Notes: generated by a model from the letters alone, not told the origin. A DNA stretch of 64,000 nucleotides from an uncultured Spirochaetota bacterium (GCA_963781885.1 CAWAHW010000002.1:960001-1024000); one strand, 5' to 3'. Shown: positions 1 to 64,000, counted from the stretch's first letter. Numbers and translations are program-made.

Positions 1-187
1 CGTGGAGGAGCTCGATGCCGTCTCGGGCATCAGGACGTGGGAGGCAACCCGCGCCCGCGTCGCCGCGGGATGGCCGCGCCCGCCGGTGTCGGTCACCGAG
101 CAGGGGTGGAGCAGGCTTGCGGGCGGCATCTGGCGGGGACCCGAAGATCAGCTCCCCGAGTCGAAGACGGTGGCGCCGACGTCGTAG
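1..187 (+). CDS. Possible 3' end of a gene entering from the left edge (hypothetical)
   Basis: Open frame from the window edge to TAG at 185-187. No recognisable motif. Overlaps the true stop of the convergent gene by about 40 nt. Confidence 0.3.
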   Translation, partial: VEELDAVSGIRTWEATRARVAAGWPRPPVSVTEQGWSRLAGGIWRGPEDQLPESKTVAPTS

Positions 188-1663
188 CGCTTCAGGTCGA
201 TGCCCCGCCGGTAGGCCTCGAGATCGGCCAACTCACGTTCCAGCTCGCTGAACCGGTAGGCAAAAACTCCGTCCTTTTCCTGCGGGATCGGCTCCGCGTG
301 CATGGCGGCGGCGAGCCTTTCCATGATCCTCTTGCCGGCACCGGCCGTATTGCGCGGGTCGAGCGCCGTGCCCGGAAGGCTTCACGTCGCGCGGGTCGAC
401 GCGCGCGGGAGAGGAGAGAACCTGCGCGAGGATGCGGCCGCGCAGCGCCTCTTCGCGGATCTTCGCATTCTGCCTGTTCAGGCGGAACCGGCGCAGGAAG
501 GGCACGATGAAGAAGAGGATGGAGAAGGCAACGGGCACGATGCCCAGGGCTATCGAGAGCAGGGGAACCGGGTTTCCCACCCCGGCGCTCATGAGGAGCC
601 GACCGGTGAAGGAATAGAGCAGGGGGCCGGTCTTCGCAAGCGCCGCGGTGCCCTGGTTCAGGCCGATCAGGAGGAAGTACAGCCCGAATCCGAGATTGAA
701 GGTATTGAAGAATGCGATCCAGCCATTCGTGCGCCGCTTGTTCGCGGAGAACGGCACGATCCTCTTCGTGGCGGGATTCTGCAGGGACACCTGTCCCACG
801 CTCCTCTGCCCGGAGTCGGTCGTCCGCATGAGCTCGGGGAACGTGTAGATCACGGTTCCGTTTTCCGTCACCCCCGGCTCGCCCTCGAACTCGAGAAGGA
901 TCCTGTTCATGAGCGCGTTCGCCTTGTCAGGCTCGCTGCCCGACAGCGTCATGAGCTCCTCCAGCGTGATGACCCCCTTGTGACTCCTGATGTAAGCGAT
1001 GATGTGGCGGCGCTCCAGCTCGTCCCAGCCCTTGTTCGGATCCTCGTCGCCGAAGACGAAACCGAACACCGACTTGTAGAAGGCCCGGCCGTTGGGGTCC
1101 CTCGGCCTGCGGCTGTTGCTGGCGCCCTTGAACAGGCTGGTCCAGAACCACATCCGCAGCAGGAGGTCGAGGAGGCGCAGCATGAGGAAACCGCCGCCCA
1201 GCCCGCCTCCCCTGTCCCGGCCGCGGCTGTTGTTGCTGCCGCTGCCCGCGGCGCTCGCGGCGAATGAGGCGACGATGGCGAGCACGATCAGGGCGACGAA
1301 GGCCACGAAATACCCCACGAGCATCGCGACGATCCATATCTTGAAGAGAAGGGAAAGCACGCGCGCGGAGATGCCGACGAATCGCTTCCAGAACCTGCGC
1401 AGGGAAGGGCCCGCGCCGCGCACGGTGCTCCGCATGCCGTCGGGGAAATAGTAGAGGAGCTCGCCGGATTCCGTCACCTTGAGCCGGCCGGCATACTCGT
1501 CGAGCGCCGCCTTGGCGGCCTGCTCCACCTGGTACTTCGGCAGGCCGGTGCCGGCGATCATGTCCGCAACGGTGGACGATCCGCGCTTCGTCTTCAGAAA
1601 CGTGACGACCTGTGCTTCCACCTTTTCCAGCGGAAAGTCATAGACCTTCGGGGCATTCGCCAC
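148..1663 (-). CDS. Conserved hypothetical membrane protein (~504 aa) with a +1 frameshift at 371-373
   Basis: GTG at 1663 follows a GAGGAAGGAGG RBS. Several TM segments. Removing one G (TCCGGGCACG to TCCGGCACG) continues the frame as ...TALDPRN...GVFAYRFSELE...DLKRYDVGATVFDSGS* to TGA at 148-150. Confidence 0.75.
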
Positions 1664-1781
1664 GCCGCGCCTCCTTCCTCGATGAGCCTCACCTGCAACG
1701 ATACAGGAAAGGCGTCCGAATGGCAAACAGCCTTCCCGCTCCGCGTGCGAATGCCGTGGTCCCAGAAAGCCGTGGTCCCCC

Positions 1782-1810
1782 TTGACAGATGGGGGCGCTT
1801 TCGTTAGGTT
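1782..1810 (+). promoter_or_regulatory. Putative sigma70 promoter of the rpsT operon
   Basis: TTGACA-17 nt-TAGGTT, about 50 nt upstream of rpsT. Confidence 0.6.
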
Positions 1811-1859
1811 CATAAATTGTTGCAACTGCTGTATTTGGATTGCGCGGAGGTATCCACCG

Positions 1860-2126
1860 TTGGCTAGGAATCTTTCGGCTGAGAAAAGCGACCGCCAGGG
1901 CGAAAAGCGGCGTCTGCGGAACAAGATGATCAAGAGCCGGGCAAAGACCCTCGTGAAGGACTTCGTCGAGCTCGTCGACGGCAAGAAGAAGGACGACGCG
2001 AAGGCGAAGCTCGCGGAGGTCTCCTCATTTCTCGACAAGGCCGTCTCCAAGGGCGTCTACCACAAAAACACCGCTGCCCGCAAGAAATCCAGGATGCACA
2101 CCCTGCTCAGCGGGCTGTCGAAGTAG
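1860..2126 (+). CDS. rpsT: 30S ribosomal protein S20
   Basis: TTG start after GGAGG. SAEK..RQ..KRRLRNK..KS..KT and LDKAVSKGVYHKNTAARKKSR signatures. Confidence 0.97.
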   Translation: MARNLSAEKSDRQGEKRRLRNKMIKSRAKTLVKDFVELVDGKKKDDAKAKLAEVSSFLDKAVSKGVYHKNTAARKKSRMHTLLSGLSK

Positions 2127-2138
2127 CGGACCGGATCC

Positions 2139-2438
2139 GTGGCCCGGGAAAAGCTTTCCAAGGCCGAGATCGTCGAAAACATCTACCCTCTCGTCAAGAC
2201 GAGCAAGAAGAATATCCACCGGATCATCGACTTGTTCTTCGACCAGATAAAGGCCGGTCTTCTAGGCGACAAGGTCATCGAGTTGCGCGGTCTGGGCACG
2301 TTCGAAATCCGCACACGCAAGGGGCGCAAGGCACGCAACCCGAAGACCGGGGATTCCGTCGTGATCCGCAATCACGGCGTCGCCCACTTCCGCCCCGGCC
2401 GCGAGCTGAAACAGAAGGTCTGGGACCTGAGGAGCTGA
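2139..2438 (+). CDS. HU/IHF family DNA-binding protein (Hbb-like)
   Basis: IELRGLGTFEIRTRKGRKARNPKTG...HFRPGRELK DNABII motif; directly after rpsT. Confidence 0.93.
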   Translation: MAREKLSKAEIVENIYPLVKTSKKNIHRIIDLFFDQIKAGLLGDKVIELRGLGTFEIRTRKGRKARNPKTGDSVVIRNHGVAHFRPGRELKQKVWDLRS

Positions 2439-2439
2439 G

Positions 2440-4059
2440 GTGCCTGCGAAGGCCGCCACCCATCCTGCGCGGAGCGTCTTCCTGGACCTCGGCCTGCTCT
2501 GTCTCTCCGCCCTTCTTTTTGCGCTTTCCTTTCCCAGTTTTCTTTCCGTGTCCGGCTGGTTTCCTCTCGGCTTCCTCTGCCTCGCGCCCGTCTTTGCCGT
2601 CGCGCGCCGTGCCTCCTGGCCGGCGGTTCCCTTCTACGGCCTTTTTTTCGGCTATATCTCCTATGCGCTTTTCAACTACTGGCTGGGCAAATTCCACCCG
2701 CTCACGCTCGTCGTCGTTCCCCCGATCTATGCCGCCTACTTCCTGGTCACGCTGCCTGCGCTGAAGCTGGCCGACACCCTTTTTCCGCGTCACGCGTACC
2801 TCCTGCAGGCCGCGCTCTGGGTCTGCTACGAGTACTTTCTGAAATCGAGCGGATTCCTTGCCTACTCATACGGCAACCTCGGCTACTCCCAATATCCGTT
2901 CATTCCATTCATCCAGATCGCCGATCTTGCAGGCGTCTGGGGTGTTTCCCTTGCCGTCGTCTTCCCTTCCGCCCTGATCGGCCGGCTTATGGCGGACGGC
3001 ATCGCGGCGATGAAGGCAGAGTGGAGGCGTTACCTGCTGCCGGCCGGGGCGTACGCGGCGGTTTTTGCGGCCATACTGGTCTACGGCTTTGCCGCACCGG
3101 TCAACACGACCGCGGACAGGCAATGGAAGGTGGCACTCGTCCAGCAGAACGTCGATCCGTGGAAGGGCGGCTACACCGCGTATCGGCAGTCCCTCTCCGT
3201 GCTGGAACGGCAGAGCGATGCGGTCATGACGCAGAAACCCGAAATCGTGATCTGGTCCGAGACCTCCTTTGTTCCGGCCATCGACTGGCACACGCGCTAC
3301 CGGCCCGACACGCAGACCTACGGCCTGGTGAAGGAGCTGCGCACCTACCTCGCGTCGCAGCCGGTCCCCTTTGTCGTGGGAAATGACGACGGGCAGCTGA
3401 AGCGCGTGGAGGAAGGCCAGGAGATCCGGGTCGATTACAACGCCGCGCTGCTCTTCCAGGGCGACACCATTGTCGACACCTACCGCAAGCTCCACCTCGT
3501 GCCGTTCACGGAAAGCTTCCCATTCCAGAATACGCTTCCCGGCATCTATTCCTGGCTCAAGAGCGCAGACACCCATTTCTGGGAGCAGGGCACGGTGGCG
3601 ACCGTTTTCCATGCGGGGGGCGTAAGCTTCTCCACGCCGATCTGCTTCGAGGATACCTTCGGGTATCTCTGCCGCAACTTCGTCCGGGGGGGCGCCGACG
3701 TCCTTGTAAACATGACGAACGATGCATGGTCGTTCTCCGTACCCGGCGCCATGCAGCACATGATCATGGCGGTCTTCCGCGCAGTGGAGAACAGGCGCTC
3801 CGTCGTCCGCTCCACGAACGCTGGCATGACGAACATCATCGACCCGAACGGCAGGATCCTTTCATCGCTTCCACCATTCATCGAGGGGAACCTCGTGGGG
3901 ACGGCACCCGTGCACCGGGGAGTCTTCACCTTGTATACCCGGTGGGGGGACTGGCTGCCGTGGGTCCTCCTCGGCCTTGGCGTCCTGGCGGTGATTGCGG
4001 GAATCGCGCGGCGCGCGGCGGCTCCCGCGCGGAAGACGTCGCCCGAGCCGACGCCTTAG
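2440..4059 (+). CDS. lnt: Apolipoprotein N-acyltransferase
   Basis: N-terminal TM domain plus nitrilase domain with WSET, YRKLHLVPFTE, ICFED, TNDAW and RAVENRRSVVRSTNAG motifs. Confidence 0.95.
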   Translation: MPAKAATHPARSVFLDLGLLCLSALLFALSFPSFLSVSGWFPLGFLCLAPVFAVARRASWPAVPFYGLFFGYISYALFNYWLGKFHPLTLVVVPPIYAAYFLVTLPALKLADTLFPRHAYLLQAALWVCYEYFLKSSGFLAYSYGNLGYSQYPFIPFIQIADLAGVWGVSLAVVFPSALIGRLMADGIAAMKAEWRRYLLPAGAYAAVFAAILVYGFAAPVNTTADRQWKVALVQQNVDPWKGGYTAYRQSLSVLERQSDAVMTQKPEIVIWSETSFVPAIDWHTRYRPDTQTYGLVKELRTYLASQPVPFVVGNDDGQLKRVEEGQEIRVDYNAALLFQGDTIVDTYRKLHLVPFTESFPFQNTLPGIYSWLKSADTHFWEQGTVATVFHAGGVSFSTPICFEDTFGYLCRNFVRGGADVLVNMTNDAWSFSVPGAMQHMIMAVFRAVENRRSVVRSTNAGMTNIIDPNGRILSSLPPFIEGNLVGTAPVHRGVFTLYTRWGDWLPWVLLGLGVLAVIAGIARRAAAPARKTSPEPTP

Positions 4060-4119
4060 GGCTCGCTGTGGGCCATCCCTTCCGCGGTAACACCGCGAAG
4101 TTGGACACGCTCGCCCTCG

Positions 4120-4195
4120 GGGCTCTCGCTGTCCTGCGCGCCGCCTCCGGCGTCGCTGGGCCAGCTGCCGCCCTCCGCGCGCCTTCGACGCGCTA
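4120..4195 (-). repeat. 76-bp REP-like dispersed repeat, copy 1 (inverted relative to 8730-8805)
   Basis: Reverse complement matches 8730-8805 at 73/76 positions by manual alignment. The minus strand begins GTAG-CGCGTC-GAA-GGCGCG. Confidence 0.9.
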
Positions 4196-4214
4196 CGCAT
4201 CCATGCCTTCGCAA

Positions 4215-4243
4215 TTGACAGCAGGGGGAATCTCGGGCAGAAT
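4215..4243 (+). promoter_or_regulatory. Putative sigma70 promoter of the response regulator-TPR-bactofilin-cinA genes
   Basis: TTGACA-17 nt-CAGAAT, 18 nt before ATG 4261. Confidence 0.55.
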
Positions 4244-4260
4244 CACTCCACGGGGGGCGT

Positions 4261-5055
4261 ATGAAGCTCAGGGGAAGAATTCTCATCGTCGATGACGAGC
4301 CCATCAATCTGGAGTTCTTCGATGTCATGCTGAGCAAACTGGGCTTCCAGGTGGAGAAGGCCGTCGACGGAGAAGAAGCCCTGGAAAAGGTCCAGGCATG
4401 CAACCCCGACCTCATCATCCTCGACAACATCATGCCCAAACTGTCCGGCTGGGAAGTGACGCGGACCCTCAAGCACGACGCGGCCTACCGGCGCTATCGC
4501 AACACGCCCATCATCATGTTCTCCGCCATGAACGAGGTGAAGGACCGCATCGAAGGCTTCGAGCAGGGCGTGGACGACTATATCACGAAACCTTTCAATT
4601 TCTCCGAGGTGCTCGCCCGCATCCGGGCGGTCCTCCGGAGCCGCGAGCTCTCGCGCCAGCTTTCGCGGCGCGAAAAGCGTATCGCCGTGGTCGAATCGCT
4701 CAACAACTCGCTCATGTTCTTCACGCAGCACATCAAGAAGCCCATCTCCGAGCTGCTCGCGCTCGCGGAGAAGACGGACAGCGGGGACCCCGCGGGCGTG
4801 GACAGGCTGCGCGACACGATCGGCAAGGAGGGCGGGGAAATCCTTGCGACCCTGCGCGGCCTGGAGGACGAGGTGGCGGAGCTGCAGGGCAAGGGAGAGA
4901 AGCTCAAGAGGGGCGACCTCTCCGTGGATGACCTGGAAAAGAAGCTGCGCAAGCACCTGCGCAATTGGAAGAAGCGGCAGGAAAAGCTCTCCGATGAGGA
5001 GGGGCGGCCGGCGGAAAGCGTGCCGCAGCGCACGACGCAGGGGGCGGAATCATGA
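4261..5055 (+). CDS. Response regulator (REC plus coiled-coil/DHp-like C-terminus, no DNA-binding domain)
   Basis: ILIVDDE, LIILDNIMP, FSA and DDYITKPF receiver motifs; helical C-terminal half. Confidence 0.88.
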   Translation: MKLRGRILIVDDEPINLEFFDVMLSKLGFQVEKAVDGEEALEKVQACNPDLIILDNIMPKLSGWEVTRTLKHDAAYRRYRNTPIIMFSAMNEVKDRIEGFEQGVDDYITKPFNFSEVLARIRAVLRSRELSRQLSRREKRIAVVESLNNSLMFFTQHIKKPISELLALAEKTDSGDPAGVDRLRDTIGKEGGEILATLRGLEDEVAELQGKGEKLKRGDLSVDDLEKKLRKHLRNWKKRQEKLSDEEGRPAESVPQRTTQGAES

Positions 5056-5273
5056 TCACGGAAGACAAGAAGAAGGTCCTCGAGTATTTCGCGGAGGGAC
5101 GCAAGCTTTACAAGCTCATGAAATTCGAAGAAGCGCGGGACGCGTTTGCAAAGGCGCTGAAGGTGGATTCCGAGGACGGACCGTCCAAGGTGTACTACGC
5201 GCGCTGCAAACACTACGTGGAAAACCCGCCTCCCGAGGACTGGGACGGCGTATTCGTGATGAAGACGAAGTGA
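5052..5273 (+). CDS. Small TPR-like protein resembling the C-terminal tail of class III adenylate cyclases
   Basis: 73 aa, ATGA-coupled to the upstream gene. TPR-like FEEARDAFAKAL..DSEDGPS..Y..RC and terminal PPPEDWDGVFVMKTK. Confidence 0.85.
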   Translation: MITEDKKKVLEYFAEGRKLYKLMKFEEARDAFAKALKVDSEDGPSKVYYARCKHYVENPPPEDWDGVFVMKTK

Positions 5274-5277
5274 CGGT

Positions 5278-5691
5278 ATGGCAAAGAACGAAGATCACAA
5301 GGGCATCGAGCGCATCATCACCACGCTGGGCCGCGAGACCGATTTCAACGGCGTCATGCGGTTCAAGGAATCCCTGAAGATCGACGGCAGCTTTTCCGGG
5401 GAGATCGTCTCCACGGGATTCCTCTACGTCGAGCAGGGCGCGACGATCACCGCGAATATACGGGTCGGATCGGTGGTCGTCGGCGGCACGGTCACGGGGA
5501 ACATCGAGGCGACCGAGAAGCTGGAGATGCTCACCACGGGCAAGGTCTTCGGGAACATCCGCACGGCGAAGCTGAAGATCGCGGATGGGGTGGTCTTCGA
5601 GGGCAAGTGCGAGATGATCAAGAACCCGCAGGCCGTGAATGTCTTTTCCGGCACCGTCGAGCAGCTGAAAAAAAACGCCCAGAGTGTGTGA
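5278..5691 (+). CDS. Bactofilin (polymer-forming cytoskeletal protein, CcmA family)
   Basis: TTLGRETDFNG..LKIDG.F.GEI...VVVGGTVTGNIEA.EKLE....GKVFGNI.T.KL.I.DGVVFEGKC beta-helix pattern. Confidence 0.93.
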   Translation: MAKNEDHKGIERIITTLGRETDFNGVMRFKESLKIDGSFSGEIVSTGFLYVEQGATITANIRVGSVVVGGTVTGNIEATEKLEMLTTGKVFGNIRTAKLKIADGVVFEGKCEMIKNPQAVNVFSGTVEQLKKNAQSV

Positions 5692-6937
5692 GACCAGGAC
5701 CGCGGTCATCATCTCGGCGGGCACAGAGCTCACCGAGGGCATCATCCAGGATACCCATGTGCGCTTCCTGGCGAGCGAGCTTTCTTCGCTCGGCTTCAGC
5801 GTGCTCCGCGGCGTGCAGATACCCGACGATGTCCCGCTCTTCCGCGCCGAGCTTGCGCGCGCGACGGAGGAAGGCTGCCTGGTGATCATCACGGGAGGTC
5901 TGGGTCCCACGACGGATGATCTCACGCGCGAGATGGTGGCAGAGGCGGCGGGAGTCCCTCTGGAGTTCCACCAGGAGGCCTGGGAGTCCCTGCTGGCGCG
6001 CTTTGCCGGCAGGACCGTCTCCGACACGAACCGCAAGCAGGCATTGGCGCCGAAGGGCTTCACCCTCATCCCCAACCCGAATGGAACGGCGCCTGGCTTT
6101 CATGGCGTCGTGAACGGCGCGATGGTCGTCGCCCTCCCCGGACCCCCTTCGGAGCTTCGGCCGATGTTCACCACGAGCGTCCTGTCGCTGCTGCATGAGC
6201 ATTTCGGAGGCCTCCCGACAGCCGACATCCTCTGGGGCACGGCGCTCATGGTGCCCGAATCGAGCCTGGAGGAGGCGCTGCGCGCCTGCAGCCGGCCCGG
6301 CATTTCCTGGGGCACGCGCGTGGAAGAGGACAGGATCGGATTCAGCCTGCGCGGCGGCGGTCGCGAGGATCGCCAGGCGTTTTTCGATGCCCTGGTGCAG
6401 CGCCTGGACGCCGTGCGCATCCGTCAGGGCGAGACCCGACCCGCGCTCCTCCTCACGGAGGCGCTTCTGGCGCGCAGCGCCCGGTTGGTCACGGCAGAAT
6501 CGTGCACGGGAGGGCTCATCGCCCGCTACGTCACGGACCTCGCCGGCAGCTCCCGCGTCTTCTGGGGCGGCTTCGTCACGTATTCCAACGAGGCAAAGGT
6601 GGGTCTGATCGGGGTGCAGGACGACGTGCTGCGGGAGCACGGCGCTGTCTCCGAGCAGGCGGTGCGCGCAATGGCGGAAGGCGCCGTGGCGGCATCGGGG
6701 GCGGAGCTGGGCATCGCTGTCTCGGGAATCGCCGGGCCCGACGGGGGGACGCCGGAAAAGCCCGTCGGCACCGTGTGGATGGCGGCGGCACTGCGGTCGG
6801 GCGGCGGCGTGGCGCGCATGTTCTCCTTCAGCGGCACGCGCGACATGATACGGCGCAGGAGCGCGGTCGCCGCGATGCTTCTCGGCGAAGCCGTGCTCCT
6901 CGGCCGGGACTTCCTTGACAGTCGCGCGAAGTGGTAA
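5684..6937 (+). CDS. cinA: CinA-like protein (MoCF domain plus PncC/NMN deamidase domain)
   Basis: GTELTEG..DT, ITGGLGPTTDDLT, GTAPG, LPGPPSE; C-terminal TAESCTGG and SGIAGPDGG..EKPVGTV. Confidence 0.92.
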   Translation: MCETRTAVIISAGTELTEGIIQDTHVRFLASELSSLGFSVLRGVQIPDDVPLFRAELARATEEGCLVIITGGLGPTTDDLTREMVAEAAGVPLEFHQEAWESLLARFAGRTVSDTNRKQALAPKGFTLIPNPNGTAPGFHGVVNGAMVVALPGPPSELRPMFTTSVLSLLHEHFGGLPTADILWGTALMVPESSLEEALRACSRPGISWGTRVEEDRIGFSLRGGGREDRQAFFDALVQRLDAVRIRQGETRPALLLTEALLARSARLVTAESCTGGLIARYVTDLAGSSRVFWGGFVTYSNEAKVGLIGVQDDVLREHGAVSEQAVRAMAEGAVAASGAELGIAVSGIAGPDGGTPEKPVGTVWMAAALRSGGGVARMFSFSGTRDMIRRRSAVAAMLLGEAVLLGRDFLDSRAKW

Positions 6938-6943
6938 TATATT
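6915..6943 (+). promoter_or_regulatory. Putative sigma70 promoter of rho, overlapping the end of cinA
   Basis: TTGACA (6915-6920)-17 nt-TATATT (6938-6943), followed by a ~100-nt lower-GC leader. Confidence 0.6.
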
Positions 6944-7044
6944 TGGGTTCAAAGAGTCCCTGACAGCCTTTCAAGGCCTGCATGCAATCTCATCCGGTAA
7001 CTAGAATCTATTGAACGACCGTACAGGATAAACGGAGCAACATC

Positions 7045-8732
7045 ATGGGAATGAGCGACCAGGACAATGAATCTCCTCAGCAGCCCGTGGAGCAACCACG
7101 GGAGATGGAGCTGACGAACGAGTCCCTGATGAACGGGGAGAATGGAGACCAGCAGCCGGTGCGGCCGAATCAGAATCGCCAGGACGGTCAAGGCATGCAT
7201 CGGCCCAAGCGCCGCGTCGCACGCCGCAAAATACGCGTCGAGCTGATCAAGGAGCCGGATCCCGGCCCCCTGGACGACAAGGGTGAGCCCATGATGGATG
7301 AGACGCCGGTGGAGGGGATTCAGATGGATCCGAACGCCACCGCGGTCAGCATGCCGACCAATGGCGGCGCGTATGCCGCGGCTTCGGCACCCGCATCCGC
7401 CCCGGGCTCCAATGGCGATGCAACGGCCCGGGAAAAGGGCCCCGTGCAGAACGACAACCGCATGCACATCAACGACCTGAGCCAGATGAGCATGCCGGAC
7501 CTGCGCGCGCTGGCGTCGAAGATGGGCGTGAACCACGAGGCGCTCGTCTCCATGAAGAAGCAGGAGATCATCTTCCAGGTCCTCAAGGGGCACACCGAGC
7601 GCGGCGGCGTCATTTACGCTTATGGGGCGCTGGAGATCCTGCCGGACGGCTATGGATTCCTGCGCTCTCCCAATTACAGCTACCTTCCCGGACCCGACGA
7701 TATCTACATCTCCCCGTCTCAGATCAGGCTCTTCAACCTGAAGACGGGCGACACCGTTGCGGGACAGATCAGGTCCCCGAAGGAAGGGGAGCGCTTTTTC
7801 GCGATGCTGCGCGTGGAGACGGTCAATTTCGATCCCCCGCTCGTGGCGCAGACGCGCGTTCCCTTCGACAACCTCACGCCGCTCTATCCCGACGAGATGC
7901 TGAACCTTGAGACGAGCACGGACGAGATCTCCACGCGGCTCATCAACCTCTTCGATCCCATCGGCAAAGGACAGCGCGGCCTGATCGTCTCCCCCCCCGG
8001 ACGGGAAAGACCATCCTTTTGCAAAAGATCGCCAATGCCATCACGACGAATCACCCCGAGGTGTTCGTGATCGTTCTGCTGATCGACGAGCGGCCCGAAG
8101 AGGTCACCGACATGCAGCGCAACGTCAAGGGGGAGGTCGTCTCGTCGACCTTCGACGAGCAATCCACCCGGCACGTGCAGGTCGCCGAGATGGTGATCGA
8201 AAAGGCAAAACGCCTCGTGGAGCACAAACGGGACGTCGTGATCCTGCTGGACTCCATCACGCGCCTGGCGCGCGCGTACAACCAGACGGTCCCGACTTCG
8301 GGCAAGATCCTGTCGGGCGGCGTGGACTCCAACGCCCTGCACAAGCCGAAGCGCTTCTTCGGCGCCGCGCGCAACATCGAAGAGGGAGGCAGCCTCACCA
8401 TCGTGGCAACGGCGCTCATCGAGACGGGCAGCCGCATGGACGAGGTCATTTTCGAGGAGTTCAAGGGAACGGGCAACTCGGAGGTCATCCTGGACCGCAA
8501 GCTCTCCGACCGCCGGCTGTTCCCCGCCATCAACATCAAGAAATCCGGCACCCGCAAGGAGGAGCTCCTCCTCACGGAAGAGCAGCTGCAGAAGATGTGG
8601 GTGCTCCGCCGGGTCATCAACCCCATGGAGGACCAGGAGGTCCTCGAGCTTCTGATTGACAGGATGAGGAAAAGCAAGAATAATGAGGCCTTCCTCAAGT
8701 CGATGAATACATCGTCCGTCACGGACGCCTAG
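7045..8732 (+). CDS. rho: Transcription termination factor Rho (~562 aa) with a -1 frameshift in a C8 run at 7991-7998
   Basis: [39 protein letters not shown] in ORF 7045-8070; [24 protein letters not shown] and FEEFKGTGN in ORF 8019-8732. One extra C restores Walker A SPPRTGKT. Confidence 0.95.
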
Positions 8733-8805
8733 CGCGCCGAAGGCGCGCGGGGGGCGGCAGCTGGCCCAGCGACGCCGGAGGCGGCGCGCAGGACAGCGGG
8801 AGCCC
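8730..8805 (+). repeat. 76-bp REP-like dispersed repeat, copy 2
   Basis: TAGCGCGCCGAAGGCGCGC...GGACAGCGGGAGCCC. Inverted copy of 4120-4195; its first 3 nt are the rho stop codon. Confidence 0.9.
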
Positions 8806-8851
8806 ATGGTCCGGGGCATTCGACGATATGAGTTTTTGGAGGGAAACGAAC

Positions 8852-9055
8852 ATGAAGACCGATACGCATCCCACATACCAGGTCACGACCATCACGTGCG
8901 CGTGCGGAAACGTGATCCAGACAAAGTCCACCGCGAAGGACATCAAGGTGGAAATCTGCTCGAAGTGCCACCCATTCTACACGGGGAAGCAGCACCTCGT
9001 GGACACCGCAGGCCGCGTGGAGCGCTTCAAGAGGCGATACAATATCAAAAATTAG
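8852..9055 (+). CDS. rpmE: 50S ribosomal protein L31 (Zn-binding type)
   Basis: HPTY....[31 protein letters not shown]; GGAGG RBS. Confidence 0.97.
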
Positions 9056-9097
9056 GCGCAGCCTGATCCTTTGATATTGAACGGGCAAGGCGGCGCA

Positions 9098-9856
9098 TCA
9101 CGCGCCGCTGCCGCCTGCAGCGTCGATCACGTCATCAGCAAGGCGCTTCATGCGCTCCCAGTGGGTTCCCTGCCAATAGAGTTTTGCGCAGCCAGGACAA
9201 CGCGAGAACTGCTCGTGACTGTCGCCGACAAAGGCGGGCAGCATTGTCCGTACGGCGGACTTCTCCACCTTCAGGAGCGGCGTGTTGCAGGACATGCACC
9301 GGCTGAACAGGGAGATGCGCGACGACAGATCGAAACGGCGGATGATCTCCGCCGCCTGGACCCGGGGGATTTCCGAACGGACCAGATAGCCGTGCGTCAC
9401 GGCGCGACGCTTCAGGAGACCCCTGTCCCTGCTGAGCACGATCCTTCTTTCCTGTCGTGCCGCGCGCACCAGCTCGTCATCATCGAGGGCCGTGCGATAC
9501 AGGCAATCGAAACCGAACATGCGCAGCAGCCGCGCAAGCTTCCCGAGGTGCACGTCCAGCGCAAAGCGCGTCTCTCGAAGCGGGACGGGCCGGACCCGGG
9601 AGGTCGGTCCGATGTCGAATGATTCGAAGCGTGGATAGACGCTGACCCGGTCGCCGTCGCCCAGCCGCTCGTCGAAACCGACGGAATGCCCGTTCACCAG
9701 CAGGAGGTCCACCTCCGTGTGAGGCACACCCATGTCTTCGATGATCGATTTCACGGTCGATTCCGGCCTGCACGTCACCTCGAAGTCGCGCTTGCGCCTT
9801 TCCTCCGGGAGAAAATCGTTGAGCTCTTCGTAGAGGCGGAACACGACAGAAGGCAT
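9098..9856 (-). CDS. Mut7-C family protein (ubiquitin-like domain, PIN RNase, Zn ribbon)
   Basis: FRLYEELNDFLP, GVPHTEVDLLLVNG, FALDVHLGKLARLLRMFGFD, SRDRGLL, RCMSCN and CPGCAKLYWQGTH. Confidence 0.92.
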   Translation of the reverse strand: MPSVVFRLYEELNDFLPEERRKRDFEVTCRPESTVKSIIEDMGVPHTEVDLLLVNGHSVGFDERLGDGDRVSVYPRFESFDIGPTSRVRPVPLRETRFALDVHLGKLARLLRMFGFDCLYRTALDDDELVRAARQERRIVLSRDRGLLKRRAVTHGYLVRSEIPRVQAAEIIRRFDLSSRISLFSRCMSCNTPLLKVEKSAVRTMLPAFVGDSHEQFSRCPGCAKLYWQGTHWERMKRLADDVIDAAGGSGA

Positions 9857-9966
9857 GCTATTTCCCCACGACACGAAGCATAACATGCCGCCCCGCCTTG
9901 GCGAAGGGATGCAGCGGCGCTATGCTCGCCGCATCACGCGCAGGGCACTGCGTATGGAGGTCGACC

Positions 9967-12004
9967 ATGATCAATCCGCGGCTTCCCGGTATCTGGTACG
10001 GCGGAGACTGGAACCCCGATCAGTGGCCGCAGGAGACCTGGAAGGACGACATTCGCCTTTTCAAAGAGGCGGGGGTGAATGTCGCGACGCTCCCCGTGTT
10101 CAGCTGGGCGAAACTGCAGCCGGAAGAGGACCGCTATGACTTTTCCTGGCTGGATGCCTTGATGGATCTCCTTGCAGCGAATGAGATCCGCGCCTGTCTT
10201 GCAACATCCACCGCGGCTCAACCGGCCTGGATGTCGAAGAAATACCCGGAAGTTCTTCCCACGGACGCGCGCGGCTTGAAACACGGCCACGGGGGCAGGG
10301 TGAACTTCTGTCCCACGAGCCCCGTTTTCAGGCGGCTCTCGTCCGGTCTGGCGGGCAAGCTTGCAGAACGCTATGCGCATCATCCCGCGCTCCTGGCCTG
10401 GCACGTGGGAAACGAGTACGGCAACTCCGCATCCGTGCACTGCTGGTGCGATGCCTGCGCGGCCGGGTTCCGCGCATGGGTGCAGGCCCGATACGGAACG
10501 CTGGAAGAGCTCAACCGATGCTGGTACACCGGCTTCTGGGGTCATACGCTGGGAAGCTGGGAGGAGGTCGAGCCGCCGAGCGAGGTGAACGGAGAGATCC
10601 TCTGCGCGCATGGCGCCTCTCTGGACTATGACCGATTCATCAACGAGCAGACTCTGGCCTGCTTTCGGGGCGAGCGCGATGCAATCAAGGCGCACAGCCC
10701 GGACGTGCCGGTGACGACGAATCTCATGCATTGCTTCAAGCCCCTGGATTATTTCTCCTGGGCCGAAGAGATGGATGTTGCATCCTGGGACGCCTATCCC
10801 GAGGGGAAGAGCGCCCCGGCGGATTTCGCTCTCTGGCACGACATGGTGCGGAGCCTGAAAAAGGGAGAGCCATTCATCCTGATGGAGCAATCGCCCAACC
10901 AGGTCAACTGGCAGCCGTACAACAACGTGAAAAGGCCGGGCGTCATGCGCCTGTGGAGCATGCAGGCCGTTGCGCACGGCGCGGATGCCGTCATGTTTTT
11001 CCAGCTCCACGCCTCGCGCGGGGGCGCCGAAAAGTTTCATGCCGCGTTGATTCCGCACGACGGCTCATCCGACAACCGGGTCTTCCGTGAATGCACGGCG
11101 CTGGGCAGGGAGCTGGCGGCACTCGGACCCGTCGTCGCGGGCTCTCGGGTGCCGGCCCGCGTGGCCGTGCTTTTCGACTGGGAGGCCTGGTGGGCATCGG
11201 GGCATTCCACCCGGCCCTGCAAGGACATGGCGTACATGGACATGGTGCGCGGCTACTATCGCGCGCTGCATGGGCTGAACATCCCGGTCGATTTCGCACG
11301 GCCGGATTGGGACCTTTCCTCGTACACGATCGTCGTCGCCCCGATGTTGTACCTGATCCGGGCGGCCGTCCGCGACGCGCTTTTCGCCCGCGTGGAGCGG
11401 GGCGGGGTGTTTGTCACCTCGTGCTTCAGCGGCCTGGTCGACGAGCACGACCTTTTCCCGCTGGAGGGATGGCCCGGGCATGCTGGGGAAGCTGCTTGGC
11501 CTGCGCGTCGATGAGATGGACGGCCTGTCTCCCGACCGAAGCAATTCCATCGTGATGAAGGATTCAGGGAAGGGAATGCGGGATCGTTACGGCTGCGCGC
11601 AGCAGTGCGACATCGTGCGGCTTCTGCCCGGCGCCGCGGCGCGTGCGCTGGCAGTTTTCGGAAGCGATTTCTACGCGGGAAGCCCCGTCGTGACGGAAAA
11701 CAGGGTGGGCAAGGGTCTCGCGTACTACATCGCCACGGTGCCCGAGCAGGCCTTTCTCAATGACTTTTTCCAGCAGCTTTGCGCCGCGCACGACGTCGCC
11801 GCGCCCTGCGTCGTTCCTCCCGGCGTGGAGGCGACGCGCCGCGTCAGGGACGGACGCGGGATACTTTTCCTCCTGAATCACAACGAGCGGCAGGCGCGGG
11901 TCGACCTGGGCAAGCATTCGTACGTGGATGCCTCGACTGGATCGCAGCGGACGGGCCGCGTCGATCTTCCCGCAAAAGGCGTGTTGGTGCTGCGGGAGGA
12001 CTGA
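9967..12004 (+). CDS. GH42 beta-galactosidase (~678 aa) with a +1 frameshift at 11476-11478
   Basis: YGGDWNPDQW, FSWAKLQP, WHVGNEY (acid/base), CWCDAC, LMEQ (nucleophile), EKFH. Removing one G gives WPGMLGKLLGLRVDE and joins ORF 11411-12004. Confidence 0.9.
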
Positions 12005-12067
12005 GGAAGCCAGGCCGCAGGGTCTGCCACTGTGCCGAGTCACGCCCTCTTGAGTATACTCACCCCC

Positions 12068-12874
12068 GTGGAAGCGCCTCATACGGACGGTTTTGCTGCA
12101 TCGCTTGCCTCGGTGGGCCTCTCCATCAGGGGCGCGCCGATCCTGCGCGAGGTCACATGGAGCGTCGGTTGGGGAGAGAAGTGGGTGGTGCTGGGCCTGA
12201 ACGGGAGCGGCAAGACGTCTCTCCTGCGCCTGCTCTCTGGATACGGTTATCCATCGCGCGGCACCATGCAGGTGCTCGGCGGCGTATTCGGCAGGTCTGA
12301 CCTTCACGAGATGCGTCGAAGCGTCGGCTGGATCCACGGCGACCTTGCCGCCGATTTCCCCGGGTTCATGAATTGCCGCGAGGTCGTGCTGAGCGGCAAA
12401 AGGGGCAGCATCGCCGTCTATGAGCCCATGAGTGGCGGGGATGAGCGGCAGGTGGATGAATCGCTTGCCGCAATCGGCGCGGGCCACCTGGCCGAGCGCT
12501 TTTTTCCTTCCCTTTCCACGGGGGAGCGCCAACGCGTCCTGATTGCCCGCGCGCTTGCGGCAGAGCCGAAGCTGCTCCTGCTGGACGAGCCGTGCATCGG
12601 CCTGGACCCCCTGGCCCGGGAGGATTTCCTGGCGTCGCTGGAGAGCCTTTTTCGAGCCAGACCGGAGCTCACGGTCGTTGCCGTCACGCACCACGTGGAA
12701 GAGATCGTCGAGGGTTACGAGAAGATGCTCCTGCTGGCGGGGGGCACCGTCGTCGATCAGGGCGGCCGCGAAAGCGTGCTGGCCGGACCCGGCATCCGCC
12801 GCGTCTACGGCGAACGCTGCCGGATCGAGCGCCGCGACGGACGATACGCCATGCACTTCGCGGTGAAGCAATGA
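12068..12874 (+). CDS. Stand-alone ABC ATPase (ModF/YlmA-like)
   Basis: GLNGSGKT, LSTGERQR, LLLDEP and VTHHVEEI. Start uncertain (12032 or 12068). Confidence 0.85.
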   Translation: MEAPHTDGFAASLASVGLSIRGAPILREVTWSVGWGEKWVVLGLNGSGKTSLLRLLSGYGYPSRGTMQVLGGVFGRSDLHEMRRSVGWIHGDLAADFPGFMNCREVVLSGKRGSIAVYEPMSGGDERQVDESLAAIGAGHLAERFFPSLSTGERQRVLIARALAAEPKLLLLDEPCIGLDPLAREDFLASLESLFRARPELTVVAVTHHVEEIVEGYEKMLLLAGGTVVDQGGRESVLAGPGIRRVYGERCRIERRDGRYAMHFAVKQ

Positions 12875-13320
12875 TTGACCGCAAGCCGGTGACGCAGAAG
12901 CTCGTCCGCGCGCGCGACGTCTTCTACACGGTGAGCTGGTCGCGGCTGCGCAAGGCCGACAAGTACGAAATCGTCAAGTCGGTTCCCTCCGAGGCGGGCA
13001 TCTACGAGCTTTACTACATGGACGACTGGCAGAAGCTCTGTCTCTTCCACGTCGGCAAGTCCTGGTACGGGGGGCTTCGAAACGAGATACGCGCGCGGAC
13101 GGACATCGAGCTTGAGACTGACAAGAAGCGGAAGGCCATCCTCGACGAGCATGACTGCTGGTACCGGTGGTCGCTGCTCAGCAACAGTGACGACATGGCG
13201 GACGTGCTTTTCTTCTTCGCCCAGACCTACCTGCCCGGCATCATGAGCGTCCATCATTCGGGCCGCTACGACAGGGTGTTCGTCAAGGAGAACGACGCGG
13301 ACAAGATCGTGACGGTCTGA
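12871..13320 (+). CDS. Hypothetical protein with a GIY-YIG-like motif
   Basis: ATGA-coupled to the ATPase. VPSEAGIYELYY...LFHVGKS..GLR resembles the GIY-YIG core. Confidence 0.7.
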   Translation: MIDRKPVTQKLVRARDVFYTVSWSRLRKADKYEIVKSVPSEAGIYELYYMDDWQKLCLFHVGKSWYGGLRNEIRARTDIELETDKKRKAILDEHDCWYRWSLLSNSDDMADVLFFFAQTYLPGIMSVHHSGRYDRVFVKENDADKIVTV

Positions 13321-13360
13321 GGGCCGCCGCAACAGCCAGGAGATGCGCCCGGGTGCGGCC

Positions 13361-13781
13361 TCAGAATTGCCCCAGCTTCTCCACCATTTGCTTGATGCGC
13401 TTTGCCAGGGAAATGAGCAAGCCGCCGCGTCCACAGGGGGCTTGCGCTGTAGATGTCGGCGAAATTCTCCTTGGTGAACTCCAGCGCGTGCAGGTCCCCC
13501 TTGGCAATCACGGTGGCGGAGCGGACCGACTTGTCGAAGAAGCTCATCTCGCCGATCAGCTCGCCCTTTCCGAGCGTTGCCAGAACCTTGTATTTTTCGC
13601 CCATCCTGCGGGTGATGTAGACCTCACCCTCCATGATCCAGAATATCTTCTGCTGGATGTCGCCCTCGCGGATGAGGATCTGCTTGTCCTTGAATCGTCG
13701 GCCGAACCGGGCGATGACCGATTCGTCCAGCGCCTCCTCGGCCTGGAAGGCGATTTTCATGATCTCGTTGTAAGCATCCAT
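13361..13781 (-). CDS. Stand-alone cyclic-nucleotide-binding domain protein (~139 aa) with a +1 frameshift near 13419-13421
   Basis: ILIREGD, IMEGEV, GELIGEMSFFDKSVRSATV. Removing one base gives ...WTRRLLISLAKRIKQMVEKLGQF* ending at 13361. Confidence 0.82.
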
Positions 13782-14188
13782 CAGCGGCTCCCCGCTTCCA
13801 GGACGCCCAGCTTCTCGCCGAATTCGGCGTTGAGAATGCGAAGCTCGCGGGTGAGTCCCGTCGTCGCCAGGAGGGCGAGCTCCCAGGAGACGCCGGCGGC
13901 CGTAAAAAAGCCCTCGAGGTCCCAGCGGTAGAGTATCGTCCGTTCCATCGCCTGCGTGATGCAGAGGCGCTTGCATTCTGCCAGGGGCTCGATCAGGCCG
14001 AATACGCCGTCCGGCGGCACCCAGAGAGTGAAATTCGAATCCCGAAGCGCATAGCTCACCTTGATGAGCCCGGCGATCACGTAGAAGACTGGTTTGTCGC
14101 CCGCGGCGTCACCGATCTTGTAGATCAGGCTTCGTGATGCGAACGAGGTTTCCTCGCCGTATTGAAGATATTTGGGAAGAATCTCCAT
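13781..14188 (-). CDS. Stand-alone degenerate cNMP-binding (Crp N-terminal-like) domain protein
   Basis: IYKIGD, VFYVIAGLIKV, PDGVFGLIE and a C-helix; TGATG-coupled to the next gene. Confidence 0.75.
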   Translation of the reverse strand: MEILPKYLQYGEETSFASRSLIYKIGDAAGDKPVFYVIAGLIKVSYALRDSNFTLWVPPDGVFGLIEPLAECKRLCITQAMERTILYRWDLEGFFTAAGVSWELALLATTGLTRELRILNAEFGEKLGVLEAGSR

Positions 14189-14224
14189 ATCCTATGAATT
14201 CTTCGACATTTTGCGCGCTTTTTA

Positions 14225-14253
14225 TTGAATTCTTTTCACTATTTGTCTATACT
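14225..14253 (+). promoter_or_regulatory. Putative sigma70 promoter of galK-surE-TPR
   Basis: TTGAAT-17 nt-TATACT in an AT-rich divergent intergenic region. Confidence 0.6.
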
Positions 14254-14292
14254 GGCGCAACCCTCGAAACGCACCATCTGCGGGAGACATTA

Positions 14293-15456
14293 ATGGATCC
14301 AGTGAAGCAAAGCCATGTCGAGGAATACGGCAAGGCACCCGAGATAGTCGCATCGGCCCCGGGCCGGGTGAATCTCATCGGGGAGCACACCGATTACAAC
14401 GACGGCTTTGTATTTCCCATGGCCATTGATTTCACCGTGCGTGTGGCGATCACCCGGCGCAAGGACACGCACCTGCGTTTCTATTCCGTGGACTACAAGG
14501 ATCGAAAACGCGCCACGCTCCCCACGCTGCGCTATCGCAAGGAAGACCGGTGGGCCAACTACCCCAAGGGCATCATCTCCGAATTCCTCGAGCGCGGACA
14601 TCCCCTGGGCGGCATGGACATCACCATACACGGCGACATTCCGCAGGGAGCAGGTCTTTCTTCCTCCGCGGCGCTGGAGGTGGCCACGGCGCTCGCCATC
14701 CAGGACCTCTACGGCATCGAAATCGGGAGGGAAGAGCTCGCGAAGCTCGCCCAGAAGGCCGAAAATGAGTTCGTGGGGATCAGAAGCGGGATCATGGACC
14801 AGTTCATCTCCCGGCTGGCCAAGGAGGGGCATGCCATGCTCCTCGACACCCGGCTTCTCGCCTATCACTACGTGCCGCTGTCCCTGAAGGGAGTGAAGAT
14901 ACTCATCACGAACTCGAAGGTGCCGCGCGTCCTGGCCGATTCGGAATACGCCCGGCGCCGCGAGGAGTGCCGTCTCTGCGTCGAGCTTCTTTCCGCGAAG
15001 AAACCGGGGACCGCGCTGCGGGACTATACGGCTACCGACGTGCGGGACAGCATGGGCCTCATTCCCGAGGCCACGCGCAAGAAATGCCTCCACGTGGTGG
15101 AAGAAAATCAGCGCGTCCTGGAGGCTGAGGAGGCGCTGCGGAAAAAGGACCTCCCGTCCTTCGGCAAGCTCATGAACAGGTCCCACGAGAGCCTCCGCGA
15201 TCTCTACGAGGTTTCCTGTCCCGAGCTGGACTGGCTGGTGAAGCGGGCATGGGAGACGGAAGGCGTCTACGGCTCCCGTCTCACGGGCGCGGGTTTCGGG
15301 GGCTGCACCGTCACCCTGATCGAGGAAGATGCCATCCCCCTGTACAAGGAGCACATCGTCCAGTACGAGCGCATCTTCGGGTTCCGGCCCGAGCTGTACG
15401 TCTGCAAGCCGTCGGCGGGCGCGCGCATCGTGGAGAACAGGGTCCAGAGCGCATGA
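14293..15456 (+). CDS. galK: Galactokinase
   Basis: APGRVNLIGEHTDYNDG, PQGAGLSSSAA, GIMDQ and GSRLTGAGFGGC. Confidence 0.95.
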   Translation: MDPVKQSHVEEYGKAPEIVASAPGRVNLIGEHTDYNDGFVFPMAIDFTVRVAITRRKDTHLRFYSVDYKDRKRATLPTLRYRKEDRWANYPKGIISEFLERGHPLGGMDITIHGDIPQGAGLSSSAALEVATALAIQDLYGIEIGREELAKLAQKAENEFVGIRSGIMDQFISRLAKEGHAMLLDTRLLAYHYVPLSLKGVKILITNSKVPRVLADSEYARRREECRLCVELLSAKKPGTALRDYTATDVRDSMGLIPEATRKKCLHVVEENQRVLEAEEALRKKDLPSFGKLMNRSHESLRDLYEVSCPELDWLVKRAWETEGVYGSRLTGAGFGGCTVTLIEEDAIPLYKEHIVQYERIFGFRPELYVCKPSAGARIVENRVQSA

Positions 15457-16196
15457 GAATACTTCTCACGAATGACGACGGCATCCGAAGCGACGGGATA
15501 AGGGCCCTGATCGCCGCCCTTTCTGCCGCCCACGACGTCTGGGTCGTTGCCCCGGAAACGGAGAAGAGCGGCGGCTCCCACTCCATCACCCTCCATGACG
15601 CCTTGCGCGTCCGCAGGATCTCCGAGCGGCAGCTCTCCTGCCGGGGGACGCCGGCGGATTGCATCATGGTGGGGTTGCTCGGTCTCGTGCCGTCACCCGT
15701 CGATATCGTCATTTCCGGCATCAACCACGGCCCCAATCTCGGCACCGACATCCTGTACTCCGGCACGGCGGCCGGGGCCCGGCAGGGCACGCTCATGGGC
15801 GTTCCCTCGGTGGCATTGTCGGCGGGGAGCCACCGGCCGCCATTCGATTTCGAGGCTGCCGCGGATTTTGCCGCGCGCAACCTGGAGATATTCCGGGAGC
15901 TGGGCACCGACGATCATTTCCTGAACATCAACTTTCCGGCATCGGGCGCCCGCGACGCGGAGACTGAGATCACGTTTCCGTCGCGCAGAATCTACAGCTA
16001 CCGGCTGCATACGTACGACGCGCCGGACGGCGACTGCTACTGCTTCATGGGCGGGGAGCTTCCCTCGGCGCTCCCCGAGGACGGTTCCGATTCGATGGTC
16101 GTTTCGCAGGGACGGATCTCGATCTCGCCCATTCACGCGCACCCGCGCAACTGGGCGTCCATCGAGGAAAGCTACAGAGGGGTGCGATTCCGATGA
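15453..16196 (+). CDS. surE: 5'/3'-nucleotidase SurE
   Basis: MRILLTNDDG, GTPADC and SGINHGPNLGTDILYSGT. Confidence 0.95.
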   Translation: MRILLTNDDGIRSDGIRALIAALSAAHDVWVVAPETEKSGGSHSITLHDALRVRRISERQLSCRGTPADCIMVGLLGLVPSPVDIVISGINHGPNLGTDILYSGTAAGARQGTLMGVPSVALSAGSHRPPFDFEAAADFAARNLEIFRELGTDDHFLNINFPASGARDAETEITFPSRRIYSYRLHTYDAPDGDCYCFMGGELPSALPEDGSDSMVVSQGRISISPIHAHPRNWASIEESYRGVRFR

Positions 16197-16885
16197 ATGA
16201 CCGGCTCGAGCGCGCGGTGAAGCTGTATCATGCCCACAGGTTCGACCAGGCGCTGGAGGAGTTGGGCGTGCTGGCAAAGGAATCCGAGCCGTCGCCCGAG
16301 ATCGACTACTACGTTGGTCTCTCCCTTACGCAGATCGGCCGGCACGAGGAGGCGCTGCTCGCCCTGGAGAAGGTGGTCAATTCCCACTTCAGCTTCCTCC
16401 ACATCATGCAAGCCCGCATGGTCCTGGGCTACATCTACTCCGTGACCGGACGTTTCCGCCTGGCCGAGTTCGAGTTCAACAAGGTCAACGAGATGGGCCT
16501 CCAGTCCTCGCAGGCCATGGCCGCCCTGGGGTATGTCTACTATGCCCAGAAGCGGGTCCCGGAGAGCATCGAGATGCTGTCCAAAGCCCTGGAGCTGGAG
16601 CCGCGAAATCCCAATGCCCTCAACTCGCTGGGTTTCATCTACGCGGAGGAAAAGCTCGACATCGGCAAGGCCGTCCAGCTCTGCCGCCAGGCCGTGGAGA
16701 TCGCCCCGCGCAATGCGGCCTACCTGGACTCCCTGGGATGGGCCTATTACCGACAGGGCAGCTTCGCCGAGGCAAAAGTTCATTTCCGACGCGCTTTGGA
16801 TCTCGCGCCGGGCAACAAGGAAATCGCCCAGCACATGAAGGCCTGCCTCGACGCCCTGAAAGACGTTTCCACCCCGCCGCGTTAA
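16193..16885 (+). CDS. Tetratricopeptide repeat protein
   Basis: Several TPR units (NPNALNSLG, NAAYLDSLGWAYY); ATGA-coupled to surE. Confidence 0.9.
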   Translation: MNDRLERAVKLYHAHRFDQALEELGVLAKESEPSPEIDYYVGLSLTQIGRHEEALLALEKVVNSHFSFLHIMQARMVLGYIYSVTGRFRLAEFEFNKVNEMGLQSSQAMAALGYVYYAQKRVPESIEMLSKALELEPRNPNALNSLGFIYAEEKLDIGKAVQLCRQAVEIAPRNAAYLDSLGWAYYRQGSFAEAKVHFRRALDLAPGNKEIAQHMKACLDALKDVSTPPR

Positions 16886-16969
16886 CCCTTCCGGAGCACC
16901 TTTTTGCGACGAATTTTCGCACTTATCCTGCATACCGGTCGTGTCGAGAATGAAAACAGGAGTGAGCCA

Positions 16970-17131
16970 ATGAAGGTAGATAGCGTTGCTCTTCCTACCG
17001 TACCGATTGCACAGACCGCTGACATGCCGATCATCAACGTGGATGACATCAAGACAATCCTGTACCTCGGTATCAAGGGAGAGATCAAGCTCGACACGGG
17101 CAACAAGCACACGGTAGATACGTACGCCTGA
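16970..17131 (+). CDS. Small hypothetical protein (53 aa)
   Basis: AGGAG RBS, typical codon usage, ends ...KHTVDTYA*. Confidence 0.7.
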   Translation: MKVDSVALPTVPIAQTADMPIINVDDIKTILYLGIKGEIKLDTGNKHTVDTYA

Positions 17132-17150
17132 TTTTCCTATACTCGGTTGC

Positions 17151-19175
17151 GTGAAACTGCGACCGCTTCTCGTCCTCTTCCTGTGTGCCCTGCCCGCGCT
17201 GCTTCCCGCCCAGGCAATCGATTACAACGCCGCACAATCCTCTGAGCAGCTTCGCGCCGGCGTCCAGGCGTTCCATCGCGGTTTCTACAACGACGCCTGG
17301 ACATCGCTCGAAAAGGCCATCAGCTACCAGCCGAAGAACTCACTCGCCCAGACATGGCTCGGCCGCGCCCAGTGGAAGGCCGGCTACGAGCAGGAGGCCA
17401 TCCGCACCTGGCAGCAGCTCCTGGATACCGGGGGGGGCGGAGCGCTGATCCGGGACTGGATCGGGGTCCTCAACTTCCGCCGGGGACTCGGCCGGGAGCT
17501 CTCGGGAAAGCCGACCTGGGTCGTCACCGCGCAGCTCGACGGCACGCTCACCGGTGGCTACCAGTTCCGCAGGCCCACGAGCGTCAAGCCGCGCGCCAAC
17601 GGCAGTTTCTGGGTCGTCGCATTCGGCTCCAACGAGGTCCTCCGCTTCGATCCCAATTTCCGTCTCCTCGATTCGTTCCGCGGCGGGCTCGCCGGGTTCG
17701 ACCGGCCTTACGACGTGGTCGAGGCGGACGACGGCTCGTTCTTCGTCTCGGAGTACGGCGCGAACCGCATCGCGAAGTGCGACGCGAAAGGGGAAAAGGT
17801 CTCGACATTTGGCACCAAGGGCCGGGGCGACGGCCAGCTCCTCGGCCCGCAGTACATGACCCTCGACTCGCGCGGATACCTGTGGGTGACGGACTGGGGA
17901 AACTCCCGCGTCGTCCGTTTCGGCGCCGACGGAAGCTTCATCCAGTCGATTGCCGGCATTCGTGGGCCCACGGGCATCGCCGCCGGCGGGGACAAGCTGT
18001 ACGTCTCCGAGCAGGCGGGCAAGCGCATCCTGGTCTATGACCTGAACGGCAACCCACTCGACACGCGGGGCGAGGGAACGCTCACGCAACCGGAGGGCTT
18101 GAGCTTCACGGCGTCGGGCACGCTCCTTGTCGCGGACGGCAACAGGATCATGGAGTGCGACCTGGACCGCGATGTCTGGACGGTGCGGGGGGACACCAGC
18201 GCGCAGACGCGCAAGCTCGTGCAGCAAGCCGTCACGCCCAACGGCGACATCCTCGGCGTCGATTTCGACCAGAGCCGGATCGTGCTCCTCTCCGACACGG
18301 CCTCGCTCTACGGAGGGCTCGTCGTGCGGGTGGACCGCGTGAACTCCGTGCAGTTCCCCGTCGTCATCGCCGATATCGCGGTGGAAAACAGATTCGGCAC
18401 GCCCGTCGTGGGGCTGGGCATCGACAACTTCACGGTGACCGAGGCGAGCGCAGGCGTGGCGTCCCCGGTCCTCGTGCAGGCCAATACGAACGTGAAAGCC
18501 TTCGACGTCTCGCTCGTCGTGGAGAGGTCGCCCGAGTTCGAAGCCTACCGGCAGGACGCGGTGAAGGCTGTCGCCGATCTCTACGGCCTGGTCACGCAGG
18601 GGGGGAGGATCAAGGCGGTCTCCGCCGGCGAGCGGCCGGTGCGGGAGGCGGACTTCGGCGAGACCCGGCTGCGTTTCGTGAACCAGGCGCTCCAGTCCGC
18701 CCCGTCGGCAAAGTGGAGATTCGACCTTGCCGCCCGATTCGCCGGCGACGAGCTCATCACCTCGCCGACGAGCGGCAAGCGGGCGATCGTCTTCTTCACG
18801 ACCGGTTCCCTGGGCAGCACCCCGTTCGGGACCTATTCGCTCCTGGAGCTTGCGGCGTATCTGCGGAACAGCTCCATCGCCTTCTATCCCGTGGTCTTCG
18901 GCAGCGGAACGCCGGACGAGCAGCTTGGCTACCTTGCCTCCGCCACGGGGGGACGGCTGTACGCGGTCACCTCCCCGGGGGGCATGCAGGAGGTGGTGGG
19001 CGACATCCGCAGCCGGGTGGGCTCCGTGTACACGATCCGTTACAGGTCGCCGACGCCGCCGGATTTCGGCGATCGCTACATCCCGCTGGAGATACAGGTC
19101 ATCGTCCAGCGCGTCAGCGGAAGGGACGAGGCGGGCTATTACGCTCCGACGACGGCCGGAACCGTCGAGAAATAA
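17151..19175 (+). CDS. Secreted TPR + NHL-repeat (beta-propeller) + VWA-like protein
   Basis: Signal peptide, N-terminal TPR, NHL repeats (GDGQLLGPQYMTLDSRGYLWVTDWGNSRV) and a C-terminal VWA-like region (RAIVFFT...LASATGG). Confidence 0.85.
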   Translation: MKLRPLLVLFLCALPALLPAQAIDYNAAQSSEQLRAGVQAFHRGFYNDAWTSLEKAISYQPKNSLAQTWLGRAQWKAGYEQEAIRTWQQLLDTGGGGALIRDWIGVLNFRRGLGRELSGKPTWVVTAQLDGTLTGGYQFRRPTSVKPRANGSFWVVAFGSNEVLRFDPNFRLLDSFRGGLAGFDRPYDVVEADDGSFFVSEYGANRIAKCDAKGEKVSTFGTKGRGDGQLLGPQYMTLDSRGYLWVTDWGNSRVVRFGADGSFIQSIAGIRGPTGIAAGGDKLYVSEQAGKRILVYDLNGNPLDTRGEGTLTQPEGLSFTASGTLLVADGNRIMECDLDRDVWTVRGDTSAQTRKLVQQAVTPNGDILGVDFDQSRIVLLSDTASLYGGLVVRVDRVNSVQFPVVIADIAVENRFGTPVVGLGIDNFTVTEASAGVASPVLVQANTNVKAFDVSLVVERSPEFEAYRQDAVKAVADLYGLVTQGGRIKAVSAGERPVREADFGETRLRFVNQALQSAPSAKWRFDLAARFAGDELITSPTSGKRAIVFFTTGSLGSTPFGTYSLLELAAYLRNSSIAFYPVVFGSGTPDEQLGYLASATGGRLYAVTSPGGMQEVVGDIRSRVGSVYTIRYRSPTPPDFGDRYIPLEIQVIVQRVSGRDEAGYYAPTTAGTVEK

Positions 19176-19206
19176 AAAGGAGCATCGGCGGCGCCGTGCT
19201 CCTTTT
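19175..19206. terminator. Bidirectional intrinsic terminator between convergent genes
   Basis: AAAAGGAGCA-TCGGCGGCGCCG-TGCTCCTTTT inverted repeat with A and T tails. Confidence 0.8.
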
Positions 19207-19226
19207 CGCGGATTCCCGGGATCGTG

Positions 19227-19865
19227 TCAGGCCCGGAGGAATGCCTTGAACTTCTCCGCGGCGCTTGCCGCGTCCGGCGAGTAGCCGTCGGCGCCGATCT
19301 CCTTGGCGTACTGGTCGGTGAGGGGAGCGCCGCCGACCATGATCTTCACCTTGCCGCGCAACCCTTCGCTTTCGAACTTCCCGATGACGTCCTTCATACC
19401 CGTCATTGTCGTCGTGAGGAGTGCCGACATGCCGACGGTCTTGGCGTCGGGGTTGTCCTTGAATCCCTGGACGAACTTGTCGCCCGAGACGTCGATGCCG
19501 AGATCGATCACCTCGATGCCCGCGCCTTGGGCCATCATCTTCACGAGGTTTTTGCCGATGTCGTGCAGGTCTCCCTTCACGGTGCCCAGCAGCATCTTCC
19601 CGATAGGCTTCACGCCGGCCTTCACGAGCTCGGGCTTGAGTATCTCCATGCTCTGATTCATGGCGCGCGCCGCAATGAGCACCTCGGGGATGTAGATTTC
19701 GTTGCATTTGAAGCGCTGTCCAACCTTGTCCATGCCGTCCAGCAGGCCCTTGTTGAGGATTTCGCCGGCAGGCTTCTTCTCCGCAAGAAGCGCAGAGGTG
19801 AGCTCCTTGGATTTCGGCGCATTCCCTTTCTGGATTGCTTCGGACAGTTCCTGGTAGGTGGCCAC
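19227..19865 (-). CDS. Corrinoid (cobalamin-binding) protein, MtbC/MetH cap plus B12-binding domain
   Basis: GTVKGDLHDIGKNLV (DxHxxG), MSALLTTTM and MVGGAP; AAGGAGG RBS. Start may be 19865, 19868 or 19871. Confidence 0.93.
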   Translation of the reverse strand: MATYQELSEAIQKGNAPKSKELTSALLAEKKPAGEILNKGLLDGMDKVGQRFKCNEIYIPEVLIAARAMNQSMEILKPELVKAGVKPIGKMLLGTVKGDLHDIGKNLVKMMAQGAGIEVIDLGIDVSGDKFVQGFKDNPDAKTVGMSALLTTTMTGMKDVIGKFESEGLRGKVKIMVGGAPLTDQYAKEIGADGYSPDAASAAEKFKAFLRA

Positions 19866-19893
19866 CATCATCCTCCTTGCGCGCGGCACCGGC

Positions 19894-19988
19894 CGCCGCG
19901 GTATGCTCCGCGGATTCTCTTTGGCGCCGCGGTATGCTCCGCGGATTCTCTTTGGCGCCGCGGTATGCTCCGCGGATTCTCTTTGGCG
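19894..19988. repeat. Perfect tandem repeat, 3 x 31 bp
   Basis: CGCCGCGGTATGCTCCGCGGATTCTCTTTGG at 19894, 19925 and 19956. Each unit has two CCGCGG palindromes that can pair as a hairpin. Confidence 0.95.
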
Positions 19989-20037
19989 ACACGGACGCTC
20001 CGTCGTGTGTATCAGGGCCCTCCGCATCCTTTTTTGA

Positions 20038-20066
20038 TTGCCACAAACGGCATTCCGTGCTACGCT
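20038..20066 (+). promoter_or_regulatory. Putative sigma70 promoter of the ferredoxin/oxidoreductase operon
   Basis: TTGCCA-17 nt-TACGCT with an extended TG. Confidence 0.5.
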
Positions 20067-20075
20067 TGCGTGCAT

Positions 20076-20104
20076 ATCATGATAGAGGAGCATCTCGGTG
20101 TCAA
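20076..20104 (-). promoter_or_regulatory. Putative sigma70 promoter of the corrinoid gene, with an overlapping palindrome
   Basis: Minus-strand TTGACA-17 nt-CATGAT; perfect palindrome TATCATGATA at 20075-20084. Confidence 0.5.
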
Positions 20105-20379
20105 GAGGAAGGCCTGAGCTCGACCGCGAGCGCTGCAAGGGTTGCACGCTCTGCGTCGGCGCATGTCCCGAGAAAATCCTAGCCATGTCGCGCGACCAGT
20201 TCAACCGGCAGGGCGTGCCGTTCGCCGTCTGCATCGACGAATCGCGCTGCACGGCGTGCTTGTCCTGCGCGATCATATGCCCGGATATGGCCATTCGCAT
20301 CTTCCGACTCACTCCCGCAGAGGCCGGGCCGAATGTCGCCAGGAGCGACGGGCCGAATGTCGCCAGGAGCGACGGGTAG
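20098..20379 (+). CDS. 2[4Fe-4S] ferredoxin (delta subunit of a 2-oxoacid:ferredoxin oxidoreductase)
   Basis: CKGCTLCVGACP and CTACLSCAIICP; GAGGAG RBS. Confidence 0.92.
   Translation: MSRGRPELDRERCKGCTLCVGACPEKILAMSRDQFNRQGVPFAVCIDESRCTACLSCAIICPDMAIRIFRLTPAEAGPNVARSDGPNVARSDG
20325..20376 (+). repeat. Tandem repeat, 2 x 24 bp (plus 4 nt), in the 3' end of the ferredoxin gene
   Basis: CGGGCCGAATGTCGCCAGGAGCGA twice, encoding GPNVARSD x2. Each unit has a GTCGC-CAGGA-GCGAC hairpin. Confidence 0.9.
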
Positions 20380-20383
20380 TCAC

Positions 20384-21436
20384 ATGGCAGTCACACTCAT
20401 GAAGGGCAACGAGGCAATCGGCGAGGCGGCCATCATCGCCGGATGCCGTCACTATTTCGGCTATCCCATCACGCCGCAGAATGAGCTTCCCGCCTACATG
20501 TCGCTGCGTCTCCCAAAGGTCGGGGGGACATTCCTCCAGGCGGAAAGTGAAGTGGCGGCCATCAACATGGTCCTGGGCGCCTCCGCGGCCGGCGCGCGCG
20601 TCATGACCTCCTCCTCCTCGCCCGGCGTGAGCCTGAAGATGGAAGGCATCTCCTATCTCTCGGGCGCCGAGCTGCCCGCGGTGGTCGTGAACATGATGCG
20701 CGGTGGACCGGGCCTGGGCAATATTGCCGGCGCACAGGGCGACTATTTCCAGGCGGTGAAGGGTGGGGGACACGGGGATTACCGCTGCATCGTCCTTGCG
20801 CCGAGCGGCGTGCAGGAGCTCGCGGATCTCACCGTGAAGGCATTCGACCTCGCGGACCAGCATCGGATGGTCGTGATCATTCTCGGCGACGGTTTCATCG
20901 GCCAGATGTCGGAGCCCATCACGCTGCCCGCGCCATCGGCGCGCGTATTCGACAAAAGCGGATGGATTCTTTCCGGGGCAACGGGCCGGGACCCGCACGT
21001 GATTGCCTCCATGCGGCTGAACCCTGACGACGCGCTGGCGCGTCTGAATGTCCGTCTCCAGGAGAAATACCGCCAGGTCGAAAAAGAAGAATGCCTGTGG
21101 GAGGAGTCGCACGCCGCCGACGCGGATTTCCTTCTTGTCAGTTTTGGATTGTCCGCGCGCATCTGCCGCTCTGCGGTGAGCGCGCTGCGGAAGGCGGGCA
21201 TCCGCGCGGGTCTTTTCCGCCCCATCACGTTGTGGCCCTTTCCCTCGGCGGAGCTTGTCCGCGCCGCGGCCGGCAAGAAGAAGATTCTCGTGGTCGAGAT
21301 GAATGCCGGCCAGATGGTGGAAGACGTGCGGCTGTCCGTGCTTTCATCGGTTCCCGTCGACTTCCTCGGCACGCTGGGCGGAATCACGCCGACGGTTGAG
21401 GGCATCGCGGAAAGGATCACGTCCTATGCCCGTTGA
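20384..21436 (+). CDS. vorB: 2-oxoacid:ferredoxin oxidoreductase alpha subunit (VorB-like)
   Basis: MKGNEAIGEAA, YFGYPITPQNE, QAESEVAA, MTSSSSPG, RGGPGLG and VVEMNAGQM. Confidence 0.88.
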   Translation: MAVTLMKGNEAIGEAAIIAGCRHYFGYPITPQNELPAYMSLRLPKVGGTFLQAESEVAAINMVLGASAAGARVMTSSSSPGVSLKMEGISYLSGAELPAVVVNMMRGGPGLGNIAGAQGDYFQAVKGGGHGDYRCIVLAPSGVQELADLTVKAFDLADQHRMVVIILGDGFIGQMSEPITLPAPSARVFDKSGWILSGATGRDPHVIASMRLNPDDALARLNVRLQEKYRQVEKEECLWEESHAADADFLLVSFGLSARICRSAVSALRKAGIRAGLFRPITLWPFPSAELVRAAAGKKKILVVEMNAGQMVEDVRLSVLSSVPVDFLGTLGGITPTVEGIAERITSYAR

Positions 21437-22181
21437 GACATTACAGGAAAAGCTCGTCTATGGACGGCCCGCGGTGCTCGCCGACGTGCCGAATCATTAC
21501 TGCCCCGGGTGCGGTCACGGCATCATCCACAAGCTCCTCGCGCAGTGCATCGATGAGCTGGGCATCCAGCAGAGGACGATCCTCGTCGCGCCTGTCGGAT
21601 GCTCGGTGCTCGCCTACAACTACATCAAGGTGGATGGCTGCGAGGCCGCACACGGCCGCGCCCCCGCCGTTGCTACTGGCATCAAGCGCGTGCACCCTGA
21701 CGCAACCGTCATCTCCTACCAGGGGGATGGGGACCTGCTTGCCATCGGAACCGCGGAGACCATCCACGCGGCAAATCGCGGGGAGAAGATCACGGTCGTC
21801 TTTGTGAACAACGCCATCTATGGCATGACGGGCGGGCAGATGGCGCCGACGACCCTCCAGGCCCAAAAGACCAAGACATCACCCTACGGCAGGAACCCCG
21901 CGGACGTCGGGTATCCCATCCGCGCCTGCGAGCTGATCAACACGCTGGATGCGCCCGTCTTCATCGAGCGCTGCGCGGTGAGCAGCGTGAAGGGCATCCT
22001 GAAGACGAAGCGCGCCATCATGAAAGGGCTGCGCAACCAGGTGGAAAAGAAGGGCTATTCCTTCATCGAGATCCTCTCCATGTGCCCCACGGGCTGGGGC
22101 ATGGAGCCGCGGGAAGCCGCGGCATGGGTGGATTCCGATATGACGCCGGTCTTCCCGCTCGGGAACCTCAGGGACCGGTAG
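21426..22181 (+). CDS. 2-oxoacid:ferredoxin oxidoreductase beta subunit (TPP-binding)
   Basis: HYCPGCGHG, HGRAPAVATG and YQGDGD...NNAIYGMTGGQ. Confidence 0.92.
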   Translation: MPVETLQEKLVYGRPAVLADVPNHYCPGCGHGIIHKLLAQCIDELGIQQRTILVAPVGCSVLAYNYIKVDGCEAAHGRAPAVATGIKRVHPDATVISYQGDGDLLAIGTAETIHAANRGEKITVVFVNNAIYGMTGGQMAPTTLQAQKTKTSPYGRNPADVGYPIRACELINTLDAPVFIERCAVSSVKGILKTKRAIMKGLRNQVEKKGYSFIEILSMCPTGWGMEPREAAAWVDSDMTPVFPLGNLRDR

Positions 22182-22190
22182 GGGGACGCC

Positions 22191-22727
22191 GTGTACGAAG
22201 GCCTTTTCTTTGCGGGATTCGGCGGCCAGGGCATCATCCTCGCGGGCAAGATCGTCTGCCTGGCGGCGATGGCGGAAGGAAAGCACGTCTCCCACATCCC
22301 CTCGTACGGCGCGGAGATGCGCGGGGGCACGGCGAACTGCTCCGTGGTGGTTTCCGACGATGAGATCGCCTCGCCGCTCGTTCCCAATCCGAGCGTCTGC
22401 ATCGTCATGAACAAGCCGTCACTCTTGAAATTCCAGTCGATGGTGCAGCCGGGGGGGCTCCTCCTCTGGAACGAATCGCTCATCGACCTTGCTCCCGCCC
22501 GGGCCGACATCGAGATCCTGGCGGTGAAGGCGAATGAGATCGCGGAGGCGGCCGGATCCTACCGGGCGGCGAACATGGTGATGCTCGGCGCGCTTCTGAA
22601 GCGGAAAAAGGATATCGCCTCGCTGGAGGCGGTGATCAACGTGCTCGGTGTGGCGGTGTCCGCGCGCCATCGCGAGCTGAACGACGTCAACAGAAAGGCG
22701 CTGACCGGGGGTTATGAAAGAGCGTAG
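22191..22727 (+). CDS. 2-oxoacid:ferredoxin oxidoreductase gamma subunit
   Basis: AGFGGQG, PSYGAEMRGGTANC and ANMVMLGA. Confidence 0.92.
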   Translation: MYEGLFFAGFGGQGIILAGKIVCLAAMAEGKHVSHIPSYGAEMRGGTANCSVVVSDDEIASPLVPNPSVCIVMNKPSLLKFQSMVQPGGLLLWNESLIDLAPARADIEILAVKANEIAEAAGSYRAANMVMLGALLKRKKDIASLEAVINVLGVAVSARHRELNDVNRKALTGGYERA

Positions 22728-23415
22728 AGAGGAATCGCGCTTCCGCTTTCTTTTCTGGCGCACCAACTTTGTCGGCATCGCCATGATTGTGAGCGGCGCA
22801 TTCTTTCTCCTGGTGAACTTCAAGCTCATTCCCGCGAGCGATTTCCTGCCGCCCCGGGTCCTCGGCATCCTCTTCATCATGGTGGGGCTCATCTTCCTTT
22901 TCTTCTCGGGGGCCGGCCGCTGGCTCACGTGGTTCGTGATCCCGGCAGGGGCCTTTCTCACCGTGGGCATCGTCACGCTCGTCTTCGGCTGGAACCGGTT
23001 CTTCAGCCTCGACTCGGCAAGCCTCTTCTCCCTGGGCTTCGGCCTGACATTCCTCATGCTCTTCTGGTATCGCCGCGGGCATTGGTGGGTCCTCATCCCG
23101 TCGGGCGTCTTCATCGGCGCCGCCGCGGGTCTGGAGATCGGCGCCCGGTTTCCCACCATCGGCTGGCATCCGGTGGCGCAGCTTTTCTGCGTGGGCATTT
23201 CCTTCCTCGTGATCTGGCTGTACTCCGTGCAGAAAAAGAGGATGCGGTGGAGCCTGCTCGTCGGGGCGGTCATCGTCTCCCTATCTTTTCTCTACCTCCT
23301 GGGCATCCTGCTCGCGCGGTGGAGCATCCTCTGGCCCATCGTGCTCCTGCTCGCCGGGCTCCTGATACCGCTCTGGATCGCGGTCGCCGACAGGCGCGCG
23401 CGGGGGGACCGATGA
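22714..23415 (+). CDS. Hypothetical multi-pass membrane protein
   Basis: About 8 hydrophobic segments with repeated W.VIP.G motifs. Confidence 0.75.
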   Translation: MKERREESRFRFLFWRTNFVGIAMIVSGAFFLLVNFKLIPASDFLPPRVLGILFIMVGLIFLFFSGAGRWLTWFVIPAGAFLTVGIVTLVFGWNRFFSLDSASLFSLGFGLTFLMLFWYRRGHWWVLIPSGVFIGAAAGLEIGARFPTIGWHPVAQLFCVGISFLVIWLYSVQKKRMRWSLLVGAVIVSLSFLYLLGILLARWSILWPIVLLLAGLLIPLWIAVADRRARGDR

Positions 23416-23765
23416 CGGGCAGGATCCGCGATGCGGTCGCGGCACGTCGGGGACGCTGGGAGGCGCTCTGCCTGCGGTGCGGCCGCTGCTGTTATGAGAA
23501 GGAATATCGGGGCAGGCGCATCGTCACCAACTACCGCAAGCCGTGCCCGCACCTGGATACCATCGATCATACATGCCGGGTGTATGAAGCGCGTTTCGAA
23601 ACCTGCGACCGCTGTCGGAAAATGACCATCGCGCATGCGCTTTTCGTGACGTGGCTGCCGGACTCCTGCGGCTACGTCCAGCACTACCGGCACCCCAGAA
23701 GGGCCCGCGTCCTCTCAGCACCCCCCGCGGGCTCGCGACCACTGCCTGAGCAAAGGGGGGTCTGA
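23412..23765 (+). CDS. CxxCxxCC cysteine-cluster protein (YkgJ/YcgN-like)
   Basis: WEALCLRCGRCCYEK, PC.HLD....CRVYE.RF..C..C and WLPDSCGY. Confidence 0.8.
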   Translation: MTGRIRDAVAARRGRWEALCLRCGRCCYEKEYRGRRIVTNYRKPCPHLDTIDHTCRVYEARFETCDRCRKMTIAHALFVTWLPDSCGYVQHYRHPRRARVLSAPPAGSRPLPEQRGV

Positions 23766-23766
23766 A

Positions 23767-25179
23767 ATGCCCAGCAATAACCCGCAACTCTCCTTCCTTG
23801 GCGCGGCCCGGAGCGTCACCGGCTCACGCTTCCTCCTGGACACGGGCGGTTCCCGCATCCTTGTTGACTGCGGCCTGAGCCAGGAGCGCGACATGCAGGA
23901 GAAGAACTGGGCGCCCTTCCCGGTGCCCGCGGACAGGATCGACACCGTCCTGCTCACGCACGCCCATCTGGATCATTGCGGCCTCCTGCCGCGCCTGGCG
24001 CGGGAGGGGTTTCGCGGCCGCATCTTTGCCACCGGTCCGACGGCGGAAATCGCGCACATCGTCATGATCGATTCCGCGCGGCTCCAGACGGAAGACGTGG
24101 AGAACAAGAAGCGCCGGCATGAAAAGGAAAAACGCCAGAGCGTCCGCCCGCCCGTGCCGCTGTACGAGGTGAAGGACGCGGAAGCCGCATCGGCCCTCTT
24201 CCAGACGGTGCGCTATGGTGAGACGATACGCCTCGGCGAAGCGGAGGCGGAGTTCTTTGAAGCCGGCCACATCCTCGGGTCCGCTTCCATCCGCGTGCGC
24301 ATGCGGGCAGGAGGTTCTTTTCGCACGGTGCTGTTTTCCGGAGACATCGGGCGCTGGGACCGGCCGATCATCAATGACCCCGCGCCCTGCGACAGCGCCG
24401 ACTACGTCCTCATGGAATCCACGTACGGAGACAGACTGCACGACGACGACACGCAGATCGCCGCGACGCTCCAGTCGATCGTCACCGACACCGTCGCCCG
24501 GGGCGGCAATATCGTCATCCCGAGCTTCGCCATCGAGCGCTCCCAGGACGTGCTGTATTACCTGAACGAGCTCCTGCGGACCGACGGGATCCCCCACCTC
24601 CTGGTCTTCTTGGACAGCCCCATGGCGAGCTCCGTCACCGAGGTGTTCAGGCACTGGCCCGACTATTTCGATGCGGACATGCTGAAGCTCATGCGCGACA
24701 ACCGCTCTCCGTTCGACCTGCCCGGGCTGGTCATGGCGCGCAGCGCGGAGGAGTCCAAGGCGATCAACAGGATCACCGGCAGCGCCATCATCATCGCGGG
24801 GGCGGGAATGTGCACGGGCGGCAGGATCAAGCACCACCTCGCGCGCAACATCTCGCGGCCGCAGAGCACGGTGCTTTTCGTCGGCTACCAGGCGGAAGGC
24901 ACCCTTGGCCGGCTCATCCTGGAGGGCGCCCCCGAGGTGCGCATACTCGGCGAGCGGCAGCCGGTCAGGGCGCAGATCAAGAGCATGCAGGGATTTTCCG
25001 GTCACGCGGATCGCGACGAGCTCCTGCGGTGGGCATCGTGCATGAAGCAGAAGCCGCGGAAGGCCTTCATCATCCACGGAGAAGCAAAGGTCGCCACGAC
25101 CTTCGCAAAGACGCTGGAAGACCGCATGGGGTGGAGCGCCGTCGTGCCGATGCCCGGCCAGACCGTGGAAATCGCCTGA
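23767..25179 (+). CDS. Metallo-beta-lactamase/beta-CASP RNase (YSH1-like)
   Basis: GAARSVTGS, THAHLDHCG, AGHILGS, FSGDIG, MESTYG, FSGHAD and IIHGE. Confidence 0.93.
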   Translation: MPSNNPQLSFLGAARSVTGSRFLLDTGGSRILVDCGLSQERDMQEKNWAPFPVPADRIDTVLLTHAHLDHCGLLPRLAREGFRGRIFATGPTAEIAHIVMIDSARLQTEDVENKKRRHEKEKRQSVRPPVPLYEVKDAEAASALFQTVRYGETIRLGEAEAEFFEAGHILGSASIRVRMRAGGSFRTVLFSGDIGRWDRPIINDPAPCDSADYVLMESTYGDRLHDDDTQIAATLQSIVTDTVARGGNIVIPSFAIERSQDVLYYLNELLRTDGIPHLLVFLDSPMASSVTEVFRHWPDYFDADMLKLMRDNRSPFDLPGLVMARSAEESKAINRITGSAIIIAGAGMCTGGRIKHHLARNISRPQSTVLFVGYQAEGTLGRLILEGAPEVRILGERQPVRAQIKSMQGFSGHADRDELLRWASCMKQKPRKAFIIHGEAKVATTFAKTLEDRMGWSAVVPMPGQTVEIA

Positions 25180-25203
25180 AATCTGACAGGGCAGCCGCGC
25201 CGC

Positions 25204-26862
25204 TCAGTACCGGAACGCACTCTCTCCGATAAACTCCCGCAAGATCGACGTCGCGGGCACCCAACGCGGGTGCAGGGGGGTGAAGTTTGAAAGGAAAGAA
25301 AGGAGCGTCCGCGCGTCCTGGTACTCGGCCGTGTCGGGCTTCACGGTGGCAAGAAGGGGTTCCGCGTACACCTTCAGCACCGCGAGCTCATAGTCGAGCG
25401 CGGAGTTGAAGGCGGAATCCGCTGAGTTCTGAAACGGGAAGATGTTCCTGTCCTCGCCACGCCGCACGGAGGGCCACATGGAAAGCGTCTGCAGCGCCGA
25501 GTGGCCCCGGAACTGGCTGTCCCGCACCATTCGGCGGATGAGCCGGTTGTCGGTCGTGGAAATCCGGTTGTGGTCGTCGAGATTGAGCTGCGTCAGAGCC
25601 GAGACGTAGATCTTGTGCTTTTTTTCGCGCGGCACGAGGGGGGTAAGCTCGTCATTCAGGCCGTGGATGCCTTCCAGGATGAGGATCGCACGATCGGGCA
25701 GCTTCAGCTTCCTTCCCGAGGGCTTGCGCGCGCCGGCGTGGAAATCGAAGACCGGCGTCTCCACTTCCTCATTGGAAAGAAGCCGCACGAGCGTATCGTT
25801 GAGAAGCTCCACGTCCAGCGCGTGGAGGGACTCGAAGTCCGGCTTTCCCTCCTCATCCAGCGGAGTGAGGGAATGGGGCTTGTAATAGTCATCGAGTGAG
25901 ATCGTGACGGGATTGCGGCCGACGACGCGGAGCTGGATCATGAGCTTCTTGGAGAACGTGGTCTTCCCCGAGGATGACGGCCCCGCGATGAGAACGACCT
26001 TCACCTGGTCGCGCCGGGCGTTGATGCGGTCCGCGATCTCCGCGATCTTCTTGTCCTGGAGGGCTTCGGCGATCTGCACGAACTCCTGGATACTGCCGTC
26101 CCTCACGAGCTCATCGAGCCTTCCGACGGATTCGACGCGCAGGATTTTTCCCCAGTTCTTGTATTCCCGGTAAATGGAGAAAAGAATGGGGTTCTCCACG
26201 AACGGCCCGATGCGCAGAGGGTCTTCTGATGCCGGGTAGCGGAGGAGAAAACCGGGCGCATACTCCATGAGGGCGAACTGTGCCAGGAGGCCCGTGGACG
26301 GAACGAGCGGCGCGTGGCTCAGGTCGAGGAAGCCCTCGCACGCGCTCACGGCCACGGCAGGATCATTGCGGTTTTTCAGGAGAAGGAGCGTGTCAGGCTG
26401 GTGATGCTTCTGGAAATAGGCGATGGCTTCCTGATAGGACAACGACAAGGCGCCAATGGGCAGGTTCTTCGTGACGAGGGCCCGCATCTCTGCTTCGATC
26501 TTTGCGAGGTCTCCCACCGAGACCGAGTCCAGGCCGTCGAAGTAGTAATAGTATCCCTGCCCGAGAGAATGCCCGACGATTAGTCGTCTTTTCGGGAATA
26601 TCCTTGTCGCCGCCATGGAGAGGAGAAAACACAAGGAGCGGCGGTAGATGGCCAGGCCCTGTCTGCTTCCCAGGTCTACAGGGGCGACGCTGCAGTTCAC
26701 CAGGAGTGGATGATGGAGGGAAACCACCTCGTTGTTGACCAGCGCGGCGACCGTCGGAAGCCCTTCAGCGGGGAAAGAGGGGTGGCGCGCGACCTCGCTC
26801 GCGGAGGTACCGGCCGGGAACTCCCGTGTTTCCCCGCCGGGAAAGGTGACGCGGACGTTCAT
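25204..26862 (-). CDS. Nucleoside/uridine kinase with a ThrRS-like N-terminal region
   Basis: YRRSL.F, GHSLGQG.Y, IAGPSSSGKTTF, ISLDDYY, LEGIHGLN, DNRLIRRMVRD; ATGA-coupled to the HD-GYP gene. Confidence 0.9.
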   Translation of the reverse strand: MNVRVTFPGGETREFPAGTSASEVARHPSFPAEGLPTVAALVNNEVVSLHHPLLVNCSVAPVDLGSRQGLAIYRRSLCFLLSMAATRIFPKRRLIVGHSLGQGYYYYFDGLDSVSVGDLAKIEAEMRALVTKNLPIGALSLSYQEAIAYFQKHHQPDTLLLLKNRNDPAVAVSACEGFLDLSHAPLVPSTGLLAQFALMEYAPGFLLRYPASEDPLRIGPFVENPILFSIYREYKNWGKILRVESVGRLDELVRDGSIQEFVQIAEALQDKKIAEIADRINARRDQVKVVLIAGPSSSGKTTFSKKLMIQLRVVGRNPVTISLDDYYKPHSLTPLDEEGKPDFESLHALDVELLNDTLVRLLSNEEVETPVFDFHAGARKPSGRKLKLPDRAILILEGIHGLNDELTPLVPREKKHKIYVSALTQLNLDDHNRISTTDNRLIRRMVRDSQFRGHSALQTLSMWPSVRRGEDRNIFPFQNSADSAFNSALDYELAVLKVYAEPLLATVKPDTAEYQDARTLLSFLSNFTPLHPRWVPATSILREFIGESAFRY

Positions 26863-28022
26863 CCCTGGCCCTTGACTTCTTTCGCTTCTTCCGGCGTGAG
26901 GACGCCCGTAATCGTCAGGCCCTCGGTGTCGGAGACCTGGATCTGGGGCGGATCGACGAGCCTTTTCCCATCGGGATCGAAGATGACCTTCACGATGGGG
27001 CAGCGCGGCTTTGTCGGATCGGTCTTCACGACAACGCCCTTGCTGTAGTTCGAAAGCTGGACCGCCGTGCCCACCGGGTAAACCGACAGGGTGTAGACGA
27101 GGGCCTTGAGGACCTTTTCGTCGTACTGCTTGCGGTTCTTTTGGGCGAGATCCCTGATGGTCGCGTGGCCGTCCAGGGAGCCGAGACGGAACGGCCGGCG
27201 GGAGACCATTGCGTCGTAGGCGCACACCACGCTGATAATGAGCGCATAGTCCGTGATCTTCGGCGCGGCGAGGCTTCGCGGGTAGCCGCTGCCGTCGATC
27301 CTTTCGTGATGCTCCAACGCCGCGAGGGCCACGTTCTCCGGCACGGAAAAGCCCTTGAGGATGCGGTAGCCCAGCAGCGTGTGCGCCATCATGGCCTTGC
27401 GCTCCTCCGGGCTCAGACTCTTCGACGAGCGCTGCAGCTCGGCCGGGAGCTTCATCATGCCGATCTCGTGGAGGATGCAGGCGTTGCCCAGCTCGATGAG
27501 CCGGTGCGGCGGGCTCTTGAGGTAGTCGCCGATGGCAAGAGCGAGAATGGTCGTGTTGACCGCGTGGGTGATCAGGTACCGCTCGCTCTCCGCGCTCGTG
27601 TCCAGGAAGCGCAGCAGGTAGTCCCTGTTGTCGTGGACCATCTGCATGGCCTTTTTCACCCAGTCGGTGACCTGGCCGAGACTCAGCACGTTCTCCGCCG
27701 AGTATTTCGCGAACAACCCGGTGATGAATGCCGTGAACTCGCCATGGAACTTCTGCGCCGCGGCGACTTGCTCGCCGTCGCGGATGTCTTCGTCGATGGT
27801 CTGCGTCGCCACCGCCGACGAGCTCGCTCCCGAAAGGTAGCCGGGGACGTCCTTTGCCCGTCCATCGGACAGGACCTGGAGGTAGCGCCATTTTTGGAGT
27901 CGCTTCACGAGCTCCGGCGTGATCGGCGAGTCAGGCGTGAGGAGTATATAGTTCTTGTCCAGGTACACCGGCTGATCGAAGTAGGTGTTGGGTACCAGGC
28001 CCGCGAGTGAAATGCCCTTCAT
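26859..28022 (-). CDS. HD-GYP domain protein (HD motif reads HE)
   Basis: HAVN, ILHEIGM, HHERIDGSGYP, YDAM...RPF and C-terminal VYPVG..V.LS. Confidence 0.88.
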   Translation of the reverse strand: MKGISLAGLVPNTYFDQPVYLDKNYILLTPDSPITPELVKRLQKWRYLQVLSDGRAKDVPGYLSGASSSAVATQTIDEDIRDGEQVAAAQKFHGEFTAFITGLFAKYSAENVLSLGQVTDWVKKAMQMVHDNRDYLLRFLDTSAESERYLITHAVNTTILALAIGDYLKSPPHRLIELGNACILHEIGMMKLPAELQRSSKSLSPEERKAMMAHTLLGYRILKGFSVPENVALAALEHHERIDGSGYPRSLAAPKITDYALIISVVCAYDAMVSRRPFRLGSLDGHATIRDLAQKNRKQYDEKVLKALVYTLSVYPVGTAVQLSNYSKGVVVKTDPTKPRCPIVKVIFDPDGKRLVDPPQIQVSDTEGLTITGVLTPEEAKEVKGQG

Positions 28023-28058
28023 ATCCTCCGACCTTTCAGGTCTTTCCGGGCCTCCCCT

Positions 28059-28087
28059 TTGACGGGGGGTTCGGTTTTCCCTACTAT
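28059..28087 (+). promoter_or_regulatory. Putative sigma70 promoter
   Basis: TTGACG-17 nt-TACTAT, 26 nt upstream of ATG 28113. Confidence 0.6.
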
Positions 28088-28112
28088 GTCACCCTTATTA
28101 TAGGAGAATCTC

Positions 28113-28949
28113 ATGAAAATGAAAGCCATATTTATCGTGTTGAACGCTGCCCTGGGCGTTGCCTTCCTCGTGATATTCTTCGCCCCCCTCATCCTTTTCG
28201 GAAGCGATTGGTTCACCCTCACGTGGCAGCGGACATGGCCGATCGCCGTCATTTTTGTGGTCACCCTCGGCGGCGTCGACGTCTATTTTCTCCTCAACTG
28301 GAAGCTTTTCCGTGGTCTCGAGAAGGAGGACTGGGCCTCGGTGGCAGGGACGCTGGAGCACCGGATCTTCGGCGGCGGGCCGGTCATGGCCTCCAATGTG
28401 CGCATCTTGCTGAATACGTACCTCGTCACGTCGAATACGGACGGCATTGCGGCGCTCGAGGCCTATCTGCAGAGAAAAAAGGCCGCCCTTGTTCCGAAGT
28501 TCGGGCTCGCGTTCGGCATTCCCCATCTGTTGTCCAAGGATGCCGCCGAGTCCGAGCTCTTCTTCCGTACGCTCCTCACCCTGCCCCGACTGACGGACCG
28601 CGACTGGGTGAAGTGGAATCACGCATTCAGTCTCCTGCAGCTCAAGAGGGCGGAGGAGGCGCGGCGGGGCCTGGACGAGCTCAGCGAAAAGGTCTCCGAC
28701 CCCATCCTCATCCTTCTTTCCCTCTACCTGCTCGACGTCCTGGCCCGCAACGATTCCAGCCTGGAAGCAAAAGTATCGGCGCGGCGAGCCGCGTTGAAGA
28801 CGCGCTACACACCCGCGCTCTTGCAGAAAGCCATCGATAAATCGAGCGGTAATATGCAGGTCATCGTGCTTTCGCGGCTTCTACAAGACGCCGCACAATG
28901 GCTGTATGCCGTAGGAGAGCCAGCGCCCGTCTCGCAGGAGATACACTGA
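28113..28949 (+). CDS. Hypothetical protein with 2 N-terminal TM helices and an alpha-helical domain
   Basis: AGGAG RBS, own promoter, clean ORF. Confidence 0.8.
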   Translation: MKMKAIFIVLNAALGVAFLVIFFAPLILFGSDWFTLTWQRTWPIAVIFVVTLGGVDVYFLLNWKLFRGLEKEDWASVAGTLEHRIFGGGPVMASNVRILLNTYLVTSNTDGIAALEAYLQRKKAALVPKFGLAFGIPHLLSKDAAESELFFRTLLTLPRLTDRDWVKWNHAFSLLQLKRAEEARRGLDELSEKVSDPILILLSLYLLDVLARNDSSLEAKVSARRAALKTRYTPALLQKAIDKSSGNMQVIVLSRLLQDAAQWLYAVGEPAPVSQEIH

Positions 28950-28998
28950 CCCGCCTTGCGCGCGCCGCCGCGGTGCATCGCCGGTCGGTGTCACCTCG

Positions 28999-29631
28999 CT
29001 AGAACAGGTTTCGCTTTTCCCCCAGCGTCACGTAGCCGAAGTCGTTCAGCACGTGGATCAGCACCGGTGCCCAGATGCTCTGCGACCAGTAGAAGCTGAG
29101 GCAGCAGAAGACGCCCAGCAGCGCCGCGCCAAGCCAGACAACCTGCCGGCGGGAAGAGACGACGGCGACCATCGTCGACAGCGCCGTGGCGATGACCAGG
29201 GCGGTGAATGTCCCCCAGATCGACGCGAGGACCATGAAGAAGACACCACGGTAGAAAAGCTCCTCGCTGGGCACCTGGAACAGCAGGATCACCAGCTGGG
29301 ACGCCACGAATCGTTTCGTCACGACAAAGCGGCTCTTGAACACGCCCCTGTTCCACACGAGCTGAAAGGCAAGGAAGGCGGCGCCCACGCCGAGGCCCGT
29401 GATGAGGCCGGCGGGCGTCAGCCGCAGGGCATCGGGCTGCAGCGAAGCGAGTATCGCCACGCCGAAGGCGAGCTGCGCCGCCCGGACGATGGAGTCGATC
29501 ACGAGGTTTTTGAAGGAATAGGGGAGGGCGAGCATGTGGATGAGGAGGCCGACGGAGAGGATGGAGAGATCGAGCACGCTTACCGCGCCGGCGAAAGACG
29601 GCGCGCCGTGGTGCTGACAGAAGCCTTCCAT
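28999..29631 (-). CDS. CPBP/Abi family intramembrane metalloprotease
   Basis: EELFYRG and HVLND motifs in a hydrophobic protein. Start uncertain. Confidence 0.8.
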   Translation of the reverse strand: MEGFCQHHGAPSFAGAVSVLDLSILSVGLLIHMLALPYSFKNLVIDSIVRAAQLAFGVAILASLQPDALRLTPAGLITGLGVGAAFLAFQLVWNRGVFKSRFVVTKRFVASQLVILLFQVPSEELFYRGVFFMVLASIWGTFTALVIATALSTMVAVVSSRRQVVWLGAALLGVFCCLSFYWSQSIWAPVLIHVLNDFGYVTLGEKRNLF

Positions 29632-29695
29632 TCGAGTGTCTATAGCCGTTTCGGCGAATGTGCGCAAGTGCGGAGACCGGCAGCGGCATGTTGCG

Positions 29696-29724
29696 TTGAC
29701 ACCGTATCAGGACGGCGTTAGGAT
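29696..29724 (+). promoter_or_regulatory. Putative sigma70 promoter of the BtuC/BtuD-like genes
   Basis: TTGACA-17 nt-TAGGAT. Confidence 0.6.
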
Positions 29725-29829
29725 CATCGCGGAAAAATCCATGACGCACGGCAGCACGGCGAGGTCACGGCAGAAGTCTTTCACGCGGCACCGGCGCACC
29801 GCGCGCGTCTTTTCCTCCGTAGGATAGCG

Positions 29830-30864
29830 GTGAAGCGGGGGACTGTCCTCACATTCGTCGTCCTTCCCGTGCTGCTCCTTGCCGCGCTTCTTGCCGCCGT
29901 GGGGATCGGCGCCGTCCGCGTGCCCCCGATCTCACTGATTCGATACCTCCTGCACGAAGCCGGCTTCCGCTCCGTCGCCCTGCCCGATTCCCGTGACATC
30001 ACGATCCTGATGCTCCTCAGGCTGCCGCGCGTGCTCGCCGCGATGCTCGTCGGGTCGGGGCTCGCCGTCTGCGGCGTGGTGATGCAGGGCCTGTTCCGCA
30101 ATCCCATGGCGAGCCCCGACGTGCTGGGAATCTCGGCGGGCAGCAGTCTCGGCGCCGTCGTTTCGATCGCGACGGGCCTCGCGTCGAGGTCGCTCTTTAC
30201 TCTGCCTGCCTTCACGATCGTGGGGGCATTCCTCTCCGCGGCGTGCATCTACCTGCTGTCCACCTCACGCGGGACGACGTCGCTCCTCTTCATCATCATC
30301 GCCGGCATGGCCATCTCGTCGCTCTTCAGCGGTCTCACCTCCGCGCTGCTTCTCTTCTCGCGCGACTACGAGGTGAGCCAGTTCATCTTCTGGACCATGG
30401 GCGGCCTCGACGGCCGCGGCTGGCAGCATCTGCTCTTTTCGGCCCCGGTGCTCATTCCGGGCATGATCGCCCTTTCCTTTTTCGCGCGCGAGCTGGACCT
30501 CTTCTCACTCGGGGAGGAGGGTGCGCTCTCCCTGGGCATGCACGTGGAGAGGACGAAACGCCTCCTCCTTGCCCTCACCGCGGTCATCACCGGCGTCGCG
30601 ATCGCCGTCGCGGGCCCCATCGCTTTCGTCGGTCTGCTCGTCCCGCACCTCATGCGTTTCATCGTGGGCTCTGGCCATCGCACCCTCATTCCCGCCTCCG
30701 CGCTGGGAGGCGCCCTTTTCCTCGTGCTCTGCGATCTGCTGGGGCGCTCCATCGCCCCGCCCTTCGAGATCCGCGTCGGCATCATCACGGCGATACTCGG
30801 CAGCCCGTACCTGCTCAGCCTCATCGTCCGCATCCAGCGCCGCGGCGCCCGGGGTGCACCGTGA
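29830..30864 (+). CDS. FecCD/BtuC family ABC permease (iron chelate or cobalamin)
   Basis: LRLPRV, QGLFRNPMASPDVLGISAG, LGEEGALSLG, GPIAFVGLLVPH and VGIITAILGSPY. Confidence 0.93.
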   Translation: MKRGTVLTFVVLPVLLLAALLAAVGIGAVRVPPISLIRYLLHEAGFRSVALPDSRDITILMLLRLPRVLAAMLVGSGLAVCGVVMQGLFRNPMASPDVLGISAGSSLGAVVSIATGLASRSLFTLPAFTIVGAFLSAACIYLLSTSRGTTSLLFIIIAGMAISSLFSGLTSALLLFSRDYEVSQFIFWTMGGLDGRGWQHLLFSAPVLIPGMIALSFFARELDLFSLGEEGALSLGMHVERTKRLLLALTAVITGVAIAVAGPIAFVGLLVPHLMRFIVGSGHRTLIPASALGGALFLVLCDLLGRSIAPPFEIRVGIITAILGSPYLLSLIVRIQRRGARGAP

Positions 30865-32129
30865 GCGGGCCCCTCCTGCAGGCGCGCGGCATCGGTTGGC
30901 GCGTCGGCACGAAGCACATCCTTTCGGGCGTCGACCTCGACGTGGGCCGCGGCGAGCTTGTCGGGATCATCGGCCCGAACGGGGCGGGAAAGACGACGCT
31001 CCTGCGCATCCTCTGCGGTCTCCTGCAGCCATCCGAGGGCGTGGTCAGCCTGGACGGCCGGGACATCACCACGATCGAGCGACGCAGCCGGGCCCGGAGC
31101 ATCGCCTTCATGAGCCAGGAGACCTCGCCGTCATTCCCGTTTCAGGTGATGGACGTCCTCCTCATGGGGCGCTACCCGCATCTGCGCCGATTCGAGCCGG
31201 AAACCGCCGATGACCGCGACAGGGCCCGGCGCATGCTGTCGTACGTGGGCCTGCTGGGGCTGGAAGAGAGGAGCTTCGCCGAGCTTTCAGGCGGCGAAAG
31301 ACAGCTCGTGCTTTTTGCGAAGACGCTCGTCCAGGACACGGACGCGGTGATACTGGACGAGCCCAGCTCGAGCCTCGACATCCGCCACCAGGACAGGATC
31401 TTTTCCATGGCGCAGGAGCTCGCGCGGGAGAGCAGGGCCGTCGTCACCTCGGTGCACAACCTCGGGGTGGCCGCGCAATACTGCAGCCGGCTCGTCCTGC
31501 TGGACCGCGGACGCGTCGCCGCCTCCGGCCGTCCGGAGCAGGTGCTGCGCGCCGACATCCTCGACAGGATCTACGGGATCCGCACGCTTGTATCGCCCAA
31601 CCCCGTGACGGGAAGCATGACGGTCTCGGTGATCCCCTGGCGCGCCGGGGTCTCGGGCAGTCGCATCCATCTCATCGGCGGCGCGGGGTCCGCGGTCAAC
31701 CTCACGCGCGAGCTGTACCGCCTGGGCTGCGTGCTGTCGGGGGGCATTGCGCACGAATACGACTCGGATGAGAAGCTCTGGAAGAGTCTCGGCATCCCCT
31801 GCGTCACCGTCGGCGCTTTTTCGCGGATCACCGATGAGCAGGTGAAGGAAGCCGCGGCCCTGGTGGAAGAAGCCGATGTGACGGTGCTCTGCGCGTTTCC
31901 CGTCGGGCCGGGCAACAGCGGGAACCTCCACCTTGCGGCGCGGGCGCGCCGCCTGGTGGTGCTGGACCCCGGGATGGAGGATGCGCCCCGGACATTTTTC
32001 TCGGACGAGGGAAGGACCCTGTTTGAAAGGGTTTCGGCGCGCGCCGCGGTCCTTCGCTACGAGCAGGTCGTGCAGCTGGTGGAGCGCGGAACGGATGCCG
32101 CAGCGGATGCGGCGGAAGAAGACAGGTAA
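30861..32129 (+). CDS. FepC/BtuD family ABC ATPase with a ~160-aa C-terminal extension
   Basis: GPNGAGKTT, MGRYPH, LSGGERQ, LDEPSSSLD; extra IHLIGGAGS domain. GTGA-coupled to the permease. Confidence 0.9.
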   Translation: MSGPLLQARGIGWRVGTKHILSGVDLDVGRGELVGIIGPNGAGKTTLLRILCGLLQPSEGVVSLDGRDITTIERRSRARSIAFMSQETSPSFPFQVMDVLLMGRYPHLRRFEPETADDRDRARRMLSYVGLLGLEERSFAELSGGERQLVLFAKTLVQDTDAVILDEPSSSLDIRHQDRIFSMAQELARESRAVVTSVHNLGVAAQYCSRLVLLDRGRVAASGRPEQVLRADILDRIYGIRTLVSPNPVTGSMTVSVIPWRAGVSGSRIHLIGGAGSAVNLTRELYRLGCVLSGGIAHEYDSDEKLWKSLGIPCVTVGAFSRITDEQVKEAAALVEEADVTVLCAFPVGPGNSGNLHLAARARRLVVLDPGMEDAPRTFFSDEGRTLFERVSARAAVLRYEQVVQLVERGTDAAADAAEEDR

Positions 32130-32151
32130 GGCGTTACCGGTAGATGGTGAT

Positions 32152-32346
32152 TCAGTCGCCCAGCTGCTTCTCCTGGTACTCCAGGAACTTGTCGATCGGT
32201 TCGTTGTCTGCAAGGTAGCCCAGCTCCATCGCGATCTCGCCGAACAGCCGGTCGTCGCCCGACTGCTGGTGATTGATGACGATGGTCACCTGCGACTGCG
32301 ACAATGCGCCTCGCGACACCAGGAACTCCCCGATCTTCTGCGCCAT
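32152..32346 (-). CDS. 64-aa MshEN-like (putative c-di-GMP-binding) protein
   Basis: GGAGGAGG RBS; two tandem motifs KIGEFLVSRGALSQSQVTIVINHQ and LFGEIAMELGYL.....DKFLEYQ. Confidence 0.75.
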   Translation of the reverse strand: MAQKIGEFLVSRGALSQSQVTIVINHQQSGDDRLFGEIAMELGYLADNEPIDKFLEYQEKQLGD

Positions 32347-32655
32347 GAATCCCTCCTCCCGAAAAAAACTGCCGGAGACGGTGTCGAACCCGTGCGCCGA
32401 TTTTAAGGCCGTTTTCGATTCCCCACGCCGGCACCCCTCTATACCTAAGTGTACTATTGATATGGACTTGCCGCAACAGCGGCAGATTGGAGCATGTCAG
32501 AAAAGGGAAGTCCTTCTCAGAAATCATCTCATTTTTCTAGAGACCGAGCACGCAAAAGGCGAAGAAAGGTGACCTACACGAATGGTAGCGAGCAGGGCGG
32601 ATGACTCTTGGGGACTGTGCCATGGGGCTTACCGCGCGGCAACTCGACGATTCGG

Positions 32656-33489
32656 CTACTGCTTTACCGCCCCGACGAGCAATCCGGAGACGACGTACTT
32701 TTGCGCCGCCAGGTAAAGAATCACGACCGGCAGCGCCGTCAGGGTCAGGTCGGCAAAGACGAGGTTCCAACTGCTGCTGTACCTGCCGAAGAATCCATAG
32801 ACGGAGAGCGGCATGGTCCACTTTGTGGGATCGGGAAGGAAGTAGATGGGCAGGTTGATGTCGTTCCAGATGCTGAGGAAGATGAGAATGGACACCGTCA
32901 CGTTCGCCGGTGTCAGCAGGGGAAAGATGATCTTGAAAAAGATGCCGAAGAGCGACGCACCTTCCATCAGCGCGGCCTCGTCCAGCGCGCGCGGGACGCT
33001 CTTGATGAAGCCCGTGTACAGGAAGCATCCAAAAGACAGGTTCAATGCCGCGTAGATGAGGATAACACTGGTAAAGCTCCCGTAGATGTGCGCGACCTTG
33101 AGGATTTGTATCGTGGGAATGATCTGCATGGGAGCGAGGGATCCCAGGAAGAAGAAGTAGTAGAGAAAGCCGGCGAGACGGCTCCGTCTACGTGCCACGA
33201 TGAAGGAAGCGAGTGAGGAGAAGAAAACCGTCAGCGCGCTGGAGGTGGCCGCTATGAGGCAGCTGTTTACGAATGCGCGCCCCAGACTCCCTTCCCGTAC
33301 GACGTCCAGGTAGTTGCGGAACAGCCAGTGCCCGGGGAGAGAGAGGCTGAATGAGCTCGCCTCCATTGGGGTCTTGAAAGATCCCAGGACCATGTAGAGC
33401 AGTGGCGTAATCACGATGATGGAGATGAGCAGGAGAAAAAGGATGGTGACGGCGCGAAGGGCGCGGCGCCGTGCCAGCGCTTCGCTCAC
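32656..33489 (-). CDS. Carbohydrate ABC transporter permease (MalG-like)
   Basis: GFIKSVPRALDEAALMEGA (EAA loop), IWND and QKYVVSGL..GAVK; GTGA-coupled. Confidence 0.92.
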   Translation of the reverse strand: MSEALARRRALRAVTILFLLLISIIVITPLLYMVLGSFKTPMEASSFSLSLPGHWLFRNYLDVVREGSLGRAFVNSCLIAATSSALTVFFSSLASFIVARRRSRLAGFLYYFFFLGSLAPMQIIPTIQILKVAHIYGSFTSVILIYAALNLSFGCFLYTGFIKSVPRALDEAALMEGASLFGIFFKIIFPLLTPANVTVSILIFLSIWNDINLPIYFLPDPTKWTMPLSVYGFFGRYSSSWNLVFADLTLTALPVVILYLAAQKYVVSGLLVGAVKQ

Positions 33490-34370
33490 TCCTCGACCTC
33501 CTGCCGCCGCATCTGCCGGAGCAGCGGAACGCAAATGACCGCCACAAGCAGGAAGAGAACGGTATTAAGGGCCGTTCCCAGGCCCCATCTCCCCTCGGCG
33601 AACTTCGAAAGAACCTCGGTCGTGAGGACCTGAGACGCATGGCCCGGGCCGCCGTTTGTGAGCACGTACACCTCGCTGAACCCGCGCAGCCCCCCGATGA
33701 GGCTGAGGATCACATTCATGTTGATGGTCGCCGCCAAAAGGGGAATCGTGACCTTTCGCAGTCTTTGGAGGGCCGTCGCTCCGTCGATCATCGCCGCTTC
33801 GAGGTAGTCCGGCGCAATGCCTTGTATCCCGGCCAGATAAATCACCATGTGGTAGCCGGTCCACTGCCACACGCTCACGGCGGCGATGCTGATCATCACG
33901 ATGCGGGTGTTGACGAGCCAGTTCTGCGCCAGGAACCCGAGGCCGATCGACTTCAAGCAGTCATTGAGCAGCCCCAGAGGATGGAGGATCCTGGTGAACA
34001 CGACGCCCAGGACGATCGTGGAGATGACCACGGGCATGTAGAACAGCGTGCGAAAGAGGTTGTTCACGCCCATCTTCCTGCTGAGGGGTGCGCTGAGGAT
34101 GATTGCCAGTACAAATCCGAAGAGATTCTTGAAGACGACGACGACGACGGTGTAGATGAAGGTATTGCGGACCGCGCTCAGAAGCTCGGGGTCCGAGAAG
34201 ATATGGCGAAAGTTCTCAATACCAATGAACGAGGTGATCTCGCGCCCCATCGTCCAGTTGGTCGTGGCGGAACCGAAACCGATGAACAGCGGGATGATGA
34301 AGAGGACGACGTACAGCAGGAAGGCGGGAGCGACCCAGAAGTAGGTGTAAAGTCTGCTGCTCTCTCTCAT
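33486..34370 (-). CDS. Carbohydrate ABC transporter permease (MalF-like)
   Basis: YLAGIQGI..DYLEAAMIDGA and LTNGGPG. Confidence 0.92.
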   Translation of the reverse strand: MRESSRLYTYFWVAPAFLLYVVLFIIPLFIGFGSATTNWTMGREITSFIGIENFRHIFSDPELLSAVRNTFIYTVVVVVFKNLFGFVLAIILSAPLSRKMGVNNLFRTLFYMPVVISTIVLGVVFTRILHPLGLLNDCLKSIGLGFLAQNWLVNTRIVMISIAAVSVWQWTGYHMVIYLAGIQGIAPDYLEAAMIDGATALQRLRKVTIPLLAATINMNVILSLIGGLRGFSEVYVLTNGGPGHASQVLTTEVLSKFAEGRWGLGTALNTVLFLLVAVICVPLLRQMRRQEVEE

Positions 34371-34437
34371 GTGCCGTCCTTTCGCTGCCCTTCATGGAAA
34401 AGCGGGTCGTCGTGCGCGGCAGCCTCTCCCTGCTGTC

Positions 34438-36933
34438 TCACTCCTTCGTTGCCTTGACCGGTCGCGGCGAGGAGTATGACGTTCTCACCGTCACGGTTCC
34501 CAGCGTCCCCGGCGGGATCCGGACCGTGTCTCCCTCCACCTGCACGGCGACGTCCTTCCTGTCGAGCGCTTCAGCTTTCTCCAGGGCATACTCCTTCGGG
34601 CAGCGAAGCCGCACGCGCACCGTTGCTCCGGGCCTCGGCGGCAGCGATATCTGCGCATCGATCATTCCGTCCTCGAGATGAGAACGAATGGTATACGATA
34701 CGGGACCCCACCGCGTCGGCGCTCCCGCTACCCCGAACTCCTTTCCGTCCTCCAGCCATGTCCGCGGGACTCCGCATCCCAGCGTGATGGTCCGGTTGAT
34801 AGGGTCCTCGAACAAAAAAAGCCACTTCGCGATCGTCGGCACCGTCATCTGGGCGGGGCTGCAGTACGGCGTGCTGACGCCGTTGTCCCGGTCCAGGTCG
34901 ACACACTCCCGCACGGTCCATGTTCCCCGCGTGTGGGCGTGGAACGCGTGCGCGTAGAACACGAGCAGCGCTTCCGGCACCAGGTCATGCTGGAGGAGGC
35001 CGTGCACCGCCTCGCTCACGAGGAACGCGACGACGTGGTAGCGGTTGTTGAAGATGCCCAGCGTGGTCCCGCCGCGGGCACCGGCGATCTCCATGATACG
35101 TTCCACTGTCTCCTTCGAGAGAACGCCGGACCAGAACAGCTCGGACCAGACCCGGTTCTCGTCGTAGGACTCCGGGCAGCTCCGATAGAGCGCCTCCCAG
35201 TAGAAGCGCGACGACCCGGCGATGATGGGAAGACCAACGACGCCGTCCTTCTCGATCCACGAGCGCTCCACGCCGCGCCGCGCGTCCTCCAGCAGCACGG
35301 AGGCGCTCGCGGCGAGTGACTCGGCCCGACGGATCATTTCCTGGTCTTTCTGGCGCCGGCCTGCCCGCCGCCAGGTGCTGGCGATGTCCCGCAGCCCTCG
35401 CCATGCCAGCGCGCTGTTCGCCAGATACGGCCGCTCGTAGTCCAGGGAATTGAGGGAAGGCGTCAGGAAATTGATGTCCGCCTCATGGTAGCCGTTGATC
35501 ATGCCGTAGGCGGCGCTGCCGGGATCGCGGCGCCTCGCCTCCTGCCAGCGCGTCAGCAGCAGGCCGACGATCGCCTTGACCTTGCCGTCGTGCTCGCGGA
35601 GGAGCGAATCGTCGTCAGTGTAGTCAGCGTACTGGGCCAGGCAGCTCAGCATCTCGCCATACTTGCCGATCTGCGGACCGCGGTACCTGAGGGAGCCGTC
35701 GCCGCGGACGAAATGCCGGAAGTAGTAGTCGAGGTATGCGCGGGAGGTTGCGAAATGCCCCCACTCGTTGTAGCAGGTAACCGTGCTCGTCAGGAGATCC
35801 TGGAAGCCGTCATGCTCTTCTCCCCCGTACGCCCTGTCGCAGACCCCGTACTTCGGGTGGTCACCCCTGCGGGTGATCCTCTCCCGCGCCATTGCGTGGC
35901 GCGAAAAATCCTCGATCCAGCTCTCTGGAGCCCGGATCGTCATGCCGCCGTCCAGGTGATCGTGCCAGTACCTGTGAACGCGCAGGAGCGATCGATAGAA
36001 GCCCGCCGGCTCCGCGCCCGTCGGGTTTGGATAGCTCAGGAACGAGTCCACATACTTCACTTCCTGGACGTGACCCTCGTGCAGCTCCATGAACCGGTAC
36101 CAGGCCGGTTGCAGGAATGTTGTGGCGCCCTCGGGGGGAGCGAATGCAACGACCTCCCAGCACGCATCCGCACCCATGGGATAAACAGTGCGGACGACCG
36201 GGAGCCAGCCTCCGACCAGGCCTTCCCAGAGGTTCTCGGCCTGGATCGCTTCCGAGGCGCCCTTCGCGACGATGGTCGTTGGCACGCGCCACACCATGGC
36301 GGCGTCCGTGTGGTCCGTGTAATAGAGCGGGATCACGTCTGCGGAAACGGGAGTCCCGATGAACGTATGGGGCCGCTCGTGGCCCTCCCAGAAGTCCCTT
36401 CGGATGGGCGGAAAACACGCGCGGACGGCCTTGGGATCCGGATCCCTTGCTCCTTCCAGCAGCTCATTGCGCAGGACATCTGGTTGCCCGGCGAAGGTCT
36501 GTTCGTTGCCCTCCCTCATGGACGAGAACGCCTGACTGCCGGCGGGAAGCGCTTCTTCCTTCCTGTGGCCATTGTACCAGCCCGCGCCGCCTCCCGTGGT
36601 CGGCTCCAGCGACTTGGCAAGCAGAAGGCGCACGCCGTCTTCACGGACGAACGCGATCCTTCCCTCTGTCGCATCCACCTCCTCGAAGACGGCCGTCATC
36701 GCCCCGTCGTCCTCGAAGACCGCCATCAGCGTCCAGGCTCCTGCCCTGCCGAGCCCCTCCACCACCGTCTGCGCGCCGGTCCCTTTGGTGTGCACCAGGA
36801 CGGTCGTGCCGCGGAAGGAGACGCGGGGGGCGTCCGGCCGTGCGTCCGGCTGCTCCCCGAACGGCCTTTTCGCGTCGGTGAAGCCGGGGCAGGCGAGCTT
36901 GCTCTCATCCCGATGGTTCGTGGGCTGCCTCAT
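34438..36933 (-). CDS. Uncharacterised 831-aa protein, probable (alpha/alpha)6 glycosidase-like
   Basis: GAGGAG RBS; lies between the binding protein and permeases. C-terminal GVPRTWL..G..FGV.GAPTRWGPVSY resembles six-hairpin glycosidase tails. No signal peptide. Confidence 0.7.
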   Translation of the reverse strand: MRQPTNHRDESKLACPGFTDAKRPFGEQPDARPDAPRVSFRGTTVLVHTKGTGAQTVVEGLGRAGAWTLMAVFEDDGAMTAVFEEVDATEGRIAFVREDGVRLLLAKSLEPTTGGGAGWYNGHRKEEALPAGSQAFSSMREGNEQTFAGQPDVLRNELLEGARDPDPKAVRACFPPIRRDFWEGHERPHTFIGTPVSADVIPLYYTDHTDAAMVWRVPTTIVAKGASEAIQAENLWEGLVGGWLPVVRTVYPMGADACWEVVAFAPPEGATTFLQPAWYRFMELHEGHVQEVKYVDSFLSYPNPTGAEPAGFYRSLLRVHRYWHDHLDGGMTIRAPESWIEDFSRHAMARERITRRGDHPKYGVCDRAYGGEEHDGFQDLLTSTVTCYNEWGHFATSRAYLDYYFRHFVRGDGSLRYRGPQIGKYGEMLSCLAQYADYTDDDSLLREHDGKVKAIVGLLLTRWQEARRRDPGSAAYGMINGYHEADINFLTPSLNSLDYERPYLANSALAWRGLRDIASTWRRAGRRQKDQEMIRRAESLAASASVLLEDARRGVERSWIEKDGVVGLPIIAGSSRFYWEALYRSCPESYDENRVWSELFWSGVLSKETVERIMEIAGARGGTTLGIFNNRYHVVAFLVSEAVHGLLQHDLVPEALLVFYAHAFHAHTRGTWTVRECVDLDRDNGVSTPYCSPAQMTVPTIAKWLFLFEDPINRTITLGCGVPRTWLEDGKEFGVAGAPTRWGPVSYTIRSHLEDGMIDAQISLPPRPGATVRVRLRCPKEYALEKAEALDRKDVAVQVEGDTVRIPPGTLGTVTVRTSYSSPRPVKATKE

Positions 36934-36998
36934 TGCTGTTCTCCTCTGCACGTGCGGCGCGTTTGTTCCCCGCCTCTGGTGTCGCATGGTGCGGCCAG

Positions 36999-37026
36999 AA
37001 AAAAGCGGGGCGCGCAGGCCCCGCTT
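36999..37026 (-). terminator. Intrinsic terminator/attenuator after the binding-protein gene
   Basis: Minus strand: 9-bp stem AAGCGGGGC/GCCCCGCTT running into a T6 tract. Confidence 0.7.
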
Positions 37027-37066
37027 GTCCTGGAACTATTCAGAAGTACGCGCGGAGGGCTCTTCC

Positions 37067-38416
37067 TCAGAATCCCGGGTAGCCCTTCGCCTTCATGAGC
37101 TCCTCGAACTTCGCATCCCACGCCGTCAGCACCTGCTGCGGCGTTTTGGCGCCGCCGATCATGTCCTGGAAGTACTTCCACAGGTCGTTCAGGTCCACCT
37201 TCACGAAGGCGTTTGCTTCCACCGACACTTTCCCCGTCTTGATGTACGTGTCGTAGATCTGCTGATCGATGGGCTGCAGCTGTGCCGCCGCCACGTCCTT
37301 GAAGTTGGGCATAAAGGCCCGCGAGGAAACGGCGTTGACGGCCGCTATCTGCGGGGCCTGCGAGAGAAAGTCGATGAGCCGCTCGGCCGCGGCAACGTGC
37401 TTTGCCTTCTGGGGGACGAAGAACAGGGGGCCGAGCTGGGCCTGCACGATGACATTCATCGCCGCGTCATCCCATACGGGGAACGGGAAGAGGCCGAGGT
37501 GGAGGCTCGGATCCTTGCTCGCCATGTCGCTCACGAGCGCGTTGGCGCTTATCATCATGGCGTAGTTTCCCGACGCCATCGCGGCCGGCCCGCCGTTGTA
37601 GTCGTCGGACAGGGCCGTGGGCTGGAAGTAGCCCTTCTGGACCAGGGTGTTTCCGCGCGCGAGCGCATCAAGGAAGCCCGGCACGTCCGCCCACTTCATC
37701 TCGTTCTTGTTGATCTTCTCGAAGAGCCGGGGATCCTTCCGGGTCACCCAGACTCCCCATGCCGAGGTCGTCCAGATCTGGAAGGTCCAGACATCCTTGA
37801 ACGGCCCATAAATAGGCGTGATGCCGTTCGCCTTGAGCGTCTCGCAAACCGCGAGGAGCTGCTGATACGTCGTGGGGACGGCGAGGTTGAGCTTCTTGAA
37901 GATGTCGATGTTGTAAACCATCCCGAGACCCGCGGTCGAAATGACGGGGCTGAACCCGTGGATCTTCCCGTCGGGAGCCTTCAGGAGAGCCGGCTGCTGC
38001 AGCCGCGCCACCCACGGCTGGTTGCCGAGATCCACCATGTTCTGCTCCGCCCCGAGCTCGTTTTCCGCGGAGACCTTGTTGTAGAACATGATGTCGGACG
38101 GCTCGCCCGTGGCGAGCTGCGTCTGGAGCGTCTGGGTGGTCTGCGCGTCCGGAATCAGAAGAAGCTGGATCTTGACGCCGGGGTTTTTGGCTTCGAAAGC
38201 GTCAAAGTTCGGGTTCGGCTGATAGACGACCCACGAGTCCCCCCTGTTGAAATCCTGGCTGCCCGCGATGGTCAGGTTGATGGGCTGGCTCGGGTTGCCG
38301 CCAGAGCTCTCCGACGTTCCTGCCGCAAAGAGCGCCCCGCCTGACACCATGAGAAGGACAGCCGCCAGCGTGACAAGGAACGACAGCGACCTGCCCCCCG
38401 TCTTCCATGTGATCAT
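37067..38416 (-). CDS. Sugar ABC transporter substrate-binding protein
   Basis: Signal peptide; FEAKNPGVKI, YNIDIFKKLNL.VPTTYQQL..VCE.LKANGITP (SBP family 1). Confidence 0.92.
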   Translation of the reverse strand: MITWKTGGRSLSFLVTLAAVLLMVSGGALFAAGTSESSGGNPSQPINLTIAGSQDFNRGDSWVVYQPNPNFDAFEAKNPGVKIQLLLIPDAQTTQTLQTQLATGEPSDIMFYNKVSAENELGAEQNMVDLGNQPWVARLQQPALLKAPDGKIHGFSPVISTAGLGMVYNIDIFKKLNLAVPTTYQQLLAVCETLKANGITPIYGPFKDVWTFQIWTTSAWGVWVTRKDPRLFEKINKNEMKWADVPGFLDALARGNTLVQKGYFQPTALSDDYNGGPAAMASGNYAMMISANALVSDMASKDPSLHLGLFPFPVWDDAAMNVIVQAQLGPLFFVPQKAKHVAAAERLIDFLSQAPQIAAVNAVSSRAFMPNFKDVAAAQLQPIDQQIYDTYIKTGKVSVEANAFVKVDLNDLWKYFQDMIGGAKTPQQVLTAWDAKFEELMKAKGYPGF

Positions 38417-38459
38417 GTATTCCCCCTCGCCACTGTCCCTTTTCTCGCAGTGGCGGGAA

Positions 38460-38516
38460 AACCTAGCACGGGGTATGCCCACTGTAAATGCACAATCGTG
38501 TACTCGTGCGGTGCAC
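38460..38516 (-). promoter_or_regulatory. Putative promoter of the binding-protein operon with upstream GTGCA boxes
   Basis: Minus-strand TTTACA-17 nt-TAGGTT with extended TG; TGCAC/TGTAC/TGCAC at 38489, 38499 and 38512, directly upstream of the -35. Confidence 0.5.
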
Positions 38517-38582
38517 TTTCCTCTCCCGTGCTCCCCTTTACCGGCGGTGGGTCCATGGTATACTTCTGGCGGGATCGGGAAG

Positions 38583-40364
38583 ATGCACGTCAAGCTCCAG
38601 ACCAGAATCGTTGCATACTTTACGGTCCTGCTGCTCGTCGTGATCGGGGTTTTCGCCATCTTCTTCGACGTCGTCGTGAGCCGGCGGTTCGAGGCGATGG
38701 CAAGCCAGAACGTCGTGCAGCTCGCCGTGAAGCTCTCCCAGCACGTGGATTCCTATATCTTGGAAATGGATCAGGTGTCGAAGAGCTTCGCGACCAACGA
38801 AAACGTGCTTGCCGTCCTCAGCGACATCGCTCGCAACGGCCCGCCACGGAACAGCTACCTGCAGCTTCTCGCGTCACGGACCCTCGACGGCGCCTTCGCC
38901 AGCGCCCTTACCGTCACCTCCATCCCCACCTGCTCGGTCTACCTCTACGATACCAGCGGCGCTTACCGCCATTCCTTCAACGGACGCCACGCTCACTTCG
39001 ATGCTGTGATGCAGAACCCCGCCAACCGCGAAGCTCTGGCAAACTGGCAGAGGCTGCTCGACGCCGCGGTGAGCGACGTCCCGAGCGCCGGCCCCACCAG
39101 GCTCATCTCCCTGGTGCGTCCGGTCTTCAGCCTGAGCGGCATCCAGTACGGCTACGTGGAGGTCCAGGACGAGTATGCCGAGCTGCAGAAGATCTGCGAC
39201 GTCGGCTCGACGGGGCAGGTGATAATCCTGGACGCGCAGCACGGGGAAGTGTATCCCCTTGACCCCGGGCACCCCGCGGAGGTCTCCCGCCTTCGGCTGG
39301 GCAGCGCCGACAGCACGGCAGGCACCTTTCCCTCTCCCGGGGGGTACCTCTACTCGTACGCGTGGTCTGACTACTCCGGGTTCACCGTCTTCGTGAAGGA
39401 ACGGGAGAGCGACGTCCTCGGGCCGCTCATGTATCTTCGCACGGCAACGTACGCGACCATTTTTCTCGTCACGGTCTTCGCCCTTGGCATGGTGTTCGTC
39501 ATATCCGCGGTGCTCATGCAGCCAATCCGCACGCTCCGCGACAGCGTGCTCCACGTCAGCCTCGACAACATGAGGCTGGACATGAACGTGGACGCTCACC
39601 ACGACGAAATCCAGCTCCTGAGCAGGGCTTTCCAGGACATGCTCGCGCGGCTGAAGGGGGCCGTCGAGAAGGCGATGCTCGCCAACCGTGAGGAGATGCG
39701 GGCGCGCTTCGGCGCGCTGCAGGCGCGCATCGCCCCACACTTCATCCACAACGTCCTGTACCTCATCAGCGTGCAGGCGCACGAGAAGCGGACCGACGAC
39801 GTGGAGATGACATGCAAGAAGCTGTCCGACATGCTGCGCTACGTCGTGCAATCGCCGTTCAAGACCGTCACCATCGACGACGAGGTCGCCCATGCCTCCG
39901 ATTACCTTTCCCTCCAGAAGCAGAACTACGAGGATCTCCTGACGTACACCGTGAGGGTCGAGCCGAGCGTTCGTTCCGTCACCCTGCCGCGTCTGGTCAT
40001 CCAGCCCTTCGTGGAGAACTCCATTCACAATGGCTTCAAGACCAAACTCCCGCCCTGGAAGATCGACGTCGCGTGCGAGGCGGCGGAAGACAGATGGTGC
40101 ATCACCATCTCCGACAACGGCTGCGGCATCGACGAGGCAACGATCCGGCACCTGCGTGAAAGAATGGCCGCAGAGCAGGACGAGTCCGAAGCCTTGCGGG
40201 AACCGACGGAGCAGGGAATGGACGGCATGGCGATCATCAATACCTATGGCCGGCTGCGTCTCATGTATGGGGATCGGCTGGGCTTCGACATTCGTCCCAA
40301 CGAGGAGGGGGGCACGACAATCCGTCTCTCGGGTCCGCTGCTTCCCGCCGCCGCGGAGCACTGA
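38583..40364 (+). CDS. YesM/LytS-type sensor histidine kinase
   Basis: Two TMs, Cache and HAMP regions, LQARIAPHFIHNVL, IQPFVENSIHNG and ISDNGCG. Confidence 0.92.
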   Translation: MHVKLQTRIVAYFTVLLLVVIGVFAIFFDVVVSRRFEAMASQNVVQLAVKLSQHVDSYILEMDQVSKSFATNENVLAVLSDIARNGPPRNSYLQLLASRTLDGAFASALTVTSIPTCSVYLYDTSGAYRHSFNGRHAHFDAVMQNPANREALANWQRLLDAAVSDVPSAGPTRLISLVRPVFSLSGIQYGYVEVQDEYAELQKICDVGSTGQVIILDAQHGEVYPLDPGHPAEVSRLRLGSADSTAGTFPSPGGYLYSYAWSDYSGFTVFVKERESDVLGPLMYLRTATYATIFLVTVFALGMVFVISAVLMQPIRTLRDSVLHVSLDNMRLDMNVDAHHDEIQLLSRAFQDMLARLKGAVEKAMLANREEMRARFGALQARIAPHFIHNVLYLISVQAHEKRTDDVEMTCKKLSDMLRYVVQSPFKTVTIDDEVAHASDYLSLQKQNYEDLLTYTVRVEPSVRSVTLPRLVIQPFVENSIHNGFKTKLPPWKIDVACEAAEDRWCITISDNGCGIDEATIRHLRERMAAEQDESEALREPTEQGMDGMAIINTYGRLRLMYGDRLGFDIRPNEEGGTTIRLSGPLLPAAAEH

Positions 40365-40375
40365 CGAGGCGGACC

Positions 40376-41890
40376 ATGACGTACTCCGCACTGGTCGTCG
40401 AGGACAGCAGGCCGATACTCCGGAACATCGCTCAGCAGATCGAGTCCGTTCATGACCGCGTGCGCGTGGTGGCGACCGCCTGCAACGGCCGGGAAGCGCT
40501 GATGAAGCTGAGGGGCTCCCGGGTGGATATCGTGTTCTCGGATATCAAGATGCCGGTGCTGGGCGGCCTGGATTTCCTGGGCGAGGCTCGGAGCCTGAAT
40601 CCCGGTTTGAGATGCGTCATCATCAGCGGCTATGACGATTTCGAGTTTGCGCGGCAGGCAATCCAGCTCGGCGTGGACGCCTACATCCTGAAACCGGTGA
40701 CGAAGGACGAGCTCAGAACCGTCGTGGAGAAGATCGTCTCTTCCCTGGACCTCGGAAGACGCGGGGTGTTCCAGGAGGAGCTTTCGAGGGCCCTCAAGCG
40801 TGAGGAGGCCGTCTGGCATGCACCGAACGACGTCCTGCGGGGACCGTATGGGATATGCCTCCTTCGGTGCGGGGCGCTGCGAGATGGCCCATGCGCCGTG
40901 GACATGGCGGACATGCGCGCGACATTCAGCCATGCCGGCTCCTGCGATGGGAGCCTCTTTTTCGCCGAAACGCGCGGCCATAGCGAGCTCGCGGTCGTCT
41001 GTGATCTTCAGGCTCTTTCGCACGAGGCATGGAGGGACATCTGTTCCCGCGTCTTCGAATCGCTGTCCCGTCGGGGGCAGGTTGCCCGCATGGCATGTTC
41101 CAGCGGGTATGCGGACGTGCCCGGGCTGCCTTCGCACGCGGCCTTCCTCTCGCAGTGTCTCGAGGAGCACGTCTGCCTCGACACGCCGACCCTCTTCTGG
41201 CCCGACGGCATTTCGTCAGAGCCGGGAATGGGCATTCCGCGTGACGAGTTTGCGCGTTTCAAAGAGGAAGCGGGTTTGATGGCCGGCGCAGGGTCCGTGG
41301 ACGAGTTCAGGCTGCGGCTGGAGGATTTTGTGCGCTCCTGGCGCGCACGGAGCCTCACGCTGATCACGGTTCGGAAGCTCCTCGGACTGATGGTGGACGC
41401 GATTGACGAGTGCGCGAATGATCCCTCGTCGACCCGAGACAGCACCGTCACGGTGGAGAAGCTGCTGGGGCGAAGCGGAAGCTATGAGACGCTCGTCGAT
41501 GAGCTGTGCCTCGTCTTCCAGGCAGCGATCGAGAGGAGAAAAGACGCGGACTCCTCGTCGGAAAGCATCGTCCAGGCGGCGATCGACCTGTTCCGCCGCA
41601 ATCTCGCTCGGAACATCACGATGAGTGAAGTCGCCGCGCGGCTCGGATTCTCCCTTTCCTATGTCCATCGCGTCCTGCGTTCGGCGCTGGGCAAGGCACC
41701 CATGGAATATTACAACGATATGAAGCTCGAAGAAGCAAAGCGCCTGTTGGCGCGCTATCCGCACAGGAAGGTGAAAGAAATCGCCCTTTCACTGGGATTC
41801 GAGGATCAGCACTACTTCAGCCGTGTCTTCAAGACCCACGTATCGCTGAGCCCCCTGGAGTATCGCGAGCAAGCCACGCGGGCACGCTGA
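40376..41890 (+). CDS. YesN-type response regulator (REC plus AraC HTH)
   Basis: SDIKMP, ISGYDDFEFARQAI, YILKP; C-terminal VKEIALSLGFEDQHYFSRVFK. Confidence 0.93.
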   Translation: MTYSALVVEDSRPILRNIAQQIESVHDRVRVVATACNGREALMKLRGSRVDIVFSDIKMPVLGGLDFLGEARSLNPGLRCVIISGYDDFEFARQAIQLGVDAYILKPVTKDELRTVVEKIVSSLDLGRRGVFQEELSRALKREEAVWHAPNDVLRGPYGICLLRCGALRDGPCAVDMADMRATFSHAGSCDGSLFFAETRGHSELAVVCDLQALSHEAWRDICSRVFESLSRRGQVARMACSSGYADVPGLPSHAAFLSQCLEEHVCLDTPTLFWPDGISSEPGMGIPRDEFARFKEEAGLMAGAGSVDEFRLRLEDFVRSWRARSLTLITVRKLLGLMVDAIDECANDPSSTRDSTVTVEKLLGRSGSYETLVDELCLVFQAAIERRKDADSSSESIVQAAIDLFRRNLARNITMSEVAARLGFSLSYVHRVLRSALGKAPMEYYNDMKLEEAKRLLARYPHRKVKEIALSLGFEDQHYFSRVFKTHVSLSPLEYREQATRAR

Positions 41891-41942
41891 TCACGCGCAG
41901 CGCCGGTATCGACCTGTGATATGATGGGGTGGAGGGAACGCT

Positions 41943-43148
41943 TTGGTGTTCCGTCGTCCTGAGTGGATCGAAATCGTCATAGCCGGGATCTCCCTGGTCG
42001 TGCTCGCCTATGTCAACCTCCCGGAGGTCAATGCGCGGAGCGCAGGTCTTATGCGCAGCGAGATTCTCGTCGGTAGCTGTCTGACGGCCCTGTGCGTCGT
42101 GGGTGCCTCGACGCTGCAACGCAAGGTGCACCGCGCGGGACTCCTGCTCCTCCATTTTTTCTCTTACATCCTGCTTCTCACCGCGTTGGCAGGATCAAAC
42201 CTGATCGCGGAAATCCTGCTCCTCTTGCTGCTCGAGCTCCACGTTTCGCTGCGTTTGCCCTTGCGGCCGGCCCTCGCGACCAACGGCGTGGTCCTCGCGG
42301 CGACAACGCTGGTGGGGCTCGGAAGCGGCGCCGTGGACCGGGTCGACGTGCTGCTTTTCGGCGCCATCGTCCTCTTTCTCGCCGAGCTCGCCGTGTACTA
42401 CCGCGAGCGCTTGGTCCGCGCCTCAGGCACAGTCGAGCTCCAGAGCCGATCGCTTGAGAACCTTGCGGCGGCAAACCAGTCGTTTGTCGCGCACCTCGAG
42501 AGCGTCGAAGCGGAGAGCGCCGAGCGCGAGCGCCTCCTGATCACTCGGGAGCTGCACGACTGCGTCGGCTATGGCATGACCAACATCGCCATGATGATGA
42601 ACGCGTCTCGATATCTGAAGGACGAGAATCCGGAAAAGCTCGTGGAGTACTGCCAGAAGACCAAAGAGCTCGCCTCGAGCACCCTGCAGGAAACCCGCCA
42701 AATCCTGTACAAGCTCCGCGCCGTCTCGGCGCAGGCCACTCCGGGCGCCCCGCTGTTTTTCGCCCGGCTCTGCCGCGACTTCTCAGAGGCCACCGGCGTC
42801 CGGACGGACTGCCACGTCGGCAACCTGCCCTCATCCGTGAACGAGCGCGTCTTCGGCACGCTGTTCCGGGCCGTCCAGGTGGGCTTCATCAACGCCCTTC
42901 GGCACGGCAGCACCGGACACATCGTTCTTGGTTTCTGGGTCACCGACGCCGAGCTTTGCGTACGGATCTGGAACGACACGCCGCGGGGGCTCTCGGATCC
43001 GGAGGCCGTCGGCGAGGGGATTGGCCTGAAGGGGATCCGGGAGCGCCTCGATCTCGTGAACGGCCGGCTGTCATACGGACCGGTTCCCGACGGCTACCAG
43101 CTTACGATCATGATCCCCCGCGAGGAGACAGGAATTGCCGCCGACTAA
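41943..43148 (+). CDS. NarX/DesK-type (HisKA_3) membrane sensor kinase
   Basis: Several TMs; ERLLITRELHDCVG, INALRHG and GIGLKGIRER. Confidence 0.88.
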   Translation: MVFRRPEWIEIVIAGISLVVLAYVNLPEVNARSAGLMRSEILVGSCLTALCVVGASTLQRKVHRAGLLLLHFFSYILLLTALAGSNLIAEILLLLLLELHVSLRLPLRPALATNGVVLAATTLVGLGSGAVDRVDVLLFGAIVLFLAELAVYYRERLVRASGTVELQSRSLENLAAANQSFVAHLESVEAESAERERLLITRELHDCVGYGMTNIAMMMNASRYLKDENPEKLVEYCQKTKELASSTLQETRQILYKLRAVSAQATPGAPLFFARLCRDFSEATGVRTDCHVGNLPSSVNERVFGTLFRAVQVGFINALRHGSTGHIVLGFWVTDAELCVRIWNDTPRGLSDPEAVGEGIGLKGIRERLDLVNGRLSYGPVPDGYQLTIMIPREETGIAAD

Positions 43149-43824
43149 AGTTTTGATCGTCGACGATCAGCACTTGTTTGCCGAAAGCCTGAAGTTCGTC
43201 CTGCAAGGCGAGAGTCGCGGCAGGATCGAGGTGATCGCCATCGCCGCCAACGGACGGGAGGCGGTCGAGCTGGTGCAGGCGACGACCCCGGATGTCATCC
43301 TTATGGACATCCGCATGCCGGTCATGGATGGAGTCGACGCGACGGCCGCGATACATGAAAGCTGGCCGAACATCAAGATCCTGATCCTCACCACTTTCGA
43401 TGATGACGAGCTCGCGATAAGCGCGCTCTCCCGCGGCGCGACGGGGTATGTCTTGAAGGACGTGGACCCGCCCGACCTCATCCTCTCGATCGAGGCAGTT
43501 CATCGAGGCGCCTTCTTTATCTCTCCCGCAGTCGGGCTGAAACTGGTGGATATCATGAAACCGGACGGTGGGGGCGCCGCCAAGGAGAGAGAAGAGCTCG
43601 TCCTCAGCCTCATGCGAGATGTGCCTTCGCTCACCCGGCGGGAGGCTGAGATCCTCTACCTCGCCGCGAAGGCACGCGCCAACAAGAGTATCGGCGACGA
43701 GCTCTTTATTTCCGAAAAGACGGTGAAGAACCACCTGAGCTCGATCTACCAGAAACTCTCGATCCACAATCGGCTGCAGCTCATCCACTACGTCGCGTCC
43801 GCCAAAACCCGCGGGCCCCGATGA
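43135..43824 (+). CDS. NarL/LuxR family response regulator
   Basis: LIVDDQ, LMDIRMP, LTTFDDD and LTRREAEIL...NKSI.DELFISEKTVKNH. Confidence 0.95.
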   Translation: MPPTKVLIVDDQHLFAESLKFVLQGESRGRIEVIAIAANGREAVELVQATTPDVILMDIRMPVMDGVDATAAIHESWPNIKILILTTFDDDELAISALSRGATGYVLKDVDPPDLILSIEAVHRGAFFISPAVGLKLVDIMKPDGGGAAKEREELVLSLMRDVPSLTRREAEILYLAAKARANKSIGDELFISEKTVKNHLSSIYQKLSIHNRLQLIHYVASAKTRGPR

Positions 43825-43845
43825 GCGGCGGCGAGCAACCAGAGA

Positions 43846-43904
43846 GTCCCGCGAAAGTCCCAGGGAACGGCTCCTGGCACGCCTTTCTGGGTCCTTTTTG
43901 GGAC
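43846..43904. promoter_or_regulatory. Imperfect inverted repeat, candidate response-regulator site
   Basis: GTCCCGCGAAAGTCCCAG (43846-43863) vs the reverse complement of 43887-43904, GTCCCAAAAAGGACCCAG (13/18). Confidence 0.4.
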
Positions 43905-43951
43905 GCATGTCCTATGGAGCCGGATCGAAGCGGCCGATAGACTGGCGACTG

Positions 43952-44932
43952 GTGAAGACAACGCTTTTCATCTCGCCCGTTCGCACTCCGTCCCTCGGAC
44001 GCCGGTCGTTTCTCAAGGAGCTCGCGCGCCAGCGGTACCTCATGATCCTGGTGCTCCCCGCGGTTCTCTGGATGCTGCTTTTTAACTACGTCCCCATGGG
44101 CGGCCTGATCATTGCCTTCCAGGAGTACGATCCGTTCCTCGGTCCGATCAGAGGCTTTACGCATAGTCGCTGGGTGGGGCTCGCGCACTTCCTTGAAGCC
44201 TTTACGGACAAGTACTTCCTCCACGCGCTCTGGAACACCATTGCGTACAGCCTCCTTCGGCTCGCGTTCGGCTTCCCCATCCCCATCGCGTTCGCCGTCC
44301 TCCTGAACGAGCTTCACGGCCTTCGCTTCAAAAAGTTCGTTCAAACCGTCAGCTATTTGCCGCAGTTCATCTCCTGGGTTTTCGTCACCGCTTTCATCTA
44401 CGTGATCCTGGCGACGGACAACGGGATCGCGAATCGGATGCTCCTCCAGCTCGGCATCATCCAGAAGCCGATCCTGTTTCTCGCCAAGGAATCGACGGTT
44501 CCTCCTCTCATGGTCATCAGCAGCGTCTGGAAGAGCTTTGGGTGGAATTCGATCATCTACATCGCGGCCATCACGGCTGTCGATCCGACGTTGTACGAGG
44601 CCGCGGCAATCGACGGGGCCCGGCGGTGGACCCGGATCTGGTCTATCACGCTCCCTTCGGTGAAGTCCACGATCGTCATCCTCCTGATCTTCAACATCGC
44701 CGGCCTGATCAGCGCCAGTTTCGAGTTCTTTGAGCAGATGTACCTCCTGAGCAACGCCATCATCCACGACGCCACCGAGATCATAGACACCTACACGTAC
44801 CGCATGGGCATCCAGCTTTCGCGGTACTCTTACGCCTCGGCCGTGGGAATGTTCCGCTCGGTTGCGGCCGTGCTGCTTCTCACGATCGCAAACTACGTTT
44901 CGCGACGCCTTACCGGGGAGAGTCTGTACTGA
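43952..44932 (+). CDS. Polysaccharide ABC permease (LplB-like)
   Basis: FNYVPMGGLIIAF, VQTVSYLPQFISWV, WKSFGWNSIIY.AAI and LYEAAAIDGA. Start uncertain (43898-43952). Confidence 0.92.
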   Translation: MKTTLFISPVRTPSLGRRSFLKELARQRYLMILVLPAVLWMLLFNYVPMGGLIIAFQEYDPFLGPIRGFTHSRWVGLAHFLEAFTDKYFLHALWNTIAYSLLRLAFGFPIPIAFAVLLNELHGLRFKKFVQTVSYLPQFISWVFVTAFIYVILATDNGIANRMLLQLGIIQKPILFLAKESTVPPLMVISSVWKSFGWNSIIYIAAITAVDPTLYEAAAIDGARRWTRIWSITLPSVKSTIVILLIFNIAGLISASFEFFEQMYLLSNAIIHDATEIIDTYTYRMGIQLSRYSYASAVGMFRSVAAVLLLTIANYVSRRLTGESLY

Positions 44933-45825
44933 TGACGACCGCGGGGCAAAAACGGCGAGGTCGCGTGCCGCCGGGCGAGTGGGCGTTCCGCGTCGTGAAT
45001 GTCTCCCTGATGCTGTTTGTCATCGCGGCGACATTCTACCCCTTCTATTACGTGATCGTATCTTCTCTGAACGATCCGATCGACCTGCTGCGGGGTCCGA
45101 TCTACCTGCTTCCCCGGAAGTTCTCCTTGGAAAATTTCCGTTATGTGGCAAAGGACCCTCAGGTCATCCGTGCCGCCTATGTCACGGTTGCCCGAACAGT
45201 GATCGGCAGTGTGTGTGGCGTGTTCTTTACTGCGGCATTTGCGTACGGGATCTCCAAGACCAGGCTCGTGGGCCGCCGGTTCATCGTTGGGATGACCTTG
45301 GTGACGATCTACTTTAGCGGCGGACTGATACCGACGTACCTGCTGTTGACGAAGATCCTGGGCTTGTACGGCAACTTCTTGGTCTACATCCTCCCCAACA
45401 TGTTCAACGCCTTCTTTGCGTTCATCATGCTCTCCTTCTTTCGCACCGTCTCGGCCGAGATAGAGGATTCGGCGCGCATGGACGGTGCGAACGACCTGCT
45501 CATATTCATTCGGCTCATTCTTCCACTCTCGACTCCCGTGCTGGCCACCATCGCGCTGTTTTTTGGTGTGGGACACTGGAACTCGTGGTTTGACGCCATG
45601 CTTTATGGCGGGTCAAGGCTTATTACGCTGCAACAGTACCTCGTCAAAGCTATCCAGTCGGTCAACGTCAGTGCCGTGGCGGCGAACTACTCGACCACGG
45701 CCGTCTCGGCACAGTCTCTTCGGTTGGCCACGATGGTGATCACGACATTCCCCATCGTTGTCACCTACCCGTTTCTCCAGCGGTATTTCGTCAAGGGAGT
45801 GATGATCGGGGCCATCAAGGGATAG
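44932..45825 (+). CDS. Polysaccharide ABC permease (LplC-like)
   Basis: FSGGLIPTY, EDSARMDGAND, VGHWNSWFD and YPFLQRYFVKGVMIGAIKG. Confidence 0.93.
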   Translation: MTTAGQKRRGRVPPGEWAFRVVNVSLMLFVIAATFYPFYYVIVSSLNDPIDLLRGPIYLLPRKFSLENFRYVAKDPQVIRAAYVTVARTVIGSVCGVFFTAAFAYGISKTRLVGRRFIVGMTLVTIYFSGGLIPTYLLLTKILGLYGNFLVYILPNMFNAFFAFIMLSFFRTVSAEIEDSARMDGANDLLIFIRLILPLSTPVLATIALFFGVGHWNSWFDAMLYGGSRLITLQQYLVKAIQSVNVSAVAANYSTTAVSAQSLRLATMVITTFPIVVTYPFLQRYFVKGVMIGAIKG

Positions 45826-45887
45826 TGCTTCATCCGGTCGTTGACCGGAACGACACACACGTCGCAAACGCGACAAGGAGGAAATCC

Positions 45888-47576
45888 ATGGCTGTGTACG
45901 TGCGGAAGGTTCTATGTCTGGCGGCCATCGGGCTGCTCATCGCTGCGGCCGGATTTGCAAGCGGCAAGGCCGAAACGGGGGGCACGGCCGCCGCAGGCGC
46001 CACGGCCGCCGCGCCCGCGGGAGCGTTGTCCTGGAAGCAGGACACGTCTCCATTCACCTTCGACCTGTTTTTCTACGGAGCCTGGGGTACGGCCTACCCT
46101 TGGAAGGGCAGTTACGTGGAGAAGCTCATCGAAGGCAAGACGGGTGTCCACCCGAACATCATCGTGCCGACCGGTGACGAGAAGGAGTACCTGTCCGTGC
46201 TCGTCGCCTCAGGAAAGTTCCCCGACGCGATGATCCTGGAGCTGATCAGCCCTACCTTGAAACGGTTGATCGAGACCGGTAACGTCTACCCCATCAAGGA
46301 TCTCACGGACAAGTACGCGCCGGAGTTCTGGGACGCGATCCCGCAAGAGATCAAGTCCTATCACGCAGCGGCGGACGGCAAACTCTATGTGGTCCCCTCG
46401 TTCTTTACCTCCAAAGAGGAATGGCAGCAGAGCCCGGAGAAGGATGTCGTCCGGCCTTTCTTCATTCAAAAAGGGATCTACGAGGCTCTCGGTAAGCCCT
46501 CAACTGACACGCCGGACAAGCTCTTTGCGGTCCTGCAGACGATCAAGCAGAAGTACCCGGATCGCAAACCCTTCAGCATCGAGCCACCTCTGGATGTCAA
46601 CCAATGGGGGTTCGTAGGCTCCTTCACGCTGCAGTACCTGCTTGGCGCCTACGCACCGGAGACCTTTGGAACAACTGGCACAAGAAGCTACTACTTGGAC
46701 GGAAATACAATCAAGCTCGTCTTTCAGTCTCCCGGCATGGTGGAGAGCCTTCGATTCCTGAACCGGCTCTACCGGGCCGGCATCCTGAGCGTCGACAACC
46801 TGACGGAGCAACAAGGGCCCTGGGCAGACGAGGTCAACTCCGGGATTTACGGGGTGGTCACCCGCTACCCGATCGATATCTTCAAGACTCACAACCCGCA
46901 GATCCTGAAGGTCACCGGTGATCCGGGCCGCACGTATGTCCCTCTCGAGTATTTGAAGATCAACGGAAAAGATCCGCAGTACTCAGAGGGGTCACGTTCA
47001 CCGGGGTGGGTTGGCTCAGTGGTGATGAAGTCGGCAAAGAACCCGGGGAGGATCATCCGGTATTTTGAATACAGCTGGTCTCAAGAGGGGCAGATGGATA
47101 ACCTCTTCGGCAAGCTCGGCGAGACTTATCAAATGGTCAACGGAGTGCCCAAGTACCTTCCCAGCATCCTTGAGGAGCAGGCCACGGGCGGCGACGCCTT
47201 CTGGGACAAGTACGGCTTCGAACGCCGCTTGATGATGTGGCGGTCGGTGCCCGCGACGTACCAGAAGCTCGCCATCGCGCCCCAGGCGTACTCCGATTAC
47301 CTGATGGCCACTGGAAAATACGCCAAGGACGTCTGGAACCTCGGTCTCGACAACCTGGACCCGGACCCCGCGTCCCCGGAAGGCGTGGCGCTGCAGCGGA
47401 TGAAAGACGTGTGGAACAGGACCATGGCAAAGATGATCATTGCCGATTCGGACGCCGTGTTCACCGACACGTATAACGCCGGCATCAAGGAAATCACCGA
47501 TGCAGGACTGTCCAACGTCCAGAAAGTACTGTGGGACCGGCACCTCGCCGATCTCAAGCGCAAGCAAGGAAACTAG
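45888..47576 (+). CDS. Oligosaccharide ABC substrate-binding protein (LplA-like)
   Basis: AAGGAGG RBS, signal peptide, Ala-rich linker; IEGKTGV, ASGKFPD and DGKLYVVP. Confidence 0.9.
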   Translation: MAVYVRKVLCLAAIGLLIAAAGFASGKAETGGTAAAGATAAAPAGALSWKQDTSPFTFDLFFYGAWGTAYPWKGSYVEKLIEGKTGVHPNIIVPTGDEKEYLSVLVASGKFPDAMILELISPTLKRLIETGNVYPIKDLTDKYAPEFWDAIPQEIKSYHAAADGKLYVVPSFFTSKEEWQQSPEKDVVRPFFIQKGIYEALGKPSTDTPDKLFAVLQTIKQKYPDRKPFSIEPPLDVNQWGFVGSFTLQYLLGAYAPETFGTTGTRSYYLDGNTIKLVFQSPGMVESLRFLNRLYRAGILSVDNLTEQQGPWADEVNSGIYGVVTRYPIDIFKTHNPQILKVTGDPGRTYVPLEYLKINGKDPQYSEGSRSPGWVGSVVMKSAKNPGRIIRYFEYSWSQEGQMDNLFGKLGETYQMVNGVPKYLPSILEEQATGGDAFWDKYGFERRLMMWRSVPATYQKLAIAPQAYSDYLMATGKYAKDVWNLGLDNLDPDPASPEGVALQRMKDVWNRTMAKMIIADSDAVFTDTYNAGIKEITDAGLSNVQKVLWDRHLADLKRKQGN

Positions 47577-47603
47577 CGGGTCGAGTTCTGGTCTTCTGTC
47601 GTC

Positions 47604-47632
47604 CGGGGTGCCTGCGACTCGCGGGCACCCCG
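47604..47632 (+). terminator. GC-rich hairpin after the binding-protein gene (stabiliser or terminator)
   Basis: CGGGGTGCCTGCG-ACT-CGCGGGCACCCCG, 13-bp stem, no U-tract. Confidence 0.55.
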
Positions 47633-47750
47633 ATGCTCAACAGAAGCCATGAGGCCCGATAAGAGTTGCGCGAAAGCGGTCAACGTGCCGGAAGGGGAGG
47701 GCGGGCTGGACAAGACCATTCCGGTGTGCATCATGGCGGAGTTCTAGACG

Positions 47751-50153
47751 ATGAAGAATCCACAGGTGCCTTCCAAGGAACATCCCTTTCACCTCCGTTA
47801 CGGCAATCAGGCCGACATCTGGAACGACGCGTTGCCGATGGGAAACGGCAGGCTTGGCGCCATGGTGTATGGCCACGTCGGCGTGGAGCGAATTCAGCTG
47901 AATGACGATTCGTTGTGGTACGGTTCGTTCCACGACCGCAACAACCCCTCGCTCAGGGAAAGGCTGCCGGAGATCCGGCGGCTCGTGCTCTCTGGTGACA
48001 TCCACCATGCCGAGGAGCTCATTCTGCAGCACATGGTCGGTGCGCCGTATGGCATGCGCCACTACTGTCCGCTGGGAGAGCTGGACATCGCGCTGAACAG
48101 GCATCTGCCCTTTGCGTTCGGCTGGACGCCGAACAGCGACGATGTCACGGACTATTCCTCCGACCTCGATCTGATGACCGGCGTGCTCACCATCATCCAT
48201 ACGCAGGCGGGCGTCCGTTACCGGAGAGAGACGTTCATCAGCCACCCCGCGCAGGTACTGTGCATCCGCGTTGTGAGCGACGCGCCGGGGGCGATCAACC
48301 TGGACGTCATGATGAATCGCTGCGTCGTGCCCAGCGAAACGAGCACGGACGAACGGAGACCGGGGAGAAGGGTCAGCACGGGCGGCTGGCCGGCGGCAAT
48401 CCTGGATTCGGTCCGAACCGTGGATGACGCCACGATCCTCATGCGCGGCCACGATGCCGAGGTGGAGTTCGCCGCAGCCGTGAAAATCGTGTGCGACGGC
48501 GAGGTGCGAAACCCCGTCTCGCAGCTGCTCGCCCGGGATTGTCGGGAGGTCGTGCTCTACCTGGCCTCCTCGACGTCCAACCGGGCCGACAACCCCGTCG
48601 CGGAAGTGCTCCTGCGGTTGGATGCGGCGGAGAAAAAGGGCTTCCCGGCGTTGAGGGAGGAACATGTCCAGGATTTCTCGGCGCTGATGGGCCGATGCGT
48701 CCTGGATCTGGGCCCGTCGCCGGATAGAGCCACCAATGAAAGGATCGAGGCGGTCCGTGCAGGCGGCAGCGACCCCGCACTGGCGGCATTGTATTTTCAA
48801 TTCGGCCGCTACCTCATCGTCTCCGGCGGGCGTGCGGACAGCGCGCCGCTGAACCTGCAGGGCATATGGAACGCCGATTTCATACCGATGTGGGACAGCA
48901 AGTACACGGTCAACATCAACCTGCAGATGAACTACTGGCCCGTCGAGATTTGCAACCTTTCCGAGCTGCACATGCCCGTCATGGAGCTGTTAGGGAGGAT
49001 GCAGGAAAAGGGCAGGGAAACGGCCCGCGTCATGTACGGTATGCGCGGCATGGTCTGCCATCACAACACCGACTTCTACGGCGACTGCGCGCCGCAGGAC
49101 CTGTACATGGCCGCGACGCCCTGGACGACCGGCGGGGCATGGATGGGGCTGCACATCTGGGAGCACTACCTGTTTACAAAAGATGTGGAGTTCCTCGCCA
49201 GCATGTACCCCGTGCTGCGCGATCTGGCCCTCTTCTTCGTGGATTTCCTCGTGGAAGCAGACGGGAAGCTCGTGACGTGCCCGTCGGTGTCACCAGAGAA
49301 CCGCTACATCTTGCCCGACGGATATGACACTCCCATCTGCGCCGGCCCGGCGATGGACAACCAGATCCTGCGCGAGCTTTTCGCCGCATGCGTCGAGTCG
49401 CAGCGTCTGCTCGACGTGGACCAGGAGCTTTGCGGGACGTTCGCGGGCATTGCGGCCCGCCTGCCGGCGAACAGAGTCGGTTCGAAGGGACAGCTGCTCG
49501 AATGGGACAAGGAGTATCCCGAGCTTACCCCGGGCATGGGCCACATTTCCCACCTGTTTGCTTGCTACCCCGGCCATGGGATCAACTGGCGCGACACGCC
49601 GGAACTGTTGAGGGCCGTCAGGAAGTCGATGGATTTGCGCGTCAGCCACGGTGCGGGCGGGAGCGGCTGGCCGTTGGCGTGGTACATAAACGTGTACGCG
49701 CGGCTGCGGGACGGCGAGATGACGGACCAGTGCATCCGGAGGATGCTCACGAACTCCTCGGCGCGCAACCTGCTCAATGCCATGCACGTCTTCCAGATAG
49801 ACGGCAATCTTGGGGCAACGGCGGGCGTGGCGGAGTGCCTGCTGCAGAGTCATATCGCTCTGCACTTCCTGCCGGCGCTGCCCTCGTCATGGAGGGACGG
49901 CAGTGTCAGGGGACTGCGCGCCCGTGGAGCGCGCGAGGTTGACATGACGTGGCGGGACGGGAAGCTTGCGGAGGCTGTCGTCCGGCCCCAATTCGACGGA
50001 CCGATCGAGGTGATCGGCGACGTGCTGATGGTGACGTGCGGTGGTTCGCTTGTCACGGTGATGAAAACCGGTATCGGATTCGCGTTTACCGGGGAGGGCG
50101 GCAAGTCCTACAGGCTCGCGCCGCCCGCCTTGGCGCAAGGAGCGACAGCATGA
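47751..50153 (+). CDS. GH95 glycoside hydrolase (alpha-L-fucosidase/L-galactosidase family)
   Basis: ALPMGNGRLGAMV, FQFGRYL, NLQGIWN, WDSKYTVNINLQMNYW, PSVSPEN, HISHL and FQIDGNLG. Confidence 0.93.
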   Translation: MKNPQVPSKEHPFHLRYGNQADIWNDALPMGNGRLGAMVYGHVGVERIQLNDDSLWYGSFHDRNNPSLRERLPEIRRLVLSGDIHHAEELILQHMVGAPYGMRHYCPLGELDIALNRHLPFAFGWTPNSDDVTDYSSDLDLMTGVLTIIHTQAGVRYRRETFISHPAQVLCIRVVSDAPGAINLDVMMNRCVVPSETSTDERRPGRRVSTGGWPAAILDSVRTVDDATILMRGHDAEVEFAAAVKIVCDGEVRNPVSQLLARDCREVVLYLASSTSNRADNPVAEVLLRLDAAEKKGFPALREEHVQDFSALMGRCVLDLGPSPDRATNERIEAVRAGGSDPALAALYFQFGRYLIVSGGRADSAPLNLQGIWNADFIPMWDSKYTVNINLQMNYWPVEICNLSELHMPVMELLGRMQEKGRETARVMYGMRGMVCHHNTDFYGDCAPQDLYMAATPWTTGGAWMGLHIWEHYLFTKDVEFLASMYPVLRDLALFFVDFLVEADGKLVTCPSVSPENRYILPDGYDTPICAGPAMDNQILRELFAACVESQRLLDVDQELCGTFAGIAARLPANRVGSKGQLLEWDKEYPELTPGMGHISHLFACYPGHGINWRDTPELLRAVRKSMDLRVSHGAGGSGWPLAWYINVYARLRDGEMTDQCIRRMLTNSSARNLLNAMHVFQIDGNLGATAGVAECLLQSHIALHFLPALPSSWRDGSVRGLRARGAREVDMTWRDGKLAEAVVRPQFDGPIEVIGDVLMVTCGGSLVTVMKTGIGFAFTGEGGKSYRLAPPALAQGATA

Positions 50154-51604
50154 AGATCGACATTTCCTCCGACAGGCCAATCGGGAAGGTGAAGCACTAC
50201 TGGACGAGATGCGTGGGCAGCTGCCATGCCGCGACAGCGCTCCGAGAGGACTGGCGCAGGCAGCTGAAAACGTGCCGGGAGGAGTTCGGCTTCGAATACG
50301 TCCGTTTCCACGGGCTGCTCGACGATGACATGAGCGTCTGCGTGCGAACGGCGAAAGGCTCCATCGAGCATTCGTTCTTCAACGTGGATTCCATATTCGA
50401 CTTCCTGCTGGACATCGGAATGAAGCCATTCATCGAGCTGAGCTTCATGCCGAGCGTCCTGGCCTCCGGTTCGAAAACTGTCTTCCACTACCGGGGCAAC
50501 ATCACCCCGCCGACATCCTACGATGAATGGGGGAATTTGATCGGCGCGCTGGCCGGTCACCTGGTCCGGCGGTATGGCGCCGACGAGGTGCGGAAGTGGT
50601 TCTTCGAAGTGTGGAATGAGCCGAACCTGGACATCTTCTGGGCGGGAACACAGCAGGAGTACTTCCTCCTTTATCAGAGCGCAGCGAGGGCGATCAAGAA
50701 CATCGACGGCCAGTTGGCGGTCGGAGGGCCATCGACGGCGATAGATGCCTGGATACCGGAGTTGAGGGAGTTCTGCGACAGGCAGGGCATCCCCCTCGAC
50801 TTCATCTCAACGCATCATTATCCAACGGATGCGTCGTATGGGCTGGGCCTGGACATGGAAGAGCAGATGGCCCGTTCGGCGCGCGGCGTCTTGCATGCCA
50901 GGGTCAAGAAAGCCTTGGGGGAGGCCGGCCCGATCCCGCTGTACTACACCGAATGGAACTGCTCGCCGAGCCCGCGCGACCCCCACCATGATATGCCGTA
51001 CAACGCGGCGTTCATCGTGAAGACTATCGGGGACAATCTGGGGCTGCTGGACTGCTATTCTTACTGGACATTCTCCGACATCTTCGAAGAAAGCGGCTTC
51101 AGCTCGGTCCCGTTCCACGGCGGCTTCGGCCTTCTGAACATCCACGGGATACCGAAGCCCTCGTACCGGGCGTTCCAGTTGCTGTCGCGGCTGAACGGCG
51201 AACGGCTGGGGGTCGAGGTCGACCGGGTCAGCCCGACAGTGGACTGCGTCGCTTCTCGTACGCGGGAAGGCCTGACCATCCTGATCTCGAATCATCACAT
51301 ACCGAAGTCGCCGATCCAGGCGGAACGCATACACCTGCGCGTCTCCGGCATCAAGCAAGTCCGTTCGGCCTCTCTCGAGCGGATCGACGAGGAGCATGCC
51401 AATCCCAGAAAGGCGTGGGTGGAGATGGGAAGCCCGACCTACCTGGACCGCGGGCAGATTCAGGCGCTGAAGAGCGCTTCAGAATTGCATCGGGAGGACG
51501 TCGATTGGAATACCGATGAGAGGGGGGGCTCGATCGACCTGCTGATCCAGCCCCATTCCGTTGTACTGGTTTCGCTCGTCTTCCACACACCCACTGCCTC
51601 CTGA
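50150..51604 (+). CDS. GH39 beta-xylosidase
   Basis: YVRFHGLLDDDM, PFIELSFMP, FEVWNEPNL (acid/base), YYTEWN (nucleophile), YWTFSDIFEE and PFHGGFGL. Confidence 0.93.
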   Translation: MKIDISSDRPIGKVKHYWTRCVGSCHAATALREDWRRQLKTCREEFGFEYVRFHGLLDDDMSVCVRTAKGSIEHSFFNVDSIFDFLLDIGMKPFIELSFMPSVLASGSKTVFHYRGNITPPTSYDEWGNLIGALAGHLVRRYGADEVRKWFFEVWNEPNLDIFWAGTQQEYFLLYQSAARAIKNIDGQLAVGGPSTAIDAWIPELREFCDRQGIPLDFISTHHYPTDASYGLGLDMEEQMARSARGVLHARVKKALGEAGPIPLYYTEWNCSPSPRDPHHDMPYNAAFIVKTIGDNLGLLDCYSYWTFSDIFEESGFSSVPFHGGFGLLNIHGIPKPSYRAFQLLSRLNGERLGVEVDRVSPTVDCVASRTREGLTILISNHHIPKSPIQAERIHLRVSGIKQVRSASLERIDEEHANPRKAWVEMGSPTYLDRGQIQALKSASELHREDVDWNTDERGGSIDLLIQPHSVVLVSLVFHTPTAS

Positions 51605-51767
51605 ACGGGGAGGTTTCGAGGTGCCCTTCCGGCGGAAACGCGGCAACACCAGAACTCAGATCCGTGCGATAATGGGGTAAACCTGATCAAGGCAAAGCTG
51701 CGTCCCTGCGCGGTCCCTGACCCCTTTTCCTTGCGTTTTGCCGGAGAATGAGGATAATGCATGCACC

Positions 51768-53606
51768 ATGCGGATGCCGTCTCTGCCTCGCTTTGCGTCG
51801 GCGAAGCGAAGCTTCAGGTATCGGCTTATCGTCTCCTTCTGCATCCTGTCGATCATGCCGGTGATCGTCATTCAAGTCGTGTCCTATTACAACACGGCGG
51901 ACAAGCTCCAGAAGAAGATCGACGCCCTTGAGAATGTGAATCTCGTGCAGACGCTCAAGACAATCAGGACGAAAATGGATTTCTACGAGGATCTCCTCCA
52001 TCAGATGTACACCGACGATCGCATCATCGACCTGGTCAACAGGGTGAACGACGGCGAGAACGAGGAGTTCTACTCGGGCCAGCTGCGCCGGGCACTACAT
52101 GCCTACGCCTACGCCATGCCCTATGTGCAGTCGCTTGTCGTCCTGACAAGCAGCGGGAGGATGGTCTTCGATGATCTGCTGACGGGCTACAACACCAAGA
52201 CCTCCTGGCTGGACGTCGCGGGGGGCCAGCCGTCCCAGCTCTTCCAGTCGGTGATCGAGGGGAATGAGACGCGTGTGCTCCCGACGCAGCTTGCCTCCTT
52301 CTATGCGTCGAAGAAATACTACCTCTTTCACCTGGCGCATCGCCTGATCGACTACAAGGACATCCGGATCAAAAACGGCGTGATCATCCTCTCGGTCGAC
52401 GAGCGGATGCTCGGCGAGATCTGCGACGAGCGGCTTGATCCGGCCGCGGGCGGCACGGTGGAAGACGCGGTCTTCATCCTCGCTTCCGACGGGACGGTCG
52501 TCTCCCATCCCGACAAGTCCCTCCTCGGGACGCGGCTCAGTCTTCCCGCCGATCCGCTGGGGCGCGGGAATGCGATCAAACGAATGGCAGCCGGCGGCGG
52601 CCCGGGAGCCCAGAGGCTGTCACTCTACGAGCTGCAGGATGCCAAGACGGGCTGGAGCATCATCGCGGCGCGCAATCAGAGCGTGATGTACCAGGAAATA
52701 GCGAGCCAGCAGCGGATCGCGATCATCGTGATCCTGTCCTCGGTCGCGGTGCTCCTTGCCATCATCTTCCTCATCACCCGGCGCCTCACGCGATCGATCG
52801 GCGTCGTGGTGGCGGCAATGAATGCGGCGGCCGCCGGCGATCTGTCCGCCCGGATCGTGAACGACGCGGCGATGCCGCTGGAAATCGACGAGATCGCGGC
52901 GAACTTCAATACCATGATCGCAAAGCTCGGCGCCCTGCTTGAGGAGGTGCAGACCGCCTCGGCGAAGCAACGCAACGCCGAGATTGCCGCCCTGGAGGCC
53001 CAGGTCAATCCACATTTCCTCTACAACACGCTGGACATGATCAACTGGATGGCGATCGATCGCAACGAGTTCGAGATCAGCAACGCCATTGGCACGCTGG
53101 CGGAGATATTCCGCTACGGCATCGACAACAGCAACGGGATCGTGGAGATCGAGCAGGAAGTCGCCTGGCTCCGCAACTACGTCTCTCTCCAGCAGACGCG
53201 CGTGAAGGGCTCCTTCGAGTTCACGTTGGACCTCGATCCGGCGGCCCGCGCCTGCCACGTCCACAAGCTGCTCTTCCAGCCTTTCGTGGAGAACGCGATC
53301 CACCACGGCCTGCGGGGCGTCGAGGGCAAGCGCGCGCTCGCCGTTTCCATCACGCGGGAGGACGCAAGGATCCGAATCGTGATCGCGGACAACGGGAAGG
53401 GCATCAGCGAGACTGCCCTTCGCGACCTGGAGAACGGGACAGCCCCGGAGGAGGGCGGGAAGGGGCACGTCGGCATGCGCGCGGCCATTGCGCGCATAAA
53501 GATGTACTACGGAAATGAGACCCGTGTGGAGGTCGAGGGCGCCCCCGGTGGGGGAACCCTCGTCCGCATCGACGTGCCCGCCGCGTTCCCGGGAGAACGG
53601 CGATGA
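51768..53606 (+). CDS. YesM/LytS-type sensor histidine kinase
   Basis: Two TMs, HAMP, LEAQVNPHFLYNTL, FQPFVENAIHHG and IADNGKG. Start approximate. Confidence 0.92.
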   Translation: MRMPSLPRFASAKRSFRYRLIVSFCILSIMPVIVIQVVSYYNTADKLQKKIDALENVNLVQTLKTIRTKMDFYEDLLHQMYTDDRIIDLVNRVNDGENEEFYSGQLRRALHAYAYAMPYVQSLVVLTSSGRMVFDDLLTGYNTKTSWLDVAGGQPSQLFQSVIEGNETRVLPTQLASFYASKKYYLFHLAHRLIDYKDIRIKNGVIILSVDERMLGEICDERLDPAAGGTVEDAVFILASDGTVVSHPDKSLLGTRLSLPADPLGRGNAIKRMAAGGGPGAQRLSLYELQDAKTGWSIIAARNQSVMYQEIASQQRIAIIVILSSVAVLLAIIFLITRRLTRSIGVVVAAMNAAAAGDLSARIVNDAAMPLEIDEIAANFNTMIAKLGALLEEVQTASAKQRNAEIAALEAQVNPHFLYNTLDMINWMAIDRNEFEISNAIGTLAEIFRYGIDNSNGIVEIEQEVAWLRNYVSLQQTRVKGSFEFTLDLDPAARACHVHKLLFQPFVENAIHHGLRGVEGKRALAVSITREDARIRIVIADNGKGISETALRDLENGTAPEEGGKGHVGMRAAIARIKMYYGNETRVEVEGAPGGGTLVRIDVPAAFPGERR

Positions 53607-55141
53607 AGATCGCCATCGTGGAGGACGAGCTCAGGATACGCGAAGGCCTGGCGCGCCTCATCCGCAGGATCGATCCCTCGTACGAGATCGTGGGCGAAGC
53701 GGAGGACGGTCTGACGGGCATCCGCATCATCACCGAGCAGCGTCCGGACCTGGTGATCACAGACGTGCGCATGCCCGATCTTGACGGTCTTTCGATGCTG
53801 GGCCGACTCGAGAAGGAGTCGATCAAGGTACAGGCGATCGTCCTGAGCGCCTACTCGGAGTTTTCCTACGCGTGCCAGGCCATCACGCTTGGCGTGAGCG
53901 AGTACCTTCTCAAGCCCATCAACGTCGGGGATCTGACGCGCGCCCTGAAGCGGGTCGAGGAACAAATCGCGCTCGAACGGCAGCCGCGGCGGAGGGAAGA
54001 GGGGCTCTCGCTGGAGGGCGTGCTCTATTCGCTCATCCTCGGCGGGGCCCGCGTCGACGAGGACCTGAGGTCATTCCTCACGCAGCACTGGAAGGTCAAG
54101 ACCGAGGGCTGCTTTGCCCTCGCCGCCATCTATCTGGGGTCGAGCTACGAGAGCGAAGCAAAAGGCATGCTGAAGCGCGTGCAGGCGATCCTTGCAGACG
54201 CGCCCGGTTTCGCGCACCGCATCCTCGAGCTGGCCGGCGCCAAGAGGCTGGTCGTGGTCGCGCTGAATGTGGAGGACGAAAGCGCGCTCCGCGACTGGTT
54301 TGCCCGCTCGTTCGTGCCGCGGCTCAGGGAGGGGAGGCAGAAAGGCATCTGCGTCGGATGGGGCGCGTTCAAGGACATTGCCCGGCTGAGGGACACGATG
54401 CTGGCGCTCGACGCCAGCCTGGACTGGAATATCGTCCTGGGCGGCCGCGACCTGCTTGTCTGGCCGGACGTCAATCGGCAAAGCACCCTTCCCCTGGCCT
54501 ATCCCATCATGGTGGAGGGCGCGGTCCGGACCGCCTTCTGCGCCTGCGACCGCGGCCGTTACGAGTCGGGGATCGGCGAGTTCATGCGTTATCTGCGCGG
54601 GGACAAGGTTTATGCGCCGAAGGAGATCAAGAGCGCCCTCGTCAGGTTCGTCTGGAGCGTCCTCAATATAGCCCGGGAGATCGAGTACGACAGCTACGCC
54701 GCGCTTGACCAGCAGAAGATACTGGAGGAGATCACCTTCGCCGTCACCTGGCCCGAGCTCGAGGAAGCAGGGAATGTCCTGCTGCGTCTCTTTCCGCGTG
54801 ACCCGGGCGAGGCCCAGGGTGACGGCTCCATCATCCGGCGCGCAAAGAACCTCGTCCGCGAGCTGTACGCGCAGGGCATCTCCCTCAACGAGGTGGCGAT
54901 GAAGATCAACGTGACCGCGGAATATCTGAGCGGCCAGTTCCACCGCGCGACCGGCGTGACCTTCAGCTCCTATGTCCGGAGCTACCGCGTTCAGAAGGCG
55001 AAGGAGCTGCTGATCGGCACCAACCTGAAGCTCCACGCGGTCGGGGAGCAGGTGGGCTACCCGGACGCAAAGTACTTCTGCAGAGTCTTCCGGGAGGTGA
55101 CGGGCCTCAATCCGTCCGACTACCGCAGGGCGAATCGCTGA
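53603..55141 (+). CDS. YesN-type response regulator (REC plus AraC HTH)
   Basis: IVEDE, ITDVRMP, LSAYSEFSYA, YLLKP; C-terminal VGYPDAKYFCRVFR. Confidence 0.93.
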   Translation: MKIAIVEDELRIREGLARLIRRIDPSYEIVGEAEDGLTGIRIITEQRPDLVITDVRMPDLDGLSMLGRLEKESIKVQAIVLSAYSEFSYACQAITLGVSEYLLKPINVGDLTRALKRVEEQIALERQPRRREEGLSLEGVLYSLILGGARVDEDLRSFLTQHWKVKTEGCFALAAIYLGSSYESEAKGMLKRVQAILADAPGFAHRILELAGAKRLVVVALNVEDESALRDWFARSFVPRLREGRQKGICVGWGAFKDIARLRDTMLALDASLDWNIVLGGRDLLVWPDVNRQSTLPLAYPIMVEGAVRTAFCACDRGRYESGIGEFMRYLRGDKVYAPKEIKSALVRFVWSVLNIAREIEYDSYAALDQQKILEEITFAVTWPELEEAGNVLLRLFPRDPGEAQGDGSIIRRAKNLVRELYAQGISLNEVAMKINVTAEYLSGQFHRATGVTFSSYVRSYRVQKAKELLIGTNLKLHAVGEQVGYPDAKYFCRVFREVTGLNPSDYRRANR

Positions 55142-55191
55142 CGTCACGCACTGCCAGCGTAATTTTGTCCACCTTTATTAAAAGATTCGCG

Positions 55192-55220
55192 TTGTGCCCC
55201 CGGATTTCTTCCACTACCAT
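55192..55220 (+). promoter_or_regulatory. Putative promoter of the third ABC/GH31 operon
   Basis: TTGTGC-17 nt-TACCAT with an AT-rich upstream tract. Confidence 0.4.
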
Positions 55221-55276
55221 GCGTTTTCAGCTCACGGGCTCATTGCAGCCACGACTCGAACGCAAGGAGGTTTTGC

Positions 55277-56485
55277 ATGAAACGATTCCTCGTATCGGCC
55301 TTCGTGATCTTCGCGATGGTCGCGGTGTTCGCGACCGGCGCCTTCGCCCAGGCGAAGACGGTGACGGTCTGGAATTACTGGGAAACGGTGAAGCATCAGG
55401 AAACGCTGGCAAGGGTCTGCCAGGATTTCAACTCTTCCCAGAGCACAATCCAGGTCGTGACGAAGTACATCCCCTTCGCGGACTTCAAGAAGCAGCTTTC
55501 CATAGGAGCCGCCGCCTCGGAGCTGCCGGATATCGTGATCATCGACAATCCGGACCATGCCTCCTATTCCGCAATGGGCATCTTCGCCGACATCACCGAC
55601 AAGTTGGCCTCGTGGCCAGATCTCAAGCAGTACTTCGAGGGCCCGCTCAACTCCTGCAAGCTGAATGGAAGGCTCTACGGCATTCCCTTCGGGAGCAACT
55701 GTCTTTCGCTTTACTACAACGAGGACATGCTGAAGGCCGCCGGGGTCAAGCCGCCGAAGACCTGGGACGAGCTCAAGAGCGTCGCCGTCAAGACGACCAA
55801 GGGCAACGTCCATGGCTTCGGCATCAGCTCGGTCCAGAACGAGGAAGGCACCTTCGGTTTCCTCTGCTTCCTCTGGGGCAGCGGCAACACATCCTTCCAG
55901 ATCAACAACGCGAACGGTGTCCGGGCGCTCGCTCTGGTCCGCGACCTCGTGAAGAGCGGCGCGATGCCCAAGGAAGTCATCAACTGGACCCAGGGCGACG
56001 TCATGAACCAGTTCATCTCCGGGAACCTGGCCATGATGGTGAACGGGCCCTGGCAGGTGCCGACCATGCGCCAGCAGGCGCCAAACCTGAAGTGGAACGT
56101 CGTGCAGCTTCCCGTCGGCGCGACGCCGGCCTCCGACCTCGGCGGTGAGAACTTCGGGGTCATCAAGGGCGACAAGGTGGACGAGTCCCTCGCCTTCCTC
56201 AAGTTCGTCGCGAGCCCGGCCGAGATGAAGAGCTACATCAACGATTTCGGCTACATCGCGTCGCGCAAGGACGTGGCGGCCACCCAGTTCACCAATGATC
56301 CCATCATGAAGGTGTTCTCGGCGCAGATGGCCTCCGCGAAGCCCCGCGGTCCGCATCCGCGCTGGCCCGAGATCTCCGACGCCCTGTCCCTCGCGATGAA
56401 TGAAAGCATCACCGGTGTCGCGACCCCCGAGGCCGCCGCCGCGGAGGCGCAGAAGACCATCGACGCCGTGGTCAACGCCAAGTAG
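55277..56485 (+). CDS. Sugar ABC transporter substrate-binding protein
   Basis: AAGGAGG RBS, AFA signal peptide, LYGIPF, LYYNEDML.AAGV.PPKTWDEL and AMMVNGPW. Confidence 0.93.
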   Translation: MKRFLVSAFVIFAMVAVFATGAFAQAKTVTVWNYWETVKHQETLARVCQDFNSSQSTIQVVTKYIPFADFKKQLSIGAAASELPDIVIIDNPDHASYSAMGIFADITDKLASWPDLKQYFEGPLNSCKLNGRLYGIPFGSNCLSLYYNEDMLKAAGVKPPKTWDELKSVAVKTTKGNVHGFGISSVQNEEGTFGFLCFLWGSGNTSFQINNANGVRALALVRDLVKSGAMPKEVINWTQGDVMNQFISGNLAMMVNGPWQVPTMRQQAPNLKWNVVQLPVGATPASDLGGENFGVIKGDKVDESLAFLKFVASPAEMKSYINDFGYIASRKDVAATQFTNDPIMKVFSAQMASAKPRGPHPRWPEISDALSLAMNESITGVATPEAAAAEAQKTIDAVVNAK

Positions 56486-56515
56486 GGTCGACCGCGGGAG
56501 GTAACTCAACCAGGA

Positions 56516-56550
56516 CGGGAGCGCGCAACGCATGGCGTGGCGCGCTCCCG
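56516..56550 (+). terminator. GC-rich hairpin after the binding-protein gene (mRNA stabiliser)
   Basis: CGGGAGCGCGC-A-ACGC-ATG-GCGT-G-GCGCGCTCCCG, no U-tract. Confidence 0.55.
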
Positions 56551-56583
56551 CGTATTGCGGGCTCGGGCCGCACGGGGACGCGA

Positions 56584-57486
56584 ATGAATCGCATAAGGCG
56601 CTATTTCCGCTACGGGAATATCGGGTATCTGTTCGTGCTGCCCGCTGCCATCTACATGCTGCTGCTGGTCGGCTACCCGATCGTCAGCAACTTCATCCTC
56701 AGCTTCCAGGACGTCACGGTCACCACGCTCAACGCCGTCGGGAAGCCCCTGGTGGGCCTGCGCAACTACCAGACGCTCCTGGCCAACGGGGTGCTCCAGC
56801 ACGCGCTCGGGAACACCTTCATCTTCACGATCTGCTGCCTCGTCTTCCAGTTCGCCATCGGCTTCGGCCTTGCGCTGCTCTTCAACACGGGCTTTCCCCT
56901 CGCGAAGCCCATCCGCGGCCTGCTGATGATGCCCTGGATGATCCCGATGACGGTCACCGCCTTGATATTCAAGTTCATGTTCAGCTCGAACGTCGGCATC
57001 ATCAACCAGTTTCTCCAAGTGTGCGGCATCATCAAGAGCCCGGTGGAGTGGCTGCTGCAGCCGCGGTTGGCGATGTTCTCCCTGATCGCCGCGAACATCT
57101 GGATCGGGATACCCTTTAACACGATCCTGTTGTCCACCGGGCTGACCACGATCCCGACCGACGTGAAGGAGGCCGCGGTCATGGACGGCGCGAACAGGCG
57201 GCAGTCCTTCCTCTTCATCATCGTGCCCATGCTCAGGCCGGTCATCGAGTCGGTGCTGATACTCGGATTCATCTACACGTTCAAGGTCTTCGACCTCGTG
57301 TTCGTCATGACGAACGGCGGACCGGTGAACTCGACCCACCTGCTCTCCACCTATTCCTACAAGCTCTCCTTCGTGCTCTTCAAGTACAGCCAGGGCGCCG
57401 CGACGGCGAATATCCTCTTCGTGATCCTACTGGCGGTGAGCATCCTGTACCTGAGGTACGTGTACGACGACAGGAGGGCCGGATGA
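56584..57486 (+). CDS. Carbohydrate ABC permease (MalF-like)
   Basis: MMPWMIP, KEAAVMDGA and FDLVFVMTNGGP. Confidence 0.93.
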   Translation: MNRIRRYFRYGNIGYLFVLPAAIYMLLLVGYPIVSNFILSFQDVTVTTLNAVGKPLVGLRNYQTLLANGVLQHALGNTFIFTICCLVFQFAIGFGLALLFNTGFPLAKPIRGLLMMPWMIPMTVTALIFKFMFSSNVGIINQFLQVCGIIKSPVEWLLQPRLAMFSLIAANIWIGIPFNTILLSTGLTTIPTDVKEAAVMDGANRRQSFLFIIVPMLRPVIESVLILGFIYTFKVFDLVFVMTNGGPVNSTHLLSTYSYKLSFVLFKYSQGAATANILFVILLAVSILYLRYVYDDRRAG

Positions 57487-58325
57487 AGAACCGCGCCGCG
57501 AGGCTGAGGTCGGTCACGCTGAGCGCGGTCTCGGTCGTCATCTTCATCGTCGTGATGTTCCCGCTTTACTGGATCGTCGTGACGTCGCTGAAGAAGGAGA
57601 TCGAAATCTTCCAGGTGCCGCCCACCCTGCTGCCGCACGTGCTGAACCCGGATTCATATTCCGCGCAGCTGCAGCACGGGGACTTCAACATGTTCCGCTC
57701 CTTCAAGAACAGCTTCGTGATATCATCCTGCGCGATGCTGATTGCCCTCGTCCTTGCCATCCCGGCCTCCTACGGCATCGCCCGATTCACCTTCAGGGGC
57801 AAGAGGGCGTTCATCCTGGGCTTTCTGGTCACGCAGATGCTTCCCGTCTCGGTGCTCCTCACGCCGATGTTCATCATTTTCAAGAATATTCACCTCCTCA
57901 ACACCCAGCTCTCCGCCATCCTCGCCGATGTGACGATTGGCGTCCCTTTCTCCGTCCTGATCCTGATGGGCTATTTCGCCTCCATACCGAAGGAGCTCGA
58001 GGACGCCTCCTGCATCGATGGCTGCACCCGCTTCTCTGCCTTTGTCCGCATTTTTCTCCCGATCGCCTCTCCGGGCGTGATCGTGTGCACCGTCTTCTCG
58101 TTTCTCTATGGCTGGGGCGACCTGGCCTACGGCATGACCTTCCTCCAGGACCAGGCGAAGCGCCCGATCACCGCGGGGATATTCAATTTTTTGGGGCAGT
58201 ACGGCACCAAGTGGAGCTACCTGAGCGCCTTCGCCGTCGTCACGGTCGTCCCGGTTGTCCTCATCTTCGTCTTCATGCAGAAATACATCGTGAGCGGTCT
58301 CACAAGCGGGGCCGTCAAAGGCTGA
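57483..58325 (+). CDS. Carbohydrate ABC permease (MalG-like)
   Basis: IPKELEDASCIDGC and QKYIVSGLTSGAVKG. Confidence 0.93.
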   Translation: MKNRAARLRSVTLSAVSVVIFIVVMFPLYWIVVTSLKKEIEIFQVPPTLLPHVLNPDSYSAQLQHGDFNMFRSFKNSFVISSCAMLIALVLAIPASYGIARFTFRGKRAFILGFLVTQMLPVSVLLTPMFIIFKNIHLLNTQLSAILADVTIGVPFSVLILMGYFASIPKELEDASCIDGCTRFSAFVRIFLPIASPGVIVCTVFSFLYGWGDLAYGMTFLQDQAKRPITAGIFNFLGQYGTKWSYLSAFAVVTVVPVVLIFVFMQKYIVSGLTSGAVKG

Positions 58326-58338
58326 GGGAGAGCGAGTC

Positions 58339-60319
58339 ATGGCGATTCTGGGCAGGATCGGAGACCGGCTCGACGCGGGAAGAGGATCACGAGGTTCTTT
58401 GGATCGAGCCATGGGGGCCGGACGCGCTGCGGGTGCGGGCCACGAAAGGGCCCTCGATGCCCGACGAGGATTGGGCACTGATTCAGCGGCCCGCGCAGGC
58501 TCGGATCGAGATAGCCGACGGGCGGGCGTCGATCTCCAATGGGGCGATCCGGGCCGAGATCGCCCGCTCGGGGAAGCTCACGTTCTTCGGCGCGCGCGGG
58601 CAGCCCATCATCGCGGAGTCCCTGCGCACGCGCAGGGACATTCTGTCGGAGGACTGCTCGGCGCTCGAGCTCGAAGCGCGCGAGTTCCGCCCCCTCATCG
58701 GCGGCGACTACGCCATCACCGCCCGGTTCGAGTCGCTCGCGGCCGACGAGCGGATCTACGGCATGGGGCAATACCAGCAGCCGTATCTGGACCTCAAGGG
58801 CACCGAGCTCGAGCTCGCGCACCGCAACTCGCAGGCGAGCGTTCCCTTCTACCTGTCGAGCCTCGGCTACGGTTTTCTCTGGAACAATCCCTCGATAGGC
58901 CGGGCCACGTTCGCCAAGAACGGCACGGTCTGGCGCGCATCGTCGAGCAAGGCCCTGGATTACTGGGTGGTGGCCGCCGACCGTCCGCGCGACATCCTGG
59001 AGCGCTACACGGGCGTGACCGGGAGGGCGCCCATGATGCCCGACTTCGCCATGGGCTTCTGGCAGTGCAAGCTGCGCTACCAGACCCAGGAGGAGCTGCT
59101 CGGCATCGCACGCGAGTACCGGCGACGGGGCGTCCCGCTCTCCGTCATCGTCGCCGACTTCTTCCATTGGCCCACCCAGGGCGACTGGCGTTTTGACCCG
59201 ACCTACTGGCCGGACCCTGACGCCATGATCGCGGAGCTGCGGGCAATGGGCATCGAGCTGATGGTCTCCGTCTGGCCGACCGTCGACTACCGGAGCGAGA
59301 ACTTCGCGGAGATGCGCGATCTCGGCCATCTCATCCGCACGGAGCGCGGCATACGCGTCTCAATGGACTTCCAGGGCAACACGCTCCACTTCGATGCGAC
59401 CAGGGCCGCGGCACGCGACTACGTCTGGGCCAAGGTCAAGAAAAACTACTGGGACAAGGGCATCCGCGTGCTCTGGCTCGACGAGGCCGAACCGGAATAT
59501 ACCGCCTACGACTTTGACAATTACCGCTATCACCTCGGCTCGGACCTCGCCGTCGGGAACATCTACCCCTTCATGTACGCCAGGACCTTCTACGAGGGCA
59601 TGTCGGCGGCGGGGCAGGAAAAGGTCATCAATCTGATCCGATGCGCCTGGGCCGGCAGCCAGCGCTTCGGCGCGCTGGTCTGGTCGGGGGACATCCATTC
59701 CAGCTGGAAGAGCTTCCGCAACCAGCTCGTCGCGGGGCTGAACATGGGCATCGCGGGCATCCCCTGGTGGACAACCGACATTGGAGGCTTCCACGGCGGC
59801 GACCCGAATGATCCAGCGTTCCGCGAGCTCTTCACGCGCTGGTTCGAGTACGGAACCTTCTGCCCGGTCATGCGCATGCACGGCGACCGCGAGCCTCGAC
59901 AGCCCCAGGTCGGCACGAGCGGCGGCGCCTCCTGCCGGTCCGGCGCCCCGAACGAAATATGGAGCTACGGGGAGGAGATCTACAGGATCTGCGTCAGGCA
60001 CATCGAGCTCCGGGAAAGCCTGCGGCCTCGAATCTCCGAGGCCATGCAAGCCGCTCATGCCGCGGGCACTCCGCCCATGCGCCCGCTATTCTTCGACTAC
60101 CCGGAGGATCCCGGGGCATGGGCCGTGGAAGACGAATACCTTTTCTGCGACCTGCTTGTTGCTCCGGTCCTGGCCCCGTCCCAGCGATCGAGGATGGTCT
60201 ATCTTCCCGAAGGTCGCTGGAAGGGCCTGTACGACGGCTCGCTCCTGCAAGGCGGCCGGACAGTCGAATGCGCTGCGCCGATCGACAGGATCCCGGTGTT
60301 CGAGAGGGTGCGTCCGTGA
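58339..60319 (+). CDS. GH31 alpha-xylosidase-like glycosidase (~659 aa) with a +1 frameshift at 58371-58372
   Basis: WIEPWG.DALRVR, YGMGQYQ, GFWQCKLRY, WLDEAEP (nucleophile), WSGDI and WTTDIGGF. ATG 58339 after GAGGGAG joins the long frame if one base is removed (MAILGRIGDRL-TREEDHE). Confidence 0.9.
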
Positions 60320-60430
60320 TTCGAAGGCAGGCACGGGGCATGCCGAACCCCTAGATGCCGGTCAGACGGCGTGGCGTTAGCGCAGGAATATCGCCCTTTG
60401 GATAAAAGCATGATAACTAGTATTTCAGGC

Positions 60431-60482
60431 TTGACAAGAACAAGGAATTTGCGCATTGTGCGGTGGTTAGTGGTTAACCACT
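60431..60482 (+). promoter_or_regulatory. Promoter region with a FadR/GntR-type palindromic operator
   Basis: TTGACA at 60431-60436 (the -10 is weak); perfect palindrome AGTGGTTAACCACT at 60469-60482 (TGGT-N2-ACCA core). Confidence 0.7.
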
Positions 60483-60521
60483 GAGTAGTGACCCACATTT
60501 AAAGGACACCAAGAACCGTAA

Positions 60522-61283
60522 ATGCCAGACGACAAGCTCGATATCGAAGTTTTTGACGCAATCGAGGTCGAAACTCCGTCAAACGTCATCGTCAATCAGA
60601 TCCGAAGCCTCATCGCCGACGGAACGCTGAAACCCGGGACGAGGCTTCCGTCGGAGCGCGAGCTTTCCGAGCGCTTCGGCGTCGGCCGCGGGCATATCAG
60701 GAAGGCGCTCGCCAGGCTGGAGTTCTACGGCATTCTGAAGACCGTTCCGCACCGGGGAACCATCGTGGCCAGGATTGGCGTCAAGGCGATCGAGGGGCTG
60801 CTCGCCAACATCCTGCAGCTCGAGAATCCCGACATCCGATCCCTTCTCGAGACGAGAGCCATCCTTGAAACCAACGCCGCGGCGCTTGCCGCCGAGCGCG
60901 CCACGGCGGAAGAGGTGAAAGAGCTGGAGACCTGCCTGGACGATTTCCGACAGAAGGCCGAGCGCCAACTCCCAACGCTGGAAGAGGACCACCTCTTTCA
61001 CCTGAAGCTGGCTGCCATGTCGAAGAACTCGGCCTTGCTCAGCATGATCAGTCTTATCACTCCCGACATCATTGCCATGAACCGAAACTTCAAGGAGCGC
61101 GACTACGCCCGGTTCCAGAAAACCATCGACGAGCATGTCGCCATCGTGCACGCCGTTGTTCTGCGCGATCCTGCCGCGGCGCGAGCGGCCATGCAGGAGC
61201 ACATGACGCAATCTGCCCGAAGGAGGCTGGTCGAGGACGCCGGCTCCGGCGGGGCATCATCGACCCAGGGAGGAAAGACGTGA
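60522..61283 (+). CDS. GntR family (FadR subfamily) transcriptional regulator
   Basis: LKPGTRLPSERELSERFGVGR wHTH; FCD domain with FH..LA..SKN and EH.AI. Confidence 0.95.
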   Translation: MPDDKLDIEVFDAIEVETPSNVIVNQIRSLIADGTLKPGTRLPSERELSERFGVGRGHIRKALARLEFYGILKTVPHRGTIVARIGVKAIEGLLANILQLENPDIRSLLETRAILETNAAALAAERATAEEVKELETCLDDFRQKAERQLPTLEEDHLFHLKLAAMSKNSALLSMISLITPDIIAMNRNFKERDYARFQKTIDEHVAIVHAVVLRDPAAARAAMQEHMTQSARRRLVEDAGSGGASSTQGGKT

Positions 61284-62167
61284 TCGCGGAGACGCGCAAC
61301 ATGGATGACCCCGACTACGAACAGATTGCCGAGCTGGCCCGGCAGATACGCCGGGACACCGTGCGGATGATCGTGCACGCGGGCTCGGGGCACCCGGGCG
61401 GCGCGCTCGGCATCGCAGAGATCATGGCGGTGCTGTACGCGTGGGCCATGCGTCACAACGCGGCCGGGGCGCGCGACCTGGACCGGGATCGGCTCGTCCT
61501 GAGCAACGGCCATATCTGCGCCGCCCAGTACTCCGCCATGGCCCGGGTCGGGCTTCTTCCGCTTGCCGAGCTCGCGAGCTTCCGCAAGCTCGGATCGAGG
61601 CTTCAGGGCCATCCGTCGCGCGCGTTCCTTCCCGAGCTCGTGGAGACCTCCACGGGTCCCCTTGGCCAGGGATTCTCCGTGGCGAACGGCCTGGCCCTCG
61701 GCATCCGGATGTCGGGAGGCAAGGGGAGGGTCTCCTGCATCGTGGGAGACGGGGAAATGCAGGAAGGCCAGGTGTGGGAGACGCTCATGACGGCGGCCCA
61801 CTACAGGGTCTCCAACCTGCTGCTCTTCGTGTCGTACAACGGCCTGCAAATCGACGGCGAGGTGGACCGGGTGAAGAAGATCGAGCCTTTGGCCCAGAAG
61901 CTCTCGGCATTCGGCTGGAACGTCCAGGAAATAGACGGGCACGACTCTCGCGCCGTGGTCGGCGCTCTCCGCGCGGGAATGGCGGAGACGACCCGGCCGA
62001 CGGCCGTGGTGGCGCGGACGATCATGGGCAAAGGAGCTCCTTTCATGGAGGGACTCGCGAAATGGCATGGCGCGTGTCCCAGCAAGACGGAGGCCGCCAC
62101 TGCCCTTGATGCGATCGGCGTCTCGGCGATCTACGACGATTTCCCCCTCGTGGAGGCGCCGGTATGA
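61280..62167 (+). CDS. Transketolase, N-terminal (TPP-binding) subunit
   Basis: GSGHPGG, DRLVLSNGH, LQGHP, TGPLGQG and GDGEMQEG. Start 61280 or 61301. Confidence 0.93.
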   Translation: MIAETRNMDDPDYEQIAELARQIRRDTVRMIVHAGSGHPGGALGIAEIMAVLYAWAMRHNAAGARDLDRDRLVLSNGHICAAQYSAMARVGLLPLAELASFRKLGSRLQGHPSRAFLPELVETSTGPLGQGFSVANGLALGIRMSGGKGRVSCIVGDGEMQEGQVWETLMTAAHYRVSNLLLFVSYNGLQIDGEVDRVKKIEPLAQKLSAFGWNVQEIDGHDSRAVVGALRAGMAETTRPTAVVARTIMGKGAPFMEGLAKWHGACPSKTEAATALDAIGVSAIYDDFPLVEAPV

Positions 62168-63174
62168 TTCCATTCACCTCCCCGACACCGATTCGCGACG
62201 GTTTCGGCAAGGCGCTCCTCGCCCTGGGCGCGCAAAACCCGAACGTCGTGGCGCTCACCGCGGACCTTGCGGAGGCCATCAGGGTGCATTGGTTCGCGGA
62301 AAAGTATCCCGATCGCTTCTTCGAGATGGGCCTCTCCGAGTCGGATATGATGGGCACCGCCGCGGGTCTCGCCCTCACCGGGAAGATCCCGTTTGCCACG
62401 ACGTTTGCCGTCTTTGCGACGAGCCTCGCCAACCAGGCGGTGCGCGTATCCATCGGCTACAACCGGGCGAACGTCAAGATCGTGACAAGCCATGGCGGCA
62501 TCTGCGTCGGCCCCGATGGCGCCACGCACCAGTCGTTCGAGGACATTGCGCTCATGCGGCTCATTCCCGGCATGACTGTCGTCGTCCCCTGCGACGCGCA
62601 CGAGGCATGGAAGGCCACCTTCGCGGTGGCGGAAATGGACGGCCCCGCCTACCTCAGGCTGGGAAGGATTGCGACCCCCCTCATCACCGCCGCAGACGCG
62701 GAGTTCACCCTCGGGAAAGCGGCGCTCATGCGCGAGGGAGGCGACGTGGCGATCCTCGCGTGCGGAATGGCCGTGTCAATGGCGCTGGATGCTGCGACGC
62801 TTCTTGAAACGCGTGGGCTTTCCTGCCGCGTCGTCAATATCCACACGCTGAAGCCGCTCGATGAAGAGGCCGTCAGGGAGGCGGCGGAGATCTGCGGGGC
62901 CGTGGTCACCGCCGAGGAGCACTCCACGATCGGCGGGCTGGGCGAGGCGGTGGCAGCCGCCCTCGCGCGCTCCCGCCCCACGCCGCAGGAGTTCGTGGGC
63001 GTGGCAGACACCTTTGGCGAATCGGGCGAGCCCGGGGAGATCCTGGCGAAGTACGGCCTGACGGCGGAGAAGATTGCGGAAGCGGCGCTGCGCGCCACCT
63101 CGCGAAGAAAGGTGACCCAAGGGCGGGACGGCGCGCCGGCCCGCCCTATCTCGAAACAAGGGAGGCATCCATGA
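62164..63174 (+). CDS. Transketolase, C-terminal subunit
   Basis: RDGFG, ADLA, GLSESDM, GPDGATHQ, GPAYLRL and TAEEHS.IGGLG. Confidence 0.93.
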   Translation: MIPFTSPTPIRDGFGKALLALGAQNPNVVALTADLAEAIRVHWFAEKYPDRFFEMGLSESDMMGTAAGLALTGKIPFATTFAVFATSLANQAVRVSIGYNRANVKIVTSHGGICVGPDGATHQSFEDIALMRLIPGMTVVVPCDAHEAWKATFAVAEMDGPAYLRLGRIATPLITAADAEFTLGKAALMREGGDVAILACGMAVSMALDAATLLETRGLSCRVVNIHTLKPLDEEAVREAAEICGAVVTAEEHSTIGGLGEAVAAALARSRPTPQEFVGVADTFGESGEPGEILAKYGLTAEKIAEAALRATSRRKVTQGRDGAPARPISKQGRHP

Positions 63175-64000
63175 AAAAGCTGTGCACGGTCCTCATCGTC
63201 CTTGCCCTTGCGGCGGGTGTCGCGGCGGCCCAGTCCCCGACGACGGTCAGGTACTGGTATCACCTCGACGATCCGAACGCGAGCATCGACAATCTCCTCC
63301 AGAAGTTCCAGAACGAGAACCCGACGATCAAGCTCGATGCCGAGCGCGTTCCCTGGGGGAGCTACAATCAGAAGCTCATGACCGCGGTGGCAGCGGGAGA
63401 CGCGCCGGACGTCTTCGAGGTCAAGCTGTGGTGGCAGCCGCAGCTGGTGGAGATGGGCGCCCTCGCGCCGATCGACTCCTACCTGGCCAACTGGCCGCTG
63501 AAGTCCGACATCTTCGACAACGTGTGGAAGCTGTCCCGGTACACCGACGGGACGAATTACCTCATGCCCTACCAGATGGTCATCCTCTATCTCTACTACC
63601 GCACCGACCTGTTCAAGGCGGCAGGCCTTCAGCCTCCCACGACGCGGGACGAGTTCCTCGACGACGCGAAGAAGCTCACGAAGAACGGCGTCTACGGTTT
63701 CGGCATCCGCGGCGCCTCCGGCGGTCACGATTTCTGGGCCACGTTCGTTCTCTCCTCCGGGGCGCAGATCTTCGACAAGAACGGCAAGTCCGGCCTCACC
63801 ACGAAAGCGGCAATCGACGCGAACCAGTGGTACATCGACCTGTACAGAAAATGGAAGGTGAGCCCCCCCACCACGCCGTCGGACGGCTTCAAGGAGACCA
63901 TTGCGAACATGAAGTCGGGCAAGACGGCCATGACGATCCACCACTTCGGCTCATCGGCCGAGATGGAGGCCGCCCTCGGCGACAAGATCTCGGCAGTGCC
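63171..64000 (+). CDS. Sugar ABC substrate-binding protein (runs off the window)
   Basis: GGAGG RBS, MKKL signal peptide, FQNENPTIK, AGDAPDV and LYYRTDLFKAAGL.PPTT.DEF; no stop before 64000. Confidence 0.9.
   Translation, partial: MKKLCTVLIVLALAAGVAAAQSPTTVRYWYHLDDPNASIDNLLQKFQNENPTIKLDAERVPWGSYNQKLMTAVAAGDAPDVFEVKLWWQPQLVEMGALAPIDSYLANWPLKSDIFDNVWKLSRYTDGTNYLMPYQMVILYLYYRTDLFKAAGLQPPTTRDEFLDDAKKLTKNGVYGFGIRGASGGHDFWATFVLSSGAQIFDKNGKSGLTTKAAIDANQWYIDLYRKWKVSPPTTPSDGFKETIANMKSGKTAMTIHHFGSSAEMEAALGDKISAV

Follow-up and report, generated by a model that had tools for sequence, protein, structure and literature searches.

The Hyp-arabinoside system of Bifidobacterium longum and Xanthomonas combines the GH43 enzyme HypAA, the GH121 enzyme HypBA2 and the GH127 enzyme HypBA1 with an ABC importer whose binding protein is the β-arabinobiose-binding protein of Bifidobacterium (6LCE; PMC8106489). 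Among the (α/α)6-barrel families, GH15 enzymes carry the catalytic acid in the loop between helices 5 and 6 and the base in the loop between helices 11 and 12 (PMC12446779), GH63-type enzymes place both residues likewise, and GH94 binds phosphate at the position of the catalytic base (PMC7263609). Within the 64,000-nt stretch of DNA analyzed here (the window), we found an 831-aa (α/α)6-barrel glycoside hydrolase-like protein that matches no family modelled in Pfam or NCBIfam and is encoded inside a sugar importer operon. It probably represents a new glycoside hydrolase family, newness being judged against Pfam, NCBIfam and the PDB.

The locus has the ordinary layout of YesM/YesN-regulated CUT1 modules. 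On the minus strand, a binding protein of a CUT1-type sugar ABC importer with a signal peptide (37067..38416; SBP_bac_1, E 4.6e-26) is followed by the enzyme (34438..36933), permease 1 (33486..34370; BPD_transp_1, E 3e-17) and permease 2 (32656..33489; BPD_transp_1, E 1.4e-12), whose start overlaps the stop of permease 1. Divergently, on the plus strand, lie a YesM-type sensor kinase (38583..40364; dCache, HAMP, His_kinase PF06580 and HATPase) and a YesN-type response regulator (40376..41890; receiver and AraC HTH). Gene order, coordinates and divergence all agree with the initial annotation, which had also called the uptake module complete and regarded the transporter and sensor as the enzyme's own; the first of these descriptions had to be corrected, and the second is weakened. 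The binding protein and two permeases of a CUT1 importer are present and an ABC ATPase gene is absent from the module, the only Walker-A ORFs of at least 250 codons in the window lying at ~12.0-12.9 kb and, as a FecCD-linked ATPase, at ~30.9-32.1 kb. CUT1 importers usually share an ATPase encoded elsewhere in the genome. Further, Paenibacillus cellulosilyticus (NZ_CP054609.1) has a counterpart of the module (38.5% for the binding protein, 47% and 58% for the permeases, 32% for the kinase) that lacks an enzyme gene, whereas the window enzyme sits between binding protein and permeases, and relatives of the enzyme occur with unrelated transporters (ABC, TonB or MFS) and with regulators of the LacI or Crp type. 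The novelty is the enzyme family; the transporter-sensor module is ordinary.

The enzyme gene starts with an ATG preceded by an AGAGGAG ribosome site, and its product is predicted to be cytoplasmic. As stated initially, it lacks a signal peptide: the best 11-residue hydropathy window in residues 1-60 scores 0.81, vs 2.96 for the binding protein. The six motifs quoted from it were all recovered (residues 359-379, 481-486, 589-598, 673-679, 721-727 and 737-747) and turned out to be the conserved core of a family. Its closest relative (P0002) also has 831 aa and is 88% identical; 496 representatives were obtained at E≤1e-30, and the family comprises hundreds of 50%-identity clusters in at least seven bacterial phyla, with all named homologues found being annotated as ‘hypothetical protein’. 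Cultured sources are Granulicella tundricola (WP_232298890.1) and Actinotalea fermentans NBRC 105374; searching plasmids with three members of the family gave the Granulicella record only. Signal peptides occur on many relatives, including most Acidobacteriota and Verrucomicrobiota members, several of which adjoin TonB receptors, and the annotation of the Granulicella member calls it a Tat-signal protein.

The earlier observation that the protein carries no known GH signature proved correct in each comparison. It matched nothing in Pfam (E≤0.01) or NCBIfam (E≤0.1), and PDB sequence searches with the protein and two family profiles (A1 and A2) gave chance rows only, the profiles finding no GH at E≤10. 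In 61 distant representatives, Pfam (E≤0.05) found the family region free of glycosidase domains and gave no MGH1-like or trehalase match, a sub-threshold GH95 fragment (E 0.042) appearing in one of them. When the homologue search was repeated with a diverse profile, no annotated family occurred among the 120 matches listed, and 29/30 Atlas clusters had no common Pfam family, with a GDE_C cluster at 0.94 ranking 27th. Hhalign comparisons with GH95, GH127, GH29, DUF5695 and the family upstream of L013 all remained <3% in probability (0.7% for a 6-sequence GH95 alignment), which is a weak test because the target alignments are small (4-24 sequences). GH15 membership was rejected by sequence, as neither the window protein (E≤0.01) nor the 61 distant members (E≤0.05) gave a Pfam match and the profiles found no GH in the PDB; WE[ED] and [WF]xRD, which we take to be GH15 patterns, are absent from the window protein. 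GH127/GH146 was also rejected (no Pfam Beta-AFase-like domain; <3% against 24 GH127 sequences), and the catalytic-domain Pfam models of GH63, GH37, GH78, GH65, GH94, GH95, GH116 and amylo-α-1,6-glucosidase were unmatched.

The AlphaFold model (pLDDT 92.9, pTM 0.94) consists of an N-terminal β-sandwich region (~35-300), a linker helix (309-326), the catalytic barrel (residues 339-706; 34816..35919, minus strand, delimited by model helix order and alignment to GH15 5z3a) and a C-terminal β domain (~707-820). Twelve helices between 339 and 706 form the double barrel characteristic of the (α/α)6 GH superfamily. A structural search of 48,161 PDB chains returned mostly carbohydrate-active barrels (Z 26.1-17.7 over the 50 chains listed) and no standout match, the model being roughly equidistant from GH15, GH63, MmpH, GH94 and GH78 (Z 26-21, 9-14% identity). 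Best was GH15, with 5z3a, the Kribbella flavida isomaltose glucohydrolase (Z 26.1, rmsd 3.4, 315 residues aligned, 13% identity, residues ~333-708 of the window protein), in a family that also holds bacterial glucoamylase 1LF6, glucodextranase 1ULV and dextran dextrinase 9JU0; bacterial GH15 enzymes including the N-terminal β-sandwich gave Z 23-24 over ~460 residues. The likeness extends to three conserved loop residues of the kind reported for GH15 (PMC12446779), namely a Glu between helices 5 and 6, another between helices 11 and 12, and a Tyr between helices 1 and 2, but the window protein has an extra C-terminal β domain, no Pfam or profile-to-PDB match and no α-glucan genes among its neighbours. 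GH63 (4wvb/2z07, YgjK) and MmpH 7qsj followed (Z 24.3-24.5, rmsd 3.2-3.5, ~310 aligned), whose acid and base occupy these loops too (PMC7263609), but identity is only 11-13% and MGH1-like or trehalase Pfam matches are missing. GH94 gave the longest coverage (Z 22-23, ~510-535 residues aligned, residues 105-815) and GH78 aligned over residues 191-820 (Z 19-22); both have the same three-part architecture, but identities are 8-14%, no Pfam match exists and the base position in the window family is taken by a Glu instead of a phosphate site. In the Foldseek list GH95 came first (E 5.8e-10). GH142 5mqs lay below the GH15/GH63 rows (Z 19.0, rmsd 3.9, 410 aligned, 7% identity), GH121 6m5a was absent from the 50 rows listed, neither family was matched by sequence in the PDB, and a BFVD fold search gave nothing at E≤0.001. 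GH99 enzymes fold as a β/α barrel. GH195, an endo-mannanase family described as a distant relative of GH99 (PMC13063451), was rejected, the window protein being an (α/α)6 barrel instead.

Model, structural search and alignment together bear out the initial proposal of an (α/α)6-barrel glycosidase-like enzyme with conserved carboxylates: the AlphaFold and Foldseek check suggested at that stage yielded a glycosidase-type barrel and no non-glycosidase fold, and the sequence searches of Pfam, NCBIfam and the PDB gave no family assignment, so that neither outcome named in advance as contradicting the proposal was obtained. The narrower placement near GH65/78/94/95 is weakened: those families share the score plateau, but the best match is GH15, then GH63/MmpH. 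On this model, a glycoside hydrolase fold and chemistry is very probable.

Candidate catalytic residues were selected by conservation and position in the model. The candidate general acid is E484 (or D486) of the E484-A485-D486 segment, in the loop joining barrel helices 5 and 6 (35476..35484, minus strand), found in 215/223 and 219/223 full-length members, respectively. E676, in the loop between helices 11 and 12 (34906..34908, minus strand), is the candidate general base (or nucleophile); it is kept in 219/223 and is the most conserved of the 104 acidic residues scored. D379, where barrel helix 2 begins (35797..35799, minus strand), is a candidate for the Asp that anchors the sugar in the −1 site; position 379 is D in 176/223 and P in 35/223 members, with Pro marking a second subfamily that has its own motifs. 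Barrel helix 8 carries the conserved R594 and E598 (35140..35154, minus strand; 218/223 and 215/223), which probably line the pocket, and E484, D486, R594, E598 and E676 co-occur in 208/223 members. The conserved carboxylates fall in the helix 5-6 and 11-12 loops, as in the superfamily and GH15, and by this helix counting, rather than superposition, E484/D486 and E676 would occupy the GH15 acid and base loops. With such a GH15/GH63-type barrel, E484 (or D486) would serve as the acid and E676 would be the base, the simplest course being single displacement (inverting), although inversion is not assured because a GH15 homologue that shares both Glu residues works with retention (PMC12446779).

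Other roles for the same barrel were considered. A lyase or epimerase using this fold ranks low and seems highly improbable, given that hydrolases lead the structural matches and both carboxylate positions are occupied. The initial annotation had offered ‘glycosidase or phosphorylase’, and a GH94/GH65-like glycoside phosphorylase would agree with the long coverage by GH94, with the cytoplasmic location of the window copy and with its GFQD motif, which we presume to resemble the GFRD of GH94. Of this pair the glycosidase is upheld and the phosphorylase appears scarcely credible, because a nearly invariant Glu, E676, occupies the position, inferred from topology, at which GH94 binds phosphate (PMC7263609), and because signal peptides are present on many relatives; GH94/GH65-type replacement of the base was rejected for this reason. 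That the protein is a divergent member of a CAZy-listed family with neither a Pfam model nor a solved structure is improbable: the comparison was made with Pfam, NCBIfam and the PDB, not dbCAN/CAZy profiles, which leaves it some room, but the named matches are all ‘hypothetical protein’, the Atlas clusters and PDB chains behave as described above, and no description of the family was found in a literature search outside which most subscription journals fell.

Gene neighbourhoods of relatives were collected from a GTDB scan with the pattern [YT]RGPE[IMT]G[QK]Y, in which 80/108 loci were kept. Because the pattern requires E where the window protein, P0002, P0003, P0009, P0047 and P0050 have Q, the closest relatives and the second subfamily lie outside this sample; the FastTree tree excludes L028, L036, L045, L063, L069 and L076, which lacked a single called ORF >600 aa. 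The synteny check recommended initially revealed recurrent partners. GH127/146 genes occur within 10 kb in 22/80 loci from five phyla (19/57 when tree rows are limited to those with ≥15 kb of DNA; 5 changes along the tree), 10 of the 22 being one closely related Terriglobia cassette. Proline-racemase-family genes were found in 9/80 loci, DHDPS-family genes in 4/80, DPP-IV in 4, M24 X-Pro peptidases in 2 and L-arabinose isomerase in 1. The independently found Granulicella tundricola homologue adjoins aminopeptidase P, prolyl isomerase, DHDPS-family, FAD oxidoreductase and proline-racemase-family genes, and the L018 binding protein matches 6lce with E 6.5e-51 (next match 2e-22). As relatives adjoin GH127, proline-racemase-family and X-Pro peptidase genes and a β-arabinobiose-type binding protein, plant hydroxyproline-rich glycoproteins (HRGPs) are indicated. 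DUF5695, a recurrent neighbour on which the literature search found nothing pertinent, folds like the lyase BACCELL_00875 (Z 28.7 vs next 13.4). DUF2961/GH172 in 10/80 loci and fucose-isomerase-like genes in 2/80 were also seen, this third context pointing to other pentoses; GH13 was absent from the scanned ORFs of the loci, GH2 and GH3 occurred in 2 loci each, and many Acidobacteriota loci have no carbohydrate neighbour.

These loci appear to work like the Hyp-arabinoside system in having GH127, ABC permeases and a 6LCE-like binding protein (L018; that of L019 is 38% identical to it) beside family members. They differ in that no GH121 was found in them and GH43 occurs only in the DUF2961 clade; this enzyme, DUF5695, an unannotated GH127/GH76-like family, X-Pro peptidases and hydroxyproline-catabolic genes are present instead. 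Based on these comparisons, we propose, with a probability of about 0.45 for the reading as a whole, that the window encodes an exo-hydrolase in a sensor-importer module acting on HRGP O-glycans. The sensor would detect an extracellular oligosaccharide, the YesN-type regulator would switch on the divergent operon, with which it is presumably co-regulated, the ABC system would import the oligosaccharide with a borrowed ATPase, and the cytoplasmic enzyme would trim it as an exo-glycoside hydrolase. The family's job would be to strip arabinose-containing O-glycans of HRGPs (extensin Hyp-arabinosides, arabinogalactan-protein (AGP) side chains). An HRGP-derived substrate is somewhat favoured for much of the family, and for the window's copy its chances fall a little short of even. 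L-arabinofuranoside is a tentative and rather doubtful first guess for the cleaved bond, made because it is the one residue common to Ara3/4-Hyp and fucose- or galactose-capped AGP side chains.

The window's own operon holds no substrate-telling gene, and its clade departs from the family picture, with GH127 in 0/12 loci and fucosidase-family genes (GH29, GH95 or GHL6) in 9/12. Hydroxyproline-type genes occur only in L005 and L009, and an M24 peptidase in L007; L005/L006, 58% identical, carry GH29, GH95, GH2 and GH3, L005 also has proline-racemase- and DHDPS-family genes, and the best PDB match of the L005/L006 binding protein is an arabino-oligosaccharide-binding protein (E 5e-16). The window binding protein has its best PDB match at E 2e-18 among 22 generic sugar-binding proteins, from which its ligand is not predictable, and no orthologue among the binding proteins of the 80 loci, the closest reaching 25% over 216 residues; its nearest named relatives lie in the enzyme-less Paenibacillus module and in one adjoining a GH27-like gene. 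Those of L004, L013 and L017 had generic or xylo-oligosaccharide-type best matches and no decisive ligand. As the clade adjoins fucosidase-family genes and this binding protein gives no ligand clue, any bond assigned to the window enzyme is tentative.

Action of the window's clade on fucose- or L-galactose-bearing non-HRGP oligosaccharides (xyloglucan, complex xylan side chains, microbial glycans), cleaving the deoxyhexose or the residue under it, would account for these fucosidase-family neighbours, for a below-cut-off fuconolactonase-like gene in L011 and for the lead of GH95 in Foldseek; GH95, GH39 and GH31 genes lying 11-23 kb away in the window also speak for it. We nevertheless regard it as unlikely. 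Those three window genes belong with different regulators and transport systems; alignment to GH95 and GH29 profiles gave <1% probability, a weak test with small target alignments; and near-identical pocket motifs recur in the sister group L012-L019, where GH127 is found in 7/8 loci and the clues are arabinose and proline only. An α-D-galactosidase or β-L-arabinopyranosidase type of activity (for example on the Ser-O-α-Gal of extensin, on capped arabinose of AGPs or on raffinose-type sugars) is more doubtful. The nearest barrels, GH15 and GH63, do cleave α-D-glycosides, L016/L017 have GH36-like genes (best NCBIfam model β-L-arabinopyranosidase, below cut-off) and L057 has GH97, and the transporter's relatives include MsmE-type binders and a module adjoining a GH27-like gene (family assigned by eye); but GH36/GH97 occur in only 3/80 loci, and a second such activity would be redundant there. 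D-Pentofuranosides (D-arabinan, D-fructofuranoside or riboside fragments) make a very improbable substrate for the family, in that the loci speaking for them, namely the ten with DUF2961 plus a fragment in L027, L051 and L066 with fucose-isomerase-like genes, and L027, L043 and L045 with ribokinase, form a distant clade with 33-36% identity and different pocket motifs, and none belongs to the window's clade.

Returning to HRGP O-glycans, the neighbourhoods may reflect a wider, undescribed multi-phylum route, which we put forward as speculative and for which the window protein would be the first member of a new glycoside hydrolase family: soil and peat bacteria would consume HRGPs whole, this enzyme, GH127/146, PL27-like DUF5695 and the unannotated GH127/GH76-like family stripping the O-glycans in place of the GH43/GH121 steps, X-Pro peptidases and DUF885 cutting the backbone, and a hydroxyproline epimerase pathway using the amino acid, with the window copy as a cytoplasmic branch tuned to fucose-capped fragments. 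If the HRGP link is true, the family would explain extensin/AGP carbon and nitrogen recycling beyond the two worked-out genera and offer a new tool for mapping HRGP glycans. Because the family is without annotation, CAZyme censuses of soil, peat and gut genomes miss it; fold and candidate catalytic residues make the enzyme directly assayable, and the neighbourhoods supply a short substrate list.

Finally, the control elements were inspected. The 166-bp divergent region between the binding-protein and kinase genes (38417..38582) contains no convincing direct repeat as a regulator box and one sigma-70-like promoter match (38537-38564, plus strand), which is at chance level (1.8 ± 1.3 expected). 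Between the binding-protein and enzyme genes lies a 9-bp hairpin followed by a T run (37003..37026, minus strand), the longest of 14 terminator-like sites found vs 8.6 ± 3.4 in shuffles, and it likely attenuates or stabilizes the transcript.

The anatomy described in the initial annotation was present in the sequence: a minus-strand uptake operon, in which the 831-codon enzyme ORF (34438-36933) stands between a sugar-binding protein gene (37067-38416) and the genes of two permeases (33486-34370 and 32656-33489), lies 166 bp from a divergent plus-strand YesM/YesN-type pair, made up of a sensor with dCache, HAMP and His_kinase domains (38583-40364) and a regulator with receiver and AraC parts (40376-41890). 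The enzyme starts at an ATG at 36933 with a good ribosome site upstream, its closest relative is equal in length, and, as had been claimed, it carries no signal peptide, its N-terminus being without a hydrophobic stretch. A 9-bp hairpin and a T run separate the binding-protein gene from the enzyme gene. The module had been called complete, and all the above components are there, but it contains no ATPase gene and must therefore borrow an ATPase, which is common in this transporter class. The sensor-transporter module is of an ordinary kind; the closest named one, in Paenibacillus cellulosilyticus, has the same layout without the enzyme. The binding protein gave only generic PDB matches, and no orthologue of it was found in the sampled GTDB loci. 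An unassigned 64-aa ORF with a ribosome site lies downstream of the operon (32152-32346, minus strand).

The enzyme was rightly termed unclassified, as it matched nothing in Pfam or NCBIfam, and neither the single sequence nor a profile of it had a significant sequence hit in PDB. Judged by sequence, it is unannotated yet no orphan. A word-indexed search scored 7,999 candidates and yielded 159 relatives at E≤1e-3; among the 120 listed, every named entry was a 'hypothetical protein' and none had a precomputed Pfam domain. An exhaustive profile search, run over one representative per 50%-identity cluster, found 496 at E≤1e-30, 1,997 at 1e-10 and 3,428 at 1e-3, many of them fragments, and Pfam scanning of 61 of the 150 representatives listed found no glycosidase domain spanning the family region. 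In the Atlas, 29 of 30 clusters were without a common family, and the remaining one, at rank 27, was amylo-alpha-1,6-glucosidase-like. No description of the family was found in the literature searched, which excluded subscription journals, bioRxiv supplements and CAZy; GH195 is described as GH99-like (PMC13063451), and we consider it improbable that a recent classification already covers the family. The enzyme probably represents a new family, although its fold is known, and the substrate hypothesis that it prompts is testable and fairly unusual.

An AlphaFold2 model built from a 121-sequence alignment (pLDDT 92.9, pTM 0.94) placed a linker helix and then a barrel of twelve helices (339-354, 378-391, 394-407, 422-439, 443-466, 504-527, 531-557, 592-602, 607-619, 639-648, 652-665 and 692-706) between a beta region at the N-terminus and a beta domain at the C-terminus. 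The top Foldseek entry was GH95 (E 5.8e-10), and below it came GH78, GH94, GH116, GH65 and GH15 entries with 8-14% identity, which bears out the (alpha/alpha)6 barrel proposed initially. With VIA-align the best match was 5z3a (Z 26.1, rmsd 3.4, 315 aligned), the GH15 isomaltose glucohydrolase of Kribbella flavida according to passages of PMC12446779, and next came GH63 (24.4-24.5), MmpH (24.3-24.5), other GH15 entries (23-24), GH94 (22-23), GH78 (19-22) and GH142 (19.0). In contrast, the likewise modelled DUF5695, a neighbour of the family, has one standout match, at Z 28.7 versus 13.4 for the next. Because no structural standout was found and identities stay near 10-14%, the plateau looks like the pattern expected of a separate family.

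Conservation was scored over 223 stored members of at least 600 residues, in which E484 (215), D486 (219), R594 (218), E598 (215), E676 (219) and Y369 (214) were almost always kept, the first five together in 208. In the model, E484 and D486 lie in the helix 5-6 loop and E676 in the helix 11-12 loop. The same two loops hold the acid and base of GH15 (excerpts of PMC12446779), while the base of GH63, GH37 and GH78 sits at the E676-type loop, where GH94 binds phosphate (excerpts of PMC7263609); this equivalence was assigned by helix count, not superposition. Most Acidobacteriota and Verrucomicrobiota members carry signal peptides, although start codons are approximate. Inversion is the default chemistry of these barrels. 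A retaining GH15 homologue, however, has the same two Glu (PMC12446779, in part). Thirty-five members form a second subfamily (P0142, P0145, P0147, P0150 and others) with Pro for D379 and mostly Tyr for R418, Ala at position 421 and Trp for F637, and with such pocket changes the family probably includes several specificities. In P0142 the enzyme is joined to DUF4962 and heparinase II/III-like domains, and a divergent paralogue of about 25% identity with a Tat-like signal occurs at L066:1162-3813 (minus strand).

In one GTDB scan, family members were confirmed at 108 loci, of which 80 were kept; ORFs were called and clustered, and cluster representatives and most unclustered ORFs, short ones skipped, were Pfam-scanned. 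Neighbour counts are a contrast internal to the loci, not to a genome-wide background. GH127/146 genes occurred in 22 loci (Acidobacteriota 12, Verrucomicrobiota 3, Actinomycetota 3, Bacillota 3, Chloroflexota 1), ten of which are one related Terriglobia cassette, and their presence changes five times on the tree, counted over the 57 rows that span 15 kb or more. Other neighbours were DUF885 (12 loci), DUF2961 (10, plus a fragment in L027), proline-racemase-family genes (9), GH43 (7), GH29 (6), GH95 and DUF5695 (5 each), DHDPS-family and DPP-IV (4 each), and GHL6, GH36, GH2, GH3, GH9 and M24 peptidases (2 each); GH13 was not seen among the scanned ORFs. DUF885 may be a Hyp/Pro-peptide peptidase. 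The racemase-family neighbours score below the NCBIfam cut-offs for every named activity, so 'hydroxyproline epimerase' is a reading from gene company and from the hydroxyproline pathway. L056 has six GH127/146-type genes, and L080 an L-arabinose isomerase gene between GH127 and the family gene. The L018 binding protein matched 6lce at E 6.5e-51 (next 2e-22), a beta-arabinobiose-binding protein (PMC8106489, in part). An extra member from a separate plasmid-record search, in Granulicella tundricola, is flanked by DUF885, a GH31-like gene, a TonB-type receptor, aminopeptidase P, prolyl isomerase, M1 peptidase, DHDPS-family, FAD oxidoreductase and proline-racemase-family genes, with no GH127 annotation within 15 kb.

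The Terriglobia cassette (L047, L049, L050, L052, L053, L054, L060, L064, L067, L071) contains proline-racemase family, amino-acid permease, small hypothetical, amidase, DUF885, creatininase family, GH127, family and Crp regulator genes. In the sister clade, the gene immediately preceding that of the enzyme belongs to a second unannotated family, of about 720 aa (L013:7776-9980, plus strand; L015:7860-10010 and 12424-15309; L018:7797-9956; L069:2446-4560), without Pfam or NCBIfam match and in Atlas clusters with minor GH127/GH76 shares. In two Bacillota loci the gene directly upstream of the family gene encodes a 540-aa protein that is unannotated apart from a weak resemblance to CBM13/CBM6 in one part (L016:3669-5312, L017:8270-9868, plus strand).

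DUF5695 (PF18951; L072:5777-8593, minus strand; further in L012, L018, L062 and L080), mentioned in the literature found only in unrelated work, resembles in its model the polysaccharide lyase BACCELL_00875 (Foldseek E 1e-27, TM 0.82 on target; rmsd 2.8, 643 aligned, 17% identity), which we take to be a PL27 rhamno-glucurono lyase; the model suggests PL27-like activity. Passages of two papers list PL27, GH95, GH127, GH121 and GH43 as activities degrading arabinogalactan-proteins (AGPs) or extensin (PMC7933510) and describe an AGP cluster with GH127, PL27, GH27, GH36, GH31, GH2 and GH42 (PMC13712309). Combined with these gene sets, the neighbouring GH127, Hyp/Pro-type and DUF5695 genes and the 6lce-like binder tie much of the family to plant hydroxyproline-rich glycoproteins (HRGPs).

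The synteny of homologues, proposed initially as a check, fits an HRGP context for much of the family, but the substrate context of the window's branch is less clear. In the FastTree phylogeny the window enzyme falls among Acidimicrobiales and Devosia-like loci (a group of 12 rows with support 100; L076 was assigned by 70% identity), which have ABC transporters and enzymes without signal peptide. Since position 421 could not be Gln in the pattern used for the scan, the nearest relatives of the window enzyme lie outside the sample. GHL6 is presumably fucosidase-like. In Devosia-like loci, GHL6 (PF14871) genes lie within the ABC operon adjoining the family gene (L004:3549-5594, L009:14576-16630, minus strand).

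In the proposed mechanism, the sensor would detect an oligosaccharide, the regulator would activate the divergent operon, the hairpin would keep binding-protein mRNA in excess, the importer would take up a fragment, most likely derived from plant HRGP O-glycans, and the enzyme would remove a terminal sugar or short unit via E484 (or D486) and E676. An L-arabinofuranoside is our first guess for the bond cleaved, because Hyp-arabinosides share it with the fucose- or galactose-capped side chains known from AGPs. AGP fucosylation appears in reference titles and a table of PMC7933510. The leading of four rivals is a fucose/L-galactose-linked role on other glycans: GH29/GH95/GHL6 genes occur in 9/12 window-clade loci (the protein is the same in L005 and L006) and GH127 in 0/12, whereas the sister group L012-L019 has almost identical pocket motifs and GH127 in 7/8 loci. 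L005 unites both themes, with fucosidase-family, GH2 and GH3 genes beside proline-racemase- and DHDPS-family genes, and its binding protein has an arabino-oligosaccharide binder as best PDB match (E 5e-16). An alpha-galactosidase/beta-L-arabinopyranosidase role ranks second and D-pentofuranosides as substrate third. Phosphorolysis, an option in the initial annotation, ranks last; Glu at the base position and the signal peptides of relatives speak against it and make a hydrolase far more likely.

Sugar-uptake islands follow one another along the window. The next cluster (41943-51604, plus strand) has a HisKA_3/LuxR pair, ABC permeases and binding protein, GH95 (47751-50153) and GH39 (50111-51604), and the third (51738-63998, plus strand) a YesM/YesN pair, an ABC system, GH31 (58085-60319), GntR, a split transketolase and another binding protein. 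Elsewhere lie genes for a uridine-kinase-domain protein with a long N-terminal part (25501-26700, minus strand), a beta-CASP metallo-beta-lactamase-fold nuclease (23767-25179, plus strand; best NCBIfam model far below cut-off) and a galactokinase (14134-15456, plus strand).
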